Part shown: positions 1 to 64,000 of the stretch, piece after piece
Layout of the letters: the number at the start of each line of letters is the position of its first letter
Numbering within the stretch: the first letter of the stretch is position 1
Origin: an uncultured Candidatus Saccharibacteria bacterium
Lineage (GTDB): Bacteria > Patescibacteriota > Saccharimonadia > Saccharimonadales > 2-12-FULL-41-12
Direction of reading: 5' to 3'
NCBI GenBank assembly: GCA_964615775.1
Contig: CAZTQB010000001.1
Location: 60,599 to 124,598, forward strand
DNA length: 64,000 nt
The notes under the pieces: generated by a model
Databases searched by the model: none
What the model was told of the DNA's origin: nothing
What the model saw: only the letters and a program-made list of their open reading frames with translations
Made by a program: the position numbers and the translations under genes

Positions 1-335
1 ATAATATTGATGGTAAAAAGGCTGAGAAGGCAACCTGTGAGTATTTAAAAAAACTTGGCTACAAAGTATTAGACACTAACTGGAAGACTCCAAAATGCGA
101 GATTGATATTGTTGCAAAAATAGACAACTGTATACATTTTGTCGAAGTTAAATACCGCAAAAGCTCAGCTCAAGGCACTGGATTTGAGTACATAACATAT
201 ACCAAACAAAACCAAATGTCTTATGCGGCACATGTTTGGGTGATATGTAATAATTGGCAAGGTGAGTATTGTCTCTCGGCGGCCAGTGTTTCTGGTGCTA
301 ATTTTGACGTAGAATTTATAAAGCAGATTATCTAA
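1..335 (+). CDS. yraN: YraN-family (UPF0102) endonuclease, 5'-truncated at window edge
   Basis: Frame-3 translation is open from the edge to TAA at 333-335: NIDGKKAEKATCEYLKKLGYKVLDTNWKTPKCEIDIVAKIDNCIHFVEVKYRKSSAQG... This fits the YraN core pattern (..AE..A..YL...GY.IL..N.....GEIDI.A......FVEVK.R). It is absent from the ORF track because there is no Met within the window. Confidence 0.6.
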   Translation, partial: NIDGKKAEKATCEYLKKLGYKVLDTNWKTPKCEIDIVAKIDNCIHFVEVKYRKSSAQGTGFEYITYTKQNQMSYAAHVWVICNNWQGEYCLSAASVSGANFDVEFIKQII

Positions 336-337
336 AA

Positions 338-2911
338 TTAATTTGATGAGAAATATTTTTGAAGTTTTGGCAGGTCGCGACTGTGCCATTCGATGCGAGC
401 TGAAATTTCGTTTTTGGCAATTTTGATATTTCGAGCTAGAGCAGGTTGCTCGAGCATCGGGTCAAAGAAATCGCAGAATCTTTTTAACCAATCTGTTGTT
501 TGCATCGGTGCTGCGGCGTATTGGATAAAATTGTCTAAAGATTTGCCGCCACTAAATAACTCGTCTAGGTACTGCCAATTATCAACTAGCCATTGCCAAG
601 TGACTTCTCGAGTGTACTTGTTGCGAAGCAAATAAGCAGTCCAATAGAAATAGTCTTGTGGTCTGACAAAACCATCTTTCTTGAGTCCCTCACTTAGTAG
701 GCTACTTGCCGTTTTGGGTGACTTAGTAGAGCATAATGCCGCCCGTATGGCATATTTAATCTCGGGGTCATTGTTAGTTGTGTAAACATCTAGTAATTTT
801 TTTATTATTTGAGGTGTTTCAAAATTCCGCACCACACACGACAATACGAGCGAACGTCTTTCTGCTGGCAGTGATGTAATATCTATGGAGTTATACATAT
901 TTAGAGCATGATCTAGGGCAGATTTATCTTCGCTTGCTAGCATTAAGCCGATCATTGTAGAGCGAAGGTGAATAGTGTTAGGATTTTCATTTATTTCGTC
1001 TGTCCAGCCAAGTTTTTGGAAGTTTGCTTGAGCGATATTATGTCTAAAAGTTTTAATGCCGTTTTCAACCGTATCGTCGAATTCGCCTATAGTTGCCGCT
1101 AAGTTTATCTGTCGACAAATTAATGACCACACTGCATCACGTGGTTCATTTTGCATGGATTTGGTGATATCTAAGCTTTCGGTAATTGAGCTTATGCCTG
1201 CTCGCGTAAGTAGACTTAGGTCATTTAGGACGTTTATCTTGCCCTGAGATGATATTTGGTCGGTACCACCAAGCATATTGTAAATATCTTTTCTATCTTG
1301 TCTGTCTTCGTAATAACATACAAAATGCCCACTGCCGTTTTGGTTTAAGAGTGGTAATTTATTTTCAAATTGTATGGTTTGTTCGGTTTTATCAAGTACA
1401 TCATGGTTAAGTGGCTGGTTTGGCAATAGGGGAACTATCCATTTATTGCTGTCGGACTTTTTGTTAAGTAAAAATCTTGCTTGAGTTAAAAGACGCTGAT
1501 CAGGTCTCGATTGGTTTTTGATAGTAATTAGAGGCAAACCAGACTGCTCAAGCCAAGGAGTCATGAGTTTGGAGATGTTCTTGTTACTGGCATCGCTCAT
1601 ACATTGCCATAAATCTTCACGAGTAGTGTTTTGGTATGCAAATTTGGTAAAGTAGTTTTTTAGACCTGTTCTGAAAACATCTTCTCCTATATAATCAATC
1701 ATCATTTTTATCAATCGGCCACCCTTGGCATAGACTATTGCCGGGTCAAATAGTGATGCTATTTCGTCAGGATGCTTTACGGTTACTCCGACATTTTGAA
1801 CGCCTTCGTAGACATCTTTACTAGAACAGGCAATGATATCATGTGAAGCGTAACTTTCCCACTGTTTCCAATCTGGGTGCAAATTGTCTAAAGCAACATG
1901 TTCCATAATGCTGGCAAAACTTTCGTTTAACCAAAGGTCGTCCCACCATTTCATCGTCACCAAATTTCCAAACCATTGGTGTGATAATTCGTGAGCGACT
2001 ACCATAGCGACGTACTGTTCGGCCGATATAGAACGATTACTTGGGTCGGTTAACAGAGCTACTTCGCGGTAAGTAATCAGGCCCCAGTTTTCCATTGCTC
2101 CAGATTCAAAATCAGGAATTGCGACTTGATCGCATTTTTTAAGTGGAAAATTGACACCGAAGTAATCTTCATAAAAATCAATAATTTTAACGGCTTCTTG
2201 AGTTGCGAAGTTCAGTTTTTCTTTAGGCTGAATTGTACTGGCGTAAGAACGAACTTTTATACCCCTTTTAGTAGTTGCTTCTACAAAATGTAGGTTGCCA
2301 ATTACAAATGCTAGTAAGTAACATGACATCACTGGAGACGACTCAAAGATGGTGGTTTTGGTAGTTTTAGAAATCTTTTCAGACTTTATTTCTGTGTTGG
2401 CCAAGACTACTACGTCGTTTTTAGTTTGCAAGCTTAAGTCAAAAGTAGCTTTAGCTTCTGGTTCATCAATACAGGGAAAGGCTTCGCGAGCGTGATGACT
2501 TTCAAACTGAGTAGTAAAAATGTATTCTTTTTTACCTTCATAGTCAAAAGTAGATGGGTAGAAGCCAACTGTCTGGCCGTCTACAAATTTCCCACTAAAT
2601 TCAATCTCTACAGAGTATTCGCCTGGATAGAGCATTTGGTCGGCATGCAATCTAACTTCGTCATATGATTTATGGCAGTTTACTCTAGTAATTTCAATGT
2701 CTTCTTGGCCTTTTTTGCTAAATTTTGTAACTTTTGCCTTTATAATTTTTAAGTTTTTTTGGTGAAATGTTAGTCTTTCGCTGGGTTTACCAACTTTTTT
2801 TCCGCTTATTACAACTTTGCCATTAAAAGCCATGTTTGGCTCGTCAATATTGATGTGTAACTGGTAGTTGCTAGGTCTGTAACCCTCGTAAAGTCGTTTT
2901 ATTTTGCTCAT
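338..2911 (-). CDS. pepN: Aminopeptidase N (M1 zinc metallopeptidase)
   Basis: 857-aa ORF with the GAMEN exopeptidase motif (GAMENWGLITYRE) and the HExxH-x18-E zinc site (HELSHQWFGNLVTMKWWDDLWLNESFA). Length is typical of PepN. Confidence 0.9.
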   Translation of the reverse strand: MSKIKRLYEGYRPSNYQLHINIDEPNMAFNGKVVISGKKVGKPSERLTFHQKNLKIIKAKVTKFSKKGQEDIEITRVNCHKSYDEVRLHADQMLYPGEYSVEIEFSGKFVDGQTVGFYPSTFDYEGKKEYIFTTQFESHHAREAFPCIDEPEAKATFDLSLQTKNDVVVLANTEIKSEKISKTTKTTIFESSPVMSCYLLAFVIGNLHFVEATTKRGIKVRSYASTIQPKEKLNFATQEAVKIIDFYEDYFGVNFPLKKCDQVAIPDFESGAMENWGLITYREVALLTDPSNRSISAEQYVAMVVAHELSHQWFGNLVTMKWWDDLWLNESFASIMEHVALDNLHPDWKQWESYASHDIIACSSKDVYEGVQNVGVTVKHPDEIASLFDPAIVYAKGGRLIKMMIDYIGEDVFRTGLKNYFTKFAYQNTTREDLWQCMSDASNKNISKLMTPWLEQSGLPLITIKNQSRPDQRLLTQARFLLNKKSDSNKWIVPLLPNQPLNHDVLDKTEQTIQFENKLPLLNQNGSGHFVCYYEDRQDRKDIYNMLGGTDQISSQGKINVLNDLSLLTRAGISSITESLDITKSMQNEPRDAVWSLICRQINLAATIGEFDDTVENGIKTFRHNIAQANFQKLGWTDEINENPNTIHLRSTMIGLMLASEDKSALDHALNMYNSIDITSLPAERRSLVLSCVVRNFETPQIIKKLLDVYTTNNDPEIKYAIRAALCSTKSPKTASSLLSEGLKKDGFVRPQDYFYWTAYLLRNKYTREVTWQWLVDNWQYLDELFSGGKSLDNFIQYAAAPMQTTDWLKRFCDFFDPMLEQPALARNIKIAKNEISARIEWHSRDLPKLQKYFSSN

Positions 2912-2961
2912 CTCAATATTTTACCGATATTTGTGACTAAAAACCAATTTAACTAAACCAA

Positions 2962-3699
2962 TTATTTTATTGCTAATTGTTTATGTGCTTTGGCTAAACA
3001 TTTTTCCATAGCTTGCTTGGTTTCATCTAAAATTTCTCTAGTGGCTTTGATGACTAACCGTTGATTTTGCCCATTTATTATACTTTCGTCACTAGGATCA
3101 TAGAGTTCTGACAAGTCAGGTGGAAATATTGGCTCGCCAAAATCAACATGTAAGCTTCTGGGGTGAAAAAAACGTTTAAATCTTTCTGAACCTGCAATAC
3201 CAACTGGCACAATTGGCACACCGCCAGCTAAACATGCAATTATTCCAAATCCTCTATGAATTTTATCGACTTCTGGCCCAGTTTTTACTCTTTGTTCGGG
3301 AAAGATAACTAAACTTTTGTCGTCATTTAATGACGATATTGCCATATGAAATGTTTCTGGCTCAGGGTTACGGCGATCTACGGGTATTACTCCTGCTGCA
3401 CGGAACCACCAACCAAGTGGCGGGAAGAATAATTCTTTCTTGGCCAAGAAAACAAGGTCTTTTTCTGGTAATGCCATTGCTATCGCCGGAACATCGTTAA
3501 ACCCTCGGTGTGTAGGTGCAAGAATCACTGGACCATCTGGAACGTTCTCACTTCCGCTAGTACCTTGATCTGTTAGTCCAAATAGAGTTTGGGTACTTTT
3601 TAACGAAAACTCATAAAACGGATTACGAGCTTGTATAATTCTCTCCGGTTCAAATTCTTGTTGGGTTTCTCTAGTCTCCATTATTTTTATCATATACAA
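2962..3699 (-). CDS. plsC: 1-acyl-sn-glycerol-3-phosphate acyltransferase family (lysophospholipid acyltransferase)
   Basis: 245 aa. H(x)4D acyltransferase motif (APTHRGFND) and an FPEGTR-like motif (VIFPEQRV). The true start may be the third ATG (METRETQQ). Confidence 0.65.
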   Translation of the reverse strand: MYMIKIMETRETQQEFEPERIIQARNPFYEFSLKSTQTLFGLTDQGTSGSENVPDGPVILAPTHRGFNDVPAIAMALPEKDLVFLAKKELFFPPLGWWFRAAGVIPVDRRNPEPETFHMAISSLNDDKSLVIFPEQRVKTGPEVDKIHRGFGIIACLAGGVPIVPVGIAGSERFKRFFHPRSLHVDFGEPIFPPDLSELYDPSDESIINGQNQRLVIKATREILDETKQAMEKCLAKAHKQLAIK

Positions 3700-3850
3700 T
3701 CCATACTAAATAATAAATTGCTTATTGTTAAATTATTAAAGTTTGCATATTTTAAGTTTTTTTGGTATATTTAAAGCATTGTCCGACCAACTGAGGTCGG
3801 ATTTTTTTATGAAAACATCTGTTTCTAGAGTTAGTACAAAGGAGGAGAAA

Positions 3851-5014
3851 ATGGATATAGATATAAAGCAGTTAGGTAGCGTGATCTCAGCTATAGCTAA
3901 CGAAAAAAATTTACCTGAAGATTCAGTTCAAGAAGTGGTTGAGCAAGCCTTAGCGGCGGCTTATCGTAAAGATTTTGGTGACCGAGAACAAGAAGTACGT
4001 GTTTCGATCAATACTAAAACCGGTGATCTTGATGTGTATGCCAGTAAAGAGGTAGTAGAAAAAGTTGGTGATGAACGATTTGAAGTATCGGTTAGTGATG
4101 CTCAGAAGTTGAAAAAAGACGCAGTGATTGGTGACATGATTGAATTTCATGGTAAAGCCGATAGTTTTGGTCGTGTTGCGGCTCAGACTGCCAAGCAAGT
4201 TATTCTGCAACGGCTTCGTGAAGCTGAAAGAGAAGTGATTATGAATGAATTTCAGGATAAAATTGGCTCGGTAGTCAACAGTGTAGTAGCTCGGGCTGAA
4301 GGTAGGATTGTCCGAATGGAGCTTGGTAAGGCACAAGCAATTATGCCAGCTAGCGAACAGATTCAGGGTGAGCGATATTACCCTGGTCAGCGTCTTAAAG
4401 TTTATCTGAAAGATGTAGAACGCGGTTTTCGTGGTCCGCAATTGGTCGTCTCGCGTGGTTCTATCGAATTTTTGAAGGCACTATTTAGAGCAGAAGTACC
4501 AGAGATGGAAAACGACTCAGTTGCTATCATAGAAATTGCTAGAGAAGCCGGTGTTCGATCTAAATTAGCCGTAGCCAGTACCGTGCAAGGTGTTGACCCA
4601 GTTGGTACATTTGTAGGTGGTCATGGTACTAGAGTTAACGCTGTAATGAGTGAAATTGGTGAGCAAGAAAAAATCGATATTGTAGTATGGGATGAAGACC
4701 CAGTAAAATTTATTAGCAATGCTCTAAGTCCAACAAAAGTTAGCTCTGTTAAACTAGATAAAGATGCTAAGCGTGCTGAAGTACATGTGCCAGAAGACCA
4801 ATTAAGTATAGCGATTGGTAAAAGTGGCCAAAATGTTCGTCTGGCTAGCAAATTAACTGGTTATGAGATAGATATTGTCAATAATGACAAAACGACTGAA
4901 GTTGACAAAACAGCTGAAGTTAACACTTCTAAGCCGCTAGGTGGCCAGAAACTAAAACGCAAAGACCAGCTTGAATCTAGTCTACTAGAAGCCATCGAAG
5001 AACATGGCGAGTAG
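3851..5014 (+). CDS. nusA: Transcription termination/antitermination factor NusA
   Basis: N-terminal NusA domain, S1 and two KH regions recognisable (MDIDIKQLGSVISAIANEKNLPEDSV..., ...GKSGQNVRLASKLTGYEIDI). Strong SD AAGGAGGAG sits 5 nt upstream of ATG 3851. The track's upstream extension to 3743 lacks an RBS. Confidence 0.9.
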   Translation: MDIDIKQLGSVISAIANEKNLPEDSVQEVVEQALAAAYRKDFGDREQEVRVSINTKTGDLDVYASKEVVEKVGDERFEVSVSDAQKLKKDAVIGDMIEFHGKADSFGRVAAQTAKQVILQRLREAEREVIMNEFQDKIGSVVNSVVARAEGRIVRMELGKAQAIMPASEQIQGERYYPGQRLKVYLKDVERGFRGPQLVVSRGSIEFLKALFRAEVPEMENDSVAIIEIAREAGVRSKLAVASTVQGVDPVGTFVGGHGTRVNAVMSEIGEQEKIDIVVWDEDPVKFISNALSPTKVSSVKLDKDAKRAEVHVPEDQLSIAIGKSGQNVRLASKLTGYEIDIVNNDKTTEVDKTAEVNTSKPLGGQKLKRKDQLESSLLEAIEEHGE

Positions 5015-5452
5015 GCAGCTTTGCATCAATATATAAAGTACTAAAATTTCGAACAATGCAAAACAGTAATCATGTAGGTTTATTTCGGACAATACTGTTT
5101 TACATATTACTTTTTATTAATTTTTTAATACTAAGCGTTTTTAGTATGGGCAATTTTAACTTTGGTGACGCCTCCAAAAGACAATCTAGAGTATGATGCA
5201 GGTGTGGGAATGTGTATTATGATTTGTATTTTTTTATGACATTTTTTACACCCTTTGCTTTCTTAGTTAAATACTTCTATGGCAGACCAAAAATTGTTTT
5301 TAAAAATAAGATTGCTAACGTAGCTGCTTTGCTGGTGCTTTATGTAAATTTGGCTCTAATCATTTTAGTATTTTCTTCATATATTGGCTCTTCACTTCTA
5401 TCATTGGCTGAAAAATTTCGGTAGGATTGTTTGCTAGCCTTTAATAAAATAA

Positions 5453-5479
5453 TTGGCACTCTGGGTTGACGAGTGCCAA
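5453..5479. promoter_or_regulatory. CIRCE-type inverted repeat (HrcA operator-like) upstream of clpC
   Basis: TTGGCACTC-tgggttgac-GAGTGCCAA is a perfect 9-bp inverted repeat with a 9-nt spacer. CIRCE consensus is TTAGCACTC-N9-GAGTGCTAA. It lies about 46 nt upstream of the clpC start. Confidence 0.6.
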
Positions 5480-5525
5480 TCTTTGCTTTATCATAAATGT
5501 TAGTGAGCTGTAACCTCGCTAGAAA

Positions 5526-8018
5526 GTGTGGCAAAATATGAATCCAATTTCACCTGATTTTCAAGAATTTTTGAATCATTTGACCAATGACGCTCTGATG
5601 TCGCTTAGAAATGCCGACTCTATTGCTCGTGGTACGGGTAATCCTTACGTTGGCACCGAACATATTCTGTTAGGTATTTTAGCTCAAGAATCGTCAGTTG
5701 GTTCAAAAATTTTGGAAGGTTGCGGTATAACACTGACCAAAGCTCGTCACAAGCTTAGCACTTCGACTCAGCCAATTCAGACCTATGAGGCTAAGGGCTT
5801 AAGCGAAGTTGCTAAATTAACGCTGAGAATGGCTTATGAAATATCGCAGGATTATGGTCAGGACTTTTGCGGCACTGAACACATACTATTAAGCTTGCTC
5901 AGCCAAAAGAACGGTCGAGCTATTGAGATGCTAAAAGAAATGGGTGTTGATACTGGACAGTTAGTTTTAGAGATTGAAAAGGTTGTAGCTAAGCAAAATG
6001 AAAGTGGACATGGTGGTGTAGAGATTTTAAACAAAGTCAAAAAGTCCAAAAACACAGTTTTAGATTTGTTTGGGATTGATCTGACATCTCAGGCTCGGGC
6101 AGGTAAGTTGGATCCGGTCATTGGACGTGAGGCACAAATTAGACGCGTAATTACTATTTTGAGTCGTCGAACTAAAAATAATCCGGTGCTTATTGGTGAA
6201 CCGGGTGTTGGTAAAACAGCTATTGTCGAAGGTTTGGCTAGCCGAATTGTGGCCGAAGATGTGCCAGATACACTGCTCGACAAAAAAATTTACACGCTCG
6301 ATCTCGCTGGCATGATAGCTGGCACTAAATATCGTGGTGAATTTGAAGATAGGCTAAAAAAATTGATGAAAGAGTTGGAAACATCGAAAAACGTTATTGT
6401 GTTTATAGATGAGCTGCATTTGTTAGTTGGAGCTGGTGCTGCTGAAGGAGCGATGGACGCGGCCAATATACTAAAACCAGCTTTGGCTCGTGGTAAACTT
6501 CAGCTTATTGGTGCAACTACTACAACTGAGTACACCAAATATATTGAAAAAGACGGTGCTTTAGAACGACGTTTACAGCCAGTGCAGGTACCAGAGGCTA
6601 CCGAGCAGGAATCGTTACAGATATTAAAAGGGCTAAAAAAGCATTATGAGTCATTTCATAACGTCAAGATTGGCGATGATGTTTTAGAAGACACGGCTCG
6701 GTTTGCTACACGCTACATTCGTGACAGATTTTTGCCGGATAAAGCGATTGATTTATTAGATGAAGCAGCTGCACATCTGAGAGTCGATAAAGCCAAGTCT
6801 TCACCGGAGCTACGTAAAGCACAAAAAGATTTGCAAATTTTACAGCTTAAGATTGAAGATGCCGCTGCCGCCGAAGACTATAAATTGGCCGCTGACTATA
6901 AAACTCAGGCATCGAAGCTAGCTCAGAAACTATCAGATATGCAAATTGACCAAAAAAATGAAGAAAAATTGGTCTTAAGTAGCGATGATGTAGCGAAAGT
7001 TGTATCTCGGATTACCGGTATACCAGTCAGCAATGTAATAAAAAGTGAAGCAAAGCATTTATTAGCTCTCGAGAAGCACCTTGCTAAGCAGATTATCGGT
7101 CAAAATGAGGCCATTGAAGCTGTGTCGAAAGCTGTGCGGAGAAGTCGCAGCGGAGTATCCGATATTCATAGGCCAAGTGGCTCGTTTATTTTCCTGGGGC
7201 CAACTGGTGTTGGAAAAACTGAGCTTGCCAGAGTATTGGCCAAAGAGTTTTTTGGCAGCGAGAATAATCTTATAAAGATTGATATGAGCGAATTTGGCGA
7301 AAAGCACACAGCTTCGCGATTGGTTGGTGCAACAGCTGGCTATGTTGGCTATGATGATGGTGGTCAATTAACAGACAAAGTTCGTCGTCAACCATACAGT
7401 TTAGTTTTATTTGATGAAATCGAAAAAGCCCACCCCGATGTCTTTAACTTGTTATTGCAGATTCTGGAAGATGGCCAGTTAACAGATGGCAAAGGTCGAG
7501 TAATTGATTTTTCTAATGCAATTATTATTATGACTAGCAATATCGGAGCTGAAAAGCTGCAAAAAGAATCGCGTTTAGGTTTTGAGGTTAGGACCAAAAA
7601 AGATGCTGAAGACTTAGATGACTTACACGAAAAAAATAAGCAGTCTGTACTAGAATCTTTGCAAAAAATTATGCGTCCTGAGCTACTTAATCGAGTTGAT
7701 AAAGTAATTGTTTTTCGTTCACTGACTAGAGACGAAATTAAACAAATATTGGATATTCAGTTAGCTAAAATATCAGCTAGGTTAATCAAATCTGGTTTGA
7801 TTATAAAAATGTCTAGTGCAGCTAAGAACTATTTGGCAGAAAATGGTTATGATGTAAAAAATGGAGTGCGACCACTACGTCGAATTTTGCAGGAAACTAT
7901 CGAGGAAGAGATTGCCGACGGCTTGCTTGCTCAGCGTTATGTACCAGGTGTTACAGTAGAAGTTAGCCTCAAAAATGGCAAACTTGCCTACACTGCCGTA
8001 GCCGAAAAGGCTAAATAA
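5526..8018 (+). CDS. clpC: ATP-dependent Clp protease ATP-binding subunit ClpC (class III AAA+ chaperone)
   Basis: Two Clp_N repeats, then AAA-1 ([15 protein letters not shown], Walker B IVFIDELH), a short UVR-like linker ([26 protein letters not shown]) rather than a long ClpB M-domain, then AAA-2 ([11 protein letters not shown]...LFDEIEKAH). The start is probably the ATG at 5538 (MNPISPDF). Confidence 0.85.
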
Positions 8019-8074
8019 ACCAGCTCTAACCTTAAAGAAGTTTTTAGATGTTTTAATGTATAATTATTGCATAG

Positions 8075-9055
8075 ATGAAATCAAAAACAATCTTAAAAGT
8101 CACCGGTAATTTATTATTTCTCTGTCTAGTCGGGCTGATTATTTACGGAATTTTTAATACTCGTAAAGTAATGGATTACGTTATTTTACATAACTATAAC
8201 CCTCCACAGAGAGTTGTAGAAACTGCCAATAACGCTGAGATGACCGACAAAACTCGCCAAGTTTTTTATGTCAATAAACCAAGTTTTCAGGAAAAAGCAG
8301 ACTTTAAAAATTCTTGTCCACGTGCTGAACAAACCATTGTTTTAGGCTGTTTTGTATCCAATAAAGGTATTTTTATATTAAATGTTCATGATCAGCGACT
8401 CAGTGGGGTTACTGAGGTGACAGCGGCTCACGAAGTACTACATGCCATGTACGACAGACTAAGCAGTTCCGAGAAAGCAAAAGTTGATGCTATGACGGCT
8501 AAAGCGTTCTCTCAGCTCGATAATCAGCGAGTTCGTGACAATGTCGAGGCATATCGCAAGAGTGATCCGTCGGTCGTGCCTAACGAGCTACATTCGATTT
8601 TGGGCAGTGAGATCCGTAATCTACCGCCTGATCTGGAAGACTACTATAAACAATATTTTACAAATCGAGCCAAAATAGTTGATATTTCTGAAAAATACGA
8701 AAAAACTTTTACCGATATCGAGAGCCAAACTAAAACGCTAGAAGCGGATTTGACAAGCTTAAAGAAAGAGCTTGACGATAATGAGGCATCGCTTAATTCA
8801 TTATCGGGCAAAATCGAGCAGCAAAAGAGCCGGCTTGATAGGCTGCTGAAATCTAATCAAGTTGAGCAGTATAACAATGGCGTACCGGAGTTTAATGCTA
8901 TGATTAGCCAGTATAATAGCTTGGTTGAAGTTAGGAAAAGTGATGTGGCGTTATATAACTCTAAAGTCGAGCAGATTAATAGTTTAGTTACAGCTGAAAG
9001 TAATTTGTACAACGAGCTTAAAGTTGATGCAACACCAATCAAGGAAAGCCAATAA
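8075..9055 (+). CDS. Hypothetical membrane-anchored protein with HExxH motif and C-terminal coiled coil
   Basis: N-terminal TM helix (LLFLCLVGLIIYGIF), a central region containing TAAHEVLHAMYD (HExxH), and a C-terminal heptad-rich segment. No confident family assignment from sequence alone. Confidence 0.5.
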   Translation: MKSKTILKVTGNLLFLCLVGLIIYGIFNTRKVMDYVILHNYNPPQRVVETANNAEMTDKTRQVFYVNKPSFQEKADFKNSCPRAEQTIVLGCFVSNKGIFILNVHDQRLSGVTEVTAAHEVLHAMYDRLSSSEKAKVDAMTAKAFSQLDNQRVRDNVEAYRKSDPSVVPNELHSILGSEIRNLPPDLEDYYKQYFTNRAKIVDISEKYEKTFTDIESQTKTLEADLTSLKKELDDNEASLNSLSGKIEQQKSRLDRLLKSNQVEQYNNGVPEFNAMISQYNSLVEVRKSDVALYNSKVEQINSLVTAESNLYNELKVDATPIKESQ

Positions 9056-10417
9056 ATGGTGGCTAAAAGTAGTGTTAGGTTTACTTGCAACAACTGTGGG
9101 GCAAGCTTTGGCTCGTGGTCTGGCAAATGTAGTAGCTGTAGTGAGTGGAATACTCTAGTAGAAGAAGCAGTGATTGTGACCGGTAAAAATGCTAAACAGT
9201 CAAACAATGCCCACAAACTACCGGTTGAAAGTCTGAAAGCAGCTTTTCATCATGATGACTCACAGAGACGACTAACAACTGGCATGAAGAACGTTGACGA
9301 AGTCTTGGGTGGTGGTTTTGTTAAAGGCGGAGTGGTTTTGATTGCTGGCCAGCCAGGGATTGGCAAAAGTACGTTGCTGCTTCAGATTGCAGCTGGACTA
9401 GGCAAAGAAAAATATAAAATTTTGTATGTTAGTGGTGAAGAATCAGCTCATCAAGTTGCAATGCGAGCGACTCGTCTAGGAGCTGATTCTGATAATGTTA
9501 GTTTGGCTTCGGGTAGTAATGTTGAGGATATTATTAAGACGATGTTAGATGATAAGTACGATTTGGTAGTGGTAGACTCGATACAAACCATGATAACAGA
9601 GGCAGTTTCGTCGGCAGCTGGTACAGTTTCACAGATTACAAACTGTGCAAACTTATTGATTAATGCAGCAAAAACATCGAATATTGCTGTGGTATTGGTT
9701 GGTCATGTCAACAAAGAGGGTACAATTGCTGGACCGAAGATTTTGGAGCATGTTGTCGACACTGTTCTGCAACTAGAAGGCGATAGGTACGGTGGCTTTA
9801 AGATACTAAGAAGTATCAAAAACCGTTATGGCTCCACCAACGAAACGGGTATTTTTGAGATGGTCGAAAACGGACTTATGAACGTTGATAATCCATCTGA
9901 AGCATTGCTTAGTGAAAGACAGATTACCGATGGTTCAATAGTCTTGGCAGCAATGGAAGGTAGTCGACCAGTTTTGGTTGAGGTGCAGGCTTTGGTCAAT
10001 AAAACAAGTTATGGCTACCCTAAACGAGCGGCTAGTGGCGTGGAGCTTAACAGAGTAAATTTGCTAATAGCTATGCTAGAACGTCGGACTAAACTTAATC
10101 TTGCTGATCAAGATATATACATCAATATCGTTGGTGGTATTAAAATTGTCGATCCTGGGTTAGATCTGGCGATTTGTATGGCAATTGGCTCGGCAAGCAA
10201 AGGCTTAAAATTGAAAGATGGAGTTGTAGTTTACGGCGAAGTTGGGTTGTCTGGTGAAGTTCGACATGTACCGTTTGCCGAAAAACGCTTGTCTGAGGCC
10301 AAAAAACTTGGTTTTGACACAGCCATTGGTCCCAGGCTGAAAAACTCAGCTAAAAACACCATTTTATGTCCTGTGCCAGACGTACGAACAGCTCTCAATA
10401 CTTATTTAAAAATATAA
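9056..10417 (+). CDS. radA: DNA repair protein RadA/Sms
   Basis: N-terminal C4 zinc finger (CNNCGASFGSWSGKCSSCSEW), RecA-like Walker A (GQPGIGKSTLLLQ), KNRYG motif and a Lon-protease-like C-terminal domain. Confidence 0.9.
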   Translation: MVAKSSVRFTCNNCGASFGSWSGKCSSCSEWNTLVEEAVIVTGKNAKQSNNAHKLPVESLKAAFHHDDSQRRLTTGMKNVDEVLGGGFVKGGVVLIAGQPGIGKSTLLLQIAAGLGKEKYKILYVSGEESAHQVAMRATRLGADSDNVSLASGSNVEDIIKTMLDDKYDLVVVDSIQTMITEAVSSAAGTVSQITNCANLLINAAKTSNIAVVLVGHVNKEGTIAGPKILEHVVDTVLQLEGDRYGGFKILRSIKNRYGSTNETGIFEMVENGLMNVDNPSEALLSERQITDGSIVLAAMEGSRPVLVEVQALVNKTSYGYPKRAASGVELNRVNLLIAMLERRTKLNLADQDIYINIVGGIKIVDPGLDLAICMAIGSASKGLKLKDGVVVYGEVGLSGEVRHVPFAEKRLSEAKKLGFDTAIGPRLKNSAKNTILCPVPDVRTALNTYLKI

Positions 10418-10427
10418 AGGAAAATAG

Positions 10428-11120
10428 ATGTATTTAAATATTATTCAAATAACTCTACTACTAACAATAATTTTTCTATTGTTTCGTAAGAGTTCAAAAC
10501 ACTTATCCAAAAATAGCCAAAATGTAGTACTTGATACTAGTGTGGTGATAGACGGACGGATTTTGGAGTTAGCAAAGACTAATTTTTTACCTGGTAAATT
10601 AATTATCCCAAAGTTTGTAGTGGCTGAGCTACAACTCATTGCCGATAGTAATGATTCTCATAAACGAGAACGTGCAAGATACGGGCTTGATGTTGTAAGA
10701 CTACTCCAGGAGGAACTTAGTTCACATGTTATTTTGTCCAGCAAAGATTATCCAGGTATTAAAATGACCGATGATAAATTAATTAAGATTGCCAAAGATC
10801 AAAATTGTTACCTATGTACCAACGACTATAATTTAAATAAAGTCGCTTTGGTGGAGGGCTTGAGTGTACTTAATATTAACGAGCTAGCTCAGAGTTTACG
10901 ACCTACTGCTCTTCCTGGTGAAAGACATATTATAAAAATCCTCCAGAAGGGCAGTAACCGCGACCAAGGTGTTGGTTATTTAGATGATGGCACTATGGTA
11001 GTCGTTGGAGGTGCCGGTAATAGTATTGGCAAGAAAATCGAGGTTAATGTAACTAGGATGTTACAAACAGAAGCCGGTAAGATGATTTTTGCCAATAAAA
11101 TCATGCCACCAAAGAAATAA
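10428..11120 (+). CDS. PIN/TRAM-domain protein (YacL-like)
   Basis: N-terminal TM, a PIN-like region (VVLDTSVVIDGRI...) and a C-terminal TRAM-like beta region (KIEVNVTRMLQTEAGKMIFA). It lies immediately downstream of radA, as yacL does in Bacillus. Confidence 0.65.
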   Translation: MYLNIIQITLLLTIIFLLFRKSSKHLSKNSQNVVLDTSVVIDGRILELAKTNFLPGKLIIPKFVVAELQLIADSNDSHKRERARYGLDVVRLLQEELSSHVILSSKDYPGIKMTDDKLIKIAKDQNCYLCTNDYNLNKVALVEGLSVLNINELAQSLRPTALPGERHIIKILQKGSNRDQGVGYLDDGTMVVVGGAGNSIGKKIEVNVTRMLQTEAGKMIFANKIMPPKK

Positions 11121-11150
11121 AATACCCTTAGACTTACTTAAACTATATAT

Positions 11151-14100
11151 TTATTGAACAGTGGTATCTGGCGAGTTACCTGACGAATCACTGCCGTATA
11201 TTTTCTGCCCAACCTGAGCCTGGGATACGGGTACAGAACATGTACCGCTTGGAGTGCTAGGGCAGGATAGCTGAGAAGAAGAGGTTCGGTTAAATATGTT
11301 AACAGTTCCACTGCCACCACTCCAGGTTATTACGGTGTTTCCGGCTACCTTTTTGGCTGTTACTACTAAGCTAGATGTACCGGGGGTAACTGTGACGGTT
11401 GTATCTTGTCCAAAGTCAGCCGAAGTTGTGTCACTTGCGTCGTACAGCACACTATCAACAATTTCGGCAGTTACGCTATGCTGTCCAAAAACAGTTGCTG
11501 TGTAGGTAACTGATGACGGACTGTCAGATACTTGGTAACTTTGTACGGTTTGTCCATCGATTTTTATATTGATGGTACCAGGGAATTTACTGCTGGATAG
11601 TGGATGAGTACCCTGAGAGGCGGTTGCAACGATTTGCTTGCCACTAACGGTTACATTGATGCTTGGCTTAGCATCTTCACACTTGTGAATGTCGTCTTTT
11701 TCTGAAGTACTGGCCGCTGCCGTACCGCCGTGAAATTTATCAGCTGAAAATTGACTAGCTATAGCATTGCCGGCAGTTTGTTTAGCAAGTGGTGGTGTGC
11801 AGTCAGTAGCTAACTTGTTAGAGACCTTATCGATAACTTCGTTAGAGCCTTTAGTTTTTTGCTTAAACCAGGATGGATAAAGATCGTTTGCCGGGCTAGG
11901 TTCGACAGAGCCAACGCCAATGTGAGTTCTAACTACGTAAGATGGCAACGATTTAACGCCAGCCGGTTTTACGCGTTCTTCAGGCTTTAGGTTATCATGA
12001 ACACGACGCATATAATTTTGCCAAATTGGTTGTGTCATATTTTCCATAAAGCCGGACATCTCTTTAGTTCGGTCGTGATAGCCAACCCAGACACCAGCGG
12101 CATATTGGGTAGAAAAGCCCATCATCCAACCGTCTTTTGAATCGTTAGTAGTACCGGTTTTTACAGCAAACTTATGGCCTTTATAACTGTGTGGCTTACT
12201 GGCAAGGTAACTGGCGTTGGGGTCACTCATCATGTCAGCTACGATATATGCAGCCTCGTCGCGAACAGCTTGCTTGCCTTCTGATGGCTTCCATTCTTCG
12301 ACTGTTTTGCCAGAAGCATCCTCAATTTTTAAAATATATGTTTGAGGAATTAGCTTACCATTTCTAGATATAGTGGCATAGCCATGAACATGTTCGTCTA
12401 GTTTCAGGTATGCACCATCACCAATAGCTGATGAGGTGCTACATTCTTTTTCGCTTGTTAACATATCATCGTTATAACATTTGTAGCCCATGCCCTGAAT
12501 ACGGTCGTCGCCGCTATCTTTAAGACCAACTTTTTCGGCGGTTTGGATAGTCTTATCAACGCCGGCAATAGCCATAGCTTTAACAGCCGGCACATTACGT
12601 GAACCACCAATAGCGTAACGTAGCGTAACTGGCCCAGGATAGCGGAAATCGTAATCAAACAAACAGTTTCCGCCGCTTTGAGGTCGATTTTTGTTACTAC
12701 AAGGGTAGCCATCAATCGGCTCTTGGACATCATAAAGTACGCTTCCCGCTCCAAAGCTATCGGTATTCTCGATTACCGATAGATAATCATATGGCTTAAA
12801 GCTAGAGCCTGGTGGCAATTTAGAACGTGCGTAATTATTTTGTCCGTAGACGGGGTTGTTAAAGTCAACTCCACCAACTAATGCAACAACTTGGCCAGTT
12901 TTGACGTCTTCTGAAGCAAAACCGATTGAGTCACCGCCTTGACGCTGAACTTGACGTAAACCTTTTTGGACCTCCTCTTCGGCAATTTTTTGTTTATCCA
13001 TATCTAGAGTAGTTGTGATTTTAAGTCCGCCTAGCGACACGGCATTAGCTCCACGCATTTGAGTTAGTTTTTCTTTGGCAGTTAGGACAAAGTATGGAGC
13101 CTGTATACCATCATATTTTGGTTTACGAGGCTTAATTTTAGCCAAAGTGTCAACTTTTTTGGCCTCATCGCGTTCTTTCTCGGTAATTTTACCTTGCTGG
13201 GCCATCAAATCTAGTACATATTTTTGTCGATTTAGTAGCATATCTTTTTTAAAGTTGGCACCGTACGGCGAATAGATGGTTGGAGACTTTGGGATTGCCG
13301 CTAAAAATGCAGCCTCGTCAAGTGTTATTTGGCTTGACGGCTTATTAAAGTAGTCTTGCATAGCAGCTTCGACGCCATAAGTAATGTCGCTGTACGGGGC
13401 AGTGTCTAGATAGCCAGACAAAATCTCTTTCTTAGAGTATGTTCTCTCTAATTCAACTGCTAAGATTAACTCCTTAACTTTACGGGTGTAAGTTTGATCC
13501 TTAGTCCAATTTTGAGTTAGCTTAACTAACTGCTGCGTAATAGTTGAACCCCCTTGAGTTCCGCTGCCTTTTCCTAGTAAGTTACTACTTCCAGCTCTAA
13601 TAATTCCTTTCATGTCAAAACCACCATGATTGTAAAAGTTTTGATCCTCAATTGCGACAGTTGCTTCCATTACGTCTTGAGACACATCTTTACCCTGAAC
13701 AGGGTTACGTTTAACGGCGTCATAATCTTCCCAGAGCTTTATTTTCCCCGTGCGGTCATAATAAGTAATAGAGCCACCAATGTTGTTGCCAGAAATATCA
13801 CGTAAATTTGGTAAATCTTTGCGGAAATAAGCAAAAACGCCGACAATCAGCAAAAAAACTGCCAATATACCGACTCCGGCCAATTTAAGGGCCATTATGC
13901 CGCCCTTACGACTGAACCAGTATTGAGCAACTCTCTTGGGGTGCATGCGATAAATTGTGCGTTTGATGCGTCCTGGAGGCAAAGTAGCTAGATATGCCGC
14001 TTTTGCTCGAAGTCTCTCGTCGCGCTTAGCTTTCATACGTCCGTTTAAGGTGCGATTTAGCTTGATTTTGTTACCACTTTTAGTAACGTGGTGCGAACGA

Positions 14101-14156
14101 CTTTGAGTGTATAAACCAGATGATTTACCCTTAAATTTATTAAAAAAATTCTTCAT
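11151..14156 (-). CDS. Class A penicillin-binding protein (bifunctional transglycosylase/transpeptidase) with long C-terminal extension
   Basis: GT51 motifs (GGSTITQQLVK, RKVKELILAVELE), transpeptidase SxxK (GSSFKP) and KTG (KTGTTND), and an N-terminal TM. The C-terminal ~300 aa are S/T/G-rich beta-repeat-like. Confidence 0.9.
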   Translation of the reverse strand: MKNFFNKFKGKSSGLYTQSRSHHVTKSGNKIKLNRTLNGRMKAKRDERLRAKAAYLATLPPGRIKRTIYRMHPKRVAQYWFSRKGGIMALKLAGVGILAVFLLIVGVFAYFRKDLPNLRDISGNNIGGSITYYDRTGKIKLWEDYDAVKRNPVQGKDVSQDVMEATVAIEDQNFYNHGGFDMKGIIRAGSSNLLGKGSGTQGGSTITQQLVKLTQNWTKDQTYTRKVKELILAVELERTYSKKEILSGYLDTAPYSDITYGVEAAMQDYFNKPSSQITLDEAAFLAAIPKSPTIYSPYGANFKKDMLLNRQKYVLDLMAQQGKITEKERDEAKKVDTLAKIKPRKPKYDGIQAPYFVLTAKEKLTQMRGANAVSLGGLKITTTLDMDKQKIAEEEVQKGLRQVQRQGGDSIGFASEDVKTGQVVALVGGVDFNNPVYGQNNYARSKLPPGSSFKPYDYLSVIENTDSFGAGSVLYDVQEPIDGYPCSNKNRPQSGGNCLFDYDFRYPGPVTLRYAIGGSRNVPAVKAMAIAGVDKTIQTAEKVGLKDSGDDRIQGMGYKCYNDDMLTSEKECSTSSAIGDGAYLKLDEHVHGYATISRNGKLIPQTYILKIEDASGKTVEEWKPSEGKQAVRDEAAYIVADMMSDPNASYLASKPHSYKGHKFAVKTGTTNDSKDGWMMGFSTQYAAGVWVGYHDRTKEMSGFMENMTQPIWQNYMRRVHDNLKPEERVKPAGVKSLPSYVVRTHIGVGSVEPSPANDLYPSWFKQKTKGSNEVIDKVSNKLATDCTPPLAKQTAGNAIASQFSADKFHGGTAAASTSEKDDIHKCEDAKPSINVTVSGKQIVATASQGTHPLSSSKFPGTINIKIDGQTVQSYQVSDSPSSVTYTATVFGQHSVTAEIVDSVLYDASDTTSADFGQDTTVTVTPGTSSLVVTAKKVAGNTVITWSGGSGTVNIFNRTSSSQLSCPSTPSGTCSVPVSQAQVGQKIYGSDSSGNSPDTTVQ

Positions 14157-14335
14157 ATAATTAGTTCAAGTGTCTCCTGTAAAATATATATTTTGCCTTG
14201 GTTAATTTTCCTCCGACTATGACTGATTATATCACCCTAAAATATATTTTTCGATAAAAAACATAAATAGAATTGTGATTTTTTATCTAGACCTATAACC
14301 GATCGTATATATTAGGACATGATATACTAAAAAAC

Positions 14336-15559
14336 ATGAAATTATCTGAAGAACTAGCCTGGCGAGGATTTGTAAACCAAACAACTTTCAAAGATATAAC
14401 CGAGCTGGATAAAGGTCCAATTAATTTTTATTTTGGGGTTGATCCGAGTGCTAGCTCAATGACTATTGGCAACCTAGCTTCAGTAATGATGGTACGAAGG
14501 TTTATCTTAGCTGGACACAAGGCTGTATTGTTGGTGGGCGGGGCAACTGGACTAATTGGTGATCCGGACGGCAAAACTAAAGAACGTGATAAAAAATCAC
14601 CAGAAGAAATTTCTGCCAATAAGCAAAAAATAGTTAATGAATACAGGCAACTATTAGATGGTTTAGAGTTTACGGTGGTAGATAATTATGACTGGTTTAA
14701 GAACATCAACTACCTTGACTTCTTAAGAGATATTGGTAGTCGTGTGCCAATGAGACAGATGTTAGGTCGTGATTTTGTCCAGACGCGGTTGAGTGACGAG
14801 GGGCATGGCATATCTTATGCAGAATTTAGCTATGTCTTGATTCAGGCCTATGACTTTCTGCACTTAAATGAGAAATTGGGCGTAACTTTGCAAGTTTGTG
14901 GTGCTGACCAGTGGGGCAACTCGATAGCTGGAGTGGACTTAATTAGGCGTTTTAACGGCAAAGAAGCACATGTTTGGTCACTGCCTTTAGTTATCGACAA
15001 AGCCACTGGTAAAAAATTTGGTAAAAGTGAAGCTGGAGCGATCTGGTTGGATCCTGGGCTAACTTCGCCTTATAAATTTTATCAATTTTGGCTGAATAGT
15101 GGTGATGAGAGTGTAGAGGATTATATCAAAATTTATACTGGGATTGAAAAACATAATTTAGATGATTTGATGAGTACGTTTGAATCTGCTCGACATGAAC
15201 GCAAAGCTCAGAAGTATTTGGCCTACGAGGTTACAAAATTGGTTCATGGTGAAGAAAAAGCAAAAGCCGTTCTGGCCGCTACTGAGGGTTTGTTTGGAGC
15301 TAAACCGTTTTTAGATTTAAGTGAAGAAGCTAGGGAGATTTTGATAAATGAGCTACCAAATATGCCAAGTTCAGGAGACTTGTTGCAAGACTTAGTAGTG
15401 CTGGGTGTGACTAGCTCTAAAAGTCAGGCTCGGACTTTTATAAAAAATGGTGCAATTCAGCTAAATAATCAGAAGATAGACGACGAAAATATCGAGCTTA
15501 AGACTGGGGCTAACTTAGTGAAGCGTGGCAAAAACTCATTTGCGATAATAGTCAAATAA
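14336..15559 (+). CDS. tyrS: Tyrosyl-tRNA synthetase
   Basis: Class I aaRS with a HIGH-region variant (FYFGVDPSASSMTIGNL), a KMSKS variant (KFGKSE) and a C-terminal S4-like domain. Length 407 aa. Confidence 0.9.
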   Translation: MKLSEELAWRGFVNQTTFKDITELDKGPINFYFGVDPSASSMTIGNLASVMMVRRFILAGHKAVLLVGGATGLIGDPDGKTKERDKKSPEEISANKQKIVNEYRQLLDGLEFTVVDNYDWFKNINYLDFLRDIGSRVPMRQMLGRDFVQTRLSDEGHGISYAEFSYVLIQAYDFLHLNEKLGVTLQVCGADQWGNSIAGVDLIRRFNGKEAHVWSLPLVIDKATGKKFGKSEAGAIWLDPGLTSPYKFYQFWLNSGDESVEDYIKIYTGIEKHNLDDLMSTFESARHERKAQKYLAYEVTKLVHGEEKAKAVLAATEGLFGAKPFLDLSEEAREILINELPNMPSSGDLLQDLVVLGVTSSKSQARTFIKNGAIQLNNQKIDDENIELKTGANLVKRGKNSFAIIVK

Positions 15560-15562
15560 CTC

Positions 15563-17602
15563 ATGCCTCCAGATCAACCGCTCGATGAAGTAAAAGGTGT
15601 TGGGCAGCATCTGTTGGCCAAGTTTAAGGTGTTGGGTGTTTCGACATGCCTTGATCTGATTAATTACTACCCGAGACGTTACGACGACTACTCTAATATA
15701 ACGACAATCAGCCGGATTAGACCGGGTGAATTGGCAGTGCTAAAAGGCGTTTTTAAAAATATTTCTGGCAGGTATGTTAGACGTGGCATGCATATTACAG
15801 AGGCGATTTTTTCAGATGACAGTGGTTCCGTGAAAATTGTTTGGTTCAACCAACCATACCGTGAAAAATTTATCGATAAAAAAACCGAGTATTTATTAGC
15901 TGGAAAGTTTGAGTTTAATAAAATGCGACTTAGTATCATCAACCCGACTATCGAGAAAGAAAAGTCGTTTCAGGTGAATGTGGCCAGGATTATCCCGATA
16001 TATCGCGAGACAAAAGGTCTAAAATCAACTCAAATCCGTAAGGTGATTGCTGAACTTCAGCCAATGATAAACAAATTGCCAGAAATTTTGCCAGCCGATA
16101 TCGTGAGCGGCAACCAGTTGATTTCTTATGCTGATGCCATAAGCTGGATTCATTATCCTAAAGATTCTAAGCAACTTGCCTTGGCCAAAAAACGGCTCAG
16201 CTTTGATGAGCTTTTTGTACTTGTTTATGCCTCTCTTTTAAATAAACGGCAATTTTCTAAAGAGTCAGGTGTGGAGATCGAGTTTGATCAAGATCTAGCA
16301 AAAAAGTTTGTCGAGTCGCTGCCTTTTCAGCTAACTAATGCCCAGCGGAAGGTTATTTGGCAAATTTATCAAGATATGCAGAACAAAACACCTATGAATC
16401 GGCTAGTTGAAGGTGATGTTGGTTCTGGTAAGACTTTGGTGGCAGCAATGGCAGCAATTATGGTTATGAAGACTGGCTATCAGGTAGTGCTTATGGCACC
16501 TACTGAGATTCTGGCAAGGCAACATTTTAATAATTTACAGAGACTGTTAAGTAGTATAGATATGAGTCATGAAGTCGGGCTATTGGTTGGCAGCCTTAAA
16601 ACTTCAGAAAAAAGGCAAGTACATGAACAGATAAAACAAAAGCAGATTAATCTGATTGTCGGTACTCACGCATTAATTACCGATTCAGTAATAACTAATA
16701 ATCTAGGCTTGGTGATTATTGATGAGCAGCATCGCTTTGGGGTTGAGCAGCGTAAAAAACTTCAGGCTAAAGCTAAGTTTTTACCACATATACTTAATAT
16801 GACAGCCACGCCGATTCCTCGAACACTGGCCTTGACGGTTTATGGCGAACTTGATGTTTCAGTAATAGATGAGATGCCGCCCGGTCGCCAACCGATTACA
16901 ACTCATGTTGTCTCGCCAAATTCTCGAATGCCAATGTATCAAGTAATAGATAAAGAATTAGCTAGTGGTCGACAAATGTTTGTAGTCTGTCCACTTATCA
17001 CCCAGAGTGACACAGTAAAAGTAGTTTCGGCTGAGGAAGTTTGCGAAAATTTGCGTCGAACTATCCTTGGCAAATATCGGATTGGGCTACTTCATGGTCA
17101 GATGAAACCCGAACAAAAAGATGAGATAATGACAAAATTTATCGAGTCAGAACTAGATATTTTAGTTTCCACCACAGTGGTAGAAGTAGGCGTTGATGTG
17201 CCTAACGCAAGCATTATGATTATTGAGGGAGCTGAGCGTTTTGGCCTGGCTCAACTACATCAGCTTAGGGGGCGGGTTGGGCGTGGTGTGCATGATTCGT
17301 ACTGTTATTTGGTGCCTAGTGATAGCAAGGAGCCGCCACAACGTATTCAAAAGTTAGCTGAAATAAACGATGGTTTTAGATTGGCTGAATTAGACTTAGA
17401 GCTGCGTGGTCCGGGAGCTATTTATGGTGTTGCTCAGTCTGGCCAGCTGGACCTGAGGATTGCAAATATATCCGATACTAAATTAGTGGCTCAAGCTAGG
17501 GCAGCTGCTGCAAAATGTATAGAAAATAAACTTGATCTTAAGAAATACCCCAAACTAAACAAAGAAATCCAACGTACGCGTTCGATTACTAACTTAAACT
17601 AA
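15563..17602 (+). CDS. recG: ATP-dependent DNA helicase RecG
   Basis: N-terminal wedge region, SF2 helicase Walker A (GDVGSGKT), DEQH box (IIDEQHRFGV) and helicase C motifs (HGQMKPEQKD, QLRGRVGRG). Confidence 0.9.
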   Translation: MPPDQPLDEVKGVGQHLLAKFKVLGVSTCLDLINYYPRRYDDYSNITTISRIRPGELAVLKGVFKNISGRYVRRGMHITEAIFSDDSGSVKIVWFNQPYREKFIDKKTEYLLAGKFEFNKMRLSIINPTIEKEKSFQVNVARIIPIYRETKGLKSTQIRKVIAELQPMINKLPEILPADIVSGNQLISYADAISWIHYPKDSKQLALAKKRLSFDELFVLVYASLLNKRQFSKESGVEIEFDQDLAKKFVESLPFQLTNAQRKVIWQIYQDMQNKTPMNRLVEGDVGSGKTLVAAMAAIMVMKTGYQVVLMAPTEILARQHFNNLQRLLSSIDMSHEVGLLVGSLKTSEKRQVHEQIKQKQINLIVGTHALITDSVITNNLGLVIIDEQHRFGVEQRKKLQAKAKFLPHILNMTATPIPRTLALTVYGELDVSVIDEMPPGRQPITTHVVSPNSRMPMYQVIDKELASGRQMFVVCPLITQSDTVKVVSAEEVCENLRRTILGKYRIGLLHGQMKPEQKDEIMTKFIESELDILVSTTVVEVGVDVPNASIMIIEGAERFGLAQLHQLRGRVGRGVHDSYCYLVPSDSKEPPQRIQKLAEINDGFRLAELDLELRGPGAIYGVAQSGQLDLRIANISDTKLVAQARAAAAKCIENKLDLKKYPKLNKEIQRTRSITNLN

Positions 17603-17610
17603 GACTTAAA

Positions 17611-18126
17611 TTATCTAGTGTCGCGGCGGTAAGTTACTCGGTCTAGATCATTATCTCTACCTACTTCAATAAAGCCACATTTCTCGACTAGATTAATGCT
17701 AGCAGCATTGCTGGACTTAATTATGGCATCTATAGCTGGCTCATTGCCGAATTTCGCAAACCAGTCGCAAACATTTTTTACTGCGAGTGTGCCAACGCCA
17801 CGTCTGGTATCTGATGATGATATCCAGTATGCGATTTCAGGATATATACCGAACCTGGATAACCATATATGACCAACCAGTTGAGGCGATTGATTGAACG
17901 TCGACCACACTCCGGCATTCAATAAACAAACTTCGCTCGTTGCCGATCTTTCGATAGTTTGTTTTGCTTGATCTAGAGATCTAAAGGTATCTAGTATGCC
18001 TGGTAAGTACCCTTTTAGATGATCTTGATTTGTTTGCACTAAGGTGTATAAGCTAACCGCATCTTTTTGTTCAAACTGGCGGATAACCAAACCGTTACCT
18101 CTAATTCGTAGGCTTGTTCTTTCCAT
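17611..18126 (-). CDS. GNAT-family N-acetyltransferase (RimJ/RimL-like)
   Basis: 171 aa with an acetyl-CoA binding-like segment (RRGVGTLAVKNVCDWF) and RimJ-like overall architecture. Confidence 0.5.
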   Translation of the reverse strand: MERTSLRIRGNGLVIRQFEQKDAVSLYTLVQTNQDHLKGYLPGILDTFRSLDQAKQTIERSATSEVCLLNAGVWSTFNQSPQLVGHIWLSRFGIYPEIAYWISSSDTRRGVGTLAVKNVCDWFAKFGNEPAIDAIIKSSNAASINLVEKCGFIEVGRDNDLDRVTYRRDTR

Positions 18127-18226
18127 AATAATATTATGTAGAATATCACAAGTTTTTATATATTTACATTGGTGTGGCTGATTAAAGTGCTGGAGATTAA
18201 TTGGATAATTATTTAAACTGTTTAGT

Positions 18227-18760
18227 ATGAGGATTATTGCCGGCAGACTAGGTGGAAGGATATTTGAAAGTCCACATGGTCATCGTACTCACCCCATGAG
18301 TGAAAAAATGCGAGGTGCGATTTTTGGCATTTTGGGTGATGTTAGTGGACTTAGTTTTTTGGACGCATTTTCGGGCAGCGGAGCAGTTGCTCTGGAGGCG
18401 ATTAGTCGCGGTGCAGATAAGGCTGTGGCAGTAGAAGTCGATAAAAAAGCCTACTCGGTGATTGAAAAGAATGTCGAAATGTTAGGTATCGGGGACAAGG
18501 TGAGGGTTGTGCGAGCCTATGTTAATGCCTGGTCAACTCGACATCAATCAGAGCTTTTCGACATAATTGTAGCTGATCCGCCCTATGACGATATCCCTCT
18601 TCGGGATATGAAAATTCTGCCAAGACACCTGAAGACTGATGGTTTGTTGGTATTGTCATTTCCCAAAAAAGCTGACTGGTATCCGTTTGAGGGTTGCGAA
18701 TTGATTCAGTCAAAATCGTACGGAGATAGCACCCTGCATATTTACAAAAATAAAGCATAA
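18227..18760 (+). CDS. rsmD: 16S rRNA (guanine966-N2)-methyltransferase RsmD
   Basis: MRIIAGRLGGRIFESPHGHRTHPMSEKMRGAIFGIL...LDAFSGSGAVALEAISRGA...ADPPY. Classic RsmD N-terminus, SAM motif I and DPPY. Confidence 0.8.
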   Translation: MRIIAGRLGGRIFESPHGHRTHPMSEKMRGAIFGILGDVSGLSFLDAFSGSGAVALEAISRGADKAVAVEVDKKAYSVIEKNVEMLGIGDKVRVVRAYVNAWSTRHQSELFDIIVADPPYDDIPLRDMKILPRHLKTDGLLVLSFPKKADWYPFEGCELIQSKSYGDSTLHIYKNKA

Positions 18761-18798
18761 GCAATTTTATTATCAGCATTTTTTGATAAAATTACAAA

Positions 18799-19359
18799 AT
18801 GCGTAGAAAAAGTGACAACCCAGAGGTGCTCGAAGTACCCGAAGTAAGGATTGGTCTAGATTTTGTCAATCAGAATGAAGGGGCAATATTCATGTGGGCG
18901 TTGAAAAGTAATGTTACATCCGTGATAGAAGAGGTACGAAATCCGTTTTCGATTATGTTGCTTGGTAGAAAGGCTGTGAAAAGCCTAATGGAGCGAGATT
19001 ATCCTCAAGAAGAGGTTTTTGCATATGCTGCACTTTGTGCAGTTAACTTAAGGGGTATAGGAGAATTTAATCTTAACAGACCTCGAGCTGGGGGTAGGGG
19101 CAGTAAACTAATTGTCGCAGGAGTAGCTGAAAAAGAAGTTCGTATAGCTATTAGGGATTCAGTGGGAGAGTTGCACAAAAACTTAGGTCTAGGGTTTGAC
19201 CCCAAAAACGCCGACACCACAAGAATTGCCCTCGCCAAAGCAGGCAGCTCTGGTTTGGCTCATGCTTGTGTACTTGACTTAAATCGCCAAACTCCACCTA
19301 GCTATGGACTTGATGAGCTTTTGGTTGAATTTAGCGGAATGTTTATACCAGAAAAATAA
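18799..19359 (+). CDS. Hypothetical protein
   Basis: 186-aa ORF at the position usually occupied by coaD after rsmD. It is not CoaD-like and no family was recognised. Confidence 0.4.
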   Translation: MRRKSDNPEVLEVPEVRIGLDFVNQNEGAIFMWALKSNVTSVIEEVRNPFSIMLLGRKAVKSLMERDYPQEEVFAYAALCAVNLRGIGEFNLNRPRAGGRGSKLIVAGVAEKEVRIAIRDSVGELHKNLGLGFDPKNADTTRIALAKAGSSGLAHACVLDLNRQTPPSYGLDELLVEFSGMFIPEK

Positions 19360-19411
19360 TTTTTAAAAACAAGTTTGAAATTATATAATGTAATTCATAC
19401 TTAATTCTCGT

Positions 19412-19496
19412 GCGGATGTGGTGGAATTGGTAGACACGCTAGTCTTAGGAACTAGTGCAGCAATGCGTGAAGGTTCAAGTCCTTTCATCCGCACCA
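19412..19496 (+). tRNA. tRNA-Leu (anticodon UAG), class II with long variable arm
   Basis: 85 nt, gcggatg...catccgc acceptor stem, anticodon stem ctagt/actag with loop cTTAGga (anticodon TAG), long variable arm, GGTTCAAGTCC T-arm and a 3' CCA encoded. Confidence 0.85.
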
Positions 19497-19500
19497 ACTA

Positions 19501-19536
19501 AAAAACCCGATTTTTGTCGGGTTTTTTAGTTTTTTA
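19501..19536 (+). terminator. Rho-independent terminator after tRNA-Leu
   Basis: aaaaaCCCGAtttttgTCGGGtttttt: GC stem followed by a T-run. Confidence 0.6.
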
Positions 19537-19656
19537 CACCCCAAGCAAATTATAAAAAAACAATATTGTAAAAAGAGTATATTTAGTGTATAAAGATTGT
19601 ATAAGAGACAAAAATATTAATATATAATTAAAAATATTCATATTTAAGGAGTAAAT

Positions 19657-21149
19657 ATGTCAACAACACCTGAGCAAAGTGAAGTAATATCAAGAGAGTT
19701 AGGTCCTAGTAGTGAGTTAGGTTCAACTCAGGATCCTTGGAAAGTGGGCATAGAAAAGGCTTTTGGAGCTATTGCCACTGGGCAAAGCGAAGACAGCTCG
19801 GCCGAGGTAGAGCTGACAAGCCTACAAGCAAAAAAGCTACTGCCAATAGCAAAAGAAAGCCAGCCGTAAAGTCTGCTGAAGCACCTGAAGAAGAGATGTC
19901 TTTAGACGAACTAATGAAAGAAACCGATGGAATAGCAGAAAAATTGGCTGAAGCTAAGGAAACGGCAGAAAAAATTAGACCGGAGATATTTAGGCTAAAT
20001 CTACAACAGAAGCAGAATACATCAGCTCATGACCAATTAGTTGGTGAAAAAGATAAAAAGCAAGAAGATTTAGATAAAGCAGTCAAATTTGTTGAAGGTA
20101 TAGTCGGGCGATTTAAGGATGACCCTGAAGCTAGCGACTCATCAGACCAAAGCGTGACTCTAAAAGGCAAGCAGACTATCCTACCTTCTGAATACCAAGA
20201 ACTCTCTGCACTAGGTTTGCTGGATGAAAAAACTGATCCAGAACAGATAGAAAAAGCTAAAGAGAGAGTTGATATTTTAGAGAAAAGTTCAGATGAAGAA
20301 CATCAAGAAAAGGGCGAGAAAATAAGGAAATCGTTGCTTGCGAAAGAGAAAAATATAGCAGCTGAACTCAGTGACCGGTTAGATACATTTAAAGAGGAAA
20401 GAGAAGAAGAAATTAAAGGTATTGAAGATGAAGTCAAGGGGCTAACAGAGGAAAACGAGGAAATAGCGAAGAAAATTAAGTCGCTACTTAGGAAAAAGGA
20501 TGTTAAGGATGCATACGCACAACTTTGCAAGGAGCTAGGCTCGGAACAAGAAGAAGCAGAACGACTAATTAAGACCATGAATAAAATTAAATCATGGGTA
20601 AAAGTCATGGAAGAAAAACATGAAAAATTTAGTGATACGGCTGAAGAAACTTTAGATGCTAATCGACGAGAAGATGATCCTGATTTAAAAGTTGAAGGCA
20701 CTGATATTATTGATAAAATCATAAGAATGGGAACAAGAGAAAGCCGGCAAAAAATAATACAAAGTGTTGCTGATAGAATTGGTCGTGAGATCATTTCAAC
20801 AGGTCAAAAAGACAACGAGAACAAGCTAGCCAAATTTATTGAATTAGTCCCATGGATTGGAGACGAGAAAGCTAAAACATATTTTGTAGGATCTCAAAGT
20901 ATTGTTTTCGGTAATGGAGTAGATGTCGATAAAGAAATAGAGAAAGCCGTGCAGTTTGGATTAATTGAAAAAGAAGATGCACAAGTTTTGCGTGAAAAAG
21001 CGGTACGTCTAAAAGAAGAAAATAAAGTTATACATGCCATTCTTACGTCTAAACTGCCAAAAACTCAAGGCGATGGTAATGAAATTAGCCAAACTATCTT
21101 AGAATACTTAAAAACTAATGCCCTGAAGCAAAAACCGGCTTCAAAATAA
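19657..21149 (+). CDS. K/E-rich coiled-coil protein, hypothetical; apparent frame change near an A6 run (19830-19835)
   Basis: Strong SD (TTTAAGGAGTAAAT-ATG) at 19657 gives a 70-aa frame ending at 19869. The long downstream frame (19737..21149) is open through the overlap, but its first 40 aa (MESGHRKGFWSYCHW...) look like alternate-frame noise. Inserting one A in the homopolymer fuses both into one ~515-aa protein (…SLQAKKATANSKRKPAVKSAEAPEEEMSLDE…). Confidence 0.5.
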
Positions 21150-21240
21150 TATCAAAAGAGCTAAGTAAAATTTTCAAAATATAACTCTCCCAGGACTGTA
21201 GTGATAGTAGTGTATAATTAAGCCTGTAAAAAGCAATATT

Positions 21241-22545
21241 ATGACCCTAAATACACAACCATATAAAGGTGCTAGAGATTTTTATCCTGAAGATAAGCGG
21301 CTGCAGGACTACATGTTTAGTAAGATTAGATATGCAGTACAAAAATACGGTTATGAAGAGTATGATGCTCCAATTTTAGAACTACTAGAGCTGTATGCCG
21401 CCAAGTCTGGCCGGGAGATAGTTGACGATCAAACTTACTCTTTTACCGACAGAGGTGGACGACAAGTGGCGATTCGTCCAGAGATGACGCCATCTGTTTC
21501 GCGAATGGTAGCGGCACGAAGACAGGAGTTGGCATACCCACTAAGGTGGTTTTCTATCCCTAATTTGTGGCGATATGAACGTCCTCAACGAGGCAGATTG
21601 CGTGAGCATTGGCAGTTGAATGTCGATCTGTTTGGTCAGGCTGACTTGATGGCTGACCACGAAATAATCTTGGTGGCCAATGCTGTGCTTAAGGATTTTG
21701 GAGCCAAATCTAGCATGTATAGGATAAAGCTAAACGATCGAGTCCTTATGGATTTTTTGGCTGAAGAATATTTAGGCTTAAATCAAGTCCAGACACATAC
21801 CTTATTTAAATTAATAGATCGAATGCATAAAATCGACAGAAGTCAGTTTGAGGCAGAGGTAAGTACACTTTGTTCAGAGTCGCAAAGACAAGCTGGTTTG
21901 GCAGACAAAATTTTAGATATTTTGAGTACAAAATCAATAACTAGTCTTCCTGATGAGTTGCAAAACCATGTTTCGGCGAAAAATCTGCAACGTTTATTGG
22001 ATTTATTGGCCAAATCTGGTGTCGATAATGCTGAATTTGACATTACTGTTATGCGAGGTTTTGACTACTACACCGGATTAGTTTTTGAAATAAACGACAC
22101 AAATCCAGATAATAACCGTAGCATGTTTGGTGGTGGACGATATGACGGGCTGGTTGGCTTGTTCGGGGTAGAGCCAGTCCAGACAATTGGTTTTGGTATG
22201 GGTGATGTAACGCTGGCTAACTTCCTAGAAAGTCATGATTTACTACCAGAACTCTTAACTCCAACAGACGCACTAATAGTACTCATTGGCGATATCTACG
22301 AGCCAGCTCAACGAGTAATCTCGGCTTTTCGTGAGATGGGGCTAAATATTGCTGTCGATGCCACAGATCGCAAGATTGCTAGCAAGCTGAAATCGGCCGA
22401 TAAGCTTGGGGTAAGGTATGTAATTTTTGTTGGCGAAAATGAGCTAAATGAAGAACAATACGCCCTAAAAGACCTAAAAACAGGCAAAGAAGAGAGACAT
22501 TCTGCTGAACGACTAGTCTCGGTGATAAAAGATTTTCGCAAGTAA
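21241..22545 (+). CDS. hisS: Histidyl-tRNA synthetase
   Basis: Class II aaRS motifs: motif 2 region (VAIRPEMTPSVSR), HisRS-specific GRLREHWQ (cf. GRYREFYQ), and a C-terminal anticodon-binding domain. 434 aa. Confidence 0.85.
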   Translation: MTLNTQPYKGARDFYPEDKRLQDYMFSKIRYAVQKYGYEEYDAPILELLELYAAKSGREIVDDQTYSFTDRGGRQVAIRPEMTPSVSRMVAARRQELAYPLRWFSIPNLWRYERPQRGRLREHWQLNVDLFGQADLMADHEIILVANAVLKDFGAKSSMYRIKLNDRVLMDFLAEEYLGLNQVQTHTLFKLIDRMHKIDRSQFEAEVSTLCSESQRQAGLADKILDILSTKSITSLPDELQNHVSAKNLQRLLDLLAKSGVDNAEFDITVMRGFDYYTGLVFEINDTNPDNNRSMFGGGRYDGLVGLFGVEPVQTIGFGMGDVTLANFLESHDLLPELLTPTDALIVLIGDIYEPAQRVISAFREMGLNIAVDATDRKIASKLKSADKLGVRYVIFVGENELNEEQYALKDLKTGKEERHSAERLVSVIKDFRK

Positions 22546-22590
22546 ATAAATATTTTTGGCAAGAGCGAACTAATCTGTTAAGATATAAAA

Positions 22591-23868
22591 ATGCATGTAA
22601 GAATCACTGAAAAAAGTGCTACTGAGGTAATTGTAAATGTTACAGCGGCTCCAGAAGACCTAGAGCCAATCAAACAAAATATCTTAAAAAAACTTAGTAA
22701 AAGTGTAAAAATTGCTGGTTTTCGCCAAGGTAAGGCACCGGCTCAATTGGTAGAGAAAAGTCTTGATCCACAAGTTTTACAAACTGAATTTTTAGATGAA
22801 GCACTGACAAGGCTATACTCGCAGGCTGTTGCTAATGAAAAAATTCGTCCAGTTACTGAGCCAAAAGTTGAGATAAAGAAATTTGTACCATTTAGTGTGT
22901 TGGAATTTGATGTATCAACTGGGGTCGTAAATATTGAAAAATTGGCTGATTTCACAAAATTTGAATTAAAAACTACAAACCAAAAACCTGCAAATGGTGA
23001 TATTGAGAAGGTAGTCGATGATTTAGCCGTTCGAATGAGTGACCGTAAAGAGGTGAAACGGGCAGCTAAGACTGGTGATGAAGTAATCATTGATTTTAGG
23101 GGTGCGGACACTAAGGGCCAGCCGATAAGTGGCGGCGAAGGCAAGGAGTATCCGCTGACTTTAGGTTCAGACAGCTTTATACCTGGCTTTGAAGCTAATC
23201 TAGTCGGCTTAAAGGCTGGTGAAAGCAAAGCTTTCGATGTAACTTTCCCAAAAGATTATCAAGCTAAGGCTTTGGCTGGCAAAAAGGCTAAATTTGAAGT
23301 AAAAGTTCAAAAAATTCATGAGCTAACAAAGCCAAAAATCAATGATGAATTTGCCCAAAAAATGGGGCTATCTGACTTAAAGGCACTAAAAGAAGATGTT
23401 AAAAAGCAATTACAATACGAAGCTGACAACAACAACCAGCGAGCGAAACAAAATGAAATAATTGAACTACTTTTAGCCGGTAGCAAGGTAGATTTACCTG
23501 AGTCACTAATCGATAAGCAAGTAAATACAGAGCTAGAGGAAGTGAAGCGTAATTTTGCCTACAGAGGTCAGACATATGATGAATTTTTGGCAAACGAGAA
23601 ATTAACGGACGAAGAATATCGATTAAAAGAGCTTCGACCACGGGCCGAAAATCAGATTAAAGCATCTATTTTACTAAGCGAAATTGCCACTGACGAGAAC
23701 TTAACAGTGTCAGAGCAAGAGCTAGAGATGCAAATGCAGGCTCTAAAAGCTCAATATAAAGACCCGGCTATGCAAGCTGAATTGTCTAAGGCAGCTACAC
23801 GTCAAGATATTGCCAGCCGAATTTTAACCCAAAAAGTTCTAGATTCCATTTTGCAGAAAGTTGGCTAA
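22591..23868 (+). CDS. tig: Trigger factor
   Basis: N-terminal ribosome-binding signature (GFRQGKAPAQLVEK), central FKBP-type PPIase domain (GDEVIIDFRG...GFEANLVGLKAGESKAF) and C-terminal arm domain. 425 aa. Confidence 0.9.
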   Translation: MHVRITEKSATEVIVNVTAAPEDLEPIKQNILKKLSKSVKIAGFRQGKAPAQLVEKSLDPQVLQTEFLDEALTRLYSQAVANEKIRPVTEPKVEIKKFVPFSVLEFDVSTGVVNIEKLADFTKFELKTTNQKPANGDIEKVVDDLAVRMSDRKEVKRAAKTGDEVIIDFRGADTKGQPISGGEGKEYPLTLGSDSFIPGFEANLVGLKAGESKAFDVTFPKDYQAKALAGKKAKFEVKVQKIHELTKPKINDEFAQKMGLSDLKALKEDVKKQLQYEADNNNQRAKQNEIIELLLAGSKVDLPESLIDKQVNTELEEVKRNFAYRGQTYDEFLANEKLTDEEYRLKELRPRAENQIKASILLSEIATDENLTVSEQELEMQMQALKAQYKDPAMQAELSKAATRQDIASRILTQKVLDSILQKVG

Positions 23869-24502
23869 AGTAAGTATGTATGATGATAAAAGAATGGTCG
23901 ACGGTCTAGTGCCTCCGGAACTTAGGTTTGAGATTCGTTATCCAAATGGTTATCGTTTATCTGAAGAGTCACCTGGAACACGTATTTTGTTCCCCGATAT
24001 ATCGGACGGAAAAATGCCGGAGCTGTTTGTTCCTCAAGGTGCACTTGAACATATGTTTATTGCTGCTATGCGTGAGTGGCCAGGGCAAATTTATTCAGTT
24101 AGGCAAGCTGGCATGCAGAAAGAGGAAGATAGTCTTTGTGGAATTATTGTGGCTGATAGTGTGGCAGACGAAAGAACCAGTGTTCTTAAGTTTCCGCAAC
24201 ATAAACTTGGACTAAAGATAGTGTATCTATCAAAAGGTCATGGATCTAGCAACAATCGACTAGCTGGCTATGGGATAAATGTTTTAACAGAACCAGTATT
24301 TTCGATAGCTGAAAAAAATAGAATTAGATGGGGTATGTCGTCCGTAGAAATTACTCGTTTGTGGGCAGAAGACAGCCTAGGACTAGCCATGGAAGCAAGT
24401 CGAGGAGAAGGCTCTCGAATACAACAGTGCGGACGGTTGCTTCTCGATATGACCAATGCTGACTTACGTACGAAGCAATCTGGCCCTAGAGATATTTGTT
24501 AA
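23861..24502 (+). CDS. Hypothetical protein (wedged between tig and clpP)
   Basis: 213-aa ORF overlapping the tig stop by 8 nt (TTG at 23861; an ATG at 23876/23894 is more likely). No motif recognised. Composition looks somewhat more GC-rich than its neighbours. Confidence 0.4.
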   Translation: MAKVSMYDDKRMVDGLVPPELRFEIRYPNGYRLSEESPGTRILFPDISDGKMPELFVPQGALEHMFIAAMREWPGQIYSVRQAGMQKEEDSLCGIIVADSVADERTSVLKFPQHKLGLKIVYLSKGHGSSNNRLAGYGINVLTEPVFSIAEKNRIRWGMSSVEITRLWAEDSLGLAMEASRGEGSRIQQCGRLLLDMTNADLRTKQSGPRDIC

Positions 24503-24512
24503 AAATAATAAA

Positions 24513-24539
24513 TTGGCACTCAGGGTTGACGAGTGCTAA
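24513..24539. promoter_or_regulatory. CIRCE-type inverted repeat (HrcA operator-like) upstream of clpP
   Basis: TTGGCACTC-agggttgac-GAGTGCTAA. The right arm matches the CIRCE consensus exactly and the left arm has one mismatch (TTgGCACTC). It ends 22 nt upstream of the clpP ATG. Confidence 0.6.
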
Positions 24540-24561
24540 TTGTTAACCTATACTAAATGTT

Positions 24562-25158
24562 ATGAATAAGCCACAAAATGTTTTGATACCAACTGTCATT
24601 GAGCAAGAAGGCCGCATCGAGCGAGCCTATGATATCTATTCGAGGTTACTAAAGGACCGGATTATTTTTCTTGGGACCGATGTTAATGAACATTCGGCTA
24701 ATCTGATTGTTGCTCAACTATTATTTTTGGCTAACGAAGATTCTAAAAAAGATATCTCATTATATATAAATAGTCCGGGTGGCAGCGTTTATGATGCCTT
24801 GGCAATCTATGACACTATGCAGTTTGTTAAGCCAGATATTGCCACTTACGGTATAGGCGTACAGGCATCAGCGGCAGCTTTTTTGCTTAGTAGCGGAGCT
24901 AAAGGCAAACGGAGTTTGCTAGAACACGCCACAGTGATGATACATCAACCATCTAGCGGTACACGTGGCAAAGTGACAGATCAGGAGATTGATCTAAGGG
25001 AGTCACTTAGAGTTAAACAGCTGTTAGAAAAAATAATGGCCAAAAATACTGGCCAAAAATTGCCAAAAATTCACGAAGATATGGAACGCGATAAGTGGCT
25101 AACAGCCGACGAAGCTGTAAAATACGGTATTGCCGACCAACTGATTAAAACTATCTAG
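24562..25158 (+). CDS. clpP: ATP-dependent Clp protease proteolytic subunit ClpP
   Basis: [30 protein letters not shown]...[21 protein letters not shown]...MIHQPSSG: near-canonical ClpP sequence with catalytic Ser/His regions. Confidence 0.9.
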
Positions 25159-25215
25159 TACTTTATGCTTGCAATATATTAAAAATAATGGTATATGTAG
25201 TATATTATTTGAAAT

Positions 25216-25872
25216 ATGAAGGACATTTATATGAGAGAAAATACATTTGAAAGATACTTACAAGTACCAGGTCAACAACTAGGTATGGAGTTAGCACCGG
25301 CTGGAACTTCATTTCCTGCGAGAGAAGCAGTAATTGCTGGAACAGCGTTATTAGGTGTTGTGTCGTTTGGTGCAAGTTTTGCAAAACCAGAAAATGCTGA
25401 AGCAGCACCGAAATCAGGAGCGTGTACGCCTGAGCAAGTAAGTACACTTGGAAGTATTGTTGAAGATACAGCCTATACTACAAAGGCCAATGCTGATGGT
25501 GATAAAAATAACGGCCAAATTAGCTACAAAGTTAAATTATCTACAAAAAATAATGGAATTGTAATTGGTAGAACGATATTTAATGAAGGAAAAATTATAG
25601 CGGATTTACCGGATAGAAGTGATGCTATTACGGCAGAAGTTTTTACCTATAAATCTCCTGATAAGCCTTATGACTATCGTGGCTTTCTGAAGCAATCTGA
25701 CGGAAGTATTATAGTTAAAGCAGGTAACTATGTTGACGGGACTCAAAGGTCTTTTAATACAAACAAAAAATGCACGAAACAAAATTATGCATGGGCTGTA
25801 GCTGTAGCGAAAAACGGCAATTCTGTTATAAAAGCTGCCCTTAAGCAACAGCCTTTTTATAAAATTCCATAA
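25216..25872 (+). CDS. Hypothetical secreted protein
   Basis: Hydrophobic signal-like segment (AVIAGTALLGVVSFGASFA) followed by a T/N/K-rich soluble region with 3 Cys. No family recognised. Confidence 0.4.
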   Translation: MKDIYMRENTFERYLQVPGQQLGMELAPAGTSFPAREAVIAGTALLGVVSFGASFAKPENAEAAPKSGACTPEQVSTLGSIVEDTAYTTKANADGDKNNGQISYKVKLSTKNNGIVIGRTIFNEGKIIADLPDRSDAITAEVFTYKSPDKPYDYRGFLKQSDGSIIVKAGNYVDGTQRSFNTNKKCTKQNYAWAVAVAKNGNSVIKAALKQQPFYKIP

Positions 25873-25923
25873 AATGGTGTTGACTTAAGCTATTGTTACG
25901 CTATATTTAGTGGTGTAGGGGGC

Positions 25924-26409
25924 ATGGATATGGAACTACTAAAGCAACAATTAGATAGGCCAAAAAGCGAAATAACATTTACTTTTGAAGATAATAGAGC
26001 AGTGGGTAGGGGTTGTCGAGGATCCGCCTCTGAGCTTGATGTTGCAAAAATAGCCGTTCGCTCATACCTGGACCCCGAATTGGAAGTTTTGACGCCTTGC
26101 GAGAAAGATGCTGCCATAGATCTTGAAAGTATTTTGTTAGATACTGGAACTGTTGACACAAAAACTGCCAAAAATGGTATACGACATCAGTCTGTTGGGT
26201 TAACTTATAGTCAGGTTGTGACTCTCGGTGTAGTCATCAGTAAGTATCGTCAAAGTCAGAAAAGGCTATTAGAGGTGATTGATTCGAATTTTATTGGTCA
26301 ACGTAACTCAATTAGTTGGCGAATAGAATCAACTTGTGCAGTTTCTGATAGAGTCAATGAATTGCTGACGCAAAGTCAAAGTTCGCAAGATGATAATATT
26401 GCTGCTTAA
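25924..26409 (+). CDS. Hypothetical protein
   Basis: 161-aa ORF with no recognisable motif. It lies in the slot where rplKAJL normally precede rpoB. Confidence 0.35.
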   Translation: MDMELLKQQLDRPKSEITFTFEDNRAVGRGCRGSASELDVAKIAVRSYLDPELEVLTPCEKDAAIDLESILLDTGTVDTKTAKNGIRHQSVGLTYSQVVTLGVVISKYRQSQKRLLEVIDSNFIGQRNSISWRIESTCAVSDRVNELLTQSQSSQDDNIAA

Positions 26410-26474
26410 GCTAGCTTAGATTATTAATAGTTTTGTTATTTTGGCAAAACATGTAATTATTCCTCTAATACCTC

Positions 26475-26504
26475 TTGACTAGATAGATAAAATCAGGCTA
26501 TACT
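26475..26504 (+). promoter_or_regulatory. Putative sigma70-type promoter upstream of rpoB
   Basis: TTGACT-N18-TATACT about 210 nt upstream of the rpoB start codon. Confidence 0.3.
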
Positions 26505-26714
26505 TTAAGGGAAGTAGAAGTAGTTTTAATTTTCGCAAAAAAATGTAGTTATTTTTGCAATAATAAAAAACTCAGTGTTCTTCGGTCGACCAAAATTAAT
26601 CTCAAAATACAAAGACTAGAGAAACAGACTAAAAAAGATTTTACCAGAATAAATTTAGGGCATTCTGATAAGATCTTATTTTACTAATTTAAAAAGTGAA
26701 GGACCGCTTATTTT

Positions 26715-29700
26715 ATGGCAAAAGCAGATGCGAGTGTTGCTAAACGCGAATTTTTTAATAAGACAAAAAATGTAATAGAAATACCAAACTTGGTAGATCA
26801 TCAAAATAGTTCATGGCAATGGTTTGTCGAGGAGGGCTTAGGTGAGCTATTGGCGGAGATTAGTCCGATTGATGATTATACGGGTACAAAATTAAGCTTA
26901 ACTTTTAAAGACTATCACTTTGAAGATCCAAAGATGACTGAAGCTGAAGCTCGGGCCAATAACACCAGTTATGACGCTCCATTAAAAGCTACAGTTGAGC
27001 TAACCAACAAGGTAACTGGCGAGGTTAAAGAACATGAGATTTATCTAGGAGACTTTCCATACATGACGACTCGTGGAACGTTTGTGATTAACGGAGCTGA
27101 ACGTGTAGTAGTTAGCCAATTGATTCGTTCTGCTGGTGTGTTTTTTACATCAGAACTATCTTCTAGCGGAAATCTTTATGGTGCTAAAGTAATTCCCGGA
27201 CGAGGTGCTTGGCTAGAGTTTGAAACCGCAGCCAATAAAGCCATATTTGTAAAGATCGACCGTAAGCGAAAGATACCGGTTACTACATTGCTACGAGCTT
27301 TCGGTATGAGTGAAGCAGCTATGAAAGACGCTTTCAAACACGTCGATCAGGGTAAGTTAAAATACTTAGATACTACACTTGAAAAAGACCCATCGAAAAC
27401 TACTTCAGAAGCCTTAATTGAAGTTTATCGACGCCTAAGACCAGGTGATCTTGCCACTGTTGACAATGCTCGTGGTTTACTTGAGAATATGTTTTTTAAC
27501 TTCAAGCGATTTGATTTTAGCCGTGTAGGTCGATACAAAATCAACAAACGACTTAATCTTGACGTGCCTAATGTGGCTGAAAATCGAGTAATGCGTTTGG
27601 AAGATTTGCTTGCGATTATTAGTGAGATTATCAGGCTCAATAATACTCAGGAACCAGCCGATGACATTGACAGTTTGGCAAACCGCCGAATCAAGTTGGT
27701 TGGTGAGCTTGTGCAGCGTCAATTTAGAATCGGACTTCTGCGAATGGAGCGAAATACCAAAGATCGTATGAGTATGAGTGAGATAGAAACTGTCACTCCT
27801 GGGCAATTGATTAATGCTCGACCAGTAGTTGCAGCAGTACGTGAGTTCTTTGCCAGCTCGCAGCTTAGCCAGTTTATGGACCAAACTAATCCGTTGAGCG
27901 AATTAGCTCATAAGCGTCGACTTAGTTCTATGGGTCCTGGTGGTTTGAGTCGTGAGAGGGCTGGCTTTGAAGTGCGTGATGCTCATTCGACACACTATGG
28001 ACGTATTTGTGCCGTAGAGACACCAGAAGGTGCAAATATTGGGCTAGTTCTAAACTTAGCCAATTATGGCCGAGTCAATGATTATGGTTTTCTTGAGACA
28101 CCTTACCGCAAGGTTATCAATGCCGTAACTCCTAAGACGGCTGAAGGACATATTGCCTCTGTTGATTTTGAAGATGAAAAAGGAAAAGTGATAGTAAAAG
28201 CTGGTAGTAAGATAACTAAAAGCGATACTGAAAAGTTAGCAAAAGTAACTAGTCGCAAAACTTGGCCAGTTAAAGCTAAAGTAACTAATGAAATTGAGTT
28301 TCTTGATGCAGCCGACGAAGAATCGGCCGTAATTGCTGGAGCCGGCAATAAGGTAGACGAAGATGGTTACTTTGTTGATGAACGTGTAGGAGCAAGGACA
28401 AATTTGAGCGTTGGCGAGACTGATGCTAACGACGTAACTTATATGGATTCAGCTAAAAATCAGGTGATTGGGTCTATTGCTGGTCTTGTGCCTTTTATCG
28501 AGCGAGACCGTGTTGACCGTGCATTGGTTGGTTCTAACCAGCAAAAGCAAGCTGTGCCTTTGATAAAGCCATTATCTCCTATTGTTGGAACTGGTCTAGA
28601 AGAGACAGTTGCAAAGAACTCTGGTCAGGTTGTCTACGCAGAGGATAATGGTGAAATTGTAAAAGCATCAGCATCAGAAGTAGTAGTAAATTATGGTAAA
28701 AATAAACTAACCTACACTCCAACTCACTTTGAGAGAAGTAATGACGGTACTTGTATTAATCAAAAAGTCGTAGTTAAGGCTGGCGACAAGGTCAAAAAAG
28801 GCGATGTGTTGATAGAAGGTATGTCGATTCAGGGTGGTGAGTTGGCACTTGGCAAAGACTTGTTGGTAGCTTTTATGCCTTGGAACGGTTATAACTTTGA
28901 GGATGCGATGGTGCTTAGCCGTAGATTGGTTGAGGACGATACTCTAACTTCTATACATATCGTAGACTACATGACCGAAGTTCGTGAGACAAAACTTGGA
29001 CCTGAGGTGGTAACCAGTGATATTCCAAATGTATCAGAAGAAGCACTTAGACACCTTGACGAAAACGGAATTGTTCGGATTGGGGCAGAAGTTCACCCTG
29101 GCGATATTTTGGTTGGAAAAATTACGCCAAAAGGTGAGCAGGAGCTTTCTAGTGAAGAAAGATTGCTACGAGCGATTTTTGGCGAAAAAGCCAAAGAAGT
29201 TCGTGACACATCACAGCGAATGAGTAACGGTAAACACGGTAAGGTTGTTGGAGTAAAAATCTTTTCAAGAGAGAATGGTCATGAGCTAAAAGCTGGCGTA
29301 ATAATGCAAATTCAGGTGTTTGTTGCTCAGATGCGTAAAGTAGCTGTAGGTGATAAGCTAGCTGGTCGGCACGGAAACAAAGGTGTAATTGCTAAGATTT
29401 TGCCAGTTGAAGATATGCCATTTGCCGAAGATGGAACGCCGGTTGATATTATCTTAAACCCTATGGGCGTGCCTTCACGTATGAATCTTGGACAGCTGTT
29501 TGAGGTTCACCTGGGTATGGCGGCTCGAGCTTTGGGAATGAAAGTAACGGCACCGTCATTTGATGGTATGTCGTCTGAAGATATTAGCAAAATGTTGAAA
29601 AAAGCTGGTTACCCAGAAGACGGTAAGCAGCAGTTATATGATGGTCGAACTGGTGAAGCCTTCAAGGAACATTCAGTAGTTGGAAATATGTATATTTTCA

Positions 29701-30269
29701 AACTAACGCACATGGTAACCGATAAGATTCATGCTCGTTCAACTGGTCCATATACCATGGTTACACAACAGCCTTTGGGTGGAAAAGCTCAAAATGGTGG
29801 TCAACGATTCGGTGAAATGGAAGTGTGGGCATTGGAAGCGTATGGAGCAAGTAATATTTTGCAGGAAATGCTAACCATTAAGTCAGATGATGTTTATGGA
29901 AGAAGTAAAGCCTATGAGTCTATCATCAAAAAAACCGATATTGTTGGACCAAAAGTACCAGAAAGCTTCAACGTTTTAGTTAAAGAATTGCAGGGGCTTG
30001 GATTAAAAGTTGACTTAATTGAGAGCGATAAAACCATCGATGCTGAGAGCGTATTGAGCGAAAATATCAAAGACGAATCTGAGCATCAAACAGAGATTGA
30101 GGTACCATCGCCAAGTGTTAATAATGTGAGCGAAGACAGTGAAGTCGATGAATTGATGGTTATGGATTTTGATGATGGTTTGGAACCAGCCGATTCAAGC
30201 GAATTTGAGCCAGACATGAATACAGATAGCGATCTGGCAGAATCTAAGGAAGAAGGGAGTCAAGTATGA
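26715..30269 (+). CDS. rpoB: DNA-directed RNA polymerase subunit beta
   Basis: 1184 aa with conserved beta-subunit blocks (e.g. ...HKRRLSSMGPGGLSRERAGFEVRDAHSTHYGRICAVETPEG..., GEMEVWALEAYGA). Confidence 0.95.
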   Translation: MAKADASVAKREFFNKTKNVIEIPNLVDHQNSSWQWFVEEGLGELLAEISPIDDYTGTKLSLTFKDYHFEDPKMTEAEARANNTSYDAPLKATVELTNKVTGEVKEHEIYLGDFPYMTTRGTFVINGAERVVVSQLIRSAGVFFTSELSSSGNLYGAKVIPGRGAWLEFETAANKAIFVKIDRKRKIPVTTLLRAFGMSEAAMKDAFKHVDQGKLKYLDTTLEKDPSKTTSEALIEVYRRLRPGDLATVDNARGLLENMFFNFKRFDFSRVGRYKINKRLNLDVPNVAENRVMRLEDLLAIISEIIRLNNTQEPADDIDSLANRRIKLVGELVQRQFRIGLLRMERNTKDRMSMSEIETVTPGQLINARPVVAAVREFFASSQLSQFMDQTNPLSELAHKRRLSSMGPGGLSRERAGFEVRDAHSTHYGRICAVETPEGANIGLVLNLANYGRVNDYGFLETPYRKVINAVTPKTAEGHIASVDFEDEKGKVIVKAGSKITKSDTEKLAKVTSRKTWPVKAKVTNEIEFLDAADEESAVIAGAGNKVDEDGYFVDERVGARTNLSVGETDANDVTYMDSAKNQVIGSIAGLVPFIERDRVDRALVGSNQQKQAVPLIKPLSPIVGTGLEETVAKNSGQVVYAEDNGEIVKASASEVVVNYGKNKLTYTPTHFERSNDGTCINQKVVVKAGDKVKKGDVLIEGMSIQGGELALGKDLLVAFMPWNGYNFEDAMVLSRRLVEDDTLTSIHIVDYMTEVRETKLGPEVVTSDIPNVSEEALRHLDENGIVRIGAEVHPGDILVGKITPKGEQELSSEERLLRAIFGEKAKEVRDTSQRMSNGKHGKVVGVKIFSRENGHELKAGVIMQIQVFVAQMRKVAVGDKLAGRHGNKGVIAKILPVEDMPFAEDGTPVDIILNPMGVPSRMNLGQLFEVHLGMAARALGMKVTAPSFDGMSSEDISKMLKKAGYPEDGKQQLYDGRTGEAFKEHSVVGNMYIFKLTHMVTDKIHARSTGPYTMVTQQPLGGKAQNGGQRFGEMEVWALEAYGASNILQEMLTIKSDDVYGRSKAYESIIKKTDIVGPKVPESFNVLVKELQGLGLKVDLIESDKTIDAESVLSENIKDESEHQTEIEVPSPSVNNVSEDSEVDELMVMDFDDGLEPADSSEFEPDMNTDSDLAESKEEGSQV

Positions 30270-33200
30270 GACGATATAGCCAAGGTGTAAATATTGCAGA
30301 TTTTGACGCAGTACGACTAGCGGTAGCCAGTCCTGGCGATATTTTAGACTGGAGTTACGGTGAAGTCACCAAACCAGAAACAATCAACTATCGTACCCAA
30401 AAACCAGAACGTGATGGTCTATTTTGTGAAAAAATCTTTGGTCCAGTTAAAGATATTAATCCACATGATGCCAAATATAAAGGTGTTCGCTCACGAGAAG
30501 CGGCAGTTGATAAGAATGGTGAGTTAGTTACTCGGTCAATTGTTCGTCGTGAAAGAATGGGTCATATTCAGCTAGCGAGTCCGGTAGCTCACATTTGGTT
30601 TTTGCGTGGTACGCCAAGTGCAATTGGCTTGCTTTTAGGTTTGACCGTCAAATCGCTAGAACGAGTGGCTTATTTTGCTAGCTATATTATTAAACAAGTC
30701 GATACTGAGAAACGTGATCAAATGCTACTTGATAAAGAAGCTCAGTTTGAGGCAGCTCAGGTGGCGATTAAGGCTCGTTATGAGGCTGAAGCCAAAAATG
30801 AGGAGGCTAATGTTAAGGCACTAGCTGAGGCTCAAAATAAAGAACTTGAAGAGTTAACGGCTGAATGGGAACTAGTTCGCGATCAGTTAAAAAATCTTGA
30901 GAAACTACGACTTTTGAGTGAGAATGACTACCGTGATCTACCTGACGATGTTAGAGGTTTGATCAAGGTCGGTATGGGTGGAACTGCCCTTCGTGAACTA
31001 CTAGAAGAAATTGATCTTGGTGAGTTAGTCACTCGCCTGGAAGAAGAAACAGCTGACGCCAAGGGTCAACGTCGTAAAAAATTGATGAAACGCCTTCGTT
31101 TACTTGAGAGCATGCATAATGCTGGTATTCAACCTTCAAGCATGTGTGTTTCGGTATTGCCGGTGATTCCTCCAGATCTACGACCGATGGTGCAGTTAAC
31201 TGGTGGTCGATTTGCTACTAGTGACTTAAATGATCTTTATAGGCGGGTAATCAATCGAAATAATCGACTTAAGAAACTAATGGACCTTAATGCCCCAGAA
31301 GTGATTTGCCGTAACGAACAGCGTATGTTGCAAGAAGCAGTTGATGCTTTGATAGATAACAATGCAGCACGTTCTGGTCGAGCTGTAGCTGCGACCGGAC
31401 AGCGTCGTCGATTGAAGTCTCTATCTGACATGCTAAAAGGTAAACAAGGTCGTTTCCGACAAAACTTACTCGGTAAGCGTGTAGATTATTCTGGTCGTTC
31501 GGTGATTGTATCTGGTCCAGAACTGAAGATGTATCAGTGTGGTTTGCCAAAAATGATGGCTCTTGAGCTATTTAAACCGTTTGTAATGGGAGAATTGATT
31601 GAAAAAGAATTAGCTCATAATATTCGTTCAGCTACACGAATGATTGAACAGGGTGAAACAGTCGTATGGGACGCTCTAGATGAGGTAATAAAGGGTAAGT
31701 ATGTGTTGCTTAACCGAGCTCCGTCATTACACCGTTTGAGTATTCAGGCTTTTCAACCGGTTTTGATTGAAGGTAAAGCTATACAGTTGCACCCACTAGT
31801 GTGTAAAGGTTTTAACGCCGACTTCGATGGAGACCAGATGGCTGTACATTTACCGCTATCTGACAAGGCTCAAGCTGAGGCTCGTGATATTATGTCTGCC
31901 AACAAAAACTTACTAAAACCAGCCGACGGTACGCCAATTTTACACATTGAACAGGATATTGTGCTTGGCTGTTACTATTTGACGTATTTACGCCCAGGTA
32001 GTACCTCCAAAATTCGCAGGTTTACAGATATAACTGAAGCATTGAAAGCTCATGATGCTGATCAATTAAAGTTGCAAGACCCGATTACAGTTACTTTTAG
32101 GGACCAGAAAGTTACTTCTACTTTAGGACGATTCCTCTTTAACGAACTTTTCCCTAATGACTTTGAATTTCAAGATGATGTGATGACTAAGAAAAAGCTT
32201 GCACAGGTTATGTCAAAGGTTTACGAGCGATATGGTCAGGCAGTGAGTGCCGAGATTGCTGACGAGCTTAAAAATTTAGGTTTTGATTACGCAACTCGAG
32301 CCGGCATTTCTATGGGAATGAGTGATTTTGTCGACGTTAAGAAATTAGATGAGATTTTGAGCCGAGGCGAGGAACGGTCGGCAGCGATTTCTGAACAGTA
32401 TGATCAAGGTTTTATTACTGATGATGAGCGTTATCGTTTGACTATTGAAACATGGACAAATTCTGATACTGAGGTGCAGAAAGCTTTGGCTGAGCAGTTC
32501 CAGCATGAAGATAATGCTATGAGTATGGCGGTTGTATCTGGTGCTAGAGGCTCGATTGTGCAGGTTAAACAGGTGATTGGGTCAGTCGGTATTCTCTCTG
32601 ATGCGACTGGTCGAGCCATGGAGCTACCGATTAAAAGTAACTACCGCGATGGGCTTAATCCGCTTGAGTACTTTACTTCTACCCGTGGTCAGCGTAAGGG
32701 TCTAATCGACACCGCACTTAAGACGGCAGACTCAGGTTATTTGACACGACGTTTGGTAGACGTTGCACAAGATGTCTTTACGATTGATGACAACGATACA
32801 GACCCAGGTTTTGAAATGCTTAGAAGCGATGCTACCGAAATTGGTGTGCCGTTTGCCTCACGACTTCGGGGTCGTTATGCAGCTGAAGATTTGGCGGGTT
32901 ATGTTAAGCGTGGTGAGTTAATCACTACTGATACTGCTGAAGAAATCGACGCTAACGTGAAAATTGATTCTGTGAAAATAATGAGTGTTCTAAGCTGTAC
33001 TTCACCGCATGGTGTAAATCGCAAGAGTTATGGTCTAGATCCTGCTACCGGTGAGTTAGTAGCCGATCATTCACCAATTGGTGTGATTGCTGCTCAGTCT
33101 ATAGGTGAGCCAGGTACTCAGCTTACTTTGAAGAATTTCCACTCTGGTGGTGCTGCAGTAGCCGATGATATTACTCAAGGTTTGCCGCGTGTTGAAGAGC

Positions 33201-34069
33201 TATTTGAGACCCGTACGCCTAAGGGTGAGGCTTTTCTTTCTGAAATTGCCGGAGAGGTTACAGTTTGGGAAGATGGAGATAATTACGTGATCCAGGTGAC
33301 TGGTGAAACTATCGACTCTGTTAAGCTGGCGTTAAACGATCGTACACCACAAGTGGCTCACAACTCTGAGGTGGCTGTTGGTGATGTTGTAGCATCTAAT
33401 GAGGGTGGCGAAGAGCCACTTATCTCACCAATCGCCGGCAAGATAAACTTAACTAAAAAGCATATTACTATCACCCCTGTTGGCCAAAGTGTTGTCAAAT
33501 ACGATGTACCGAGCTATAAGATACTAAGTGTTAAAGATGGTGACCAAGTTAAGGCAGGTCAAAGATTAACCAATGGTTCAATCAACATTCACGATCTTAT
33601 GACATTAAGCGGCGTAGAAGCAACTCAGCGTTATATAATGAACGAGATTTTGCGAATTTTTGCAAGTCAAGGTCAGTATATTGCCGACAAACACCTAGAG
33701 ATTATTGTTAGGCAAATGTTTAGTCGTGTGCAGATAGAAGACGCTGGCGATAGTAGCTTTGTTACTGGCGATATTGTTAGTAAATTGTCTGTAGCTGAGG
33801 CTAACGAGGAATTGGTGACTAATGGCAAAAAACCAGCTGTTGTTAATCAGTTACTACTTGGAATCACTAAAGCTTCCTTAAGTACTGACTCATTCTTGTC
33901 TGCAGCATCATTCCAGGACACAACCCGAGTGCTAATTTCTGCTGCTACCTCTGGCAAAGTCGATAAACTATTTGGCCTAAAAGAGAATGTTATTTTGGGT
34001 CGCAAAATCCCAGTTGGCACAGGCTACAATAAGGACGATACAGAGGGCCAAGAAGTACCTCAAGAGTAA
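30266..34069 (+). CDS. rpoC: DNA-directed RNA polymerase subunit beta'
   Basis: 1267 aa. Catalytic NADFDGDQM motif, zinc-binding N-terminus and trigger-loop region. ATGA overlap with the rpoB stop. Confidence 0.95.
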
Positions 34070-34186
34070 TTTGCTTATACTAGGCTAATCTGTTAGAATA
34101 AACTTTACAAACATTTAAGTAATCTGAGCCGTTCCCGGTTGGCATCCTGGGTCTGATGCAGTAGGTTACAAAATATAGGAGAATAA

Positions 34187-34600
34187 ATGCCAACAATCAA
34201 TCAACTAGTGCGTAAGCCTAGGAAAAAGGTGACTTCAAGCAGTAAGTCGCCAGCTCTTCACCGTGTGGTGAACAATCTAAAAACTAAAAACTACGAAAAA
34301 AATGCACCATTTAAGCGTGGAGTTTGCGTCAAAGTAACTACCAAAACGCCAAAAAAGCCTAACTCTGCCCTTCGTAAGGTGGCTCGTGTGCGTTTGCAGA
34401 ATGGCTATGAAGTTTGGGCTTACATTGGTGGAGAAGGCCACAACTTGCAGGAACACGCAGTAGTGATGATACGTGGCGGTCGAGTAAAAGATTTGCCTGG
34501 TGTACGATATCATATTGTTCGTGGTACATTGGACCTTCAGGGTGTAGCTGATCGTAAGCAAGGTAGAAGTAAATATGGTGCTAAGAGGGAGAAGAAATAA
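34187..34600 (+). CDS. rpsL: 30S ribosomal protein S12
   Basis: [14 protein letters not shown]...[13 protein letters not shown]...: canonical S12. Confidence 0.95.
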
Positions 34601-35079
34601 TGCCTAGAAAAGTAACCAAATCATTAGTTCGAGATATTCAGCCAGATCGTATGTACGATAGCGTAATGGTGCAGCGTCTGATCAACCGTGTCATGTTGAA
34701 CGGCAAGAAGCAAACAGCTGAAAAACTTGTATATAACGGCATGCAAGAAGCAGCCGACAAACTAAAAGTCAAAAACCCATTAGATGTTTTTGAACAAGCT
34801 ATGAAAAACGTTCAGCCACATGTAGAGACTCGCTCACGTCGTGTTGGTGGAGCTAACTATCAGATTCCTTTTGAAGTCAAAGGTCAACGCCAAAATCACC
34901 TAACATTAATGTGGTTTGTGCAGTCGGCACGCTCGCGTAAGGGCATGAGTATGCAAAGTCGCCTGGCTTTAGAGCTGATGGACGCTTACAATAACACTGG
35001 TACAGCTGTCAAAAAGCGTGAAGATGTTCACAAAATGGCTGAAGCCAACCGAGCCTTCGCTCACTTTGCTCGTAGTTAA
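34600..35079 (+). CDS. rpsG: 30S ribosomal protein S7
   Basis: 159 aa with an S7-like sequence (…GKKQTAEKLVYNGM…ANYQIPFEVKGQRQ…). It follows rpsL with a 1-nt overlap. Confidence 0.9.
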   Translation: MPRKVTKSLVRDIQPDRMYDSVMVQRLINRVMLNGKKQTAEKLVYNGMQEAADKLKVKNPLDVFEQAMKNVQPHVETRSRRVGGANYQIPFEVKGQRQNHLTLMWFVQSARSRKGMSMQSRLALELMDAYNNTGTAVKKREDVHKMAEANRAFAHFARS

Positions 35080-35372
35080 GCAGATTTTTTAGTAATAAAA
35101 CACGTAGGCAACTTTTTTAATTGTAAAAATACTTGCTTTATACTACGAAATATATATACGAAATATCAATATTTACGAAGTTTAGAAAATGTTGTATTCT
35201 TTTAATAGTCACAGGGGTGACTTAGTTTTGTGTTACATTCTTTCGATTAATAAACTTTAGGTGAGAGGAGCTTATAAACCGGAGGAATCTTCGGCTCTTT
35301 GGCATTGGCCAAAGGTGAACCCCGCACCTTAACAAACTGGTACAAAATAAAAATATTATAGGGGGTGAGCAA

Positions 35373-36845
35373 ATGAGTCCTGTTGATTTTGGAAAATTTC
35401 GTGGTCAACATAAAGAAGACAACGAAATTTCTAATCAACCCCATCAGGAGAAAGTCAGCCAGCACGAAGTACAAGTTCGTGTTCGTGATTGGTCGGAAGT
35501 CAACTCTGGGTCGAGACTAAAGTTCAATCGAGCAGAAGTCTCCAACAGGTTTACACATGCATTCAAGAAGCCTGGCTTTGTGGCTTGGGCATGCTTGTTC
35601 GGTGTAACTATTGTACTCTTGGCCGTGATTGCCCTGAGTGCTAGCACGATCATCAGTGCAGTTGCAATCATGCTAATGATTGCCGTAGTAACGTTTGGTA
35701 TCTATCGAGTTTATACTCGGAGCGAGGTACCAGACTTCGAAACTCCCATCGAGACGGTTTTGCCCGATCGAGGAGTCTCGAAGGTTCGCTACATGGTAAA
35801 TCGAAAGTTTGGGCGACCCGATATTGTTCCGAGTATCAACAAGGAGCAAGAGAGCGATATTTTCGAGCAGCGGATTAAGCTGCTTGAAGGCAGGATTCGC
35901 GATATCGTCAACCTTGGTGTCCACCCGAACATTTGGGTAGGCAACCAAAAAGGTAGCTCGGCGAAGTCAGTCATGGCAGTTATCATGGGTGAAATCTTGG
36001 CAGAAATCACTCGTCGAATTGTTGTGCTGCTCCCATCGTCTACCTCAACTCAGACTGCAACCGCAGGAAATTTGGCAGGTGTACGTGGTAAGACCCTAAC
36101 TTTGCGTCAGTATGCCACCAAATTGCAAGATGAAGAGATTAGCTTTCACGAGCTTTTTAAGATGGTTGCAGTAACCAAACACGGACTGCGTGTTATCTCT
36201 GAAGACACCATATCTAACGACAAGAGCAATTTCTCGAAGGTAAGATGGTTGAAAGTCCACTCGCATCTTCGAGAGAACGCAGAAATCATCATTTCCGATA
36301 CCGGGAATGATGATGCATATGCCTACACCGTGACTTCGGTTGCGATGAGGCAGTCTGACGTGGTGGTGGTTGCTGCAAACCGACTTATGAAGCAAACTTT
36401 GGAGTCGGCAGGAGCAACACTGGCGTACTATATGCACATGCAAAAAAACATTCGACAAGCAGTGGCAGGAGAAGGTCAAGCACTGGAAGGCGACTTGATT
36501 CCTGTCAGTGAAAAACTTGAGAATGCAGTCGTAGTGATGAATGCTTATGACCATGATGAAGGCAACGAGGAGTTTGTTTCTCGGCTCTCTAGTGGAATTA
36601 AGCTGTCAGGCGGAAATCCTTCGCTGTTCTCTAAGACAAGAGTATTTGGGGTGCAGGAAGATGATCATCTGTATGACACAGTTGAAGGGCTCGATTACAC
36701 TCAGATGGCTCGAGCAACATATTTCGACTATCTAGTAGTGATCGTTGCAGTATTTGAACAAGCAGCTCTGTTGCAAAAGGTCAAGGTTCCTAAGCGACAC
36801 TGGCTGATCAAGAACGTGGGCATTATTATGCCGTCGCCCTCGTAA
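35373..36845 (+). CDS. Island gene 1: membrane-anchored protein with degenerate P-loop (possible diverged coupling/ParA-like ATPase)
   Basis: 490 aa. Two N-terminal TM helices (FVAWACLFGVTIVLLAVIALSASTIISAVAIMLMIAVVTFGIY), then a ~400-aa soluble domain containing IWVGNQKGSSAKSVMAVIMGEI. This resembles a P-loop but is degenerate (QKGSSAKS versus GxxxxGKS). Confidence 0.45.
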   Translation: MSPVDFGKFRGQHKEDNEISNQPHQEKVSQHEVQVRVRDWSEVNSGSRLKFNRAEVSNRFTHAFKKPGFVAWACLFGVTIVLLAVIALSASTIISAVAIMLMIAVVTFGIYRVYTRSEVPDFETPIETVLPDRGVSKVRYMVNRKFGRPDIVPSINKEQESDIFEQRIKLLEGRIRDIVNLGVHPNIWVGNQKGSSAKSVMAVIMGEILAEITRRIVVLLPSSTSTQTATAGNLAGVRGKTLTLRQYATKLQDEEISFHELFKMVAVTKHGLRVISEDTISNDKSNFSKVRWLKVHSHLRENAEIIISDTGNDDAYAYTVTSVAMRQSDVVVVAANRLMKQTLESAGATLAYYMHMQKNIRQAVAGEGQALEGDLIPVSEKLENAVVVMNAYDHDEGNEEFVSRLSSGIKLSGGNPSLFSKTRVFGVQEDDHLYDTVEGLDYTQMARATYFDYLVVIVAVFEQAALLQKVKVPKRHWLIKNVGIIMPSPS

Positions 36846-36869
36846 GTATCTCCACTAAAAGGAGGAGAC

Positions 36870-37193
36870 ATGAGAAACCTCAAAATGTGGCTGAGCAGTT
36901 TGGTGATGATTTTGGTGCTGCCAGCTACCAGCTTGGCAATTAACACCAACCCCAAAGCACCGCCTGTGCTTGGACCAATTGGGCAGAACTGGGTGCAATG
37001 GGCAGTCTGGATTTTCATCGTCATTGCCCTGATCTTTGTCGGAATTGGCTTGCTTAAGTGGATTTCGGCGATCGGTAACGGTCGAAGCTCGGGACAAGCA
37101 ATTGCCATGATTGTGGCAGCCATCGTTGCCATAATCATTTTGTCCGACCTTCAGGGTTGGACGACACGACTCAGCCAGCTTTTCAGGCCGTGA
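36870..37193 (+). CDS. Island gene 2: small pilin-like membrane protein (VirB2/TrbC-like candidate)
   Basis: 107 aa. Signal peptide (…LVLPATSLA|IN) followed by two hydrophobic helices separated by a short loop. SD AAAGGAGGAGAC lies upstream. Confidence 0.4.
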   Translation: MRNLKMWLSSLVMILVLPATSLAINTNPKAPPVLGPIGQNWVQWAVWIFIVIALIFVGIGLLKWISAIGNGRSSGQAIAMIVAAIVAIIILSDLQGWTTRLSQLFRP

Positions 37194-37256
37194 GTCAATT
37201 TGGTGTCAGTCGCCTAGGTATCTTTGTCCTAGGCGACTAAACCATAGGAGAGAAAA

Positions 37257-37976
37257 ATGAATTTCAGAAAGCTGAGATGGTTTGTAGTGCCATTCGCTTT
37301 ATTGATGGTAATTGCAGTTGTGCTTGCGAATATTGACCATACGGTTACGCGAACGCAAACTATTACCAAAGATGCGAGTGGAAATACTGTCAGTAACCCA
37401 CCATCGCCTGTCGATCCTTCATCATCGAGTGTTGATGATGCACGTCGTTCGGCTGGCAATACGGTGGCGGTGTTGACATCGGCTTTTCTTTCACCTGAAG
37501 CGGACTTTCGTAATCAGGTGGATGAAGTTGCTACTCAGGAAACTGCCAGTCAACTTCGTAAGCTTTACTCTGGCTATGAAGCTGATGGTAAGCAGGTTCC
37601 TGCAGTAGGAGGAGATGCAATGGCAAAAAGCTTAGGGTACTCGTCTCTAGCTGATTTTCAGCAAAAAGGCAGGTATGACTTCCAAGCACTTCAGTACAAA
37701 GTCAAAAGTTTTGAAGCAGGAAAAAGTGCTGTGGTTGGTGTTTACGGCATCACAACCGTAATAACCAAGAAAAATCAGCGTTATTTTCAGCAGGATGTTC
37801 CATCGATCCAGATCTTGAGAATGGTTTGGCAAGATGGAAAGTGGCGTTATGACAAGCAACTTCGTCCACTAAAGGGTGAAGTACCAAGCTTCACAGAATC
37901 TGGCCAAAGTTTTACTCAGATTCTGGCGAAGTACAAGCTAGTCCTCGAGAATCAGAGGTACAAGACTTATGACTAA
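37257..37976 (+). CDS. Island gene 3: bitopic membrane protein (VirB8-like candidate)
   Basis: 239 aa. A single N-terminal TM (LRWFVVPFALLMVIAVVLANI), then a ~200-aa extracytoplasmic domain. Size and topology fit VirB8/TcpC-like proteins, with no sequence-level proof. Confidence 0.3.
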   Translation: MNFRKLRWFVVPFALLMVIAVVLANIDHTVTRTQTITKDASGNTVSNPPSPVDPSSSSVDDARRSAGNTVAVLTSAFLSPEADFRNQVDEVATQETASQLRKLYSGYEADGKQVPAVGGDAMAKSLGYSSLADFQQKGRYDFQALQYKVKSFEAGKSAVVGVYGITTVITKKNQRYFQQDVPSIQILRMVWQDGKWRYDKQLRPLKGEVPSFTESGQSFTQILAKYKLVLENQRYKTYD

Positions 37977-39093
37977 AACTCGTTGGCTCTCTAGCAGTTT
38001 GGTGATGCTTGTTTGCTTGTTCGGATTTATGAGCTGGCAAATGGCAAAACCAGACAAAGCTGGAGCAGATATCCTTGGGATTCCGACACCTTGTGATGTC
38101 ATTCCAAACCAAACCGCCTCCAACGTCTGTGGGGGGATCATTAATCCGATAGCTGGAGCCAATAATGTAATTGGTGCCATTCCGGGTGTGCCAAATCCGT
38201 CACAGATACCTGGCAAGGCGATTGGGAAAATAAAAGATGAAGTAGTTAGTCATACCGTTGAGCCAATGCTACGTGAAGTAGCTAAATTCTTTGGTATGGG
38301 AGTAATTTGGGGCTTGAAGATGGAAATCAAGTTCATCACACGAACAACATCACCGAACCTTAATGCTGCATGGTTCTCTGTGGCCTATCAGCAAATTCTT
38401 TGGCTTGCTTACATTTGGGCGTACATAGCCTTTATGTATCGGCTTGTAAAAGGAGCAAAAGAAGCGGATCTTGCTATCCACTTCTCCACATTCTTCAAAA
38501 TGGGAGTGTTTATTGCTCTCACAGGAGGAATGATGCTGACGGCAGCCTCTTGGCTGGTGACATTGGTAGACAAAAAACTCGTACCTGAACTCGCTGATGT
38601 AATGGGAGTTCAATTGGGCGATGTTATGAAAAACGTTGAGGGCTACCTCAACCAAATTATTGCTGGACAATTAGGCGTAGTAGCGGTACTGTTCACAATT
38701 TTTGTAATTGGAACAGTACTGTCTGGTGCAACGTTGTTTGTAATGGTATTTCGTTATATGTTTATACCATTACTGATCCTTGCTGCTCTATTCGCGTTAG
38801 CTCATAGCATCGGCGAAGAATCATGGGACAGGGCTAAAAAGGCCTTCTTGACCATCGGAGCTTGGATCGCATTTCCTGCAATATTGCTGTTTGTACTACA
38901 GTTGGGACTAGCTATGACATTAGAAGCCAATGATGCATTTACCACAATGATCATTCTATGTGCCACAACTGTGATGCCTTTGATCATCGGTATTTGGGCA
39001 ATCAAGAAAATCAGTGGTGCTGATTTCAAGGTTGAACCAGTCAAGCGAGCCGTGATTGCTCGTGCCTATTACACTAAGTTCAGGTCGAGTTAA
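37969..39093 (+). CDS. Island gene 4: polytopic membrane protein (VirB6/TrbL-like candidate)
   Basis: 374 aa. Signal/TM1, a ~70-aa extracellular loop, then about 6 further TM helices. Confidence 0.45.
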   Translation: MTKTRWLSSSLVMLVCLFGFMSWQMAKPDKAGADILGIPTPCDVIPNQTASNVCGGIINPIAGANNVIGAIPGVPNPSQIPGKAIGKIKDEVVSHTVEPMLREVAKFFGMGVIWGLKMEIKFITRTTSPNLNAAWFSVAYQQILWLAYIWAYIAFMYRLVKGAKEADLAIHFSTFFKMGVFIALTGGMMLTAASWLVTLVDKKLVPELADVMGVQLGDVMKNVEGYLNQIIAGQLGVVAVLFTIFVIGTVLSGATLFVMVFRYMFIPLLILAALFALAHSIGEESWDRAKKAFLTIGAWIAFPAILLFVLQLGLAMTLEANDAFTTMIILCATTVMPLIIGIWAIKKISGADFKVEPVKRAVIARAYYTKFRSS

Positions 39094-39152
39094 TGATTAA
39101 CCGTTCAAGGGTAAAGGCATGGATGCCTTCAACTAATGTTGGGAGGTGAGAA

Positions 39153-40727
39153 GTGTCTGAGCGACATCCGATTGAAAAAGAGCGTGGAATTCGAATTGTT
39201 GGGTCGCTAAGGCTCGATCATTCCACGATCTTTGCAGTTGTGCTGGTTGTAATCCTTTTGGTGCTTTTGCAGATTGTACCATTTGGAATATGGCTAGGCA
39301 TTACGTTTCTGGCAGCTGCTTTTTGGGGACTGCTAGTTTATGTCCCAGTTTCCAGAGACGGCAAACCGCTCCTCGCAATCCTCTATCGAAGGGCGAATTT
39401 TGACCTCGGTCAGAATGAGTTTTTCGACAAACGAGTCGAACGAGGAGAAAACTTCGAACTAACTAAACGTGCTAAGCGTGAATTCGCTAAGCGTTTGGGC
39501 AAGTTAGAACTTGTTCCATTTGAGATTTCGGGACAGAAGCTGTGCATTTATGATGATAAGCGAGATGAGACTTACACGTTCGTTGTGTATGTCAAAATCA
39601 GCTCTCTCTTCAATGCCAGCTCGCAAGAACGAGAATACCGTACAGAAGCATTTTCGAAGTTGCTCGATGTTGTAAAGAAGCATGAATTTTACCGATTCTC
39701 TTGGCAGGTGCAAGTTTTGCCAGGAGAAGCATTGAATCTTCGTTCAGAACGAGAAACAATGCTTAAGGTTAATGATCTAGTGAATAATAAATCAGACAAA
39801 GTCCACCAATTTATCGATGCTTACGAGCAAAAGATAATGGAACTGTCGTCTGAGAGAGTGGTGTCTCTACGGTTTACTGTCAAAAAAGATGATCCTCGAA
39901 TTAGGCACGCTCGCAAAAAGACAAAAATTACGACTGGCGAGTTTTTGTACAATCTCGTTGGTCAACTTGCCGATGAAGTAGGCCTGACCGATAGTCTGGC
40001 TAACAATCCATTTGGCATAAGTCAAGTTGATGCCCACACTTACAATGAGTCAGTTATGGACATCGGTCTGTTACTAGATCAAGTTTCAAAACTGCCTTTG
40101 GTTAGGGAGATGCGTAAGACTGGTATTCTCGAGCAATCTGACAAGCAAATTGATGAAAAGCTCGGTTTACCGACAGTCTGCGGTTTTGAAGCGAATCATG
40201 CCTGGCTCGGTGAAACGGTTCATATGAGCTTTTTCATCGAAAGTCTCTCCGAGTACGGATTGACGCCCACAGAATTTTTGTGGTTGATGAACCTCAGTAA
40301 TGAAGAAGGGCAGTCTGCAAAAGTAATTCCTTTGACTGTGACTGCTGTATATCAGCCAGTTTCACGGTCATCGACCAGTCGTATCTCGAGGTTCAATCGT
40401 AATACGACCAGCTCTATCATCGCCGACAAGCAGCTAGCTGGTTCAGCGGTGGATGCAGATCTGCAACGTGAGGCAGAATTGGCGAAACAAAAAACCATTC
40501 GGTTGGCATCGAGCCGTTCTGAATCACTTCGGATGAGAGTGTATGTTTCACTCCAAGGCAGTTCCGTCGAAGAAGTTACTGCCAATGCTGAGATTCTTCG
40601 CTCGACCGCAGCTAGGAATAACTGCAGTGTGCAAGGTCTTACGCTTAGGCAGTACGAAGGTGTATCTGTTGTGTTGCCCCTTGGACGTGGCCTCGCAGCT
40701 TTGAACTTCAAGGGAGTTTTCAAATGA
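39153..40727 (+). CDS. Island gene 5: VirB3-like TM pair fused to VirB4 N-terminal-domain-like region (candidate)
   Basis: 524 aa. GTG start 6 nt after GGGAGGTGAGAA. Two N-terminal TM helices, then a large soluble domain. It sits immediately upstream of the VirB4-type ATPase domain gene. Confidence 0.4.
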   Translation: MSERHPIEKERGIRIVGSLRLDHSTIFAVVLVVILLVLLQIVPFGIWLGITFLAAAFWGLLVYVPVSRDGKPLLAILYRRANFDLGQNEFFDKRVERGENFELTKRAKREFAKRLGKLELVPFEISGQKLCIYDDKRDETYTFVVYVKISSLFNASSQEREYRTEAFSKLLDVVKKHEFYRFSWQVQVLPGEALNLRSERETMLKVNDLVNNKSDKVHQFIDAYEQKIMELSSERVVSLRFTVKKDDPRIRHARKKTKITTGEFLYNLVGQLADEVGLTDSLANNPFGISQVDAHTYNESVMDIGLLLDQVSKLPLVREMRKTGILEQSDKQIDEKLGLPTVCGFEANHAWLGETVHMSFFIESLSEYGLTPTEFLWLMNLSNEEGQSAKVIPLTVTAVYQPVSRSSTSRISRFNRNTTSSIIADKQLAGSAVDADLQREAELAKQKTIRLASSRSESLRMRVYVSLQGSSVEEVTANAEILRSTAARNNCSVQGLTLRQYEGVSVVLPLGRGLAALNFKGVFK

Positions 40728-40803
40728 TTTTATCAAAGTTTACTCAACATAAACTAAAGATAAAATCGACCTCTTAACCTAAAAACGAGGGAGGTGAGAA
40801 GAA

Positions 40804-42156
40804 TTGGCTATTGATAAAAGCCATCTTGCACGAATTGTTAGCGGTGATACTTTGCCGACTTTTCGTGAAATGACCGAAGACCTAGCTCCTGTCAATCCGC
40901 TGTGTCTGGAACACGGATTTATCAATCCTAAAACTGGGCAAAAATTGATTGGCGTACCTCTGGGTATTGCTGGTCTCGGTGGAATAGCGGGTAACTTTGA
41001 GTTTTGTGAGTACACCGCCCATCAGGCTGATCCTGAAACGGCGTTTTCGCTAAACTCGATTGTCTTTGGACAAACAGGCTATCGCAAGTCATCTGGAGAA
41101 AAAATAAGAATTTTGCGTGATACTTTGCTTTTTTCACGCAACTATCTGGTCACTGATCGAAAGGGTGAGTACCGTGTGCTAGCGGGATACATCGACGGTG
41201 CAAAAGTCCTTAACTTCAGTGACAATGCTCAGTACTTCATTAATCCTTTGGACCCTGTCATGGGACTAGATGCTCAATTGGAGCTACTGACTGCATTGAT
41301 TGTAACCGCAGGAAAACACTTCACTCAGGGGCTTACACCACTGGAGAATACTCTCTTGTGGAACTCGATTATCGAATGTCACAATTCCCCTGGGATAATA
41401 GGTATTCCGACTTTGCCGAGCTTGATCGAAAAACTCCGAAACCCTTCTGCTAGTACAGTCGAAGATTTGAGTGTCGGAAATATCGATGATATCAACAAGC
41501 TTAGTGCAAATCTCAGATTGACGCTCGAACGTCTATCTGAAAAAGGTAATCTTGCTGGAATGTTTCACAAACCAACGACGCCAGGGCTTTTTGATGCAGT
41601 GCCGTTGCTGGTTCTAGACTGTGAGGGACTTGATGGCGAGAAAGCGGTTGTAATGACCACTCTCATCAACTTCTTTACTCTCGAAAAAAATGCAAAATCA
41701 TCTTCAGATAACAGGTTTCATCACGTTATCCATGATGAATCGTGGGACCTTGCAGCATACAGCGGATTTGTCAGTTCGGTGAGGCGGGCCTATAAGCTCG
41801 GACGGAGCAAAGGTTTTGGTAACCGAATGGTGGTTCACCATTGGCAAAACCTTATTCGATCTGCTACATCTCAGATCGAAGACATCGCCAGTGACACCTC
41901 ATTGGTTATCAGTTATCGGCAAAACCGAGCTGAACTTGAAGCTAGTTCACATCTGTTTGGGTATACAGATAATGAAATTGAAAGGATTGTAAAACTTCCT
42001 CAAGGCCATGCTCTGTATAAGTTCACTACTGGCAACATACCCGCACTCGAGGTGCGATATGTAGCCATGCCGTGGGAGATTCCGCTGCTCGAAACAAGCC
42101 ACCTCGTTAAGGGCAAAAGCGGACTTTCATCAAGTGAACTGGCGTCAACTTCCTAG
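40804..42156 (+). CDS. Island gene 6: VirB4/TrbE-family ATPase C-terminal domain
   Basis: 450 aa. TTG start 9 nt after GGAGG. P-loop-like IVFGQTGYRKSSGEK (aligns with VirB4 GxTGxGKS but has Arg at the second conserved Gly) and Walker B/VirB4 signature LLVLDCEG...HHVIHDESWDLA (DEAW-type). Confidence 0.6.
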   Translation: MAIDKSHLARIVSGDTLPTFREMTEDLAPVNPLCLEHGFINPKTGQKLIGVPLGIAGLGGIAGNFEFCEYTAHQADPETAFSLNSIVFGQTGYRKSSGEKIRILRDTLLFSRNYLVTDRKGEYRVLAGYIDGAKVLNFSDNAQYFINPLDPVMGLDAQLELLTALIVTAGKHFTQGLTPLENTLLWNSIIECHNSPGIIGIPTLPSLIEKLRNPSASTVEDLSVGNIDDINKLSANLRLTLERLSEKGNLAGMFHKPTTPGLFDAVPLLVLDCEGLDGEKAVVMTTLINFFTLEKNAKSSSDNRFHHVIHDESWDLAAYSGFVSSVRRAYKLGRSKGFGNRMVVHHWQNLIRSATSQIEDIASDTSLVISYRQNRAELEASSHLFGYTDNEIERIVKLPQGHALYKFTTGNIPALEVRYVAMPWEIPLLETSHLVKGKSGLSSSELASTS

Positions 42157-42168
42157 GGTTGAGATATC

Positions 42169-43287
42169 ATGTCCCATAAAAATGGAAGTGAAGCACTAAA
42201 AGCAGGTATAGTGGGGTGGCTAATTGGAGTGATTGGTTTTCCAGTCATTCTGATGTCAGTAGGTGTGGTATCGATAGTTATGTTTGTCTTAATGATCGGC
42301 AGTAGCACTATGTCGGCTGGTGGATGTGCCACAGCAGTTACTGGCGATAATAATACCCAGAAGACGTACAACTATCTTATGCAGTCTGAGTTCGATCTCA
42401 AACCTTTTCAGGCGGCTGCGATTGTCGGTAACTTCATCCACGAAAGTGGTGGAGATCCACTCAAAACTAACAATCCCAACCCAACTTCAGGTGCTGTGGG
42501 GATTGCACAGTGGCTAGGTAGTCGGCAAACAGCTCTTAAGGCTCACAACTACCAAGGCAAAACCTGGACTGATATTGATTTTCAGTTAGACTTCATGAAG
42601 TCTGAACTCTTTGGAGGCTGGAAATCTGCACTTATTGCGGTCAGACGCTCTACTACAATTGAAGAGGCAACCGTAATATTTGAGAAAATATATGAAGTAT
42701 CAGGCGACACTGGATCGTATCCTAAGAGAATTAAAAACGCCAAAAACGTTTTAGAAAAATATGGAAAAAGTGCATCCAGCAATCTAGGATGTGTAAGTGT
42801 CGCAGTAAGTGGTACACTTACTGATCCTGGCAAAGGTCCTCAAAACCCCAAGACCGGCTTAGTGCCTCGATCAGAAAATCTTCAAAAATTTATTTTTGCT
42901 AATTGGGGATGCGAGAAGCTTCACGGTACACCATGTATTCGTGAAATTGGCGGATACAGTGTTCGTCCTGCTGGTACTCCGCAGGATCACACTCTCGGTC
43001 TGGCTCTTGATATTACAGTTAGTGACGGAATCGGTAAGTACCCGTCGCCAACGGAGCAATCCCTGGGTTGGCAAATTGCCTGCTTTCTGGCAAGTAACGC
43101 TAGTAAAGTAGGTGTCAGGTATCTTATTTGGCAAGGTAAAATCTGGAATGTTACTCGTCTTAACGAAGGCAATTCAGCCGCTTGTCAACTAGGAACAGGG
43201 TGGCGTCCATACACCTACGGATATGGTGTAACTGAAGGTCATTATGACCACGTACATGTCACTGTTCAGCCTGGAGTGGGTGGTTAA
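42169..43287 (+). CDS. Island gene 7: membrane-anchored two-domain peptidoglycan hydrolase (lysozyme-like + LAS/M15-like peptidase)
   Basis: 372 aa. N-terminal TM (LIGVIGFPVILMSVGVVSIVMFVLMIG). A lysozyme-like domain with FQAAAIVGNFIHESGGDP...GAVGIAQW (CwlT/phage-tail-lysozyme-type signature). A C-terminal domain with DHTLGLALDI (HxxGxAxD) and TEGHYDHVHV (ExxH / HxH), typical of LAS-superfamily (VanY/M15-like) zinc peptidases. Confidence 0.65.
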   Translation: MSHKNGSEALKAGIVGWLIGVIGFPVILMSVGVVSIVMFVLMIGSSTMSAGGCATAVTGDNNTQKTYNYLMQSEFDLKPFQAAAIVGNFIHESGGDPLKTNNPNPTSGAVGIAQWLGSRQTALKAHNYQGKTWTDIDFQLDFMKSELFGGWKSALIAVRRSTTIEEATVIFEKIYEVSGDTGSYPKRIKNAKNVLEKYGKSASSNLGCVSVAVSGTLTDPGKGPQNPKTGLVPRSENLQKFIFANWGCEKLHGTPCIREIGGYSVRPAGTPQDHTLGLALDITVSDGIGKYPSPTEQSLGWQIACFLASNASKVGVRYLIWQGKIWNVTRLNEGNSAACQLGTGWRPYTYGYGVTEGHYDHVHVTVQPGVGG

Positions 43288-43749
43288 GATGAGGCCAACC
43301 TCCTCTAGGACCAATCAAAATCAAAAAGGAATCACAAGACACAAACGAAAACGTACTAACAGGTTGGAGTTCCTATCTTCGTCTAGAGTTCCAGTTGAAA
43401 TATTTATATATATTATCAACTGTCGAGCCAGACCAAAGATTGCGGATTCGCCACCAAAAAGGAACTTTTTTGTCCACCTACGTGGACGACTAAGTTCAGC
43501 GTCCGGCTTTAGTCGAGTGCCAAAACTAGCTCTTTAAAAAGAGCAGCCATTAACACTCGACTTTAGCCAGTAAGGCTTTGAGTAGAATGCTAGCAGAATT
43601 GTTAGACTTTCCTCGCCAAATTTATGGCTCTAAATATTTCAGATGCTGGTCTCGCTCCCGAGATCTCCTGACATATTTAGTGCCTTTTGCTACATAAATG
43701 TGTATTTATGCTGATGATTCCAAAAGGATGAAAGCAAAAATTAAGCTGT

Positions 43750-44706
43750 TTAGTAGTTTTTACGCCGACCAAATCGGCTACGAAAATCTCCGTCAGATAA
43801 TAATGCAGCTATACCTACAACTAATATAATCGAAACTACGCCTCCTAGACCAATTCTCTCGAAAAAGTTACCTACACCGCTTAGAGGGTTGCGATTGTTA
43901 GTGTCGTAGGGTTGTCTGCCTTCGAAGGCGGCATCGTCAATCAATAGGCGTCTAGATGATATCTGTGGGTTTACGGCTGAAGAACCAGCAGGACATAGCT
44001 GACTATCAACAGCTGATTTTATAAAATTAATATTCTGCTTAGACATTCTGGTTGGGTCGCGGTGCATATAGCCGCTGTCTTTTGTCGCTCGACGGAAGTT
44101 AGTGCGATATTTCTCGGTAGTCGATATGTGGTCTTCATTTAAAATTACTGGCAAGAACGGATTACGGCTCTCAGAGTTCCTGAAAATAATTGTTGAAACA
44201 CTTGGTTTTAGTGGCCGAGTAATCGCACCATTACTCTTAGTGCAGGCGGTTGTACTTACACTGAGTGTTTCAACGCTGTTATTACCTGCTGCTAAATCAT
44301 CGTTTAAAACACGGGCAATATTAAAATTAGATAAAACTACCGAACGACCAGAGTTTTTCTTAAGATTGGCAGCTAAGAGTTCAGAGAATGTTTGCCCTGC
44401 CAAAGCAGACTCAGCCTCAGTCGAAGTTTTAGATTTTGGTTGGTCATCACCGCAAGACTTAATTGCCCCAAAAATAGCTAAACTGCCAATTAAAACAGAG
44501 GTCCCGATAAGTAATGTTAGTTTATTTCGTTCGTAAAAACTCTTGTCGGAGTCTTCTAGTACTACTTGAGGCTTCCGATATTCGTCGTAAGTAGCGTTTG
44601 TGGCTTCATTATTCTCTAGATTCTCTGGCGGAAAGATCTTGTTGTCATGACTTTTTTCATTATCAGACTCTTTATTTGTCATAATAATATATTTTACGCT
44701 CAGCAA
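43750..44706 (-). CDS. Hypothetical membrane protein (TM near both termini)
   Basis: 318 aa. Acidic N-terminal cytoplasmic region, a TM (LTLLIGTSVLIGSLAIFGAI), a ~230-aa S/T/N-rich extracytoplasmic region and a C-terminal TM (GLGGVVSIILVVGIAALL). Composition is AT-rich like the host. Confidence 0.45.
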   Translation of the reverse strand: MLSVKYIIMTNKESDNEKSHDNKIFPPENLENNEATNATYDEYRKPQVVLEDSDKSFYERNKLTLLIGTSVLIGSLAIFGAIKSCGDDQPKSKTSTEAESALAGQTFSELLAANLKKNSGRSVVLSNFNIARVLNDDLAAGNNSVETLSVSTTACTKSNGAITRPLKPSVSTIIFRNSESRNPFLPVILNEDHISTTEKYRTNFRRATKDSGYMHRDPTRMSKQNINFIKSAVDSQLCPAGSSAVNPQISSRRLLIDDAAFEGRQPYDTNNRNPLSGVGNFFERIGLGGVVSIILVVGIAALLSDGDFRSRFGRRKNY

Positions 44707-44813
44707 ATATAATTGTATATTATTTAATTTACAACAGCCGTTTAGCTATTAACCATTTTGTGGTAAAATTAGGTAAAGTATTATTAAAATTTATTTGAAA
44801 AGGGATATTAAAC

Positions 44814-46895
44814 GTGGCAAAAGTAGACATTAACAAACTCCGAAATATTGGAATCATTGCCCATATTGATGCAGGTAAGACAACGACTACCGAAGGTATT
44901 TTGTATCGAACTGGCCTAAAGCACAAAATTGGAGCTGTGCATGAGGGTGAAACTACAACTGACTGGATGGCTCAGGAACGTGAACGAGGTATCACTATTG
45001 TGTCAGCGGCGGTTACTTGCCACTGGAGAGATCATCAGATTAACATCATTGATACACCCGGTCACATCGATTTTACAGTAGAAGTGCAACGTAGTTTGCG
45101 AGTGCTAGATGGAGCAATTACGGTGTTTGACGGTAAAATGGGTGTCGAATCTCAATCAGAAACTGTTTGGCGACAAGCTGACAGCTACAACGTGCCGCGT
45201 ATTTGTTTTATTAACAAAATTAACCAAACTGGTGGCGATTTTTATAAGTCGCTTGAATCAATCCACAATCGTCTTAGCAAGCGAGCTTTTCCGATCCATT
45301 TGCCGATTGGCTTTGAGCAGTCCGTTAATGGAATTGTCGATCTAGTAAGTATGAAATCGTACACTTATAAAGATTTTACAGACAAAGAGCTGGTTGAAGG
45401 AGAAATCCCGGCTGATATGCTTGAAGAGGCTAAACGTTACCGAAGTTTGCTTATCGAGAATGCTGTTGCAGAAGATGAAGCTATGCTTGAAAAATACCTA
45501 GAAGTTGGCGAAGAAGGCATGAGTGAAGAAGACATTCGTTCAAGTATTCGTTCAGCAGTGCTAACTGGTGCATTTTTCATCGTAACTGGCGGTGATGGTC
45601 GAGGTGTAATTGTAGAGAAGTTGCTAGATATTGCTACCGAATACCTACCAAGTCCACTTGACAGAGGCTCTAACTGGGGTACACACCCCAAAACTGATGA
45701 AGAAGTCGAACGAAAGCCGTCTGAGAGTGAGCCACTAGCTGGCCTAGCCTTCAAGATTACGACTGACCCATTTGTTGGCAAGTTGGCTTATTACCGAGTT
45801 TATTCTGGCAAGCTAACTGCCGGAAGCTATGTTTTGAACAGCTCGACTGGCGAAAAAGAGCGAATTGGCCGAATTGTTCGCATGCAAGCTGATAAGCGAG
45901 AGGAAGTTAGCGAAGTGGTGGCTGGCGATATTGCTGCTATCGTCGGACTTAAAAATACCACTACTGGTAACACGCTGTGCGACCAAAACAACCCAATAAT
46001 CTTAGAGAGCATCACCTTCCCAGAGCCACCAGTAAGTATTGCTATCGAGCCAAAAACTAAGTCTGACCAAGAAAAAATGAGCCTGGCTTTGCAACGACTA
46101 GCCGAAGAAGACCCAACTTTTCGGGTAAACGTCAATGACGAAACTGGTCAAACTATCATCTCTGGTATGGGTGAATTACACCTTGAAATTTTAGTAGATC
46201 GCATGAAGCGAGAGTTCTCAGTAGAAGCAAATATAGGTCAGCCACAGGTCGCTTATCGTGAAACTATCCGTAAGGACGCTGTAGAAGTAGAAGGTAAGTT
46301 TGTTCGTCAGAGTGGTGGTCGTGGTCAGTATGGCCATGTTTGGCTACGCCTTAGCCAGAATGAAGCAGGTAAGGGCTTCGAGTTTATCAACTCTATCAAG
46401 GGTGGAGTTGTGCCTGGTGAGTATATCAAGCCGGTTCAGCAAGGAATTGAAGAGGCTATGAGTAATGGTGTTGTAGCTGGTTACCCGGTAGTCGATATTA
46501 AAGCAGAATTATATGATGGTAGTTACCACGACGTTGACTCTTCAGAGATGGCCTTTAAAATTGCTGGATCAATGGCTCTACAAGATGGTGTCAAGAAAGC
46601 TAGTCCAGTTTTGCTGGAGCCAATTATGAAGGTAGTAGCAGTAACTCCAGAAGAATTTATGGGTGATGTAATTGGTTCATTGAACTCAAAGCGTGGTCGT
46701 ATTGAAAGTATGGACGACCTTCAGAATGGTGTTAAGCAAATTACCGCTTTTGTACCACTGGGTGAGTTATTTGGTTATACTACAGAGCTAAGAAGCTCTA
46801 CCCAGGGTCGAGCTAGTTCGTCAATGGAGCTAGATCACTATGCCGACGTACCGCCAAATGTTGCCGAAGCTATAATTGCCAAAAACGGCAAATAA
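44814..46895 (+). CDS. fusA: Elongation factor G
   Basis: GTG start. [27 protein letters not shown]...DTPGHIDF... Full five-domain length (693 aa). Confidence 0.95.
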
Positions 46896-46901
46896 AAGCA
46901 C

Positions 46902-49106
46902 TTAAATCAGTTTTTTCAGTAACTCATGAACATGGCTGACTGAACGAATGCGGTAATTAGCTGCAGTTTGGTCGCGTCCAACCTTGATAGTGTAATTATG
47001 CTTGCCAATTACTTTAAACATATCTTCATCTGTATAATCATCACCAATTGCCAAAATTAAGCTTGGCTTTAGTTTCTTAATAGTACTAGCTACTAAGATA
47101 TCTTTACCTACAGTTTTGGGTTTAATCTCGATTATTTTACTGCCTTGGCAAATGTCAAGAGAAGTATCTAGTAAGATTCGGCTTAATTCATTTATCAGTC
47201 CTTCTTTTCGTACAAATGCCAGTTGTTCCGGAACTGTACGATAATGCCAAACTATTGAGGATTTTTTGTCTTCTACGTATGCTCCAGGTGTTCGTAGCGT
47301 ATATTTAGTAAGTAAGTTTAAAATTTCTTGCCTCTTGCCGTCAAAATTATGCTCTTTAGTTTGCCATTTTCCATCAACTTTTAATGCTGCACCATGCTCA
47401 CCTGCTAAGTTGACCTTGTAACTGCCAAACCATTTTTCCAGAGTTTCAGCTGGTCTACCACTGATAATATAAACTGTATTTTTAGGATCACTTGATATTT
47501 TTTTTAAAATATCACGCAGGTCTTTCGATGGCTCGGGATCGTAGATTTTTTGAGTTGAAACAAAATCACGTAACGTACCATCATAATCCAGTAAAATTAG
47601 ACGTTTTTTAGATTGAGTGTAGTTTTCATATAGCTTTAGCTCATCTTTTTTTGTCATAATTTTGCGGTATTGGGTTGCTTGAGTTTGTTTGATGGCTCGA
47701 AGCTGTTCAATAAAATCTTCTGCCCATCGTTGTATTGTGTATTCAGAAATACGTTGTTTCATCAATTTGATACGAGCTTTTTGTTGTTTTTCGGGCATGT
47801 TTAAACCGTCTTCAATCGCTTTGACGATGCTACGAGTGTCGTTGGGATTAACCTTTATAGCTTCATGCAGCTCATCAACTGCACCGGCCATCTCGCTCAA
47901 GATAAGAACACCATCGTTGTCAGTCCGGCAAGCCACAAATTCTTTAGCAACTAGGTTCATACCGTCTCTTATTGGTGTAACTAAAGCAATATCTGATGCA
48001 CTGTAGAGTGCGACTAATTCGTCGAAAGGTAAATTTTTGAACTGATAAGAAATTGGCGTCCATTTAACATCGGCGTACTGACCGTTAATTCGGCCAATAG
48101 CCTGCTCAATTTGATCACGCAAATGTTGATAAGTTTCTACGTCCGTTCGTGATGGTACGGCTACCACGACCAGACTGACTTTACCGTGTTGATGCGGATG
48201 TTCTTTTAAAAATAGCTCAAAAGCTTCCAAACGCTCTAAAATGCCTTTTGAATAATCTAGTCTGTCGACTGACAGAATTATTTTTTGATTTTTGTAGATT
48301 TTGTTGATTTCTCTAGCCCGTTTGCTGACAGTCCGAGAGTTGGCGGCTTCATCAAACTTTTTGTAATCAATTCCAATCGGGAAGCTGTCGGCCGTAGTGT
48401 TGCGGCCATAATTGTCAATCGACGAGCCTTTAACTTCGCTGGACAAGATCCTCTTGCAGCTACTTAAAAAATGCCTAACGTAGTCGTAAATATGAAAGCC
48501 AACTAAATCGCTTCCCATAAGCCCCTCTAATATTTCACGACGATTTGGTAGCTGCCGAATAATCTCATATGACGGGAATGGAATATGCAGGAAAAAGCCA
48601 ATTGCTAATCTTGGCAAGAGTATTCGCAGTTTTTGTGGTAGGAGCATTAGGTGATAATCATGAACCCAAACATAAGAGTTTACGTCAATATTAGTTATGA
48701 CCGCACTTGCATAGGCTTCATTTACATCTTGATAAGCTTTCCAGTATTTAGGGTTGTTGTTTGCATAAGATTGAAAATAATGGAACAGCGGCCAAATTGT
48801 ATCGTTGGCATAGCCTGAGTAAAAATTATCAACCTGTTTTTGATTGAGATAAACTGGTATAAAATTATGTTCTTCTAGAGTAGCCTCGATCTGTTTTCTG
48901 TCATCTGTAGTTAACTCTTCGCTAGCAATTCCTGGCCAGCCAATCCATAAAAAAGATTCTTTGTCTATGTCTAGAGACGACATTGCCGTAGCTAATCCAC
49001 CGCTACTACTCGAGAACTGCAGCTTACCCTTCTCGTCTTTTGATACGCTAATCGGCAACCGGTTAGATACAACTACCAGTTTCTGTCCTGACTCTAGTAA
49101 ACTCAT
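46902..49106 (-). CDS. Bifunctional trehalose-6-phosphate synthase (GT20) / trehalose-6-phosphate phosphatase (HAD) fusion
   Basis: OtsA-like N-terminal half (LVVVSNRLP, WVHDYHLMLLP, glycosyltransferase core) and OtsB-like HAD C-terminal half (LILLDYDGTL, ...GDDYTDEDMF). The start is set at the internal Met (MSLLESGQK), which has an AAGGAG SD. The track's 49331 start would overlap tuf. Confidence 0.8.
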   Translation of the reverse strand: MSLLESGQKLVVVSNRLPISVSKDEKGKLQFSSSSGGLATAMSSLDIDKESFLWIGWPGIASEELTTDDRKQIEATLEEHNFIPVYLNQKQVDNFYSGYANDTIWPLFHYFQSYANNNPKYWKAYQDVNEAYASAVITNIDVNSYVWVHDYHLMLLPQKLRILLPRLAIGFFLHIPFPSYEIIRQLPNRREILEGLMGSDLVGFHIYDYVRHFLSSCKRILSSEVKGSSIDNYGRNTTADSFPIGIDYKKFDEAANSRTVSKRAREINKIYKNQKIILSVDRLDYSKGILERLEAFELFLKEHPHQHGKVSLVVVAVPSRTDVETYQHLRDQIEQAIGRINGQYADVKWTPISYQFKNLPFDELVALYSASDIALVTPIRDGMNLVAKEFVACRTDNDGVLILSEMAGAVDELHEAIKVNPNDTRSIVKAIEDGLNMPEKQQKARIKLMKQRISEYTIQRWAEDFIEQLRAIKQTQATQYRKIMTKKDELKLYENYTQSKKRLILLDYDGTLRDFVSTQKIYDPEPSKDLRDILKKISSDPKNTVYIISGRPAETLEKWFGSYKVNLAGEHGAALKVDGKWQTKEHNFDGKRQEILNLLTKYTLRTPGAYVEDKKSSIVWHYRTVPEQLAFVRKEGLINELSRILLDTSLDICQGSKIIEIKPKTVGKDILVASTIKKLKPSLILAIGDDYTDEDMFKVIGKHNYTIKVGRDQTAANYRIRSVSHVHELLKKLI

Positions 49107-49300
49107 TTTTCTCCTTCTTAGCCTCTTAATAGAGAGTATATCATTATATTTACAAACTAAATTGTTAGCTATGTTACATTTAATATCTTTACATGGAGTA
49201 CTAAAATAGGTTAATATATCTCGGTAACATATGTGTGCCTTTAGTTTTGCCTTGGCTACGCATATTTTAATAACAATAATTAATTTTAAGGAGCTAAATA

Positions 49301-50485
49301 ATGGCTGACCAATTTGACAGAAGCAAGCCACACGTAAACGTTGGTACTATGGGTCACGTTGACCACGGTAAAACTACGTTGACGGCTGCTATCACACACG
49401 TACTTGCAAAGAAACTTCCAAGTGCAGTAAACCAACCTAAGAATTACGAAGATATCGACAATGCCCCAGAGGAAAAAGCTCGTGGTATTACGATTGCTAC
49501 TTCTCACCAAGAGTATGAAAGCGAAAAGCGTCACTATGCTCACGTCGACATGCCTGGTCACGCCGACTACGTCAAAAACATGATTACTGGTGCGGCTCAG
49601 ATTGATGGTGCTATTTTGGTTGTGGGTGCCAATGATGGTCCTTTACCACAAACTCGTGAGCATGTTTTGCTTGCTCGGCAGGTTGGTGTGCCAAAAATTC
49701 TTGTTTTTATGAACAAAATGGACCTAGCCGACCCAGAGTTAGTTGAACTTGTAGAGATGGATATCCGAGAGTTGCTTGCAAAAAACGGTTTTGATGAGGA
49801 TGCTCCTATTATTAAAGGTTCTGCCACTAAAGCTCTAGATGGTGACGCTGCTAGCGAAGACGCTATTATGGAACTAGTTAAAGCTATGGATGACTTCATT
49901 CCAGAGCCAAAGCGTGAACTAGATAAGCCATTTTTGATGCCTGTTGAGGACGTTTTCTCAATCAAAGGTCGTGGTACTGTAGCCACAGGTCGTATTGAAC
50001 AGGGTATTGTTAAGATAAACGATGAAGTCGAAATTGTTGGTATTCGTGACCCACGAAAGTCTGTTGTAACTGGTATTGAAGCCTTCAAGAAAAATCTTGA
50101 TCAAGGACAGGCTGGCGACAACGCAGGTATTTTACTGCGAGGTATCGAGCGAGATGATATTGAACGTGGTCAGGTTATTGCTAAGCCGGGTTCTATTACA
50201 CCTCACACTGAATTTGAGTCAGAGGTTTATATTCTTACTAAAGAGGAGGGTGGTCGTCACACACCATTCTTCAAGGGCTATAAACCACAATTTTACTTCC
50301 GTACAACTGACGTGACTGGTGAAGTTGAGCTGCCAGCTGACAAAGAAATGGTTATGCCAGGTGACACAATAACCTTTACTGTTAAGCTACAGGCTCCAAT
50401 TGCTATGGAGCAAGGTCTTCGTTTTGCTATTCGTGAAGGTGGCCGTACTGTTGGTGCTGGTGTAGTTACCAAGATCAATAAATAA
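49301..50485 (+). CDS. tuf: Elongation factor Tu
   Basis: [32 protein letters not shown]...[18 protein letters not shown]... 394 aa. AAGGAG SD upstream. Confidence 0.95.
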
Positions 50486-50510
50486 TTTAGTTTTTTAAGC
50501 TAAAAATTAA

Positions 50511-50540
50511 AAACTCTCGTCTAATGTGCGAGAGTTTTTT
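50511..50540 (+). terminator. Rho-independent terminator after tuf
   Basis: aaACTCTCGtctaatgtgCGAGAGTtttttt: 7-bp stem followed by a T-run. Confidence 0.55.
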
Positions 50541-50675
50541 ATACTAAGAAGCACTATGTACAAATGCAGAAAAAACTAGTATAATTTGTTAAGTTATACA
50601 AAACTTGCTGATTAAAAGTTATTTTTGAAAAACAAAATAATGTTACAGCAGACTAAATGAAAGGAATAACACCTT

Positions 50676-51023
50676 ATGGCTGAAGCCAAAAAAACCACTA
50701 AACCGATGGCTAGCGATAGTAAGCAACGGATTCGGATTCGCTTAAAAGCTTATGACCACAAACTGATCGACCAGTCAGCTAAGCAGATTGTCGATACAGC
50801 AATTAGGACTGGTGCCAAGATTGCCGGGCCAGTACCTTTGCCAACTCGCAGAAGCACCTTTACGGTTGTTAAAAGTCCACATGTTTATAAAAAAGGTCGT
50901 GAGCAGTTTGAGATGAGAGTTCACAAACGCTTGATTGACGTTGTTGAACCAACCCCAAAAACGATTGATAGCTTGATGAATTTGTCTCTTCCTGCTGGCT
51001 GCGATGCTGAAATAAAGATGTAG
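50676..51023 (+). CDS. rpsJ: 30S ribosomal protein S10
   Basis: …[41 protein letters not shown]… is canonical S10. There is a ~13-aa N-terminal extension relative to E. coli if 50676 is the true start. Confidence 0.9.
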
Positions 51024-51087
51024 CTCTAACCTGTCATTGACAAAGCTTTACAACAAGTGTATAATATATACTAAGTAAAATATTGTC

Positions 51088-51687
51088 ATGGAAAACGGTC
51101 TAGAATCAAACCAAGGCTTAAAGCCAAACCACTTAGTAGAAACTATTAAAAGATTTGAGCGGTTTAGTGCTGCTTTTTTGGGAAGCTTGGCACTTACTAC
51201 TATACTCAATACTGTTGCTCCTTTTGCACAGGCCTCGACCCAACTACCAATTAAGTCAACTGACCCTGGACTGGTACAAGAGTGTCGTAGGCAAGCCTTG
51301 CCGGAGTATCCGACAGATACTGTCGAATTTGTTAGAAACAAGAATACAGTTAGCGTTACTCTTTCAGCTTATGATATTACACCAAAGTGCGAAAAACTTT
51401 TAACCCGCTCCTCTCAGGCAGTAATTTGGCCACTTAATTCTAATGGCGTACCAAGCTCATCATATATAAAACTTAAATCGATTTCACAAGATTATAGCGA
51501 AGAAAAAACAAAATTAACCCTAGCTTCATCTCAGCTAAAAAAGTCAGTTGGATTTATGGTCGCAATTGATAATTCAATCAAATGGAAGATTGGTCAAAAA
51601 CCAGAACGACAAGCTCCTATATTTATTTATCGACAAGGAAACTATAAAAGTCCAATTCAAGCCGAAGTAGGCCCTGATCGAGACTAA
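51088..51687 (+). CDS. Hypothetical secreted protein inserted between rpsJ and rplC
   Basis: 199 aa with a signal-peptide-like segment (FLGSLALTTILNTVAPFAQA|S). No family recognised. Confidence 0.4.
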   Translation: MENGLESNQGLKPNHLVETIKRFERFSAAFLGSLALTTILNTVAPFAQASTQLPIKSTDPGLVQECRRQALPEYPTDTVEFVRNKNTVSVTLSAYDITPKCEKLLTRSSQAVIWPLNSNGVPSSSYIKLKSISQDYSEEKTKLTLASSQLKKSVGFMVAIDNSIKWKIGQKPERQAPIFIYRQGNYKSPIQAEVGPDRD

Positions 51688-51719
51688 CAACCTAGATAAA
51701 AATGTGTTTTAATTAATAT

Positions 51720-52004
51720 ATGTCAAAAGCAAAAACAAAAAAACTACAAAAGACTAATAAAAAAACAACTGAATCGGACCAAGCCTATTTTCTAAAAATA
51801 GTTATATATCTGATTTTAGCTAGTTTTTGGCTACGAATTTATACTAACTCTGGAGCAGAAATTCCCATTCCTATAGGTGGTGTTGTGGCGGTTATTTATG
51901 CATTACGTGATCGTTCTCAGATTGATCGCAGGATTGAGCTAGCAATCATTTTGGTGGCGATGTTTGTGTCGTTTTGGCTACCTATTGGACTATACATCGG
52001 TTAG
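51720..52004 (+). CDS. Hypothetical small membrane protein (basic N-terminus, ~3 TM)
   Basis: 94 aa, MSKAKTKKLQKTNKK… followed by hydrophobic helices. Confidence 0.35.
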   Translation: MSKAKTKKLQKTNKKTTESDQAYFLKIVIYLILASFWLRIYTNSGAEIPIPIGGVVAVIYALRDRSQIDRRIELAIILVAMFVSFWLPIGLYIG

Positions 52005-52307
52005 CTATTCCTAGTAAGAATTTTTAAGAAGAGCAGAATCAAGACGATTATATATAGCAAAGAGTAAAACGAATAACGTGTATAATGCACAACATATTGA
52101 CAGGTGTTAGGAACTTGTGTTAAGATGTTAAGCGTATATCAAAATACTTAACTTGGTACGTTATGAGGGTCTGCCGATTTGTTTGACAAAACAGGGGTGG
52201 AAACCACTAGCTACCAAGCGTTTTTATTGCTAAAACTTTTTAAAAATATGATTTATGCAAATAAAAATGACCTAATTTAAGTAGTAATAAATGAGGTTAA
52301 ATCTGCT

Positions 52308-52922
52308 ATGAAAGCACTTATAACACAAAAAGTTGGCATGACTTCAACTATCGCTGATGACGGTAGTGTGAATGCTATTACTTTGCTTTCCGCTAGTGAT
52401 AATGTAGTAACCCAGATCAAAAACGTCGATGTAGACGGGTATCAGGCACTGCAAGTTGGCTCGATTGAAGCTAAGAAATTATCAAAGTCTGCTAGTGGTC
52501 ATCAAAAAGCTGCCAAAACCAGCTTAAAACAATTAAAAGAGTTCCGAGTAAGCGAATTACCGGAAGATACTAAAGTTGGCGACAAGTTTGCAGCTGATCT
52601 TTTTAGTGTTGGAGATATGGTTGACGTGACTGCAACAAGTAAAGGTAAAGGCTGGGCTGGAACCATTAAACGTCATAATTTTCATCGTCAACGCAAAACC
52701 CATGGTGGTAAAGGCAACACTCGTAAAGTTGGATCGATTGGTTCAATGTACCCACAGCGTATCTTTAAGGGTAAAAAAATGGCTGGTCAAATGGGAGCTA
52801 GTCAAGTAACTGTTAAAAACTTGAAAGTTGCCTTAGTTGACACTGATCTAAATGTGATTGGTGTGTACGGAGCTGTGCCTGGTCCACGCCGAGGTGTAGT
52901 TATTGTGAAAGGAGTTAAATAA
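52308..52922 (+). CDS. rplC: 50S ribosomal protein L3
   Basis: …GKGWAGTIKRHNFHRQRKTHG… is the L3 signature. 204 aa. Confidence 0.95.
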   Translation: MKALITQKVGMTSTIADDGSVNAITLLSASDNVVTQIKNVDVDGYQALQVGSIEAKKLSKSASGHQKAAKTSLKQLKEFRVSELPEDTKVGDKFAADLFSVGDMVDVTATSKGKGWAGTIKRHNFHRQRKTHGGKGNTRKVGSIGSMYPQRIFKGKKMAGQMGASQVTVKNLKVALVDTDLNVIGVYGAVPGPRRGVVIVKGVK

Positions 52923-53584
52923 TGAGTGTTCCTACTTTCACGAAAACTGGCAGTAAGGCTACTGCCGCTGTTAAATTAGACAAGAATGTTTTTGAAGTTG
53001 AAATTAATAATCATCAACTTCTTAAAGACGCTTATGTAGCATACCTAGCTAATGGTCGAGGTAATTTGGCAGTAACCAAAACTAGGGGTCTTGTAAGTGG
53101 TGGTGGTAAAAAGCCTTGGAAGCAAAAAGGAACTGGTCGAGCTAGATTTGGTAGCTCGCGGGTGCCAATTTGGAGAGGTGGCGGTATCACTTTTGGTCCA
53201 ACTGGTAATGAAAATTATTCTAAGAAAATGCCATTAAAAGCCAAAAGAGTAGCTATTCGACAAGCACTGACACTTGCCAATCAGGCTGATAAGGTTAGTG
53301 TGATTGAAGCTTTCGACGTAAAAGATGCTAAGACCAAGTCGGCAGCTAATTTGTTGAGTAAGCTCAAAGCCGACAGAGGTGTGTTACTTGTTGTGGAGAA
53401 TAAGACTGATGAACTAGATAAAGCTACTCGCAATCTTAAATTTGTTAAGGTTGTCCAAGCTAAGTATCTAAACGTATATAGCATTATGAATGCTCATATA
53501 ATTTTATTAGAAAAGCCAGTACTTGATGAGATTTCTGACTGGTTAGCTGTAGAGCCAAAAACAACCAAAGAAGGGGCTAAATAA
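52922..53584 (+). CDS. rplD: 50S ribosomal protein L4
   Basis: 220 aa with an L4-like sequence (…GGGKKPWKQKGTGRARFGS…). Standard operon position. Confidence 0.9.
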   Translation: MSVPTFTKTGSKATAAVKLDKNVFEVEINNHQLLKDAYVAYLANGRGNLAVTKTRGLVSGGGKKPWKQKGTGRARFGSSRVPIWRGGGITFGPTGNENYSKKMPLKAKRVAIRQALTLANQADKVSVIEAFDVKDAKTKSAANLLSKLKADRGVLLVVENKTDELDKATRNLKFVKVVQAKYLNVYSIMNAHIILLEKPVLDEISDWLAVEPKTTKEGAK

Positions 53585-54030
53585 TGAGTAAGTTATTATT
53601 ACTAAAACCTCGTCAAAGCGAGAAAACTTACGCTCTAAGCCAAACACAAAATGTTTTTGTGTTTGATGTACCGCTAAACACCAATAAAATTGAGGTCAAA
53701 AAAGCCGTTGAGACTCAGTTTAGTGTCAGTGTAACAGACGTAAAAATGCTGATAAATAAAGGCAAGATGGCTCGCTCAATACGGATTGGTGCTAAGACTC
53801 GGGCTAGTGTTTCTGGTCGTCGTAAAGATATTAAAAAAGCTTACGTAACTCTAGCAGAAGGTAACTCTATACCGGTTTTTGCAGCAATTGATGAACAAAT
53901 CGAAAAAGAAGCCAAAATGAACAAAGTGGCCGAAAAAGCTTTAGCTAAAGAAGAGAAAAAGGCCAAAACGGCTGAAGTTCCCAAAAAACGTGGTATTTTG
54001 GGCAGGGCAAACAAGAAAGGAGATAAGTAA
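53584..54030 (+). CDS. rplW: 50S ribosomal protein L23 with K/E-rich C-terminal extension
   Basis: L23 core (…KPRQSEKTYALSQTQNVFVFDVPLNTNKIEVKKAVE…) plus a ~50-aa lysine/glutamate-rich tail. Standard operon position. Confidence 0.9.
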   Translation: MSKLLLLKPRQSEKTYALSQTQNVFVFDVPLNTNKIEVKKAVETQFSVSVTDVKMLINKGKMARSIRIGAKTRASVSGRRKDIKKAYVTLAEGNSIPVFAAIDEQIEKEAKMNKVAEKALAKEEKKAKTAEVPKKRGILGRANKKGDK

Positions 54031-54866
54031 TGGCAGTTAAACAGTACAAGCCAACTACTCCAGGTAGAAGGGGTATGACATCTTATGATTTTGATGGAAT
54101 TACTACTAAAAAGCCAGTTAAAAGCTTGCTAAAAGTTCGTAAACAAAACAGTGGTCGTAATAATCAAGGCCGAATTACTACTAGACATCGTGGCGGTGGA
54201 GCTAAACGATTTATTCGGGTTGTTAATTTTGATTTGCCAGAAGGCACAAAAGCGACTGTTGAACACATCGAATATGACCCAGGACGATCTAGTCGGATTG
54301 CTCGGATCAAAGATCAAAATGAGAAGCTACACTATGTTATTGCTACAAATGGCATGAAGCAAGGTCAGAAACTTAGTGTTGGCAGTGAAAGTCCTATTGA
54401 GAATGGCAACCGTCTTGCTCTAAAGGATATACCAGTTGGTAGCGTTATACACTCTGTAGAGATGACTTCTGGTCGTGGTGGCCAGTTAGTTCGTGGGGCT
54501 GGTGCCTCGGCTCAATTGATGGCAAAAGACGAGAAGTACGCTCAAGTAAAGCTTCCAAGTGGTGAAGTACGCATGATTAATGCTAATTGTAAGGCTAGTA
54601 TCGGCGTAGTTGGTAACGAACAACACCAAAACGTTAAGGTTGGCAAGGCTGGCCGTAAACGTAACAAAGGTATTCGCCCATCGGTCAGAGGTGTGGTTAT
54701 GAATGCTGCTGATCACCCACATGGTGGTGGTGATGGTGGTCGACACGGTATAGGTAAAGACCCGCGTACACCATGGGGTCAAAAGACATTAGGTTACAAA
54801 ACTCGCCGTCGTAAGAGTAGTAATAAATTTATTATAAAAAGTCGTCACGAGGCGAAGAGGAAATAA
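54030..54866 (+). CDS. rplB: 50S ribosomal protein L2
   Basis: 278 aa; …GRNNQGRITTRHRGGG…; …HPHGGGDGG… L2 signatures. Confidence 0.95.
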   Translation: MAVKQYKPTTPGRRGMTSYDFDGITTKKPVKSLLKVRKQNSGRNNQGRITTRHRGGGAKRFIRVVNFDLPEGTKATVEHIEYDPGRSSRIARIKDQNEKLHYVIATNGMKQGQKLSVGSESPIENGNRLALKDIPVGSVIHSVEMTSGRGGQLVRGAGASAQLMAKDEKYAQVKLPSGEVRMINANCKASIGVVGNEQHQNVKVGKAGRKRNKGIRPSVRGVVMNAADHPHGGGDGGRHGIGKDPRTPWGQKTLGYKTRRRKSSNKFIIKSRHEAKRK

Positions 54867-54869
54867 GGT

Positions 54870-55145
54870 ATGAGTCGTTCACTTAAAAAAGGCCCGTTTG
54901 TTGATCCGAAGCTTGCTAAAAAAGTAGCAGCTCTTGGCCAAGAGGATCGAACTATTATTAAAACATGGGCAAGAGCCTGCACAATTCCGCCAGAGTTTGT
55001 TGGTAGAACTATCGCTGTACATAATGGTAAAGTTCATGTACCTGTGTTTGTTACTGAAAATATGGTAGGACATAAATTAGGTGAATTTAGCCCAACTCGT
55101 AAATTTAGAAATCACGGTGGCAAGCTTGCGAAAGGTCAAAAATAA
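54870..55145 (+). CDS. rpsS: 30S ribosomal protein S19
   Basis: [15 protein letters not shown]…[27 protein letters not shown]… Canonical S19. Confidence 0.95.
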
Positions 55146-55531
55146 TGAATAATGACGTAAAAGCCTCGGCCAAGGGTGTCCGTATGAGTCCACGAAAAGT
55201 AGGCGTTGTTGCTGCCTTGGTTAGAGGTAGGTCGGTGTCTGACGCTATGACAATTTTAGAAAATACTCCTAGACGTTCTGCGACTGCTGTTCGTAAGGTT
55301 ATTCAGAGTGCTGCTGCCAATGCTGACAATAATTTTAATTACAAACCAGAAACACTAACTATAACTCAAATTATAGTAACGCCTGGTCCACGAATTAAGC
55401 GTTATCGTCCAGCCGCTCATGGCCGAGCTTTACCTTTTCAAAGAAAAACAAGCCATATTTTTGTGTCTGTTGCTGGTGAGATTCGTCAACCTAAAAAACC
55501 TACAACCAAAGCCAAGAAGGAGACAAAGTAA
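55145..55531 (+). CDS. rplV: 50S ribosomal protein L22
   Basis: 128 aa; …VRMSPRKVGVVAALVRGRSVSDAMTILENTPR… L22-like. Standard operon position. Confidence 0.9.
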   Translation: MNNDVKASAKGVRMSPRKVGVVAALVRGRSVSDAMTILENTPRRSATAVRKVIQSAAANADNNFNYKPETLTITQIIVTPGPRIKRYRPAAHGRALPFQRKTSHIFVSVAGEIRQPKKPTTKAKKETK

Positions 55532-56163
55532 TGGGACAAAAAGTAAATCCGATTAGTATGCGCTTGCAAGTCAACAAAGATTGGCGGAGTAAGTGGTTTG
55601 CAAACAAACGAGATTATCAAGATTTCTTGGCTAAGGACTTAAAAGTTCGCCAAATGATTAAAAAAGATTTAGGTAGTAGAGCTGCTATCAATAAAATCGA
55701 TATTGAGCGTTCACCAAACTTAGTGACAGTTACGGTATCAACAGCCAAGGCCGGTGTAGTAATTGGTCGTGGTGGAGCTGGGGCTGTGGGATTAAAAACT
55801 AAAATTGAAAAAATTTATGGTGTAAATGTGCGAGTTAACATCGAAGAAATCAAAAAATCAGAACTATACGCTAAGCTTGTTGCAGAAAATATTGCTCATC
55901 AGTTAGAAAGGCGTATTTCATTTCGTCGTGCTATTAAGCAAGCCGCAGCTGCAACTATACGAGCCGGTGCTAAAGGTGTTAGGATTGAAGTTTCTGGACG
56001 TTTGAATGGTGCTGAGATGAGTCGACGCGAAAAAGAAGTTCAGGGTTCTGTACCACTACATACAATTCGTGCTGATATAGATTATTCCCACGCTGCCGCA
56101 CACACACCAGGTGCTGGAATCGTTGGTGTAAAGGTTTGGATATATAAGGGGGAGGTTCACTAA
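55531..56163 (+). CDS. rpsC: 30S ribosomal protein S3
   Basis: [24 protein letters not shown]… KH domain and C-terminal domain. 210 aa. Confidence 0.95.
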
Positions 56164-56164
56164 A

Positions 56165-56578
56165 ATGTTAGTCCCGAATAAACTTAAACATCGTCGAGTT
56201 CGCAAGGGTCGTATCAAAGGTCCAGCTACTTCTGGCAATACGATTGCTTTTGGTCAATATGCCTTGCAAGCTATGGGGCCAGAAAAAATTACTTCACGCC
56301 AGATTGAGTCTGCTAGGCAGGCTATGACACGTTATATTAAACGTGGTGGCAAAATTTGGATTAGAATTTTTCCACATACACCTGTTACTAAAAAACCATT
56401 AGGTTTGAAAATGGGTGGTGGTAAAGGAAGTCCGGAATTTTTTGTGGCAAAAATTCACCCTGGTACTATATTGTTTGAAATGCAAGGTGTTAGTGAAGAG
56501 GTGGCTCGTGAAGCTATGCGACTTGCTGCTCATAAACTACCAGTTAAAACTAAATTTATTTTGAGGGAGGGTGAGTAA
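56165..56578 (+). CDS. rplP: 50S ribosomal protein L16
   Basis: [21 protein letters not shown]… Canonical L16. Confidence 0.95.
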
Positions 56579-56778
56579 TGACTGTTTCCGAGATCCGTAA
56601 AATGGACACTTCAAAACTCGCTAAGTCAGTAAATGAACTACGCGAAGAAATAACTGAACTACGTCGCCGAATTCATATGGGCGAGACACAGAATTTACGA
56701 ATTGTGAAAACTAAACGTAAAGATTTAGCTAGAATGTTAACAATAATGAGCGAACAGCTTTCTAAGGAGAAAATGTAA
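56578..56778 (+). CDS. rpmC: 50S ribosomal protein L29
   Basis: 66 aa, …LRKMDTSKLAKSVNELREEITELRRR… L29-like. Standard operon position. Confidence 0.85.
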   Translation: MTVSEIRKMDTSKLAKSVNELREEITELRRRIHMGETQNLRIVKTKRKDLARMLTIMSEQLSKEKM

Positions 56779-57080
56779 TGGCAAAAACACTAACTGGGGT
56801 GGTTTCGTCTGTTGCTAGCGACAAAACTATTGTCATTACAATCGCAACTCGCAAAACTCATCCAATTTACAAAAAGCAATATATCAAAACTGCTAAATAC
56901 ATGGCACATGACGAGAAAAACGAATGCAAACTTGGCGACAAAGTTGTAATTAGCGAAACTAGACCATTGTCGGCTCGCAAGCGATTTAAGTTAGACAAAA
57001 TTGTTGAACGTGCCACGATTACAAAAGATGACTTAAAGGTACTAGACGCAGAACCAACAAAAAGCGAGGAGGATAAGTAA
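56778..57080 (+). CDS. rpsQ: 30S ribosomal protein S17
   Basis: …[30 protein letters not shown]…[22 protein letters not shown]… S17 signature. Confidence 0.9.
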
Positions 57081-57448
57081 TGATCCAACAAGAATCTCGC
57101 TTAGTAGTTTGCGATAATAGTGGTGCCAAAGAGATTTTGTGCATACGTGTACTTGGTGGCACACGTCGTAGGTATGCCCGAGTTGGTGACATAATTACTG
57201 CAACAGTCAAGCAAGCAAGCCCTAACGGAACTGTCAAGAAAAAGACAGTTGTACGAGCGGTTGTAGTACGAACTCGTGAACAAATTCGTCGCAAAGATGG
57301 CTCTAGTATAAAATTCGACGACAATGCAGCTGTAATAATTGGCGATGACAAAAATCCTCGAGCAACCCGTATTTTCGGACCTGTACCTAGAGAGCTGCGT
57401 GATATGGGCTATTCCAAGATTATCAGCTTAGCACCGGAGGTACTTTAG
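57080..57448 (+). CDS. rplN: 50S ribosomal protein L14
   Basis: [27 protein letters not shown]… Canonical L14. Confidence 0.95.
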
Positions 57449-57799
57449 ATGAAAACAAAAGATTTAAGAACAATCGCAAAGCCATATAAAATCCGCTTAC
57501 GCAAAGATGATAATGTAGTGGTTTTGAGAGGTAAGTATAAGGGTAAGACTGGAAAAGTTGTGGCTGTGCATCCTAGCGATAATACTGTAACTGTTGAAGG
57601 TATAAATATCATTAAGAAAGCCATTAAACCAACCAAGCTTAATCCTCAAGGTGGAATTGTCGAAATTGTAAAGCCGATTAATGTTAGCAAAGTGGCGATT
57701 GTAGAGCCAACCAGCAAGAAACCAAGTCGTATTGGCTACATGTTTAACAAAGACGGCAAAAAAGTTCGTATATTTAAGAAAAGTGGAAAGGAAGTTTAG
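57449..57799 (+). CDS. rplX: 50S ribosomal protein L24
   Basis: 116 aa KOW-domain protein (…RLRKDDNVVVLRGKYKGKTGKV…). Standard position after rplN. Confidence 0.9.
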   Translation: MKTKDLRTIAKPYKIRLRKDDNVVVLRGKYKGKTGKVVAVHPSDNTVTVEGINIIKKAIKPTKLNPQGGIVEIVKPINVSKVAIVEPTSKKPSRIGYMFNKDGKKVRIFKKSGKEV

Positions 57800-57801
57800 A
57801 C

Positions 57802-58398
57802 ATGGCTGAAACTAATGTAAAAGCAAAAAAGCAGAGTCCGAAAACTGATTTTCCAAGGCTTAAACAAGCGTATATAGATAAATATGTGCCGGAGTTACAA
57901 AAAGAGCTTAAGCTCGCCAATGTTAATCAAGTACCGAAGTTAGAAAAAATCGTCTTAAATGTAGGCTTGGGTCGCAGCAAAGACGACAAATCGATGTTTG
58001 AGGTAGCTGAAAATACTCTTACAAAAATCACTGGTCAAAAACCAATTGAAACATATGCTAAGATGTCAATCGCTACATTTAAACTGCGAGAAGGTAATAA
58101 AATCGGTCTTAAAGTAACCCTTCGTGGTGATAGAATGTATGAATTTTTGGATCGTTTGGTTAATATTGTTTTGCCAAGACTAAGAGATTTTCATGGAGTA
58201 AAGTTGCAAGCATTTGACAAGCAAGGTAACTATGCAATTGGCTTGAGTGAACAATCGATTTTTCCAGAATTATCGTTTGAGGAAACAACCAAGCCTCATG
58301 GTCTGCAAATAATTTTTGCTACAAAATGCTTAAGTCAAGCCGATGCCAAAGCTTTGCTCGAAAAGTTTGGCATGCCATTTGAAAAGGAGAATAAGTAA
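57802..58398 (+). CDS. rplE: 50S ribosomal protein L5
   Basis: 198 aa; …[39 protein letters not shown]… L5-like. Confidence 0.9.
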
Positions 58399-58667
58399 TG
58401 GCTCGTAAATCAAATATTGCACGCGATGCAAAACGAAACAAGATGATTGATAAATACGCAAAGAAGCGTGCTGAGTTAAAGTCTATGGGTGATCAAGATG
58501 GCTTACATTTGTTGCCACGTAATTCTAGTCCAACTCGACGAAAGAATCGATGCGTGGAAACTGGTCGACCTCATGGCTACATGCGTCAGTTTGGCTTAAG
58601 TCGTATATCTTTCCGTGAACATGCTGTTAAGGGCGAAGTTCCGGGCGTAACGAAAGCTAGTTGGTAA
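58398..58667 (+). CDS. rpsN: 30S ribosomal protein S14
   Basis: 89 aa; …[39 protein letters not shown], the S14 C-terminal signature. Confidence 0.9.
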
Positions 58668-58688
58668 AAATATGAAAGGAGTAAAATA

Positions 58689-59084
58689 ATGACTTCAACA
58701 GATCCAATCTCTGATATGTTAACTCGTGTTCGTAATGCAATTGCAGTCAACAAAACAGAAGTTAGAATGCCTCATTCCAAAATAAAGCAAAGCGTAGCAC
58801 AGCTTTTGAAAGAAAATAACTTTATTGATGGAGTTCAATCACAAGGTGACGGAGTAGCTAAAACTTTAGTTATTACTATCAATAAAGAGGATTCTAATGC
58901 TCGCATCACTAAGATTCAGCGAGTTAGTCGTCCTGGTCGACGTCTATACACTGCTGCAGATAAAATTCCGAAAATTATGCGTGGTCGTGGGATTGTTATC
59001 GTGTCAACTTCAAGAGGTTTAATGACTGGCGATGAGGCTAAAAAAAGCCGAATTGGCGGTGAGCTTATTTGCACGGTATATTAG
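58689..59084 (+). CDS. rpsH: 30S ribosomal protein S8
   Basis: MTSTDPISDMLTRVRNA… Canonical S8 N-terminus. 131 aa. Confidence 0.95.
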   Translation: MTSTDPISDMLTRVRNAIAVNKTEVRMPHSKIKQSVAQLLKENNFIDGVQSQGDGVAKTLVITINKEDSNARITKIQRVSRPGRRLYTAADKIPKIMRGRGIVIVSTSRGLMTGDEAKKSRIGGELICTVY

Positions 59085-59125
59085 TAAACTAAAAGTAGAT
59101 TTTATATTATTTAAAGGAGAAAAAA

Positions 59126-59665
59126 ATGAGTCGAGTAGGAAAACTACCAATCAAAATTCCGAGCGGTGTGACAATCACTATTGACGACGATTTGATCAAG
59201 GTAAATGGGTCAAAAGGTTCGCTCGAGCAGTTCACGATGGACGGAATCAATGTAAAGCAAGACGATGGTCAAGTGACTGTTTCGCGAGATAATGACGAGC
59301 CGAAAATTCGGGCTAAACATGGTCTGATGCGTGCGTTGATCAACAATATGGTTGTGGGTGTCAGTGAAGGTTTTAAAAAAGAGTTAGAAGTTAACGGTGT
59401 TGGCTTTAGGGTGGCTTTGGCCGGCGATACACTTAAGATGAACTTAGGTTTTTCGCATGAAGTAACCTATAAACTACCCATAGGCGTAACTGCAGAAGTT
59501 AAGCAAAACTTAATTACAGTTAGCGGAATCTCAAAACAACAAGTTGGACAAGTAGCAGCTGAGATACGTTCTCTTAAGAAGCCTGAGCCATACAAGGGCA
59601 AGGGCATAAAGTATGTTGAAGAGCGAATTGTGCGTAAGAGCGGAAAGAGCGGAAAGGATAAATAA
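59126..59665 (+). CDS. rplF: 50S ribosomal protein L6
   Basis: MSRVGKLPIKIPSGVTITID… Two L6 repeats. 179 aa. Confidence 0.95.
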   Translation: MSRVGKLPIKIPSGVTITIDDDLIKVNGSKGSLEQFTMDGINVKQDDGQVTVSRDNDEPKIRAKHGLMRALINNMVVGVSEGFKKELEVNGVGFRVALAGDTLKMNLGFSHEVTYKLPIGVTAEVKQNLITVSGISKQQVGQVAAEIRSLKKPEPYKGKGIKYVEERIVRKSGKSGKDK

Positions 59666-59667
59666 TC

Positions 59668-60021
59668 ATGGGTAGACTAGAATCAATTAGCAGAAATAGT
59701 TTTAGACGTAAAAACCGTGTTAGGACACAAGTTAGTGGTACTTCTGAACGACCTCGTTTATCTGTTAATATATCGAATACTCATGTTTCGGCACAGATTA
59801 TTAACGACGAAAAACAAGTAACTTTGGTTGGCTGTAGTAGTGTTGGTAAAAAACAAAGTGGTACAATGACCGAAAAAGCCGAAGCAGTTGGTAGCGAGAT
59901 TGCGAAATTGGCCAAAGCTAAAAAAGTAACTAAGGTAGCATTTGACAGAGGAGATAAAAAGTATCATGGTCGTATTAAAGCTTTGGCTGAAGCGGCACGT
60001 AAAGGTGGATTGGAGTTTTAA
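59668..60021 (+). CDS. rplR: 50S ribosomal protein L18
   Basis: 117 aa; …RPRLSVNISNTHVSAQIINDEK…HGRIKALAEAARKGGLEF. L18-like. Confidence 0.9.
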   Translation: MGRLESISRNSFRRKNRVRTQVSGTSERPRLSVNISNTHVSAQIINDEKQVTLVGCSSVGKKQSGTMTEKAEAVGSEIAKLAKAKKVTKVAFDRGDKKYHGRIKALAEAARKGGLEF

Positions 60022-60023
60022 TT

Positions 60024-60692
60024 ATGGCTGAAGATAAGAACAAGAATAATTCACGAAAAAACAGTACTCCGGAAGAGAAGCAGTTTGACGAAAGAGTTGT
60101 ACATATTGATCGTGTAGCTCGTGTTGTAAAAGGTGGTCGACGCTTTAGATTTAGAGCCTTGGTAGTTGTAGGTGATCATAAAGGCAAAGTTGGTATCGGT
60201 ATTTCAAAAGGTGCTGACGTAACAGCTGCTGTCGCAAAAGCGGTAGACGTCGCTAAGAAAAACTTCAATGACCTTAAACTATATAAAGGAACTTTTCCGC
60301 ATGAGGCACAAGCCAAAGTCGGTGGTTCTGTAATTTTGCTTAAACCAGCATCTGTTGGAACTGGTCTAATCGCTGGAGGTGTAGTACGAACTGTATTGGA
60401 AGTTGCTGGCGTAAGCAATGCTTTGTCGAAGTCGCTCGGCTCAACTAACAAAATTAACACTGCTTACGCGACTATCGAAGCTCTAAAGCAAATGGAATAT
60501 GCTAAAGACTGGATTACAACTAAGTATAATAACGACAAAAAGAAAGCCGCTGGGGCTAAGACTGAAATTAAATTAGCCGACAAGTCAGTTGGGACTAAAA
60601 AAGTCGAAACCAAAAAGCCAGTAGTAAAAGAATCTGCTAAATCAAAGACTAAAACGACAAAAAGTTCTGCTAAAAAGGAGACTAAAAAATGA
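60024..60692 (+). CDS. rpsE: 30S ribosomal protein S5 with K-rich C-terminal extension
   Basis: …RVARVVKGGRRFRFRALVVVGDHKGKVGIGISKG… S5 core plus a ~55-aa lysine-rich tail. Confidence 0.9.
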   Translation: MAEDKNKNNSRKNSTPEEKQFDERVVHIDRVARVVKGGRRFRFRALVVVGDHKGKVGIGISKGADVTAAVAKAVDVAKKNFNDLKLYKGTFPHEAQAKVGGSVILLKPASVGTGLIAGGVVRTVLEVAGVSNALSKSLGSTNKINTAYATIEALKQMEYAKDWITTKYNNDKKKAAGAKTEIKLADKSVGTKKVETKKPVVKESAKSKTKTTKSSAKKETKK

Positions 60693-61165
60693 GATTTGAA
60701 GATTTGAAAGTAAAAGCTAATCGCAAATCCACTAGGGTTGGTCGTGGTATCTCTGCTGGTAAAGGCAAAACAGCTGGTCGTGGCACAAAAGGTCAGGGTT
60801 CTCGAAAGAGTGGTGGCGTAAGACCTGGTTTTGAAGGTGGTCAGATGCCATTATATATGCGAATCCCAAAACTTCGCGGTTTTAAATCTCATCGACCTAG
60901 AGTGAGTAACGTTTATACTGGTGAGCTGCAAAAGCTTGGCAAGGCAAGCGTTGATACAAATATCTTGGCCGAGGCTGGTTTGATTGAAAATCCATATGTT
61001 AGGGTTAAGCTCATTAACAAAGGTGAACTAACCAAGAAAATGACGGTAAAGTTGCAGTTTGCAAGTCAATCTGCAGTGGCGACTTTGCAGGCAGCCGGTG
61101 GAAACTTTGAAGTTACGCCACAACTTAAGCGTCCAGCTTCAGCTAAAAAGTCTACTAAAAAATAG
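60689..61165 (+). CDS. rplO: 50S ribosomal protein L15
   Basis: …RVGRGISAGKGKTAGRGTKGQGSRKSGGVRPGFEGGQMPL… L15 signature. It follows rpsE directly, with no L30 gene between. Confidence 0.9.
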   Translation: MRFEDLKVKANRKSTRVGRGISAGKGKTAGRGTKGQGSRKSGGVRPGFEGGQMPLYMRIPKLRGFKSHRPRVSNVYTGELQKLGKASVDTNILAEAGLIENPYVRVKLINKGELTKKMTVKLQFASQSAVATLQAAGGNFEVTPQLKRPASAKKSTKK

Positions 61166-61353
61166 TTTTTAGAAAATACTTTTAAATGGCTCTGTTAAAT
61201 TAACGGAGTCATTTTTATTTATTACGAGTAAAGTTAAAAAAACAATTTTAGTTGTAGTTTTAGCAATTAAACTAAACTAATCTTGAAGCTAGCTACCATC
61301 TCTTATATAATACTTACTTAGATAAAATTAATGAGGGTAGAACGTCTGTAATT

Positions 61354-62829
61354 ATGAACTGGAAGTTAATCTGGAAATCTTTAGCTGATAATGATATGAG
61401 AAAACGTATACTGGCAGTGCTTGGTATACTAGTAATTTTTCGTCTTTTGGCACATATTCCTATTCCTTTGGGCAATTCTGAAACACTAAGGCAAGTTCTA
61501 AACGGAATTTTTACCAGCCAGGATACTCCGCAGTTTCTTAGCTTTTTGAATGTTTTATCTGGTGGTGCTTTAGCTAATTTTTCGATTATGTTGATTGGTC
61601 TTGGCCCATACATTAACGCAAGTATCATTATGCAACTTCTTACTAAAGCAATTCCCAAGCTTGAAGAGATGAATAAAGAGGGCGAGTTTGGCCGTAAGAA
61701 AATCAACCAATACACTCGTCTATTAACCTTACCACTAGCAATTATTCAATCAGTCGGTACAATCTTTTTAGTTAAAACTCAGGCTTCGTCATTTGCTGGC
61801 CTTGGTGATATTACTGCCGGTGCTAGTATTGCTCAGTGGATATTGATGGTGGCTTCTCTAACTGGTGGAGCTATGATGTTGATGTGGCTTGGTGAGCTAG
61901 TGACAGAGCAAAGTATCGGAAATGGTATATCTTTGCTTATTACGGTTGGTATTGTGTCGAGCTTGCCGGGATCAATTATGCAGCTGATAAATACTTCAGT
62001 TAGCTCTGGTGGTGAAAAATGGGTATTGTTTGGCCATGCTTTACCGCTTAATAAAACAGGCTTTTTCTACTCGATAGGAATTGCTTTAGCGGTATTGTTA
62101 GTCACAATGTTTGTGGTTAGGCTTAACGAAGCTCAGCGGCGGCTGACGATACATTATGCTAAACGAGTACAAGGCAATCGAGCCTATGGCGGTGTAACAA
62201 CAATGTTACCGGTTAAGCTAATTACTGCTGGTGTGATACCAATTATTTTTGCTGTGGCTTTTCTTAGTGTACCTAATTTCATGGCTCAAATTTTGGTAAA
62301 AAATCACAGTGAAAATCTGCAAAAACTTGGACAAGATTTGACTCTTTGGTTTCAGACACCAACAGCCCAAACTCTAACATCTGGTGATTGGCATGCATAT
62401 ATTTATCCAGTTATTTACTTTATTTTGGTTGTGTTATTTACCTTCTTTTATACCTCAATTGCTTTTAACGCTAAAGAAATTGCTGAAAATTTACAAAAAC
62501 AAGGTGCTTTTCTCGAAGACGTACGTTCTGGTAAGCAAACTGAGAAGTACTTAACCAAAGTTGTTAACCGATTGACGCTATTTGGAGCGTTCGCTTTAGG
62601 TATGCTAGCTGTATTGCCAATCATCGCAGAAGCTTTTCTAAAAAATAATTTAGCTATCACCGGTACATCAATTTTGATTTTGGTAGCGGTTTCACTAGAA
62701 ACACTAAGACAAGTTGAGTCTAGGGCCATGCTTATCACTTATAGTCAGTATGATGGATCAGACTTCTTTCAAGCAGTTGATAAGCCAAAAAAGCGTCTAC
62801 GACTCCCTAATATAAGAAAATCAAAATAA
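61354..62829 (+). CDS. secY: Preprotein translocase subunit SecY
   Basis: 491 aa, 10 TM topology. SecY-like N-terminus (…RKRILAVLGILVIFRLLAHIPIPL…) and conserved TM2/TM7 regions. Somewhat long C-terminus. Confidence 0.85.
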   Translation: MNWKLIWKSLADNDMRKRILAVLGILVIFRLLAHIPIPLGNSETLRQVLNGIFTSQDTPQFLSFLNVLSGGALANFSIMLIGLGPYINASIIMQLLTKAIPKLEEMNKEGEFGRKKINQYTRLLTLPLAIIQSVGTIFLVKTQASSFAGLGDITAGASIAQWILMVASLTGGAMMLMWLGELVTEQSIGNGISLLITVGIVSSLPGSIMQLINTSVSSGGEKWVLFGHALPLNKTGFFYSIGIALAVLLVTMFVVRLNEAQRRLTIHYAKRVQGNRAYGGVTTMLPVKLITAGVIPIIFAVAFLSVPNFMAQILVKNHSENLQKLGQDLTLWFQTPTAQTLTSGDWHAYIYPVIYFILVVLFTFFYTSIAFNAKEIAENLQKQGAFLEDVRSGKQTEKYLTKVVNRLTLFGAFALGMLAVLPIIAEAFLKNNLAITGTSILILVAVSLETLRQVESRAMLITYSQYDGSDFFQAVDKPKKRLRLPNIRKSK

Positions 62830-62836
62830 CTAACGT

Positions 62837-62866
62837 AAAACACTTTACAAAGGTGGTAGTGTTTTG
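62837..62866 (+). terminator. Possible hairpin/terminator after secY
   Basis: AAAACACTttacaaaggtggtAGTGTTTTgct: 8-bp stem and 13-nt loop, followed by a short T-run only. Confidence 0.3.
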
Positions 62867-62960
62867 CTATAATTACTTACCAGTTATATTTAGAGTACGC
62901 CGTCAATATAAGTATTGCTCATATTGATTAAATACTTAAGAATATATCAGAGACATATCT

Positions 62961-63182
62961 ATGGCAAAAAATAAGGAAGTAATTGAGCTGTCGGGGGTAA
63001 TATCCGAAACTCTACCGGGAACTCAGTTTCGGGTTAAGCTTTCTAATGGCCATGAGATTATAGCTCATGTTGCTGGTAAAATGCGTAAACACTATATACG
63101 AATTGTGCCTGGTGACACTGTCACTGTAGAACTAACCCCTTACGATCTAACGAAGGGGCGGATTACATACAGAAAATCATAA
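62961..63182 (+). CDS. infA: Translation initiation factor IF-1
   Basis: [71 protein letters not shown]. Canonical IF-1 (S1-like OB fold). Confidence 0.95.
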
Positions 63183-63296
63183 TTTATCACTTACAAAAAG
63201 AATCTAGAAATTTTGTAAATGATAAATTAGATTTAAAAATACTAAATAAGCAGTGTGTTTCCGAAAACACCATAAAGAAAGGAATCGGAGATCCGT

Positions 63297-63413
63297 ATGA
63301 AGGTACGTGCAAGCGTTAAGAAAATTTCGCCTGATGACAAGATTGTTCGTCGTAAAGGTCGAATTTACGTAATTAATAAATTAAAACCAAAGCATAAGCA
63401 GAGGCAAGGATAA
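63297..63413 (+). CDS. rpmJ: 50S ribosomal protein L36
   Basis: 38-aa [42 protein letters not shown]36-like. Not in the ORF track because it is under 60 aa. Confidence 0.8.
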
Positions 63414-63414
63414 T

Positions 63415-63801
63415 ATGGCAAGAATTTCAGGTGTAACAATCCCAAATGAGAAGCAAATTCAGATTGCTTTAACTTACGTTTATGGAATTGGACCAAAGTT
63501 TGCTGACGAAATATTAACTTTGGCTAAAGTTGAACCAACCGTTCGTGTGAAAGATATGACTGATGATGAAATTAGTCGAATTTCAGAAGTAATTGCCGAT
63601 AAGTATACTGTTGAAGGTGAACTTCAGCGTATTGTGACAGGTAATATTAAGCGTCTAAAAGATATAAATAGCTACCGCGGACAAAGACACAAGAGTAACC
63701 TGCCGAGTCGTGGTCAGCGTACCAAGACCAATGCTCGCACTAGAAGAGGTAAGAAAACCACAGTTGGTGGAACAGCTAAGAAGGTAGCGTCAAAGACTTA
63801 G
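63415..63801 (+). CDS. rpsM: 30S ribosomal protein S13
   Basis: [26 protein letters not shown]… Canonical S13. Confidence 0.95.
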
Positions 63802-63809
63802 GATAAATT

Positions 63810-64000
63810 ATGGCAGAAGTAACTAACAACACAACCAAAAAGAAGAAATCTAAAAGAGTCGTAGCTAATGGACAGGTGCATGTTCAAGCTTCGTTTAACA
63901 ATACAATTATTACAGTAACAGATAACGTTGGCGGCACTCTAACAACTGCTAGTGCGGGGGCTTGTGGCTTTCGTGGTAGCAAAAAAGGCACAGCATACGC
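63810..64000 (+). CDS. rpsK: 30S ribosomal protein S11 (3'-truncated at window edge)
   Basis: ATG at 63810; [63 protein letters not shown]… S11 signature. Confidence 0.85.

Follow-up and report, generated by a model that had tools for sequence, protein, structure and literature searches.

The window, a 64,000-nucleotide stretch of DNA from a Candidatus Saccharibacteria bacterium, contains two CIRCE-type inverted repeats, one ahead of clpC and one ahead of clpP, which we consider likely to be HrcA operators that overlap housekeeping-σ promoters and repress both genes. With HrcA operators on both promoters, one repressor would probably control the chaperones together with the main protease of this lineage. 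HrcA repression of such a ClpCP regulon is well supported by the comparative evidence laid out below.

We searched the whole window for the CIRCE consensus (TTAGCACTC-N9-GAGTGCTAA) with up to three mismatches. This yielded just two sites (Table 1), compared to a chance expectation of 0.05 (mean of dinucleotide-preserving shuffles), and none of 100 shuffles reached two. Allowing four mismatches added no further CIRCE-like site in the 64 kb, and the core GCACTC-N9-GAGTGC is likewise confined to the two clp sites; that is, within the window the motif does not turn up at unrelated positions. Both sites are 9-bp inverted repeats with a 9-bp spacer, and their sequences are exactly those given in an earlier note on this DNA, which had proposed that the Clp genes belong to an HrcA-type regulon. 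At position 3, both read TTGG where the textbook consensus has TTAG. At the clpC site, this A-to-G change is balanced by a T-to-C change at the mirror position, and these two symmetric deviations leave the palindrome perfect.

Table 1. Operators, promoters, and genes of the clpC and clpP loci, in positions of the window
Feature	Position	Strand	Description
clpC operator, CIRCE-type	5453-5479	+	TTGGCACTC-TGGGTTGAC-GAGTGCCAA; palindromic at 9/9 positions; 2 mismatches to consensus
clpC promoter, predicted, σ70-type	5466-5494	+	−35 TTGACG 5466-5471; 17-nt spacer; −10 TATCAT 5489-5494
clpC leader 5′-terminal hairpin, predicted	5500-5522	+	UUAGUGAG-N7-CUCGCUAG; −7.4 kcal/mol; directly 5′ of the RBS region
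clpC	5538-8018	+	826 aa from ATG 5538 (likely start); ORF open from GTG 5526
Coiled-coil ORF	8075-9055	+	56 nt past clpC
radA	9056-10417	+	0-nt gap to the coiled-coil ORF
PIN+TRAM YacL-like gene	10428-11120	+	10-nt gap to radA
clpP operator, CIRCE-type	24513-24539	+	TTGGCACTC-AGGGTTGAC-GAGTGCTAA; 1 mismatch to consensus
clpP promoter, predicted	24526-24554	+	−35 TTGACG 24526-24531; 17-nt spacer; −10 TATACT 24549-24554
clpP	24562-25158	+	198 aa; NF001368 282.5 bits versus cutoff 249

The genes downstream of the two repeats are, as named before, those for ClpC and ClpP. The first encodes a ClpC-type unfoldase with two Clp_N repeats, AAA, AAA_lid_9, AAA_2, and ClpB_D2-small domains and a short middle domain, and its D2 carries an LGF tripeptide (RLGFE), which we take to be the ClpP-docking loop. 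The best solved relatives are ClpC1, Staphylococcus aureus ClpC, and Bacillus subtilis ClpC/MecB, with which it is colinear in one full-length stretch (E value of ∼1e-225); ClpB structures align in two pieces only, for which reason a ClpB identity was rejected. One protein (P0241) is 100% identical to the window ClpC, and homologs with 66 to 88% identity are named Candidatus Saccharimonadales or Saccharibacteria. This bears on the description of the clpC-radA-yacL locus as Firmicute-like: the order of clpC, coiled-coil ORF, radA, and PIN+TRAM gene stands, but the organism is a Saccharibacterium of the CPR and not a Firmicute.

Although both repeats have the position 5′ of the clp genes that was claimed for them, they are embedded in the promoters rather than merely upstream, with the predicted −35 element inside the spacer. 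The predicted clpC promoter is the top promoter-like site between 4900 and 5700 and the clpP promoter is the top site of its region, each agreeing with the consensus at 10 of 12 positions. In both cases, the −35 hexamer TTGACG starts within the CIRCE spacer, taking up its final five bases, and runs one base into the right arm. CIRCE therefore surrounds the −35 element of these consensus-predicted promoters, while the rest of the right arm fills half of the spacer between −35 and −10. In other words, by consensus prediction only, an operator overlaps a housekeeping-σ promoter ahead of a stress gene at both loci. With this layout, a bound HrcA dimer would cover the −35 element and the spacer, thereby denying RNA polymerase access to the clpC and clpP promoters.

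Given that loci retrieved by a pattern scan are chosen through the motif itself, we assembled an operator-blind sample, for which nine ClpC homologs (66 to 88% identity) were chosen on protein similarity alone and their contigs were fetched. A CIRCE repeat with zero to two mismatches lies 49 to 69 nt 5′ of the clpC ATG in all eight informative loci; in the ninth (L258), the contig breaks off after 86 nt of upstream sequence, in which none was found. Over the window and the eight operator-blind loci, column conservation reached 0.96 and 0.95 for the two arms, compared to 0.67 for the spacer and 0.56 to 0.59 for the flanks. The −35 element (TTGACT, TTGACC, or TTGCAT) is found at the left and not the right end of the spacer in seven of these eight loci, so that the promoter register shifts by 4 nt between clpC loci with the arms unmoved, suggesting a constraint on the arms that is separate from that on the promoter. 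Two registers are thus seen in Saccharibacteria: TTGACG at the right of the spacer (the window and L250) and TTGACT, TTGACC, TTGACA, or TTGCAT directly after the left arm (L251 to L257 and L259), with unchanged arms in both.

Beyond this sample, we scanned GTDB species representatives with the pattern TTRGCACTC-NNNNTTGAC-GAGTGC, which yielded at least 120 matches, those listed being mainly from Lachnospiraceae, Saccharibacteria, and other Patescibacteria. The first downstream gene in Saccharibacteria was a ClpC ortholog in at least 10 loci (54 to 68% identity), a ClpP ortholog in at least 10 (69 to 83%), groES in at least 7, and groEL in at least 1. Among the matches listed, the downstream gene was a short hrcA or dnaK in other CPR lineages, and clpB was among the downstream genes in Lachnospiraceae and Tenericutes. 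Scanning JGI metagenomes for the TTGG variant (at least 120 matches) added at least 15 clpP and at least 7 clpC loci, groES/groEL loci, and many short hrcA genes. Taking both scans together, the operator precedes clpC in at least 17 and clpP in at least 25 Saccharibacteria loci. It is thus conserved at orthologous promoters of both genes, in operator-blind loci for clpC and in motif-selected loci only for clpP; the clpP figures, coming mostly from such loci, carry an ascertainment bias, and they include more than 20 loci in which a clpP-type operator stands before ClpP orthologs of 68 to 83% identity.

The same operator is present at the classical HrcA targets of Saccharibacteria relatives, namely before groES (L018, L022, L037, L039, L063, L069, L089, L133, and L147), groEL (L114), and hrcA-grpE-dnaK (L224, L239, and L259), these being sites in relatives and not in the window's own genome. 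The TTGGCACTC arm shared by the two clp sites is common in relatives, hrcA promoters included. The earlier note had held that a genome without hrcA, or without CIRCE at groESL and dnaK, would speak against its proposal; at the level of the lineage, hrcA is conserved in Saccharibacteria and CIRCE is found at groES/groEL and at hrcA-grpE-dnaK. The 64-kb window itself contains no hrcA, as had been noted, and no groEL, dnaK, or ctsR either, and its genome presumably encodes HrcA elsewhere.

In L224 and L239, the genes are arranged as (lepA-)gmk, then CIRCE with a promoter, then hrcA-grpE-dnaK(-dnaJ). The encoded HrcA proteins have 234 and 238 amino acids, respectively, and match PF01628 and PF03444, with scores above the cutoffs (67 bits on PF01628 in L224 and 24.7 bits on PF03444 in L239). 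The lineage's repressor therefore shows the N-terminal winged helix-turn-helix (wHTH; PF03444) and the C-terminal/GAF-like domain (PF01628) of the HrcA family. The L224 protein (P0121) is identical to one from Candidatus Saccharibacteria bacterium RIFCSPLOWO2_01_FULL_48_13. The best 120 clusters listed for it are 76 to 88% identical and 231 to 251 amino acids long; several have NCBI names of Saccharibacteria or Saccharimonadales, and many are called “heat-inducible transcriptional repressor” by JGI. Judged by these homologs, a short HrcA of ∼235 amino acids is conserved across Saccharibacteria. It was reached via the metagenome motif scan only; tblastn for hrcA in the first 120 loci found the gene in non-Saccharibacteria loci only, and a homolog search seeded with a short HrcA from Parcubacteria returned Parcubacteria and Moranbacteria proteins only. 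The protein-selected hrcA locus L259 has TTAGCACTC-TTGACATGA-GACTGCTAA before hrcA-grpE-orf-dnaK with the −35 element at the left of the spacer, a layout that explains why the first scan pattern missed most Saccharibacteria hrcA promoters. Downstream of this main operator, just 5′ of the hrcA start codon, L259 has a second, weaker CIRCE-like repeat (2470 to 2498; CTAGCAATT-N9-GAGTGCTAA, 3 mismatches), which recalls the double CIRCE reported at hrcA of Lactobacillus plantarum (PMC3842655).

The HrcA proteins of L224 (1603 to 2307), L239 (2520 to 3236, minus strand), P0001, and L055 (5861 to 6541) were aligned with those of L106 and L009. With 227 to 254 amino acids, HrcA of Saccharibacteria and other CPR is without one contiguous block of ∼100 amino acids of the 340-amino-acid HrcA. 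This block is presumably the inserted dimerizing domain of the Thermotoga maritima 1STZ structure. A phmmer comparison of the lineage's HrcA with 1stz_A (E = 2.4e-16) aligned residues 2 to 116 only, and ECOD places HrcA of Southlakia epibionticum in 1stz domains A1 and A3 only. The DNA-binding wHTH is conserved in the lineage. Given the missing insert, the dimerization mode of the short HrcA and its dependence on GroEL could differ.

In S. epibionticum, the HrcA homolog is SEML1_0720 (K03705), in the same gmk-hrcA-grpE-dnaK order as in L224 and L239 (PMC10633639). This gene is essential at all three Tn-seq time points (ES/ES/ES), while clpC, clpP, and tig are nonessential (PMC10633639), and its essentiality may reflect polarity on the essential grpE-dnaK or toxicity of derepression. 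The tables list clpP of this organism as SEML1_0493 and clpC as 0512, and they contain two sigma factors, labeled RpoD and “RpoS” (PMC10633639).

In Gram-positive bacteria with a similar gene order, the regulator expected at clpC would be CtsR, whose absence from the locus was correctly noted earlier: nusA and small hydrophobic ORFs are found upstream of clpC, where ctsR-mcsA-mcsB is absent. We searched the window for the CtsR box, defined as the tandem heptad RGTCAAANANRGTCAAA with up to three mismatches, and obtained 13 matches compared to 10.2 expected, i.e., chance level. None of these lies in the clp upstream regions, and no box in the window has two mismatches or fewer. With no box above chance and no ctsR beside clpC, a class III (CtsR) regulon was rejected. 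The annotation and Pfam tables of S. epibionticum contain no CtsR, McsB, or ClpX, and their one mention of “Lon protease” is the name of a Pfam domain within an unrelated entry (PMC10633639). Unannotated ORFs flanking clpP in the window (23861 to 24502, 25216 to 25872, and 25924 to 26409) were rejected as local regulators, as they have no Pfam or NCBIfam match and no HrcA-like motifs.

Taken together, the HrcA regulon of Saccharibacteria would comprise hrcA-grpE-dnaK(-dnaJ), groES-groEL, clpC (possibly with radA and the PIN-TRAM gene), and a leaderless clpP. Since CtsR/McsB, ClpX, and Lon are not annotated in S. epibionticum, a single short HrcA appears to couple chaperone expression to ClpCP, which would be the only Clp protease. 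Relief of HrcA repression by titration of GroEL is established in B. subtilis (Mogk et al. 1997, as restated in PMC7737663). By analogy, we infer that unfolded proteins would titrate GroEL in Saccharibacteria as well, leaving HrcA inactive and all HrcA operons derepressed together; binding and repression by HrcA at the clp promoters, and the transcription start sites assumed there, are likewise predictions.

If HrcA controlled the chaperone operons only, the palindromes at the clp genes could be bound by some other lineage-specific regulator, or their arms could simply be part of an extended promoter to which RNA polymerase responds. The repeat does overlap the −35 element in every case, and promoter constraint thus contributes to its conservation. 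However, the arms stay fixed despite the 4-nt shift of the −35 element, unlike a pure promoter element, and they match the HrcA consensus at 16 to 18 of 18 positions. Identical arms precede hrcA, groES, and groEL in the same lineage, whose HrcA has kept its DNA-binding wHTH, which makes this explanation improbable. We also give little credence to the notion that the sites arose by chance or are CIRCE remnants in decay, without a regulatory function in this genome, a reading that we regard as the most remote of those weighed here. Spiroplasma does provide documented cases of degenerating CIRCE copies (PMC5138195), and both window sites are off consensus at position 3. The same work found that the functional sites of Mycoplasma gallisepticum are those with two mismatches or fewer (PMC5138195), a range that includes both clp sites. 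The symmetry of the two changes at clpC, the low chance expectation, the wide occurrence of the TTGGCACTC arm in relatives (also before hrcA), and the retention of orthologous sites across 66 to 88% protein identity all argue against decay.

A role of the repeats as RNA, either as terminators or insulators for the genes upstream (the small ORFs after nusA and the ORF at 23861 to 24502) or as mRNA stability elements, is likewise hard to reconcile with the data, and we rate it as very improbable. Each repeat could form a 9-bp stem with a 9-nt loop, and in B. subtilis, mRNA stability is affected where CIRCE is part of the transcript. The clpP element starts 10 nt past the stop codon of the upstream ORF, and a weak terminator-like site was called there on the minus strand (24536 to 24516). 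On the plus strand, however, neither repeat is followed by a T-run and no terminator was called, so that an intrinsic terminator was rejected at both. Moreover, both repeats are upstream of the predicted transcription start sites and hence not part of the clp transcripts, and the arms keep the CIRCE consensus without compensatory changes, which points to recognition by a protein rather than RNA pairing. Repression of clpC and clpP by HrcA thus remains the preferred reading.

The classical HrcA/CIRCE regulon shares with that of Saccharibacteria the 9-N9-9 repeat and its consensus, a repressor of the same family (PF01628 and PF03444), hrcA as the first gene of hrcA-grpE-dnaK with its own operator, and groES-groEL as a further target. 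It differs in that the Saccharibacteria targets include clpC and clpP, with no CtsR found, and in the position of the operator, which is downstream of the −10 element in the classical case but encloses the −35 element of the predicted promoters here. In addition, the Saccharibacteria HrcA is ∼100 amino acids shorter than the classical one and is without the inserted domain. An identical operator-in-promoter layout is found at clpB of Lachnospiraceae and other Bacillota, where TTAGCACTC-NNNNTTGAC-GAGTGCTAA is followed by 17 nt and then a −10 element. The gene there encodes the disaggregase ClpB (TIGR03346, 1346.7 bits, above the cutoff), which has no ClpP docking, whereas the Saccharibacteria gene encodes ClpC with the LGF loop. 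Clp-family genes that carry CIRCE or are controlled by HrcA are also known from one Streptococcus and one Lactobacillus species. In Streptococcus salivarius, clpP is reportedly under dual control by CtsR and HrcA (Chastanet and Msadek, in 2003), so that CtsR coregulates clpP there, while in Saccharibacteria clpC and clpP both appear to be under HrcA alone. Lactobacillus gasseri clpL is placed in the HrcA regulon (Suokko et al. 2008, as restated in PMC3192767). In Bacilli, clpC and clpP belong to a separate CtsR regulon, and the HrcA and CtsR regulons, distinct in Bacilli, are overlapping in streptococci and nested in staphylococci (PMC6305308). Oenococcus oeni has lost HrcA/CIRCE, and CtsR alone controls its chaperone operons and clp genes (PMC6305308). 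Like Saccharibacteria, it thus uses one repressor for both gene sets, but as a mirror image, having kept CtsR where Saccharibacteria have HrcA/CIRCE and no detectable CtsR. In Mollicutes, CIRCE is located ahead of dnaK, lon, and clpB alike (PMC5138195, PMC7737663). Mollicutes resemble Saccharibacteria in their small genomes, few transcription factors, HrcA as stress regulator, and CIRCE at AAA+ protease/chaperone genes; their targets are lon and clpB because they are without ClpP, whereas those of Saccharibacteria, an unrelated CPR lineage with a short-form HrcA, are both ClpCP subunits.

Given the precedents in Mollicutes, L. gasseri, and S. salivarius, HrcA control of Clp-family genes is already established, and the circuit described here is a conserved variant of a well-known one that reveals no new mechanism. 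The present case extends these precedents, judging from the genomes compared, in that both ClpCP subunits appear to be targets, in a CPR lineage without detectable CtsR, and in the conservation of this arrangement throughout the class. A literature search found no paper linking Saccharibacteria or Patescibacteria with HrcA or CIRCE, and knowledge of transcriptional regulation in CPR/Patescibacteria is very scarce. The proposed regulon is compact (four operons and one repressor, with operators within recognizable promoters) and directly testable, and Saccharibacteria have recently been made genetically tractable (PMC10633639). For genetic work on Saccharibacteria, promoters with CIRCE are candidates for expression elements that are stress inducible or HrcA titratable. 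The findings also suggest that these reduced genomes may run protein folding and regulated proteolysis through one switch. In a bolder version, which we consider unlikely, the truncated HrcA would be the sole regulator of proteotoxic stress, would have taken over ClpCP from the absent CtsR/McsB, and would dimerize and sense differently, with its essentiality caused by the toxicity of unrestrained ClpCP and chaperones in an epibiont with a minimal proteome. In that case, the essentiality of hrcA would reflect more than polarity on grpE-dnaK, and the short HrcA would dimerize and sense stress unlike the B. subtilis/T. maritima paradigm.

The clpC leader would be ∼37 nt long, with the hairpin of Table 1 at its start. 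A hairpin of 6 to 9 bp was found at this position in all eight clpC leaders folded (the window and seven operator-blind orthologs), and its inner stems differ between orthologs (e.g., G-C to A-U and U-G to G-C). These hairpins come from single-sequence folds, whose z-scores are modest (+0.3 to −2.6); on a MAFFT alignment of the leaders, RNAalifold predicted no shared structure, since the variable loops defeat alignment by MAFFT. In an Rfam search, a tRNA-Leu was the sole match of the window, with no credible family at the clpC leader. The hairpin may be a 5′ stabilizer stem-loop or a thermosensor. Only 7 nt separate the −10 hexamer of clpP from its ATG, which makes a leaderless mRNA probable. 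Of 26 Saccharibacteria clpP loci, 20 have an in-frame ATG 21 to 26 nt past the end of CIRCE (∼6 to 11 nt past the −10 element); six have a nearby ATG that is not in the ClpP reading frame, which may indicate a small upstream ORF or an alternative start.

Around these two loci, the gene order of the window is pepN, plsC, nusA, clpC, the coiled-coil ORF, radA, the PIN+TRAM gene, PBP1A, tyrS, and recG, and further on hisS, tig, an unknown ORF, clpP, two unknown ORFs, rpoB, rpoC, rpsL, and rpsG, followed by an island of unknown ORFs, fusA, otsAB, tuf, and the S10 operon. No terminator-like site was found between 7950 and 11200, i.e., from clpC through the PIN-TRAM gene, so that radA and its neighbors may be cotranscribed; on this sequence basis, clpC is possibly cotranscribed with the coiled-coil ORF, radA, and the PIN+TRAM gene. 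The order clpC-orf-radA was found again in nine ortholog loci. S. epibionticum ML1 has the same nusA-clpC-orf-radA order (SEML1_0513 to 0510) and shares hisS-tig-orf-clpP-orf-rpoB-rpoC (SEML1_0496 to 0490; PMC10633639 supplementary tables). The gap of ∼440 nt between nusA and the clpC operator (5015 to 5452) holds two small hydrophobic ORFs without a Pfam match (5056 to 5196, 46 amino acids; 5212 to 5424, 70 amino acids); in relatives, it holds other small or 115- to 229-amino-acid unannotated genes in some cases and none in others. Between rpsG and fusA, an island of ∼9 kb (35373 to 44706) splits the usual str operon. Its ORFs have no family matches, with the one exception of a phage-tail-lysozyme domain protein (42169 to 43287), and its GC content of 0.445 to 0.451 is above the ∼0.40 seen elsewhere. 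Finally, a fused trehalose-6-phosphate synthase/phosphatase (GT20 and Trehalose_PPase) is encoded on the minus strand between fusA and tuf (46902 to 49331), representing a stress-protectant pathway within a reduced genome.

Follow-up and report, generated by a model that had tools for sequence, protein, structure and literature searches.

A gene block between rpsG and fusA

The ribosomal-operon genes rpsG and fusA are normally adjacent. In the stretch analysed here (the window, 64,000 nucleotides of contig CAZTQB010000001.1 from an uncultured Candidatus Saccharibacteria bacterium) they lie 9.7 kb apart, which raises the question of what the intervening genes encode, where they come from and how they reached this site. 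The block is probably an actinobacterial-type cassette resembling a type IV secretion system (T4SS), self-contained and passed horizontally between genomes, which in one Saccharimonadales lineage was inserted between rpsG and fusA. The locus is framed by the following genes:

34187-34600, + strand: rpsL (translation; Pfam Ribosom_S12_S23 on identical or near-identical genes)
34600-35079, + strand: rpsG (translation; Pfam Ribosomal_S7 on identical or near-identical genes)
43750-44706, - strand: gm, 318 aa (mechanical ORF call; an internal ATG may be the start)
44814-46895, + strand: fusA (EF-G), GTG start (translation; Pfam families on the L005 homologue)
46902-49331, - strand: otsA-otsB fusion (Pfam; mechanical ORF, the likely start lying further in)
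49301-50485, + strand: tuf, downstream of the otsA-otsB fusion

Seven intact co-oriented ORFs (35373-43287, + strand) follow rpsG, as a preliminary description of this DNA had noted. Its figure of about 8.6 kb for the interval was too short, since rpsG ends at 35079 and fusA starts at 44814, and it had missed an eighth gene, gm, on the minus strand. The gm product is a membrane protein with two transmembrane (TM) helices that matched no family in Pfam or NCBIfam; the gene is host-like in composition, diverges in step with the flanks, and is present in genomes L005 and L011 and absent from L028 and L030.

The latter two, related Saccharimonadales (S7 91% and RpoC 82-86% identical to the window), display the order rpoB-rpoC-rpsL-rpsG-small ORF-fusA-tuf with nothing else in between, and homology to them stops at 35072-35079 and is back at approximately 44835. 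The comparison confirms that the operon is split and supports the block as an island when measured against the ancestral order of rpsG next to fusA, with rpsL-rpsG and fusA as its left and right ancestral flanks. The operon had been described as intact from fusA to tuf, but the otsA-otsB fusion (Glyco_transf_20, E = 5e-164; Trehalose_PPase, E = 5e-48) lies between them; it is absent from this position in L028 and L030 and constitutes a second interruption of the str operon.

Composition of the cassette

The block was proposed to be GC-rich and compositionally distinct, and this was upheld by several measures. Its GC content is 0.446 versus 0.406 for the window, and the mean GC3 of its seven genes is 0.44, versus 0.32 +/- 0.04 for the 44 other window genes; the top five GC3 ranks among the 51 genes all belong to the cassette (Mann-Whitney p = 5e-6), and tetranucleotide distance reaches its window maximum there, approximately 3 sd over the mean. 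The second gene carries the highest GC3 of the window (0.61), and the seventh is host-like (0.354). In all nine cassette loci compared, GC exceeds that of the host, by 2-19 points over each flank (0.45-0.62 versus 0.35-0.52).

These values bear on the reading of the arrangement as an old one passed on vertically, its higher GC content reflecting amino-acid composition or expression-linked codon bias, or else as an artefact of assembly or binning in which foreign DNA was fused to a Saccharibacteria contig. The excess in the window is indeed modest (4-5 points), many cassette proteins are membrane proteins, and all comparison sequences are metagenome assemblies. On the other hand, the excess is seen at third codon positions and amounts to 6-19 points, depending on the flank, in other genomes, while relatives carry empty sites. 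Thus relatives do not uniformly hold the block here, nor is its composition host-like, and together with the exchange data below this makes such a reading very improbable. A further argument, that strong ribosome-binding sites and GTG/TTG starts set the block apart, is weak: only the fifth (GTG) and sixth (TTG) genes fit it, both with GGGAGGTGAG, while GTG is also the start codon of fusA, and the Shine-Dalgarno sites of rpsL and tuf are ordinary.

Predicted products of the seven genes

The cassette genes, named g1 to g7, are all on the plus strand:

35373-36845, +: g1, 490 aa, MinD/ParA/FleN fold by AF2 and Foldseek
36870-37193, +: g2, 107 aa, pilin-like by topology and family alignment
37257-37976, +: g3, 239 aa, bitopic by topology
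37969-39093, +: g4, 374 aa, polytopic by topology
39153-40727, +: g5, 524 aa, GTG start, VirB4 N-domain-like by sub-cut-off NCBIfam matches
40804-42156, +: g6, 450 aa, TTG start, VirB4 ATPase domain-like by profile match to PDB 4AG5
42169-43287, +: g7, 372 aa, predicted cell-wall hydrolase by Pfam PF18013, and PF26571 on identical or related genes

In the g1 product a disordered N-terminal region is followed by two TM helices at 69-117 and, from approximately 157 to 475, by a domain of MinD/ParA/FleN fold. Its AF2 model (mean pLDDT 68) matches FleN, MinD and ParA in a Foldseek search of the PDB (E = 1.8e-8, probability 1.0, TM-target up to 0.78), weak Pfam matches to AAA_31 and CbiA were also obtained, and g1 is thus predicted to be a membrane-anchored MinD/ParA-fold protein. 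The degenerate P-loop that had been pointed out is present, drifted to KGSSAKS with K193, G194, S196 and K198 invariant; the DTGNDD motif is conserved, and the g1 homologues of L001 and of a Curtobacterium plasmid retain the canonical KGGxGKT.

A signal peptide and two TM helices are predicted for g2, and of eight family members one gave a Pfam match to T4SS_pilin (E = 0.0047) and one a match to TraA (E = 3.6e-4), both sub-threshold, suggesting a VirB2/T4SS-pilin-like small protein. For g3, the bitopic topology (an extracytoplasmic domain preceded by a TM helix at the N-terminus) stood, but the VirB8-type label was not confirmed: Pfam, NCBIfam and PDB sequence searches yielded no match, the single-sequence AF2 model (pLDDT 40) was too low for use, and g3 is placed at the position of a VirB8-type subunit by gene order. 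Similarly, g4 is polytopic as claimed, with at least five TM helices and an N-terminal extracytoplasmic part carrying invariant C42 and C54, but VirB6 homology was not recovered in Pfam or the PDB, and its VirB6-like placement likewise follows gene order.

The reading of g5 and g6 as VirB4-related was borne out. An N-terminal TM hairpin in g5 is followed by a VirB4 N-terminal domain (SCO6880/TrsD-like), with NCBIfam matches, all below curated cut-offs, to SCO6880_fam (E = 8e-9), VirB4_plasma (profile 29-456 of 894, E = 4e-6) and CD1110 (profile 233-363 of 752, E = 2e-4), the segments being collinear with the N-terminal parts of these models. A g6 profile built from 14 homologues matches PDB 4AG5, the Thermoanaerobacter VirB4 C-terminal domain, over almost its full length (E = 1e-10), and g6 also matches CD1110 positions 415-554 (E = 1e-6). 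Thus g6 is predicted to be a VirB4 C-terminal ATPase domain, and g5 and g6 a split VirB4 in which the membrane anchor and N-domain precede the ATPase. K95, S96, D311, E312 and W314 of g6 are invariant; its Walker A motif reads GQTGYRKS (K and S kept, R for the second G) and its Walker B motif HDESW. Since the Walker A motifs of both g1 and g6 are off consensus, their ATPase activity is uncertain.

In agreement with the hydrolase assignment, g7 carries an N-terminal TM anchor, a Phage_lysozyme2 domain at 62-198 (PF18013, E = 7e-28) and a second C-terminal domain, whose HTLGLALD ... DHVH motifs and match to PDB 9FLH (E = 1e-6) suggest a LAS-type metallopeptidase; it is thus a predicted membrane-anchored cell-wall hydrolase (lysozyme). 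The TM topologies predicted for the cassette proteins fit T4SS roles, and families and topology together support the proposal of a minimal Gram-positive-style T4SS gene set.

Relation to actinobacterial and canonical Saccharibacteria systems

T4SS-like genes do occur in Saccharibacteria, as the preliminary description stated: T4SSs without a relaxase have been published for Saccharibacteria and Patescibacteria, and uptake or host-directed transport has been speculated to be their role (PMC12102498, PMC10633639, PMC11665869). In broad terms, the cassette is thus a system of a known kind. It could accordingly be asked whether it is simply the canonical, essential T4SS of these organisms, fast-evolving and relocated, with no separate actinobacterial-type acquisition. 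The canonical system also lacks relaxase and T4CP, and the Southlakia locus includes a TrsD-like protein beside VirB4, a VirB6 homologue, pilins, and lysozyme/peptidase genes directly 3' of virB4, a TrsD-VirB4-lysozyme/peptidase order common to the cassette (PMC12102498, PMC10633639). The Patescibacteria VirB4 clade is moreover nested in MPF_FATA, alongside Actinobacteria.

The canonical locus (SEML1_0006-0019), however, adjoins dnaA and the replication origin and holds an array of approximately six pilins, whereas the cassette lies elsewhere and has one pilin-like gene plus a MinD-like gene. VirB4 is present in approximately 80% of 3,035 Patescibacteria genomes, whereas the g6 family was found in 17 clusters among 5.8 billion proteins and in 2 of 185,579 species representatives. 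When 1.84 billion representatives were scanned with HMMER, the approximately 50 best matches had a low-GC amino-acid composition; the next 100 or so, likewise of 400-500 aa, are GARP-rich, and those named are Actinomycetota. Outside the family itself, the best matches therefore resemble Actinomycetota and not low-GC Patescibacteria. With the foreign composition of the cassette at all nine loci, these data leave a relocated canonical system improbable.

The acquisition of an actinobacterial-type cassette is favoured by gene order. Each cassette gene has its counterpart, in collinear order, in the mating-pair-formation (Mpf) module of an actinobacterial conjugative plasmid, Curtobacterium D03a, whose order is CbiA/ParA protein, T4SS_pilin, bitopic, polytopic, SCO6880-family, ATPase and a 355-aa protein. 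The syntenic partners of g1, g2 and g5 pass the CbiA, T4SS_pilin (E = 6.6e-8) and SCO6880_fam thresholds, respectively, and the g4 family profile matches its partner with E = 1e-10. For every profile from g1 to g6 the syntenic partner scored best, although only 14 plasmid proteins were compared and the matches are weak except for g4 and g6. A tblastn search of 72,556 plasmids with g6 gave 74 matches, nearly all in Actinomycetota (Streptomyces 41, Arthrobacter 6, Rhodococcus 4, and others). The g6 ATPase thus appears closest to Actinomycetota proteins, at approximately 25% identity, a remote link.

Exchange of the cassette between genomes

In other Saccharibacteria, five or more different chromosomal contexts carry the seven genes in unchanged order; the insertion sites thus number at least six, the str-operon position among them. 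The preliminary description regarded this position as the striking feature; the compositional contrast it named is real, but the site is not singular, and more striking is the exchange of the whole cassette between species at fixed crossover zones:

35305-35342: left crossover zone, 37 nt identical across all three haplotypes
42362-42385: right crossover zone, at the g7 boundary between TM anchor and lysozyme domain

On the left, L011 and L012 differ from the window up to approximately 35305 and are identical to it beyond, while L024 is identical up to approximately 35340 and divergent to the right. On the right, L011 is identical up to approximately 42372-42385 and divergent beyond, and L005, L006 and L008 are divergent up to approximately 42360 and identical beyond. 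Both exchanges therefore use the same two zones, and only the first 65 or so codons of g7 lie within the exchanged segment.

In the comparison with another species (L011), flanks are approximately 80% identical with saturated synonymous sites (pS = 0.73 for rpoC and 0.60 for rpsG), and the cassette shows 5 differences in 7,077 nt (99.93% identical). Within the species (L024, L005, L006), flanks are 99-100% identical (dS = 0.008 for rpoC and 0.028 for fusA), and the cassette allele is only 55-78% identical, its proteins 61-78% (pS 0.63-0.79). Cassette and flank divergence are thus discordant in both directions, and the cassette is therefore horizontally exchanged rather than a vertical heritage. 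The alignments show replacement as a 7-kb unit through homologous recombination within the genus, with two conserved edges that map to the cassette's own leader and to the start of the g7 lysozyme domain.

Regarding an assembly artefact, the left junction of the window lies within a stretch of 37 nt that both other haplotypes have in common, in principle short enough to be bridged by a k = 31 assembler; the right junction is beyond k = 31 chimerism because the other two haplotypes share less than 30 nt there. Moreover, Logan assemblies of at least four independent runs contain the same junctions, on contigs that extend into rpoBC and fusA-tuf. In the literature we found no description of the actinobacterial-type cassette or of its allele switching.

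Transfer apparatus or exchanged channel

Downstream of its Mpf genes, Curtobacterium D03a encodes VirD4 and a MobF relaxase, both of which the cassette lacks. It could nevertheless be an active, self-moving conjugative apparatus, with relaxase and coupling protein elsewhere or unrecognisable, and the near-identical copy in a second species a product of self-transfer. Collinearity with the module of a plasmid carrying VirD4 and MobF, the multiple insertion sites with persistent foreign composition and the 99.93% identity across species would fit, as would the T4CP-like gene (DUF8128 with TrwB_AAD_bind) that adjoins the cassette in L002, L018 and L019, and VirD4 homologues are common in Patescibacteria, mostly distant from virB4 (PMC12102498). 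Yet, as had been remarked for relaxase, integrase and att repeats, block searches detected none of these, nor a tRNA, flanking repeats or a coupling protein; for relaxase, T4CP and integrase this holds for the whole 64-kb window. The T4CP-like gene of L002 and L018 is host-like in GC and outside the GC-rich unit, and the exchanged segment ends within g7 and the leader, as expected of homologous crossovers and not of element ends. Saccharibacteria are naturally competent, and transformation would suffice to explain the exchange (PMC10633639). We thus regard self-transfer as unlikely.

For the exchanged actinobacterial-type cassette, we suggest that it corresponds to the Mpf half of a conjugative plasmid or ICE of actinobacteria, with the half for DNA processing (coupling protein and relaxase) missing. 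Its conserved upstream control region and seven genes occupy different chromosomal sites in different Saccharibacteria. Natural transformation followed by homologous recombination would be the simplest account of DNA entry. The machine probably builds a channel across the envelope, or else a short pilus, that would serve in contact with the actinobacterial host rather than in classical conjugation, and allele switching would reflect selection on host or partner specificity.

The upstream control region

The region 5' of g1 contains the following elements:

35239-35345, +: control region, aligned across cassette versions
approximately 35239-35249, +: boxA, TTCTTTCGATT
35279-35294, +: hairpin CCGGAG-GAAT-CTTCGG, 5-6 bp (RNAalifold)
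35324-35335, +: boxB, GCACCTTAACAA, overlapping a -35-like TTAACA

No Rfam family matched this region, and RNAalifold supported the hairpin alone, with no covariation. A promoter-like match lies at 35329-35357. The control region is conserved upstream of the cassette and travels along with it, and can be aligned even across versions whose proteins are only 19-40% identical. BoxB is present in one copy per cassette locus, always 5' of g1, and has no further occurrence in the window or in the other loci.

Organization and composition of the rpsG-fusA interval

The closest named relatives of the ribosomal protein S7 encoded in the window are 'Candidatus Saccharimonadales', and the organism is therefore a Saccharibacterium. 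A block of seven genes (g1-g7, the cassette) separates rpsG from fusA in its str operon, with the coordinates and gene count that the preliminary description had reported; that description recognized a single break in the operon, whereas three were found. The region is organized as follows:

26715-30269, rpoB
30266-34069, rpoC
34187-34600, rpsL
34600-35079, rpsG
293-nt spacer between rpsG and g1
35373-43287, g1-g7, seven intact, co-oriented ORFs
462-nt spacer between g7 and gm
43750-44706, minus strand, gm
44814-46895, fusA, with a GTG start
46902-49331, minus strand, otsA-otsB fusion
49301-50485, tuf, followed by the S10 operon

The remainder of the window carries housekeeping genes, including those for aminopeptidase N, an acyltransferase, NusA and a class A PBP. 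The cassette had been described as compositionally distinct, and GC, GC3 and tetranucleotide analyses all agree on this point. Its GC content is 0.446 versus 0.406 for the window, the mean GC3 of g1-g7 is 0.44 versus 0.32 +/- 0.04 in the 44 other genes, and the five highest GC3 values among 51 genes belong to g2, g1, g5, g4 and g6 (Mann-Whitney p = 5e-6). The strand-symmetric tetranucleotide distance also reaches its maximum on the cassette, at 0.021 (mean 0.0115, sd 0.0029). The GC3 of g7 (0.35) is host-like, which fits the recombination map described below, where the right crossover falls inside this gene. A contrast in translation signals had likewise been proposed, but it is weak: g5 (GTG) and g6 (TTG) carry GGGAGGTGAG with a non-ATG start, but the other cassette genes do not, and the flanking genes, said to differ, include fusA with its GTG start as well as rpsL and tuf with normal Shine-Dalgarno sites. 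Promoter and terminator scans gave counts at shuffle expectation.

The cassette encodes components of a T4SS-like machine

The VirB4-family ATPase, the only universal T4SS protein, is represented by g6. In a family profile built from 14 homologues, positions 55-424 align with chain residues 13-387 of the Thermoanaerobacter VirB4 C-terminal ATPase domain (4AG5; E = 1e-10), and the Walker A K-S and Walker B DExW residues are invariant in the family alignment. When g6 is searched alone, its Pfam and NCBIfam matches are all sub-threshold; it matches positions 415-554 of the CD1110 family. The second glycine of Walker A is replaced by Arg in the g6 clade. We considered whether this substitution is evidence of a dead ATPase and do not take it as such, RKS and AKS variants being present in actinobacterial relatives too.

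Three collinear matches would place g5 at the N-terminal side of the same protein family: SCO6880_fam (E = 8e-9, 35 bits for a cut-off of 60), the N-terminal 450 residues of VirB4_plasma, a mycoplasma VirB4 (E = 4e-6), and positions 233-363 of CD1110 (E = 2e-4), the latter two also below their curated cut-offs. A TM hairpin, a candidate VirB3-like membrane anchor, is predicted at its N-terminus, and a sequence search of the PDB gave no match for g5. Together, g5 and g6 appear to constitute a split VirB4.

Among the remaining proteins, g7 carries a TM anchor followed by a Phage_lysozyme2 domain (E = 7e-28), as expected of a cell-wall hydrolase of the VirB1/CwlT type. Its second, C-terminal domain matches PDB entry 9FLH (E = 1e-6), and its motifs H-x3-G-x-A-x-D and D-H-x-H make it a putative LAS-type peptidase. 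The hydrolase module that lies past the crossover differs by cassette version, consisting of a lysozyme combined with either PF26571 or a GDSL lipase, or else of a protein bearing an SLT-like motif. The AF2 model of g1 (pLDDT 68) shows two TM helices and a domain of the FleN/MinD/ParA type (Foldseek E = 1.8e-8, TM-target up to 0.78). Its P-loop reads KGSSAKS, while KGG(S/T)GKT is kept in more distant cassette versions and in a plasmid homologue, so that 'degenerate' was a fair term for it.

The g2 protein combines a signal peptide with two TM helices; the Pfam scan gave no T4SS_pilin match for the window protein itself, while sub-threshold matches occur in its family, to T4SS_pilin (PF18895; E = 0.0047) in one of eight members and to TraA (E = 3.6e-4) in another. 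Topology prediction makes g3 bitopic and gives g4 five or more TM helices. The tentative labels VirB8 (NTF2-like fold) for g3 and VirB6 for g4 derive from topology and position. Neither protein matched anything in Pfam, NCBIfam or the PDB. Scanning every family member against Pfam was equally unproductive (for g4, the protein alone and nine family members), and the g3, g4 and g5 family profiles found nothing meaningful among PDB sequences. The single-sequence AF2 model of g3 (pLDDT 40) was too poor for use.

The DNA-processing half is missing from the cassette and the window

The preliminary description reported no relaxase, integrase or att repeats at the block, and tblastn, ORF and repeat searches bore this out. 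Plasmid VirD4, a MobF relaxase and two Saccharibacteria T4CP-like proteins gave no tblastn match below E = 0.1 in the 64-kb window, and no cassette protein matched a coupling-protein or relaxase family in Pfam or NCBIfam. No recombinase was found among all ORFs of at least 95 aa in 35080-44813; direct repeats flanking the cassette are just short chance repeats, and no tRNA target lies nearby, the sole tRNA of the window being at 19412. An IMG/VR scan revealed no viral carrier.

In one lineage of the comparison loci, which come from other assemblies, a T4CP-like protein is encoded directly downstream of the cassette (L002, 12945-15569; L018, 12017-14659; L019, 13144-15786, minus strand). This protein of ~875 aa, with DUF8128, DUF87 and TrwB_AAD_bind, has host-like GC and is absent from the window; it could be a partner of the cassette or a coincidental neighbour.

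Relationship to actinobacterial conjugation modules

A tblastn search of 72,556 plasmids with g6 gave 74 matches at ~25% identity, almost exclusively in Actinomycetota, while g5 gave none. One of these plasmids, D03a of Curtobacterium sp. MCBD17_003 (NZ_CP126276.1), carries the following genes:

gene 1, CbiA/ParA protein, passing the Pfam threshold
gene 2, 104-aa T4SS_pilin, passing threshold (E = 6.6e-8)
gene 3, 243-aa bitopic protein
gene 4, polytopic protein, unannotated
gene 5, SCO6880-family protein, passing the NCBIfam cut-off
gene 6, ATPase ('ATP/GTP-binding protein')
gene 7, 355-aa protein
downstream of gene 7, VirD4, a DUF4913 protein and a MobF relaxase

When profiles of the Saccharibacteria versions of g1-g6 were searched against 14 plasmid proteins, the syntenic partner was the best match in all six cases, with E-values of 7e-26 for g6, 1e-10 for g4 and up to 0.012 for g2; g7 had no detectable homologue among the 14. 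The cassette agrees with the split-VirB4 Mpf module of actinobacterial plasmids and ICEs in the order of its seven genes and in their sizes (a pilin-like protein of ~105 aa, a bitopic protein of ~240 aa, a last protein of ~360 aa).

The nearest relatives of the cassette ATPase outside its own family are likewise from Actinomycetota. A HMMER scan of 1.84 billion representatives yielded 3,125 relatives, of which the best ~50 representative clusters have a Saccharibacteria-like amino-acid composition and the next ~100 are GARP-rich and, like g6, 400-500 aa long; the sole organism-named cluster among the latter is from Actinomycetota and includes intein-bearing forms. An intein with a LAGLIDADG homing endonuclease lengthens some of the Actinomycetota proteins related to the VirB4 C-domain ATPase (P0051, P0172-P0185) to ~895 aa.

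Unlike D03a, the cassette is chromosomal, resides in a different phylum and lacks the VirD4 coupling protein, the DUF4913 protein and the MobF relaxase. Pairwise identities are only ~25% or undetectable, the seventh gene is without detectable homology, and g1 and g6 carry drifted P-loops. The synteny with D03a, the Actinomycetota relatives and the missing T4CP and relaxase together argue that the cassette derives from a conjugation system of actinobacterial type, of which it comprises the mating-pair-formation half and lacks the DNA-processing half.

Insertion into the str operon and at other sites

Two empty-site relatives (L028 and L030; S7 91% and RpoC 82-86% identical to the window) show the order tig-clpP-...-rpoB-rpoC-rpsL-rpsG-(79-103 aa ORF)-fusA-(small ORF)-tuf-rpsJ. 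The block is absent from their rpsG-fusA interval, and the cassette, gm and otsAB are all absent from this str-operon stretch. Homology to the window ends at the rpsG stop codon and restarts 20-30 nt inside fusA. The ORF of 79-103 aa (L028, 10620-10931; L030, 10625-10864), which has no Pfam match, fills the rpsG-fusA spacer and overlaps the fusA start; it has no counterpart in the window.

Elsewhere, the same seven genes occur in the same order between a TPR gene and the gene for the T4CP-like protein (L002, L018, L019), after nusA in L022, a genome that shares M1-acyltransferase-nusA synteny with the window, and in three further contexts (L001/L016, L020, L021). In the window itself nusA is followed by a 512-nt AT-rich spacer (5015-5525), the site equivalent to the one that holds the cassette in L022. 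NusA is 79% identical between L022 and the window and the cassette proteins are 25-40% identical, a contrast that does not settle the matter, given the faster evolution of envelope proteins.

The GC content of the cassette exceeds that of its flanks in nine of nine loci (0.45-0.62 versus 0.35-0.52, the downstream flank of L011, at 0.486, being a separate GC-rich block), and the window is among the least extreme for this excess. Genome and metagenome scans returned two and three loci, respectively; the rarity of the cassette is partly a search artefact, since a single strict peptide pattern was used.

A conserved leader precedes g1

A leader of ~110 nt (window 35239-35345) is conserved among cassette versions whose proteins are just 19-40% identical, and is also present upstream of g1 in L001, L002, L016, L018, L020, L021 and L022. 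It comprises the following elements:

boxA, TTCGTTCGATT-like
hairpin, CCGGAN(4-8)TCCGG
boxB, GCACCTTAACAA, overlapping a -35-like hexamer

Each cassette locus has a single boxB, with no further copy elsewhere in the window or in the other loci retrieved. A structured, riboswitch-like RNA was considered and judged less likely: an Rfam scan of 34000-45000 gave no match, and RNAalifold supported only the hairpin, with 5 bp shared, no covariation and a fold z-score of -1.5. Given so weak a structural signal, we read the leader as a promoter/operator region, probably the cassette's own. Nor is there a second copy of the leader motifs downstream of g7, which would be expected of integron- or att-like ends.

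Exchange of the cassette between and within species

Three haplotypes of the rpsG-fusA cassette locus are found in public assemblies: that of the window, that of a second species (H2; L011/L012, SRR1335562x), and that of same-species contigs with another cassette allele (H3; L024 for the left side and L005, L006 and L008 for the right side, ERR106433xx). H2 is ~80% identical to the window across the rpoBC-rpsLG flanks (RpoC 93% identical in amino acids, pS 0.73), whereas from ~35305 to ~42385 only 5 of 7,077 positions differ; beyond the right crossover, identity drops to 68-88% across g7 and gm. H3 shows the reverse pattern, with 99-100% identity to the window on either side (29810 to ~35340 and ~42362 to 49965; rpoC dS 0.008, fusA dS 0.028) and only 55-78% inside the cassette, where proteins are 61-78% identical and synonymous sites are saturated.

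Both exchanges have two crossover zones in common, a 37-nt stretch in the g1 leader and ~25 nt of g7 where the TM anchor gives way to the lysozyme domain. An assembly origin of these junctions was weighed. They recur in contigs from several runs. For the right junction, the other two haplotypes share too short a stretch for a k = 31 chimera to form. At the window's left junction such a chimera is conceivable in principle; even so, a genome joining allele A to a window-type right flank must exist (L004).

The cassette behaves as a swappable unit. A parallel is provided by capsule and O-antigen loci, which switch type by homologous recombination at conserved flanks. As in those loci, members of one species carry highly divergent alleles at the locus, different species share near-identical ones, and crossovers fall in conserved sequence at both edges; the difference lies in the cargo, which is a polysaccharide pathway there and a secretion machine here. 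The simplest mechanism of exchange would be DNA uptake followed by homologous recombination, with the conserved leader as the homologous sequence at the left crossover. Saccharibacteria are documented to be naturally competent (PMC10633639).

Relationship to the canonical Saccharibacteria T4SS

T4SS genes of monoderm (MPF_FATA) affinity and without relaxase have been described in Saccharibacteria, with effector delivery or DNA/nucleotide uptake as speculated roles (PMC7427843, PMC10633639, PMC11665869, PMC12102498, PMC12857230). This canonical system, of the Southlakia/TM7x type (Quinonero-Coronel et al. 2025, Wang et al. 2023, McLean et al. 2020), occupies SEML1_0006-0019 in Southlakia epibionticum, near dnaA, with ~6 divergent pilins (PMC10633639, PMC12102498, PMC7427843). 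It is the only T4SS described in Saccharibacteria, is essential, and its function is stated to be 'completely unknown' (PMC11665869).

The cassette resembles it as a monoderm, MPF_FATA-related set at a locus without relaxase or T4CP, with a TrsD-like protein beside VirB4 and with pilin-like and VirB6-position proteins. The order TrsD-VirB4-lysozyme/peptidase is common to both, hydrolase genes following virB4, and the carrier of the canonical system is likewise an epibiont of Actinobacteria. In contrast to the canonical system, which is nearly universal in the class, dnaA-proximal and equipped with an array of ~6 pilins, the cassette is rare, is found in the rpsG-fusA interval or, in relatives, at five other sites away from dnaA, and has one pilin-like gene plus a MinD-like gene; it is also GC-richer than every host and exchanged between species. 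The canonical side of this comparison is drawn from published descriptions, and the cassette may, though less probably, be a divergent canonical system.

The canonical T4SS is present in ~80% of Patescibacteria genomes, and the paper reporting this figure placed 49 of 2,474 VirB4s outside the Patescibacteria clade, seven of them with bacterial MPF_FATA, and read the 49 as occasional independent acquisitions. The cassette fits such acquisitions, or may have escaped the published VirB4 profile altogether. Our literature search found no description of this actinobacterial-type, MinD-containing cassette, of its persistent GC-rich composition at many sites, or of its interspecies exchange as a whole.

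The observation in the preliminary description was thus largely confirmed and its interpretation supported in part. Judged from its sequence, the cassette is probably a T4SS-like machine of a known superfamily, a relaxase-less derivative of an actinobacterial Mpf in a new host phylum. A more specific scenario, which we consider rather unlikely, is that a second machine beside the canonical T4SS was captured from the conjugation apparatus of the host phylum, Actinomycetota, and circulates among epibionts as an integrase-less cassette with its own control region, its alleles switching in a serotype-like manner and setting the host cells available for docking or feeding. A second T4SS cassette akin to the conjugation machinery of actinobacteria would document exchange with the host phylum in concrete genetic terms; earlier work saw no evidence of such exchange (PMC7427843). 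The cassette may bear on how Saccharibacteria recognize and exploit actinobacterial hosts: flank-isogenic strains with cassette alleles just 61-78% identical in protein offer a natural experiment for host range and, as Saccharibacteria are transformable, the alleles could be swapped deliberately.

Other genes interrupting the operon near the cassette

The gm ORF, which lies between the cassette and fusA, encodes a protein of ~310 aa with two TM helices that matches no family. All three haplotypes carry gm, whose divergence is in step with the flanks, and the empty-site relatives lack it. In L011, gm is followed not by fusA but by a GC-rich block (15931-21093; GC 0.50-0.55 versus ~0.43), the contig ending before any fusA. 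Among its five or six genes without Pfam matches, one encodes an SLT-like motif (GAESHFGT) and another a LAS-peptidase-like sequence (HPAGLAADISV...NHLHLSV). This suggests that the site downstream of rpsG accumulates envelope-related islands. More modestly, the str operon is itself a permissive insertion site in reduced genomes.

The otsA-otsB fusion between fusA and tuf, host-like in composition, encodes trehalose-6-phosphate synthase and phosphatase (Glyco_transf_20, E = 5e-164; Trehalose_PPase, E = 5e-48). The mechanically called ORF overlaps the tuf start, and the true start is therefore probably the internal MSLLESGQ...; the homologue in L005 was called at 734 aa.

Follow-up and report, generated by a model that had tools for sequence, protein, structure and literature searches.

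The stretch of DNA analysed here (64 kb, hereafter the window) carries a chromosomal cluster of seven genes between rpsG and fusA. The fifth and sixth genes (N-ORF and C-ORF) lie in different reading frames, have the non-ATG starts GTG and TTG, and had been predicted to carry a VirB4-family ATPase on two ORFs, a view with which the homology, the folds and the colinearity of both halves agree. The features of the cluster are as follows.

35373-36845, + strand: gene 1, ParA/MinD-like, with an N-terminal transmembrane (TM) segment and a ParA/MinD-like P-loop domain
36870-37193, + strand: small protein of 107 aa with a signal-like N-terminus and two hydrophobic helices
37257-37976, + strand: TM protein of 239 aa with an N-terminal TM helix, its position conserved in all related loci
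37969-39093, + strand: polytopic membrane protein of 374 aa, by synteny in the VirB6/TrbL slot directly upstream of VirB4
39141-39153, + strand: 13-mer GGGAGGTGAGAAG, copy 1, an extended Shine-Dalgarno sequence whose last base is also the first of the GTG start
39153-40727, + strand: predicted VirB4 N-terminal-domain subunit (N-ORF), GTG start, 524 aa, SCO6880-like
40728-40803, + strand: spacer of 76 nt between N-ORF and C-ORF, with stops in all three frames
40789-40801, + strand: 13-mer GGGAGGTGAGAAG, copy 2, an extended Shine-Dalgarno sequence ending 2 nt upstream of the TTG start
40804-42156, + strand: predicted VirB4 C-terminal ATPase subunit (C-ORF), TTG start, 450 aa, CmdB-like
42169-43287, + strand: cell-wall hydrolase with a Phage_lysozyme2 domain (PF18013, 6.8e-28) and an N-terminal TM segment, putatively in a VirB1-like role

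The order ParA/MinD-like protein, small TM protein, TM protein, polytopic protein, VirB4-N, VirB4-C and lysozyme is conserved among related clusters. VirB4 had been taken for the only ATPase in the cluster, which is incorrect given the P-loop domain of gene 1. The matches of gene 1 to Pfam AAA_31 and CbiA were weak and under the curated cut-off; AAA_31 reached its cut-off with the L001 ortholog, and MipZ fell just under with that of L002. Elsewhere, the gene in first position matches a ParA model weakly and below threshold (Curtobacterium plasmid) or is annotated as MinD/ParA (Frankia). The Walker A motif of gene 1 reads KGSSAKS, with alanine at the equivalent non-glycine position, and its relatives have KGGSGKT/S.

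The small protein (36870-37193) had no significant family match. It occupies the slot of a pilin, VirB3 or DUF6112 gene in related clusters, its position is conserved in L002, L003, L005, L007 and L012, and its putative functional label derives from topology and position only. The TM protein at 37257-37976 had no family match either. Position suggests that the polytopic protein is VirB6, and the same slot holds a TrbL_3 gene in L010, a locus with a fused actinobacterial VirB4; alignment of the two proteins was not significant (hhalign probability 10%), and a Pfam search with the window protein returned nothing. A lysozyme gene also lies directly downstream in L003, L005, L011 and L012, and the L001 ortholog had sub-threshold SLT matches only. 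No coupling protein or relaxase was found within the 64-kb window. A VirD4/TrwB-like gene adjoins the cluster in L005/L006, and an 874-aa ORF holds the same place in L007. Base composition gave no signal of horizontal transfer (GC 0.43-0.47 in the cluster, 0.42-0.44 in the flanks).

The C-ORF encodes a RecA-like, HerA/FtsK-type motor domain of the VirB4 C-terminal kind. A search for its family gave 3125 matches, and the family profile (A1) matched PDB entry 4AG5, the VirB4 C-terminal domain, over 370 residues (E 1e-10). The AF2 model of the C-ORF was confident (pLDDT 89.2), and its top Foldseek match was again 4AG5 (E 2e-14, TM 0.69), followed by HerA, TrwB and TrwK. The C-ORF covers positions 415-554 of 752 in a full-length VirB4 model. 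Its scores lie below the curated cut-offs (CD1110, 27 vs 325 bits; AAA_10, 17.2 vs 27.5), and both ORFs of the window are under the cut-offs of every named model, including TIGR00929, NF045971, NF045975 and Pfam AAA_10 and P-loop_TraG. The VirB4-type Walker B/DEAW signature noted at the outset is present: HHVIHDESWDLA holds the Walker B pair D311/E312 (nt 41734-41739) in a canonical hhhhDE context (VIHDE). The canonical Walker A pattern GxxxxGK[ST] is absent, and residues 89-96 (nt 41068-41091) read GQTGYRKS, as had been pointed out, with arginine (codon CGC, 41083-41085) at the glycine position. In the AF2 model this motif lies between a strand (85-88) and a helix (95-110), as expected of a P-loop, with a pLDDT of at least 95.

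The N-ORF starts with a TM hairpin (approximately residues 23-63, nt 39219-39341), continues with a cytoplasmic VirB4 N-terminal-domain fold and closes with a conserved LPLGRGL motif. NCBIfam SCO6880_fam (NF042935) matched residues 25-206 (E 8e-9, 34.9 bits); because this score is below the curated cut-off of 60 bits, the N-ORF is a distant SCO6880 relative and not a model-level member. Linked homologs pass the cut-off (P0054, 316 bits; P0150, 218; P0116, 134; the Curtobacterium ortholog, 68). Weak, colinear matches to the N-halves of the VirB4_plasma model (24.9 bits vs a cut-off of 590) and the CD1110 VirB4 model cover positions 29-456 of 894 and 233-363 of 752. The N-ORF profile (A2) aligned with residues 96-510 of the fused SCO6880+VirB4 protein P0054 (hhalign probability 98.5%, E 4e-15), and the C-ORF profile with residues 515-921 of the same protein. 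In a Foldseek search with the N-ORF model, which is of low confidence (pLDDT 52.8, pTM 0.49) and was built from a 5-sequence alignment, all 14 significant PDB matches were TrwK/VirB4 of R388 (E 2e-7 to 4e-5; next E 0.7). Within the PDB, relevant matches came from the fold search only; querying it with a sequence profile of the N-ORF alignment gave nothing relevant. Word-indexed homolog searches with the single sequence and with A2 returned only the N-ORF itself and one relative, and orthologs, found in 6 further loci, were collected from loci located via the C-ORF. The alignment with P0054 and the TrwK/VirB4 fold matches bear out the original prediction of a VirB4 N-terminal domain behind a TM hairpin, for which a lack of VirB4 similarity would have been damaging. 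Together, the two ORFs are, by these alignments, colinear with canonical VirB4 and with the few relatives that are fused.

The split itself is conserved. Separate N and C genes occur in all seven distinct related loci (L001, L002, L003, L005/L006, L007, L012 and the Curtobacterium plasmid), within the same seven-gene cluster and with spacers of 16-189 nt, and relatives down to 34% identity retain two genes. Among the family representatives, 135 of 151 are stand-alone ATPases of at most 520 aa, and three fused forms are scattered in the family tree. The family ranges over Saccharibacteria and Actinomycetota; scanning genome contigs with A1 found two loci only, both in Saccharibacteria MAGs, and the nearest homologs outside this group are actinobacterial. 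In the window, both ORFs are full length compared with their orthologs, and the spacer exceeds that of the closest relatives (16 nt in L012) by 60 nt. Since the spacer has stops in every frame, no simple frameshift or readthrough joins the ORFs, and we rejected such a connection. Within the spacer there was no terminator-like hairpin, and an internal promoter is unsupported, the one promoter-like match there being at chance level. Re-reading of the junction was possible in L009, a separate assembly of a public run, which is 100% identical across window positions 39804-43156. Judged by these comparisons, the split VirB4 is the ordinary two-gene arrangement of this bacterial lineage, and a genuine two-subunit VirB4 was the correct one of three options offered originally.

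The glycine position of the Walker A motif varies widely in the family. The 151 representatives have glycine (101), arginine (30), alanine (9), tryptophan (5), histidine (4) or glutamine (2) before the lysine, with at least 33 changes on the family tree and no visible relaxation elsewhere. The closest relatives carry a split gene with RKS in the P-loop, and thus not a continuous gene with a canonical GKS. RKS is kept in the window's clade via all four CGN codons (CGC, CGA, CGT and CGG) in different lineages. Residues G89, K95, S96, D118, K120, E122, N147, D311, E312, W314, K331 and H345 are conserved about equally in the glycine and non-glycine classes, R334 nearly equally (97/101 vs 42/50), and in the motif census of the family the P-loop residue did not covary cleanly with the other motif positions. 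The Walker A arginine is, by its distribution, real, inherited and recurrent in the family, and the synonymous codon turnover together with the intact other motifs indicates that it is under selection. The equal conservation of the other catalytic residues in both classes argues against decay of the C-ORF. Because the rest of the active site is intact, nucleotide binding is most likely retained in the RKS protein, and hydrolysis is probable. The final glycine of Walker A touches phosphate through its backbone and, to our knowledge, the glycine before the lysine is nearly invariant among P-loop NTPases, which makes reduced or altered activity of the RKS protein plausible. In the split VirB4 family, this position is evidently unusually free to vary, and arginine is a lineage-conserved variant.

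The best overall explanation, to which we assign a probability of about 0.85, is that the locus specifies a secretion ATPase of the VirB4 type that comes naturally in two polypeptides, the N subunit membrane-anchored and the C subunit the motor, in which the arginine variant is tolerated. It builds directly on the homology of both halves, their colinearity, the conserved split, the conserved arginine and synteny. From these we infer a possible working, including association of the halves, co-transcription, ATPase activity and a transported substrate. Transcribed together, the two ORFs would each have a strong Shine-Dalgarno sequence of their own for translation. The SCO6880-like N subunit, carrying the full VirB4 N-terminal domain, would insert into the membrane by its TM hairpin and dock the C subunit there, beside the polytopic protein at the VirB6 position. 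The C subunit would oligomerise, and ATP would drive assembly or transport. The machine so powered would be a Gram-positive/actinobacterial-type, type IV secretion-like system made from the conserved seven-gene chromosomal cluster.

It is also possible, but in our view unlikely, that the C subunit is catalytically impaired and acts in nucleotide binding only or as a slow switch, with energy or regulation supplied elsewhere, for instance by the ParA/MinD-like protein or by a coupling protein at a distance. The arginine does replace a nearly invariant glycine whose backbone contacts phosphate, and one third of the family representatives lack the glycine. However, the Walker A Lys/Ser, the Walker B Asp/Glu and the other invariant residues are as conserved in the non-glycine class as in the glycine class, which would be unexpected if hydrolysis were dispensable, and the position flips repeatedly without visible relaxation at other sites. 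The ParA-like protein of the window also has a non-glycine residue (alanine) at the same position and hence is no obvious substitute. Rickettsia VirB4 paralogs with mutated NTP-binding residues provide a precedent for impairment (PMC2653234); against it, a mutant of Streptomyces coelicolor CmdB in the conserved lysine K90 failed to complement, and its authors note that destabilisation of the protein was not excluded (PMC2782261).

Less probable again is a P-loop that works differently. Here the glycine before the Walker A lysine would be dispensable, bulky residues (Arg, Trp, His, Gln) having taken its place repeatedly with the rest of the active site unchanged; the arginine might contact phosphate in cis as a built-in arginine finger or phosphate sensor, or the protein might serve as a slow nucleotide-gated switch dependent on docking to the N subunit. 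Were this so, the family would offer a type IV secretion motor with a mechanism of its own, in a system on which Saccharibacteria depend for their epibiotic life.

The identical 13-mer ahead of both ORFs was correctly recognised at the outset, and its exact sequence occurs only twice in the 64 kb, each time directly before the N-ORF or C-ORF start. The suggestion of a meaningful duplicated RBS module fared worse. A translational-regulator site or a copied initiation cassette, beyond two strong ribosome-binding sites, might explain the confinement to two non-ATG starts and the longer spacer of the window, but 8 of the 13 bases (GGAGGTGA) are no more than the stretch by which an extended Shine-Dalgarno sequence pairs with the 16S rRNA tail. 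The similarity of the two copies stops at the edges of the 13-mer, their distance from GGAGG to the start differs (6 vs 9 nt), and the closest relative, L012, lacks the duplication; in L012 and in all other relatives the ribosome-binding sites at both genes are unrelated to it. We therefore consider such a module very improbable; what is duplicated, in this lineage only, is an extended Shine-Dalgarno sequence.

Finally, canonical VirB4 is a single chain of about 800 aa and the two ORFs differ in frame and start without ATG, but a sequencing or assembly error, frameshift or recent pseudogenisation of a single VirB4, with the arginine as part of the decay, is already refuted by the comparative data (two genes in 7/7 related loci, stand-alone ATPases throughout most of the family, stops in every spacer frame, unshortened ORFs, the identical sequence in L009, and synonymous turnover of the arginine codon with all other motifs intact), which leaves it a negligible chance.

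The locus is thus a new member of an already known two-gene VirB4 arrangement, and the variable P-loop glycine is its sole point of modest interest. For annotation, an 'ATP-binding protein' of ~450 aa that follows a TM protein of ~520 aa, labelled 'hypothetical' or 'SCO6880 family', is in Saccharibacteria and Actinomycetota to be read as one two-subunit VirB4; such pairs are neither a broken gene nor an ATPase plus an unrelated protein. The bipartite motor and a P-loop tolerant of arginine, tryptophan or histidine at the canonical glycine give concrete handles for biochemistry, and enzymologists who study P-loops have in this family a natural experiment on a residue that is commonly regarded as invariant.

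Compared with canonical VirB4 (TrwK of R388; 4AG5 of Thermoanaerobacter pseudethanolicus), the window has both folds in the same order, with the Walker A Lys/Ser and Walker B Asp/Glu. It differs in having two polypeptides, a TM hairpin fused to the N-domain and arginine for the Walker A glycine. The canonical VirB4 motif glutamine tentatively aligns with a His/Arg/Lys position in the window family. Rickettsia VirB4b, a divergent second paralog with seven conserved NTP-binding residues changed, is retained beside a canonical copy (PMC2653234). Like the C-ORF, it has NTP-binding substitutions yet was kept in evolution; unlike it, the C-ORF varies at one position and belongs to a split protein, with no second VirB4 seen in the window.

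The staphylococcal plasmids pSK41/pGO1, the MPF-FATA prototype, encode a small TrsD (227 aa), said to resemble the VirB4 N-terminus, followed by the VirB4 ATPase TrsE. Residues 33-410 of the C-ORF aligned with TrsE 221-613 (hhalign probability 95.9%). A weak alignment of N-ORF residues 348-516 with TrsE 48-204 (probability 21%, E 0.001) suggests that TrsE (672 aa) has kept the second half of the N-terminal domain, and its break point would then differ from that of the window, where, unlike in pSK41, the whole N-terminal domain is on the upstream gene. We rejected identity of the N-ORF with TrsD itself (A2 vs pSK41 TrsD, hhalign probability 0.2%, with a single-sequence template). Pfam PF11130 we take to be the N-terminal domain of TraC, the VirB4 homolog of the F plasmid.

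In a survey of Patescibacteria, TrsD homologs resembling the VirB4 N-terminus, some of them matching PF11130, stand beside VirB4 genes covering only 52-60% of the VirB4 profile (Quinonero-Coronel 2025, PMC12102498, Table S3). These clusters share with the window the host group, an N-VirB4-like gene adjoining a half-coverage VirB4, a lysozyme or peptidase gene downstream, a chromosomal location and, mostly, the lack of a relaxase (PMC12102498). In contrast to them, the window has no VirB2 pilin array and its cluster lies between rpsG and fusA, not near dnaA. The accessions of our relatives did not appear in the portion of the tables covered (PMC12102498). Type IV secretion clusters are reported to be essential for the epibiotic growth of the cultivated Southlakia epibionticum ML1 (Wang 2023, PMC10633639).

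The closest studied relatives are probably CmdB/CmdC of Streptomyces, as suggested indirectly by the SCO6880 model, a published statement of resemblance and tblastn, which matched stand-alone genes for ATP/GTP-binding proteins on 41 Streptomyces plasmids. Sequence identity with the homologs on actinobacterial plasmids is low, at about 25%. SCO6878/SCO6880/SCO6881 resemble cmdB/cmdC/cmdD, and SCO6878/SCO6880 were called paralogs of cmdB/cmdC (PMC2782261). The window differs from Streptomyces Cmd in its Saccharibacteria-like host with a reduced genome, its RKS P-loop and the lack of a relaxase or coupling protein nearby, and its host can have no cmd phenotype (sporulation, antibiotic production). 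Frankia is reported to have the same gene order (MinD/ParA, DUF6112, two hypothetical proteins, SCO6880 family, TraC), as does the Curtobacterium plasmid, which adds a coupling protein and a MobF relaxase. CmdB (SCO4127) is a stand-alone, membrane-associated VirB4-like protein (PMC2782261) of about 430 aa from a co-transcribed membrane-protein cluster, close in size to the C-ORF (450 aa) and with its Walker A lysine similarly placed (K90 vs K95). As in CmdB/CmdC (SCO4127/SCO4128), SCO6878/SCO6880 and the SLP2 transfer genes SLP2.21-23, a VirB4-like ATPase in the window stands beside an SCO6880-type membrane protein (PMC2782261).

The window encodes a genuine and conserved two-subunit VirB4, part of a type IV secretion-like cluster of actinobacterial/Patescibacterial kind. 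The original prediction had described a VirB4 ATPase divided between two ORFs in separate frames, with GTG and TTG starts and with the motifs GQTGYRKS and HHVIHDESWDLA in the downstream one, and the ORFs of the window bear out each of these observations.

Features of the VirB4 pair in the window
39153-40727, + strand: N-ORF, GTG start, 524 aa
40804-42156, + strand: C-ORF, TTG start, 450 aa, in a different frame from the N-ORF
41068-41091, + strand: Walker A motif GQTGYRKS, C-ORF residues 89-96, with Arg codon CGC at 41083-41085
C-ORF residues D311/E312, + strand: Walker B, inside HHVIHDESWDLA

The 76-nt spacer between the two ORFs has stops in all three frames. A second assembly, from a public sequencing run, agreed with the window at every base over 39804-43156, junction included. 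No terminator-like hairpin was found in this spacer, which would be compatible with N-ORF and C-ORF sharing one transcript.

The C-ORF is the C-terminal ATPase domain of VirB4. A profile of the C-ORF and 13 homologs matched 4AG5, the crystallized C-terminal domain of VirB4 from Thermoanaerobacter pseudethanolicus, over ∼370 residues (E 1e-10). The AlphaFold model of the C-ORF was confident (pLDDT 89.2, pTM 0.86), and its best PDB match was 4AG5 (E 2e-14, TM 0.69), followed by HerA, TrwB, and TrwK; GQTGYR forms the loop joining strand 85-88 to helix 95-110, a P-loop-like placement. The N-ORF had no Pfam match and hit the NCBIfam model SCO6880_fam under the cut-off (8e-9), along with two full-length VirB4 models, in each case over the N-terminal half. 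Its AlphaFold model was poor (pLDDT 52.8), and a Foldseek search with it gave 14 significant matches, all to R388 TrwK/VirB4 chains (E 2e-7 to 4e-5), the next match having an E of 0.7. These fold matches, with helices at residues 23-41 and 44-63 forming an N-terminal TM hairpin, agree with the predicted VirB4 N-domain behind such a hairpin.

Homology is colinear across the ORF junction. Fused relatives are rare; in P0054 (928 aa), P0150 (932 aa), and P0116 (867 aa), the N-half matches SCO6880_fam strongly (E 4e-94, 2e-64, and 5e-39, respectively) and a VirB4 ATPase comes after it. The N-ORF profile covers P0054 from residue 96 to residue 510 (probability 98.5%), as far as a common LPLGRGL motif, and the C-ORF profile covers residues 515-921. 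C-ORF residues 33-410 align with residues 221-613 of pSK41 TrsE, the canonical Gram-positive VirB4, and N-ORF residues 348-516 align weakly with its residues 48-204 (probability 21%, E 0.001). By these alignments, no VirB4 part is absent or doubled, and the break lies in the linker between the N-terminal and C-terminal domains.

Division into two genes is the rule in this family: the N and C genes lie 16-189 nt apart in all seven distinct related loci (L001, L002, L003, L005/L006, L007, L012, and a Curtobacterium plasmid), which have a common gene order of ParA/MinD-like, small TM, ∼240-aa TM, polytopic, VirB4-N, VirB4-C, and cell-wall hydrolase. C-ORF homologs from a word-indexed search were all stand-alone (437-487 aa, identity down to 34%). 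An exhaustive profile search for the C-ORF family gave 3125 members at E ≤ 1e-3, and 135 of the 151 best representatives covering both Walker motifs had at most 520 aa. In a neighbour-joining tree, the three N+C fusions occur at scattered places, suggesting that they are secondary. One continuous gene in close relatives was the alternative, but the closest relative (60% protein identity for N, 74% for C) has N and C genes 16 nt apart. Family members with names belong to Candidatus Saccharibacteria and Actinomycetota; on plasmids, nearly every match is actinobacterial, Streptomyces accounting for 41. Homologs of the stand-alone ATPase from Actinomycetota in the P0046 cluster (895-aa forms, 77 cluster members) contain a LAGLIDADG intein, and in P0134, a further homolog, the fusion partners are a beta-helix and a VanY D-Ala-D-Ala carboxypeptidase domain.

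The Arg reported at the canonical Walker A Gly is real and clade-wide: in a 14-sequence alignment the window's clade reads G-x4-R-K-S and the most distant members G-x4-G-K-S. Different lineages use CGC, CGA, CGT, and CGG, so Arg has been maintained through synonymous change. Among the 151 representatives, the residue before the Walker A Lys is Gly (101), Arg (30), Ala (9), Trp (5), His (4), or Gln (2), with Gly ancestral and at least 33 changes by Fitch parsimony on the neighbour-joining tree. Conservation is about equal between the Gly and non-Gly classes at G89, K95, S96, D118, K120, E122, N147, D311/E312, W314, K331, and H345, and slightly lower in the latter at R334 (42/50 versus 97/101). 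The glycine position thus seems tolerated and freely varying, a pattern unlike that of a decaying active site. An altered or slowed ATPase is improbable, although it keeps some weight because a conservation pattern is no activity measurement. The recurrent loss of the canonical glycine from an otherwise preserved catalytic site is of modest interest. In the 4AG5 alignment, whose register is uncertain by one residue, H346 (H345-H346, 41836-41841) lies opposite the Gln of a conserved VirB4 motif, a residue to which PMC2653234 assigns NTP binding. This position is Arg, His, or Lys across the family, next to a nearly invariant H345, and may be a second family-wide departure at the nucleotide site.

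The 13-mer GGGAGGTGAGAAG occurs exactly twice in the window, just before each start (39141-39153 and 40789-40801), as noted originally. GGAGGTGA complements the 16S rRNA tail as an extended Shine-Dalgarno sequence, so only GAAG is extra. A duplicated module is disfavored: the likeness of the start regions ends at the 13-mer, its distance to the start is unequal, and the closest relative has unrelated ribosome-binding sites around its short spacer. Read most simply, these are two strong ribosome-binding sites for weak GTG/TTG starts, acquired in the window's lineage. The VirB4-N/VirB4-C spacer opens with an inverted repeat in L001 (7861-7895), L002 (7851-7883), and L003 (7862-7892), and also in L004 (1338-1368) and L008 (from 6837). 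It has 12 bp, GCTCGTCGGCGG-loop-CCGCCGACGAGC, perfectly conserved in three distant lineages with one copy per locus. After it come a second hairpin, which shows compensatory changes, and a conserved CAATTCRA box. The stem is invariant in nucleotides despite only 35-43% protein identity to the window, which suggests that it serves as a specific operator or in RNA processing or attenuation; the window, L005, L007, and L012 lack the repeat.

Contrary to the original assumption of a sole ATPase, VirB4 is not the cluster's only P-loop protein: the first gene (35373-36845) encodes a TM-anchored ParA/MinD-like P-loop protein. Its Walker A reads KGSSAKS in the window, KGTSAKS in L005, and KGGSGKT/S in L001-L003, so that it too lacks the Gly before Lys in the former two and is canonical in the latter. 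Overall, the original observation held and its interpretation did in part: the two-subunit option stands, the duplicated module and sole-ATPase status do not. Neither coupling protein nor relaxase was found in the window; a VirD4/TrwB-like gene adjoins the cluster in L005/L006, an 874-aa ORF takes that position in L007, and the syntenic Curtobacterium plasmid carries a coupling protein as well as a MobF relaxase. The cluster matches the flanking core genes in GC content. With an unannotated 318-aa ORF (43750-44706, −), the seven-gene cluster sits between rpsL-rpsG and fusA (region 34187-46895), and so within the classical str operon. On the fusA side the closest relative (locus L011) is alike, a 310-aa ORF on the minus strand separating its lysozyme gene from fusA; in more distant relatives the cluster is located elsewhere. 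A fused trehalose-6-phosphate synthase/phosphatase gene (46902-49331, −) lies between fusA and tuf (49301-50485, +); the start of its longest ORF overlaps that of tuf by ∼30 nt, which makes a true start further downstream probable.

In Streptomyces coelicolor, cmdABCDEF are co-transcribed and CmdB is a stand-alone, membrane-associated VirB4-like ATPase whose conserved-lysine K90 mutant did not complement; SCO6878/SCO6880/SCO6881 were reported as like cmdB/C/D, and homologous SLP2 genes are required for plasmid transfer (PMC2782261). In a Frankia context the cluster's order recurs as MinD/ParA, DUF6112, two hypothetical proteins, SCO6880 family, and TraC. Pfam PF11130 is the N-terminal domain of TraC, the F-plasmid VirB4 homolog. 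According to PMC12102498, the Patescibacteria TrsD homolog, which resembles the VirB4 N-terminus, mostly adjoins virB4 and, in S. epibionticum ML1, is essential; among the Table S3 entries covered, TrsD is the usual immediate neighbour of VirB4, some TrsD homologs match PF11130, and most VirB4 matches have a profile coverage of just 52-60%. A two-part arrangement is therefore already visible in these data, though the paper does not phrase it as a split VirB4. Set directly against pSK41 TrsD, the N-ORF profile gave a negative result. In pSK41 the break appears, from a weak alignment, to lie earlier, within the N-terminal domain, whereas in the window it falls at the interdomain linker.

What the first reader, a model, noticed from the sequence alone, without database searches (positions are those of the whole stretch)
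42169..43287. Membrane-anchored two-domain cell-wall hydrolase (lysozyme-like + LAS/M15-like peptidase) as the last island gene
After the N-terminal TM anchor, the first domain has the FQAAAIVGNFIHESGGDP…GIAQW signature of the CwlT/phage-tail-lysozyme muramidase family. The C-terminal domain carries HxxGxAxD (DHTLGLALDI) and ExxH/HxH (EGHYDHVHV), the metal-binding pattern of LAS-superfamily (VanY/M15-type) peptidases. Known Gram-positive T4SS hydrolases (CwlT, TcpG, PrgK) pair a muramidase with an NlpC/P60 or CHAP domain. A muramidase plus M15-like pairing would be a different domain combination. In an epibiont this enzyme could cut the partner cell's peptidoglycan as well as its own.
Basis: partly seen in the sequence, partly recalled or inferred. 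Interest (0 to 1): 0.65.

Follow-up and report, generated by a model that had tools for sequence, protein, structure and literature searches.

The report
T4SS-linked two-domain cell-wall hydrolase
This gene encodes a membrane-anchored enzyme with two known wall-cutting modules, a phage-tail-type lysozyme and a VldE-type zinc peptidase; it sits at the end of a type IV secretion gene cluster in a Saccharibacteria-like genome, and it is a new combination of familiar parts rather than a new kind of enzyme.

Summary
ORF 42169..43287 (+, 372 aa) has an N-terminal TM helix and two catalytic domains. The first is a phi29-gp13-type "phage tail lysozyme" (PF18013, E 7e-28) whose catalytic Glu92 aligns with gp13 Glu45. 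The second is a LAS-fold zinc peptidase.

The C-domain is not VanY/M15 in the Pfam sense. It belongs to the VldE/MT3 family (PF26571). Its solved member, pneumococcal VldE, is an L,D-endopeptidase that cuts L-Ala–D-iGlx. All six residues whose mutation inactivated VldE, plus the transition-state Arg and the latch Glu, are conserved. The model superposes on VldE at TM 0.80.

The N-domain is not CwlT-like at family level.

The gene lies 12 nt downstream of a TrsD-like/VirB4-like ATPase pair, in a seven-gene T4SS module inserted between rpsG and fusA. The same module, always ending in a VldE-domain hydrolase, recurs in other Saccharibacteria-type contigs. There the N-terminal glycosidase is swapped (PF18013, SLT_2, or an SLT_3-like module). 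The nearest outside relatives are T4SS-linked hydrolases of Actinomycetota.

The protein is best read as the VirB1-like wall-opening enzyme of this T4SS. The exact fusion is rare and not described in the papers searched. The idea has precedents: gp13 (lysozyme + M23), VldE-plus-lysozyme proteins, and adjacent LAS and PF18013 genes in the Ca. S. epibionticum T4SS. Interest is modest.

The parts
42169..43287 (+). Complete hydrolase gene (372 aa plus stop). It starts 12 nt after the stop of the VirB4-like gene.
   Evidence: An identical protein, P0001, is in public collections with precomputed PF18013 + PF26571.
42193..42306 (+). N-terminal membrane anchor (about residues 9-46). Lys4 and Lys11 lie on the N-side, which suggests an N-in/C-out topology (inferred).
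   Evidence: Hydropathy; AlphaFold helix 8-43.
42352..42762 (+). Domain 1, residues 62-198: phage-tail lysozyme (PF18013, phi29 gp13 N-domain type).
   Evidence: Pfam E 6.8e-28. Profile vs PDB: gp13 3csr at E 3.2e-15. Foldseek 3csr TM 0.66. pLDDT about 90.
42442..42444 (+). Codon of Glu92, the predicted catalytic acid of the lysozyme domain.
   Evidence: Invariant in 22 homologous N-domains. Aligns with gp13 Glu45, the proposed catalytic residue (PMC10394673).
42763..42810 (+). Low-confidence interdomain linker (about residues 199-214), containing Cys208.
   Evidence: pLDDT 53-66 for residues 201-220.
42811..43284 (+). Domain 2, residues 215-372: VldE/MT3-type LAS-fold zinc peptidase (PF26571). 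It includes a subfamily-specific N-terminal extension (DPGxGPQ...LVPR...WGC...PC, residues 219-260) and a conserved QPGVGG tail.
   Evidence: Precomputed PF26571. phmmer vs PDB 9flh at E 5e-6. Foldseek 9flm TM 0.80. Conservation.
42964..42966 (+). Codon of Arg266, equivalent to VldE Arg294 (transition-state stabilisation).
   Evidence: Alignment. Invariant in 13 close homologues. Role from PMC11667670.
42988..43011 (+). The H274-x6-D281 motif, two of the three predicted Zn ligands (VldE H301 and D308).
   Evidence: Alignment. At least 90% conserved in 150 representatives.
43234..43257 (+). E356-G-H358-Y-D360-H361-V-H363. These correspond to VldE E368 (latch), H370 (general base), D372, H373 and H375 (third Zn ligand).
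   Evidence: Alignment. H358 is invariant and D360/H361/H363 are at least 90% conserved. Mutational data for VldE are in PMC11667670.
35373..36845 (+). i1: 490-aa membrane protein, the first gene of the module. Function unknown.
   Evidence: TM segments. Homologues in L003, L045 and L046. No family hit.
36870..37193 (+). i2: 107-aa protein with a signal-peptide-like start and two TM segments. Its topology resembles a VirB2 pilin (inferred only).
   Evidence: No significant family hit.
37257..37976 (+). i3: 239-aa single-TM protein.
37969..39093 (+). i4: 374-aa polytopic membrane protein, VirB6/TrbL-like.
   Evidence: 4-5 TM segments. It is homologous to the L045 373-aa protein, which carries PF19590 TrbL_3.
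39153..40727 (+). i5: 524-aa TrsD-like protein (related to the N-terminal half of VirB4) with two N-terminal TM segments.
   Evidence: Sub-threshold NCBIfam hits to SCO6880 family (E 8e-9), Mbov_0397 VirB4 and CD1110 VirB4. The TrsD concept is from PMC12102498.
40804..42156 (+). i6: 450-aa VirB4-like ATPase (C-terminal P-loop half).
   Evidence: CD1110 VirB4 at E 1e-6. Weak AAA_10 hit. 24% identity (E 1e-15) to an actinobacterial VirB4-like protein that matches VirB4-family NCBIfam models at E 2e-17, below their curated cut-offs.
43750..44706 (-). r318: a fast-evolving two-TM protein on the opposite strand. It probably belongs to the module as well.
   Evidence: 69% identity to the L001 copy. 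A homologue follows the hydrolase in L047.

Best explanation
The gene encodes a bifunctional peptidoglycan hydrolase. A single N-terminal transmembrane helix tethers it to the cytoplasmic membrane, with both catalytic modules outside the cell.

Module 1 (residues ~55-205) is a phi29-gp13-type lysozyme-like glycosidase. It uses Glu92 to cut the glycan strand.

Module 2 (residues ~215-372) is a VldE/MT3-type LAS-fold zinc metallopeptidase. The predicted Zn ligands are H274, D281 and H363. H358 is the predicted general base, and R266 stabilises the transition state. By analogy with VldE it most likely cuts the L-Ala-D-isoGlu/Gln bond of the stem peptide.

The gene probably shares an operon with a TrsD-like/VirB4-like ATPase pair, a VirB6-like protein and other membrane proteins. 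The enzyme would then act as the VirB1/CwlT-type 'wall opener' of a monoderm-type (MPF-FATA-like) type IV secretion module in a Saccharibacteria-like (CPR) bacterium. It would locally remove both the glycan and the peptide parts of the wall so the apparatus can span it.

Shown here: the domain identities, residue conservation, fold and conserved gene linkage. Inferred: topology, the exact bonds cleaved, co-transcription and the T4SS role.
For: Domain 1: PF18013 at 98 bits. An N-domain profile hits gp13 at E 3e-15, with the invariant E92 aligned to the gp13 catalytic E45. Foldseek matches 3csr.

Domain 2: precomputed PF26571 'VldE' on the identical protein. phmmer matches VldE at E 5e-6, with H301/D308/H370/D372/H373/H375/R294/E368 all matched. 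Each of the six His/Asp residues abolished muralytic activity when mutated in VldE (PMC11667670). They are invariant or at least 90% conserved across 150 representatives out of 907 family hits. The model superposes on the catalytically competent VldE structure 9flm at TM 0.80.

Context: the start codon lies 12 nt after the VirB4-like gene. i5 and i6 hit VirB4-family and SCO6880 models. The i4 homologue carries TrbL_3. The same gene order ending in a VldE-domain hydrolase is found in L001, L003, L044 and L045, and in the more divergent L046 and L047. L003 and L047 also have a type IV coupling protein next door.

The closest non-Saccharibacteria relatives of the C-domain are actinobacterial. Of these loci, 21 of 40 show a homologue of a gene from the L007 T4SS cluster within 10 kb (17 of them VirB4, SCO6880 or a coupling protein). 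The annotated example L007 reads ParB / M23+VldE hydrolase / SCO6880 / VirB4 / VirD4.

In Ca. S. epibionticum, a LAS-fold protein and a PF18013 protein immediately downstream of virB4 are essential for epibiotic growth.

The organism has a class A PBP in the same window, so it presumably makes peptidoglycan and has a wall to open.
Against: All VirB4/TrsD assignments in the window are below the curated family cut-offs, and neither protein hits the PDB by sequence. No coupling protein or relaxase is detectable in the 64-kb window.

The VldE residues proposed to read the acceptor-strand L-Lys carboxylate (K350, Y351, R363), as well as D297 and S291, are not conserved here; the aligned residues are N332, E333, G351, T270 and G261 (alignment). 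The bond and cross-link specificity may therefore differ.

No enzymatic, expression or genetic data exist for this protein. Promoter and terminator scans around the module are not above chance, so co-transcription rests only on gene spacing and shared strand.
Confidence: 0.68

Rival explanations
1. The enzyme is aimed at the host. It, or a released ectodomain, cuts the actinobacterial host's peptidoglycan at the epibiont-host contact. This would let the T4SS or pilus reach the host membrane, or release wall fragments as nutrients. This could hold in addition to self-wall remodelling.
For: The nearest relatives of the C-domain outside Saccharibacteria are all from Actinomycetota, the phylum that hosts cultured Saccharibacteria. 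T4SS genes, including the downstream LAS and lysozyme proteins, are essential for epibiotic growth in Ca. S. epibionticum. The N-terminal glycosidase module is swapped between otherwise similar modules. Adaptation to different target walls is one possible reason for such swapping.
Against: The protein carries a stable-looking TM anchor, and no cleavage site could be demonstrated. The catalytic part is no more diverged between the two strains than the core genes are (89.5% vs 92.7% for RpoC), so there is no sign of an arms race. The L-Ala-D-iGlx bond and the glycan backbone are common to self and host walls (established knowledge), so sequence alone cannot discriminate. The actinobacterial bias partly reflects search patterns derived from this subfamily.
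Confidence: 0.17
2. It is a housekeeping autolysin used for growth, division or stress remodelling, as VldE is in pneumococcus, and it merely happens to lie next to T4SS genes.
For: VldE itself is a septum-localised, stress-induced remodelling enzyme with no T4SS link (PMC11667670). Reduced genomes often pack unrelated genes tightly together.
Against: Linkage to the VirB4-like pair is conserved across modules sitting at different chromosomal sites: between rpsG and fusA in the window and L001, and next to holB-TPR in L003, L045 and L047. The actinobacterial relatives are also T4SS-linked. The gene lies in a stretch with higher GC than its flanks (0.44-0.46 vs 0.38-0.41).
Confidence: 0.1
3. It is a remnant of a prophage tail lysin or tape-measure fragment, and the 'island' is phage-derived.
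For: Both domains are typical of phage tail proteins. PHROGs hits are to tail and tape-measure families. tblastn finds 522 phage records, and BFVD matches are tail lysozymes and tape-measure proteins.
Against: No phage record covers at least 80% of the protein, and each phage hit covers only one domain. BFVD query TM-scores are at most 0.37. The neighbours are VirB4/TrsD/TrbL-like membrane and ATPase proteins, not capsid, portal or terminase. The protein is a 372-aa TM-anchored enzyme, not part of a tape-measure protein of over 1000 aa.
Confidence: 0.03
4. It is a catalytically dead scaffold or wall-binding protein.
For: None specific. Some LAS/M23 relatives, such as EnvC and NlpD, are inactive activators (established knowledge).
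Against: Every catalytic and metal-binding residue of both domains is intact and conserved.
Confidence: 0.02

Closest known systems
VldE (Spr1875) of Streptococcus pneumoniae: MT3 domain, Pfam PF26571, PDB 9FLH-9FLN
   Same: The C-domain has the same fold (TM 0.80). It keeps the same Zn ligands (H-x6-D...H), the extended E-x-H-Y-D-H-V-H motif including the 'zinc-zipper' loop residues, and the transition-state Arg. The predicted chemistry is the same: zinc-dependent stem-peptide hydrolysis.
   Different: VldE has a LysM domain, a long disordered linker and the MT3 domain, with no glycosidase domain, no TM anchor and no T4SS context. Our domain has a ~45-residue N-terminal extension and four invariant cysteines that are absent from the aligned VldE segment. 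The VldE substrate-reading residues K350, Y351 and R363 are not conserved. Identity is only about 27%.
Bacteriophage phi29 gp13 (tail 'morphogenesis protein 1', PDB 3CSQ/3CSR)
   Same: The N-domain belongs to the same family (PF18013) with an aligned catalytic Glu. The overall logic is also the same: a lysozyme-like domain, a flexible linker, then a LAS-superfamily zinc peptidase.
   Different: The peptidase domain of gp13 is M23/LytM-like, not VldE/MT3. gp13 is a soluble virion tail protein, not a TM-anchored cellular protein in a T4SS operon.
Gram-positive T4SS hydrolases (CwlT of ICEBs1, TcpG, PrgK, TraG of pIP501), the VirB1-like class
   Same: The functional class and layout match: an N-terminal membrane anchor or signal, two wall-degrading activities (glycosidase plus peptidase), and a gene inside a conjugation-type T4SS cluster next to VirB4 (PMC12102498; other details from my own knowledge).
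   Different: Those enzymes pair SLT/lysozyme modules with CHAP or NlpC/P60 cysteine peptidases. Here the peptidase is a zinc LAS enzyme. The glycosidase is gp13-type, and no CwlT structure is hit at E<=1.
Ca. Southlakia epibionticum ML1 T4SS proteins SEML1_0007 and SEML1_0006
   Same: They are from the same phylum-level lineage and sit in the same position, immediately downstream of virB4. The same two activity types are present: a Hedgehog/DD-peptidase (LAS) fold and PF18013 lysozyme. Both are essential for epibiotic growth.
   Different: There they are two separate, much larger proteins: 1113 aa, and 643 aa carrying an extra glucosaminidase and a Cys-protease fold. Here a single compact 372-aa fusion does the job. 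No sequence comparison was possible because those sequences are not held.
Actinobacterial T4SS/ICE hydrolases with a C-terminal VldE-type domain (for example the L007 Tessaracoccus 538-aa M23+VldE protein)
   Same: This is the closest C-domain subfamily (33-40% identity). It is likewise encoded in clusters with SCO6880/TrsD-like, VirB4-like and VirD4-like genes.
   Different: The partner domain there is M23 (or SLT), not PF18013. The gene order differs, with the hydrolase upstream of the ATPases. Those clusters carry ParB and VirD4, so they look like genuine conjugative elements.
Mycobacteriophage tape-measure proteins with motif 3 (TM4 MT3)
   Same: The C-domain matches Patience-type tape-measure proteins at 36% identity and phrog_9228. 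This is the original definition of MT3 (PMC11667670).
   Different: There the domain is embedded in tape-measure proteins of over 1000 aa, without PF18013 adjacent.

Membership tests
Pfam PF18013 Phage_lysozyme2 (phi29 gp13 N-domain type) | HMM score above the curated gathering threshold over the full domain | tested here: met
   98 bits vs a 28.2-bit cut-off, residues 62-198, profile positions 2-140 of 140.
Pfam PF18013 Phage_lysozyme2 (phi29 gp13 N-domain type) | Catalytic Glu equivalent to gp13 Glu45 | tested here: met
   E92 is invariant in 22 homologues and aligns to gp13 E45. The role of E45 is from PMC10394673.
Pfam PF18013 Phage_lysozyme2 (phi29 gp13 N-domain type) | Lysozyme-like alpha-helical fold | tested here: met
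   Foldseek 3csr: E 2e-3, TM(target) 0.66. pLDDT is about 90 over residues 61-200.
Pfam PF18013 Phage_lysozyme2 (phi29 gp13 N-domain type) | Glycan-strand cleavage (muramidase vs lytic transglycosylase) | not testable with these tools
   Requires muropeptide analysis.
VldE / MT3 family (Pfam PF26571; LAS fold, clan MD) | Family HMM match | tested here: met
   PF26571 is precomputed on the 100%-identical P0001 and on P0002. The local Pfam copy lacks this model. phmmer vs the VldE PDB sequence gives E 5e-6.
VldE / MT3 family (Pfam PF26571; LAS fold, clan MD) | Zn-1 ligands His-x6-Asp ... His (VldE H301, D308, H375) | tested here: met
   H274, D281 and H363 are aligned and at least 90% conserved in 150 representatives.
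VldE / MT3 family (Pfam PF26571; LAS fold, clan MD) | MT3 signature H-Y-D-H-x-H (VldE H370, D372, H373, each essential) and the transition-state Arg (R294) | tested here: met
   H358, D360, H361 and R266. Mutational data are in PMC11667670.
VldE / MT3 family (Pfam PF26571; LAS fold, clan MD) | LAS alpha/beta fold | tested here: met
   Foldseek 9flm: TM 0.80, probability 1.0.
VldE / MT3 family (Pfam PF26571; LAS fold, clan MD) | Residues proposed to confer acceptor-strand specificity (K350, Y351, R363; also S291 and D297) | tested here: not met
   The aligned residues are N332, E333, G351, G261 and T270 (alignment). Specificity may differ. These residues are not a family-defining feature.
VldE / MT3 family (Pfam PF26571; LAS fold, clan MD) | L,D-endopeptidase activity (L-Ala-D-iGlx) and zinc dependence | not testable with these tools
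   Requires enzyme assays.
VanY / Peptidase M15 (Pfam PF02557 and relatives) | Match to an M15-family HMM | tested here: not met
   The C-domain gives no Pfam hit even at E<=10. Only 1 of 145 VldE-domain proteins also carries a separate VanY domain. The resemblance is at the level of LAS/clan MD active-site geometry (PMC11667670).
CwlT-type bifunctional T4SS hydrolase (CwlT lysozyme domain + NlpC/P60) | N-domain homologous to the CwlT lysozyme domain | tested here: not met
   A profile of 22 N-domains hits only gp13 and a phage Gp16 in the PDB. No CwlT entry appears at E<=1, and no CwlT-type lysozyme family appears in the Pfam scan at E<=1.
CwlT-type bifunctional T4SS hydrolase (CwlT lysozyme domain + NlpC/P60) | C-terminal NlpC/P60 or CHAP cysteine peptidase | tested here: not met
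   No such domain is present. The C-domain is a zinc LAS peptidase.
VirB1-like T4SS-associated wall hydrolase (functional class) | Encoded within, and conserved with, a T4SS gene cluster next to VirB4 | tested here: met
   The gene starts 12 nt downstream of the VirB4-like gene. The synteny is conserved in L001, L003, L044 and L045, and analogous modules occur in L046 and L047. The VirB4/TrsD hits themselves are below threshold.
VirB1-like T4SS-associated wall hydrolase (functional class) | Match to VirB1/TrsG/CD419 profiles (CONJScan) | not tested
   Those profiles are not available here.
VirB1-like T4SS-associated wall hydrolase (functional class) | Required for T4SS function | not testable with these tools
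   Requires genetics. Analogous genes are essential in Ca. S. epibionticum.

The most novel reading that the evidence does not exclude
The compact PF18013-VldE enzyme could be the wall-breaching tool of a mobile T4SS module that shares ancestry with those of Actinomycetota and that Saccharibacteria exchange between species. It would cut the host's peptidoglycan in trans. The swappable N-terminal glycosidase (PF18013, SLT_2 or an SLT_3-like module) on a constant VldE module would then tune the module to different host wall chemotypes. That would make it a determinant of host range in epibiosis.
Probability: 0.12. Interest if true: 0.7.

Novelty: new variant of a known kind. Interest (0 to 1): 0.3.

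Why it matters
A recent survey found VirB1 homologues mostly not linked to virB4 in Patescibacteria, and suggested that other glycosidases fill that role (PMC12102498). This gene and its relatives supply a concrete candidate for a subset of Saccharibacteria: a VldE/MT3-type zinc peptidase fused to an exchangeable glycosidase, always the last forward gene after the TrsD/VirB4 pair.

The finding also extends the newly characterised VldE family. Until now that family was known from a pneumococcal stress enzyme and from phage tape-measure proteins. Here it appears in T4SS and conjugation contexts in Saccharibacteria and Actinomycetota.

The 372-aa two-domain enzyme is small enough for straightforward biochemistry on self versus host sacculi. 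That experiment bears on how epibionts breach cell walls. None of this overturns current understanding, because both domains and the functional class are known.

Tried and rejected
(1) Local Pfam and NCBIfam scans of the C-terminal half found nothing. This was a database-version gap: PF26571 is absent from the local copy. It is not evidence of a novel fold.

(2) Literature searches for '9FLH', 'PF26571' and 'ARB_07466' returned nothing. The name 'VldE', taken from the precomputed Pfam label, led to the key paper.

(3) Lipoprotein hypothesis: Cys53 follows the TM segment, but the preceding A-G-G does not fit a canonical lipobox (my own knowledge of the motif), and the Cys is not in register across homologues. 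I did not adopt this idea.

(4) CwlT-family membership of the N-domain is rejected.

(5) VanY/M15 Pfam membership is rejected.

(6) Prophage origin is rejected (and the neighbouring genes).

(7) A search for a coupling protein or relaxase in the window by tblastn with L003 and L007 proteins found none.

(8) Sequence searches of the PDB with the VirB4-like and TrsD-like proteins gave no hits.

(9) tRNA and Rfam scans found no att-like tRNA or RNA element at the island borders; the only hit is tRNA-Leu at 19412. Promoter and terminator scans were not above chance.

(11) I asked whether the 100%-identity block shared with L001 is a chimeric assembly. This is unlikely. A contig assembled from a second run (L002) carries the same divergent hydrolase downstream of a 100%-identical i6 end, and L044 confirms the window haplotype.
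Full report
OBSERVATION

Only short unsupported ORFs lie on the other frames. The quoted motifs are present at residues 80-97 (FQAAAIVGNFIHESGGDP), 111-115 (GIAQW), 273-282 (DHTLGLALDI) and 356-364 (EGHYDHVHV). A 35-residue hydrophobic segment (about residues 12-46) follows a short Lys-containing N-terminus. The identical protein exists in public collections (P0001). It was assembled independently from another sequencing run: L044 (ERR3839023) is 99.98% nt identical over 4.36 kb.

DOMAIN 1

Pfam assigns residues 62-198 to PF18013 Phage_lysozyme2, at 98 bits against a 28.2-bit cut-off and E 6.8e-28. A profile of 22 homologous N-domains (A5) hits the phi29 tail enzyme gp13 at E 3.2e-15 over the whole domain. 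No CwlT structure is hit at E<=1. Glu92 is invariant in these homologues and aligns with gp13 Glu45. Glu45 is the proposed catalytic residue of gp13, and the equivalent Glu41 in the related GH184 family is essential for catalysis (PMC10394673). The AlphaFold model has pLDDT of about 90 in this domain. Foldseek recovers gp13 (3csr) at TM 0.66. So 'phage-tail lysozyme' is right, and 'CwlT family' holds only at the level of the lysozyme-like superfamily.

DOMAIN 2

The local Pfam and NCBIfam copies give no hit for the C-terminal half. The precomputed annotation of the identical protein, and of its 90% relative, lists PF26571, which is named 'VldE'. phmmer against PDB sequences finds the C-terminal domain of S. 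pneumoniae VldE/Spr1875 (9FLH series) at E 5e-6. Foldseek places the model on the catalytically competent VldE structure 9FLM at TM 0.80, probability 1.0.

VldE is an experimentally characterised L,D-endopeptidase. It cuts L-Ala-D-iGlu/Gln in the acceptor strand of cross-linked stem peptides. It has the LAS fold and an M15-like active site. H301, D308 and H375 bind the catalytic zinc. H370, D372 and H373 are individually essential. R294 stabilises the transition state. E368 acts as a non-essential latch (PMC11667670).

In our protein these residues map as follows:
- H301, D308, H375 correspond to H274, D281, H363.
- H370, D372, H373 correspond to H358, D360, H361.
- R294 corresponds to R266.
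- E368 corresponds to E356.

All are matched in the alignment.

A whole-library HMMER search with the C-domain alone finds 907 representative clusters at E<=1e-3. Among the 150 best, H358 is invariant and H274, D281, D360, H361 and H363 are at least 90% conserved. Neither is met.

Two caveats apply. The VldE residues proposed to read the acceptor-strand L-Lys carboxylate (K350, Y351, R363), along with S291 and D297, are not conserved here (alignment). The exact bond and cross-link specificity is therefore inferred, not established. Also, this subfamily has an extra conserved N-terminal extension (residues 219-260), four invariant cysteines and a conserved QPGVGG tail, none of which has a known role.

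CONTEXT

The gene starts 12 nt after a 450-aa ORF. Upstream, on the same strand, lie six genes (35373-42156), inserted between rpsG (34600-35079) and fusA (44814-46895). GC in this stretch is 0.44-0.46, against 0.38-0.41 in most of the window.

The 524-aa and 450-aa proteins give sub-threshold hits to VirB4-family conjugal ATPases. The 524-aa protein matches the N-terminal half of VirB4 models and the actinobacterial SCO6880 family. The 450-aa protein matches the P-loop half. This split matches the TrsD + VirB4 arrangement reported as typical of Patescibacteria T4SS (PMC12102498). The 374-aa polytopic protein is homologous to a protein that carries PF19590 TrbL_3, which is VirB6-like. The 107-aa protein has a VirB2-pilin-like topology (this is inferred only).

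The window looks like a CPR/Saccharibacteria genome. uS5 overlaps directly into uL15 with no uL30 gene between them; absence of uL30 is a known CPR trait (my own knowledge). The best genome hit for the hydrolase is an uncultured Candidatus Saccharibacteria MAG (L003, 53% identity).

CONSERVATION OF THE LINKAGE

The same gene order, ending in a VldE-domain hydrolase, occurs in L001 and L002 (90% hydrolase), L003, L044 and L045. More divergent versions occur in L046 and L047.

In L003, L045 and L047 the module sits next to holB-TPR genes rather than in the str operon. In L003 and L047 a type IV coupling protein lies just downstream on the opposite strand. The module is therefore found at different chromosomal sites. 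No coupling protein or relaxase is detectable in our window.

Across these modules the VldE domain is constant (50-75% identity by BLAST/phmmer). The N-terminal glycosidase differs: PF18013 in P0001-P0006, an SLT_3-like module in P0007-P0011 and P0014, and SLT_2 in P0012 and P0015.

Outside Saccharibacteria, 40 of the 41 genome loci recovered are Actinomycetota. Of these, 21 have a homologue of a gene from the L007 T4SS cluster within 10 kb, and 17 of them have a VirB4-like, SCO6880 or coupling-protein homologue. An annotated example is L007 (Tessaracoccus). It reads ParB-like, a 538-aa M23+VldE hydrolase, SCO6880 family (E 3e-139), VirB4-like and VirD4-like.

WHAT IT MOST LIKELY DOES

The protein is most likely a membrane-tethered extracytoplasmic bifunctional peptidoglycan hydrolase. 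It would serve as the VirB1/CwlT-type wall opener of this T4SS module. The gp13-type domain would cut glycan strands, and the VldE-type domain would cut stem peptides, most likely at L-Ala-D-iGlx.

The domain identities, residue conservation, fold and conserved linkage are shown here. The topology, the bond specificities, co-transcription and the T4SS role are inferred.

Published work supports the role by analogy. In Ca. Southlakia epibionticum ML1, the two genes immediately downstream of virB4 are SEML1_0007 (C-terminal Hedgehog/DD-peptidase fold) and SEML1_0006 (PF01832 + PF18013 + Cys-protease fold). Both are essential for epibiotic growth (PMC10633639 supplementary tables; PMC12102498).

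RIVAL EXPLANATIONS

- Action on the host wall is not excluded and not tested.
- A T4SS-independent autolysin is made unlikely by the conserved linkage at different loci.
- A prophage remnant is rejected. No phage record or BFVD model covers both domains, and the neighbouring genes are T4SS-like.
- An inactive scaffold is unlikely because every catalytic residue is intact.

COMPARISON AND NOVELTY

The combination of a glycosidase with a LAS zinc peptidase is not new in principle, however:
- phi29 gp13 is PF18013 + M23.
- The VldE paper notes multidomain proteins, mainly from Actinobacteria, that combine VldE-MT3 with lysozyme-like, SH3 or peptidase domains.
- In my census of 145 VldE-domain representatives, Pfam matched SLT in 23, SLT_2 in 15, SLT_3 in 7, M23 in 21 and PF18013 in 4 (a protein can match more than one SLT family).

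The specific PF18013-VldE fusion is rare. It occurs in six 90%-identity clusters among the homologues retrieved (P0001-P0006), plus one 1588-aa NlpC/P60 + PF18013 + VldE protein, P0089. I found no paper in the held library that links the VldE/MT3 domain to T4SS.

I therefore rate it a new variant of a known kind, with modest interest (0.3). It offers a tidy, testable candidate for the 'missing VirB1' of some Saccharibacteria T4SS. It is not a conceptual surprise.

SIDE OBSERVATIONS

A 7.06-kb block (35305-42365) has only 4 mismatches against L001. The flanks on both sides are only about 75-88% identical. The right breakpoint lies at about codon 66 of the hydrolase gene, just after the TM anchor. 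L002, assembled from a separate run, carries the same divergent hydrolase downstream of a 100%-identical i6 end. L044 confirms the window haplotype. This points to a very recent recombinational exchange of the T4SS genes between diverged strains.

The str operon is also interrupted between fusA and tuf by a reverse-strand GT20-trehalose-phosphatase fusion gene.

Nearly identical SCO6880 proteins (97-98%) occur in six actinobacterial genera, which suggests a recently spread ICE.

Noticed in passing
window 35305-42365 vs L001: A 7.06-kb block (island genes i1-i6 plus the first ~65 codons of the hydrolase gene) differs by only 4 nt from a contig of another strain. That strain's flanking core genes (rpoC, rpsL, rpsG) and the rest of its hydrolase gene are only ~72-90% nt identical. 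The right breakpoint lies inside the hydrolase gene, just after the TM anchor. A contig from a second run (L002) carries the same divergent hydrolase downstream of a 100%-identical i6 end, and L044 confirms the window haplotype. This suggests a very recent recombinational exchange of T4SS genes between diverged Saccharibacteria.
   Followed up: partly
L001 12915-18379 (between the r318 homologue and fusA): The related strain carries about 6 kb of extra genes (353, 62, 238, 605, 132, 287 and 71 aa) that the window lacks. The 238-aa protein has weak SLT_2/glucosaminidase hits, so it may be a second wall hydrolase. The others have no family hits.
   Followed up: partly
window 43750-44706 (- strand): A 318-aa protein with two TM segments and no family hit is only 69% identical between the two strains, which makes it fast-evolving. 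A homologue follows the hydrolase in another module (L047). It is probably part of the island, so the hydrolase is not strictly the last island gene.
   Followed up: partly
window 46902-49331 (- strand): A bifunctional trehalose-6-phosphate synthase/phosphatase-like gene (GT20 + Trehalose_PPase) sits on the opposite strand between fusA and tuf. This is a second interruption of the classical rpsL-rpsG-fusA-tuf operon.
   Followed up: no
window 60024-61165: The uS5 gene overlaps directly into the uL15 gene with no uL30 gene between them. Absence of uL30 is a known trait of CPR/Patescibacteria genomes, and it supports the taxonomic assignment.
   Followed up: yes
hydrolase residues 219-260 and 367-372 (window 42823-42948 and 43267-43284): This subfamily has motifs absent from VldE. 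They are D-P-G-x-G-P-Q...L-V-P-R...W-G-C...P-C before the catalytic core, four invariant cysteines (C248, C256, C305, C339) that may form two disulfides, and a conserved C-terminal Q-P-G-V-G-G tail. Their function is unknown.
   Followed up: no
L003, L045, L046, L047 (hydrolase genes at ~10001-11150 in each): In otherwise similar T4SS modules the hydrolase keeps the VldE domain (50-75% identity) but its N-terminal glycosidase module differs: PF18013, an SLT_3-like module, or SLT_2. This is domain shuffling at a fixed position in the operon.
   Followed up: partly
L005, L007, L008, L010, L012, L016: SCO6880-family proteins that are 97-98% identical, together with syntenic VirB4/VirD4 genes and an M23+VldE hydrolase, occur in six different actinobacterial genera: Pseudonocardia, Tessaracoccus, Austwickia, an Actinomycetaceae bacterium, Mobilicoccus and Kineosphaera. 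This looks like a recently spread broad-host-range conjugative element.
   Followed up: no
P0089 (1588 aa, from the deep search): This giant protein carries NlpC/P60 (residues 260-332), PF18013 (1267-1392) and a VldE-type domain (1492-1578). It is the only other architecture found with PF18013 directly followed by VldE. Its origin is unknown.
   Followed up: no
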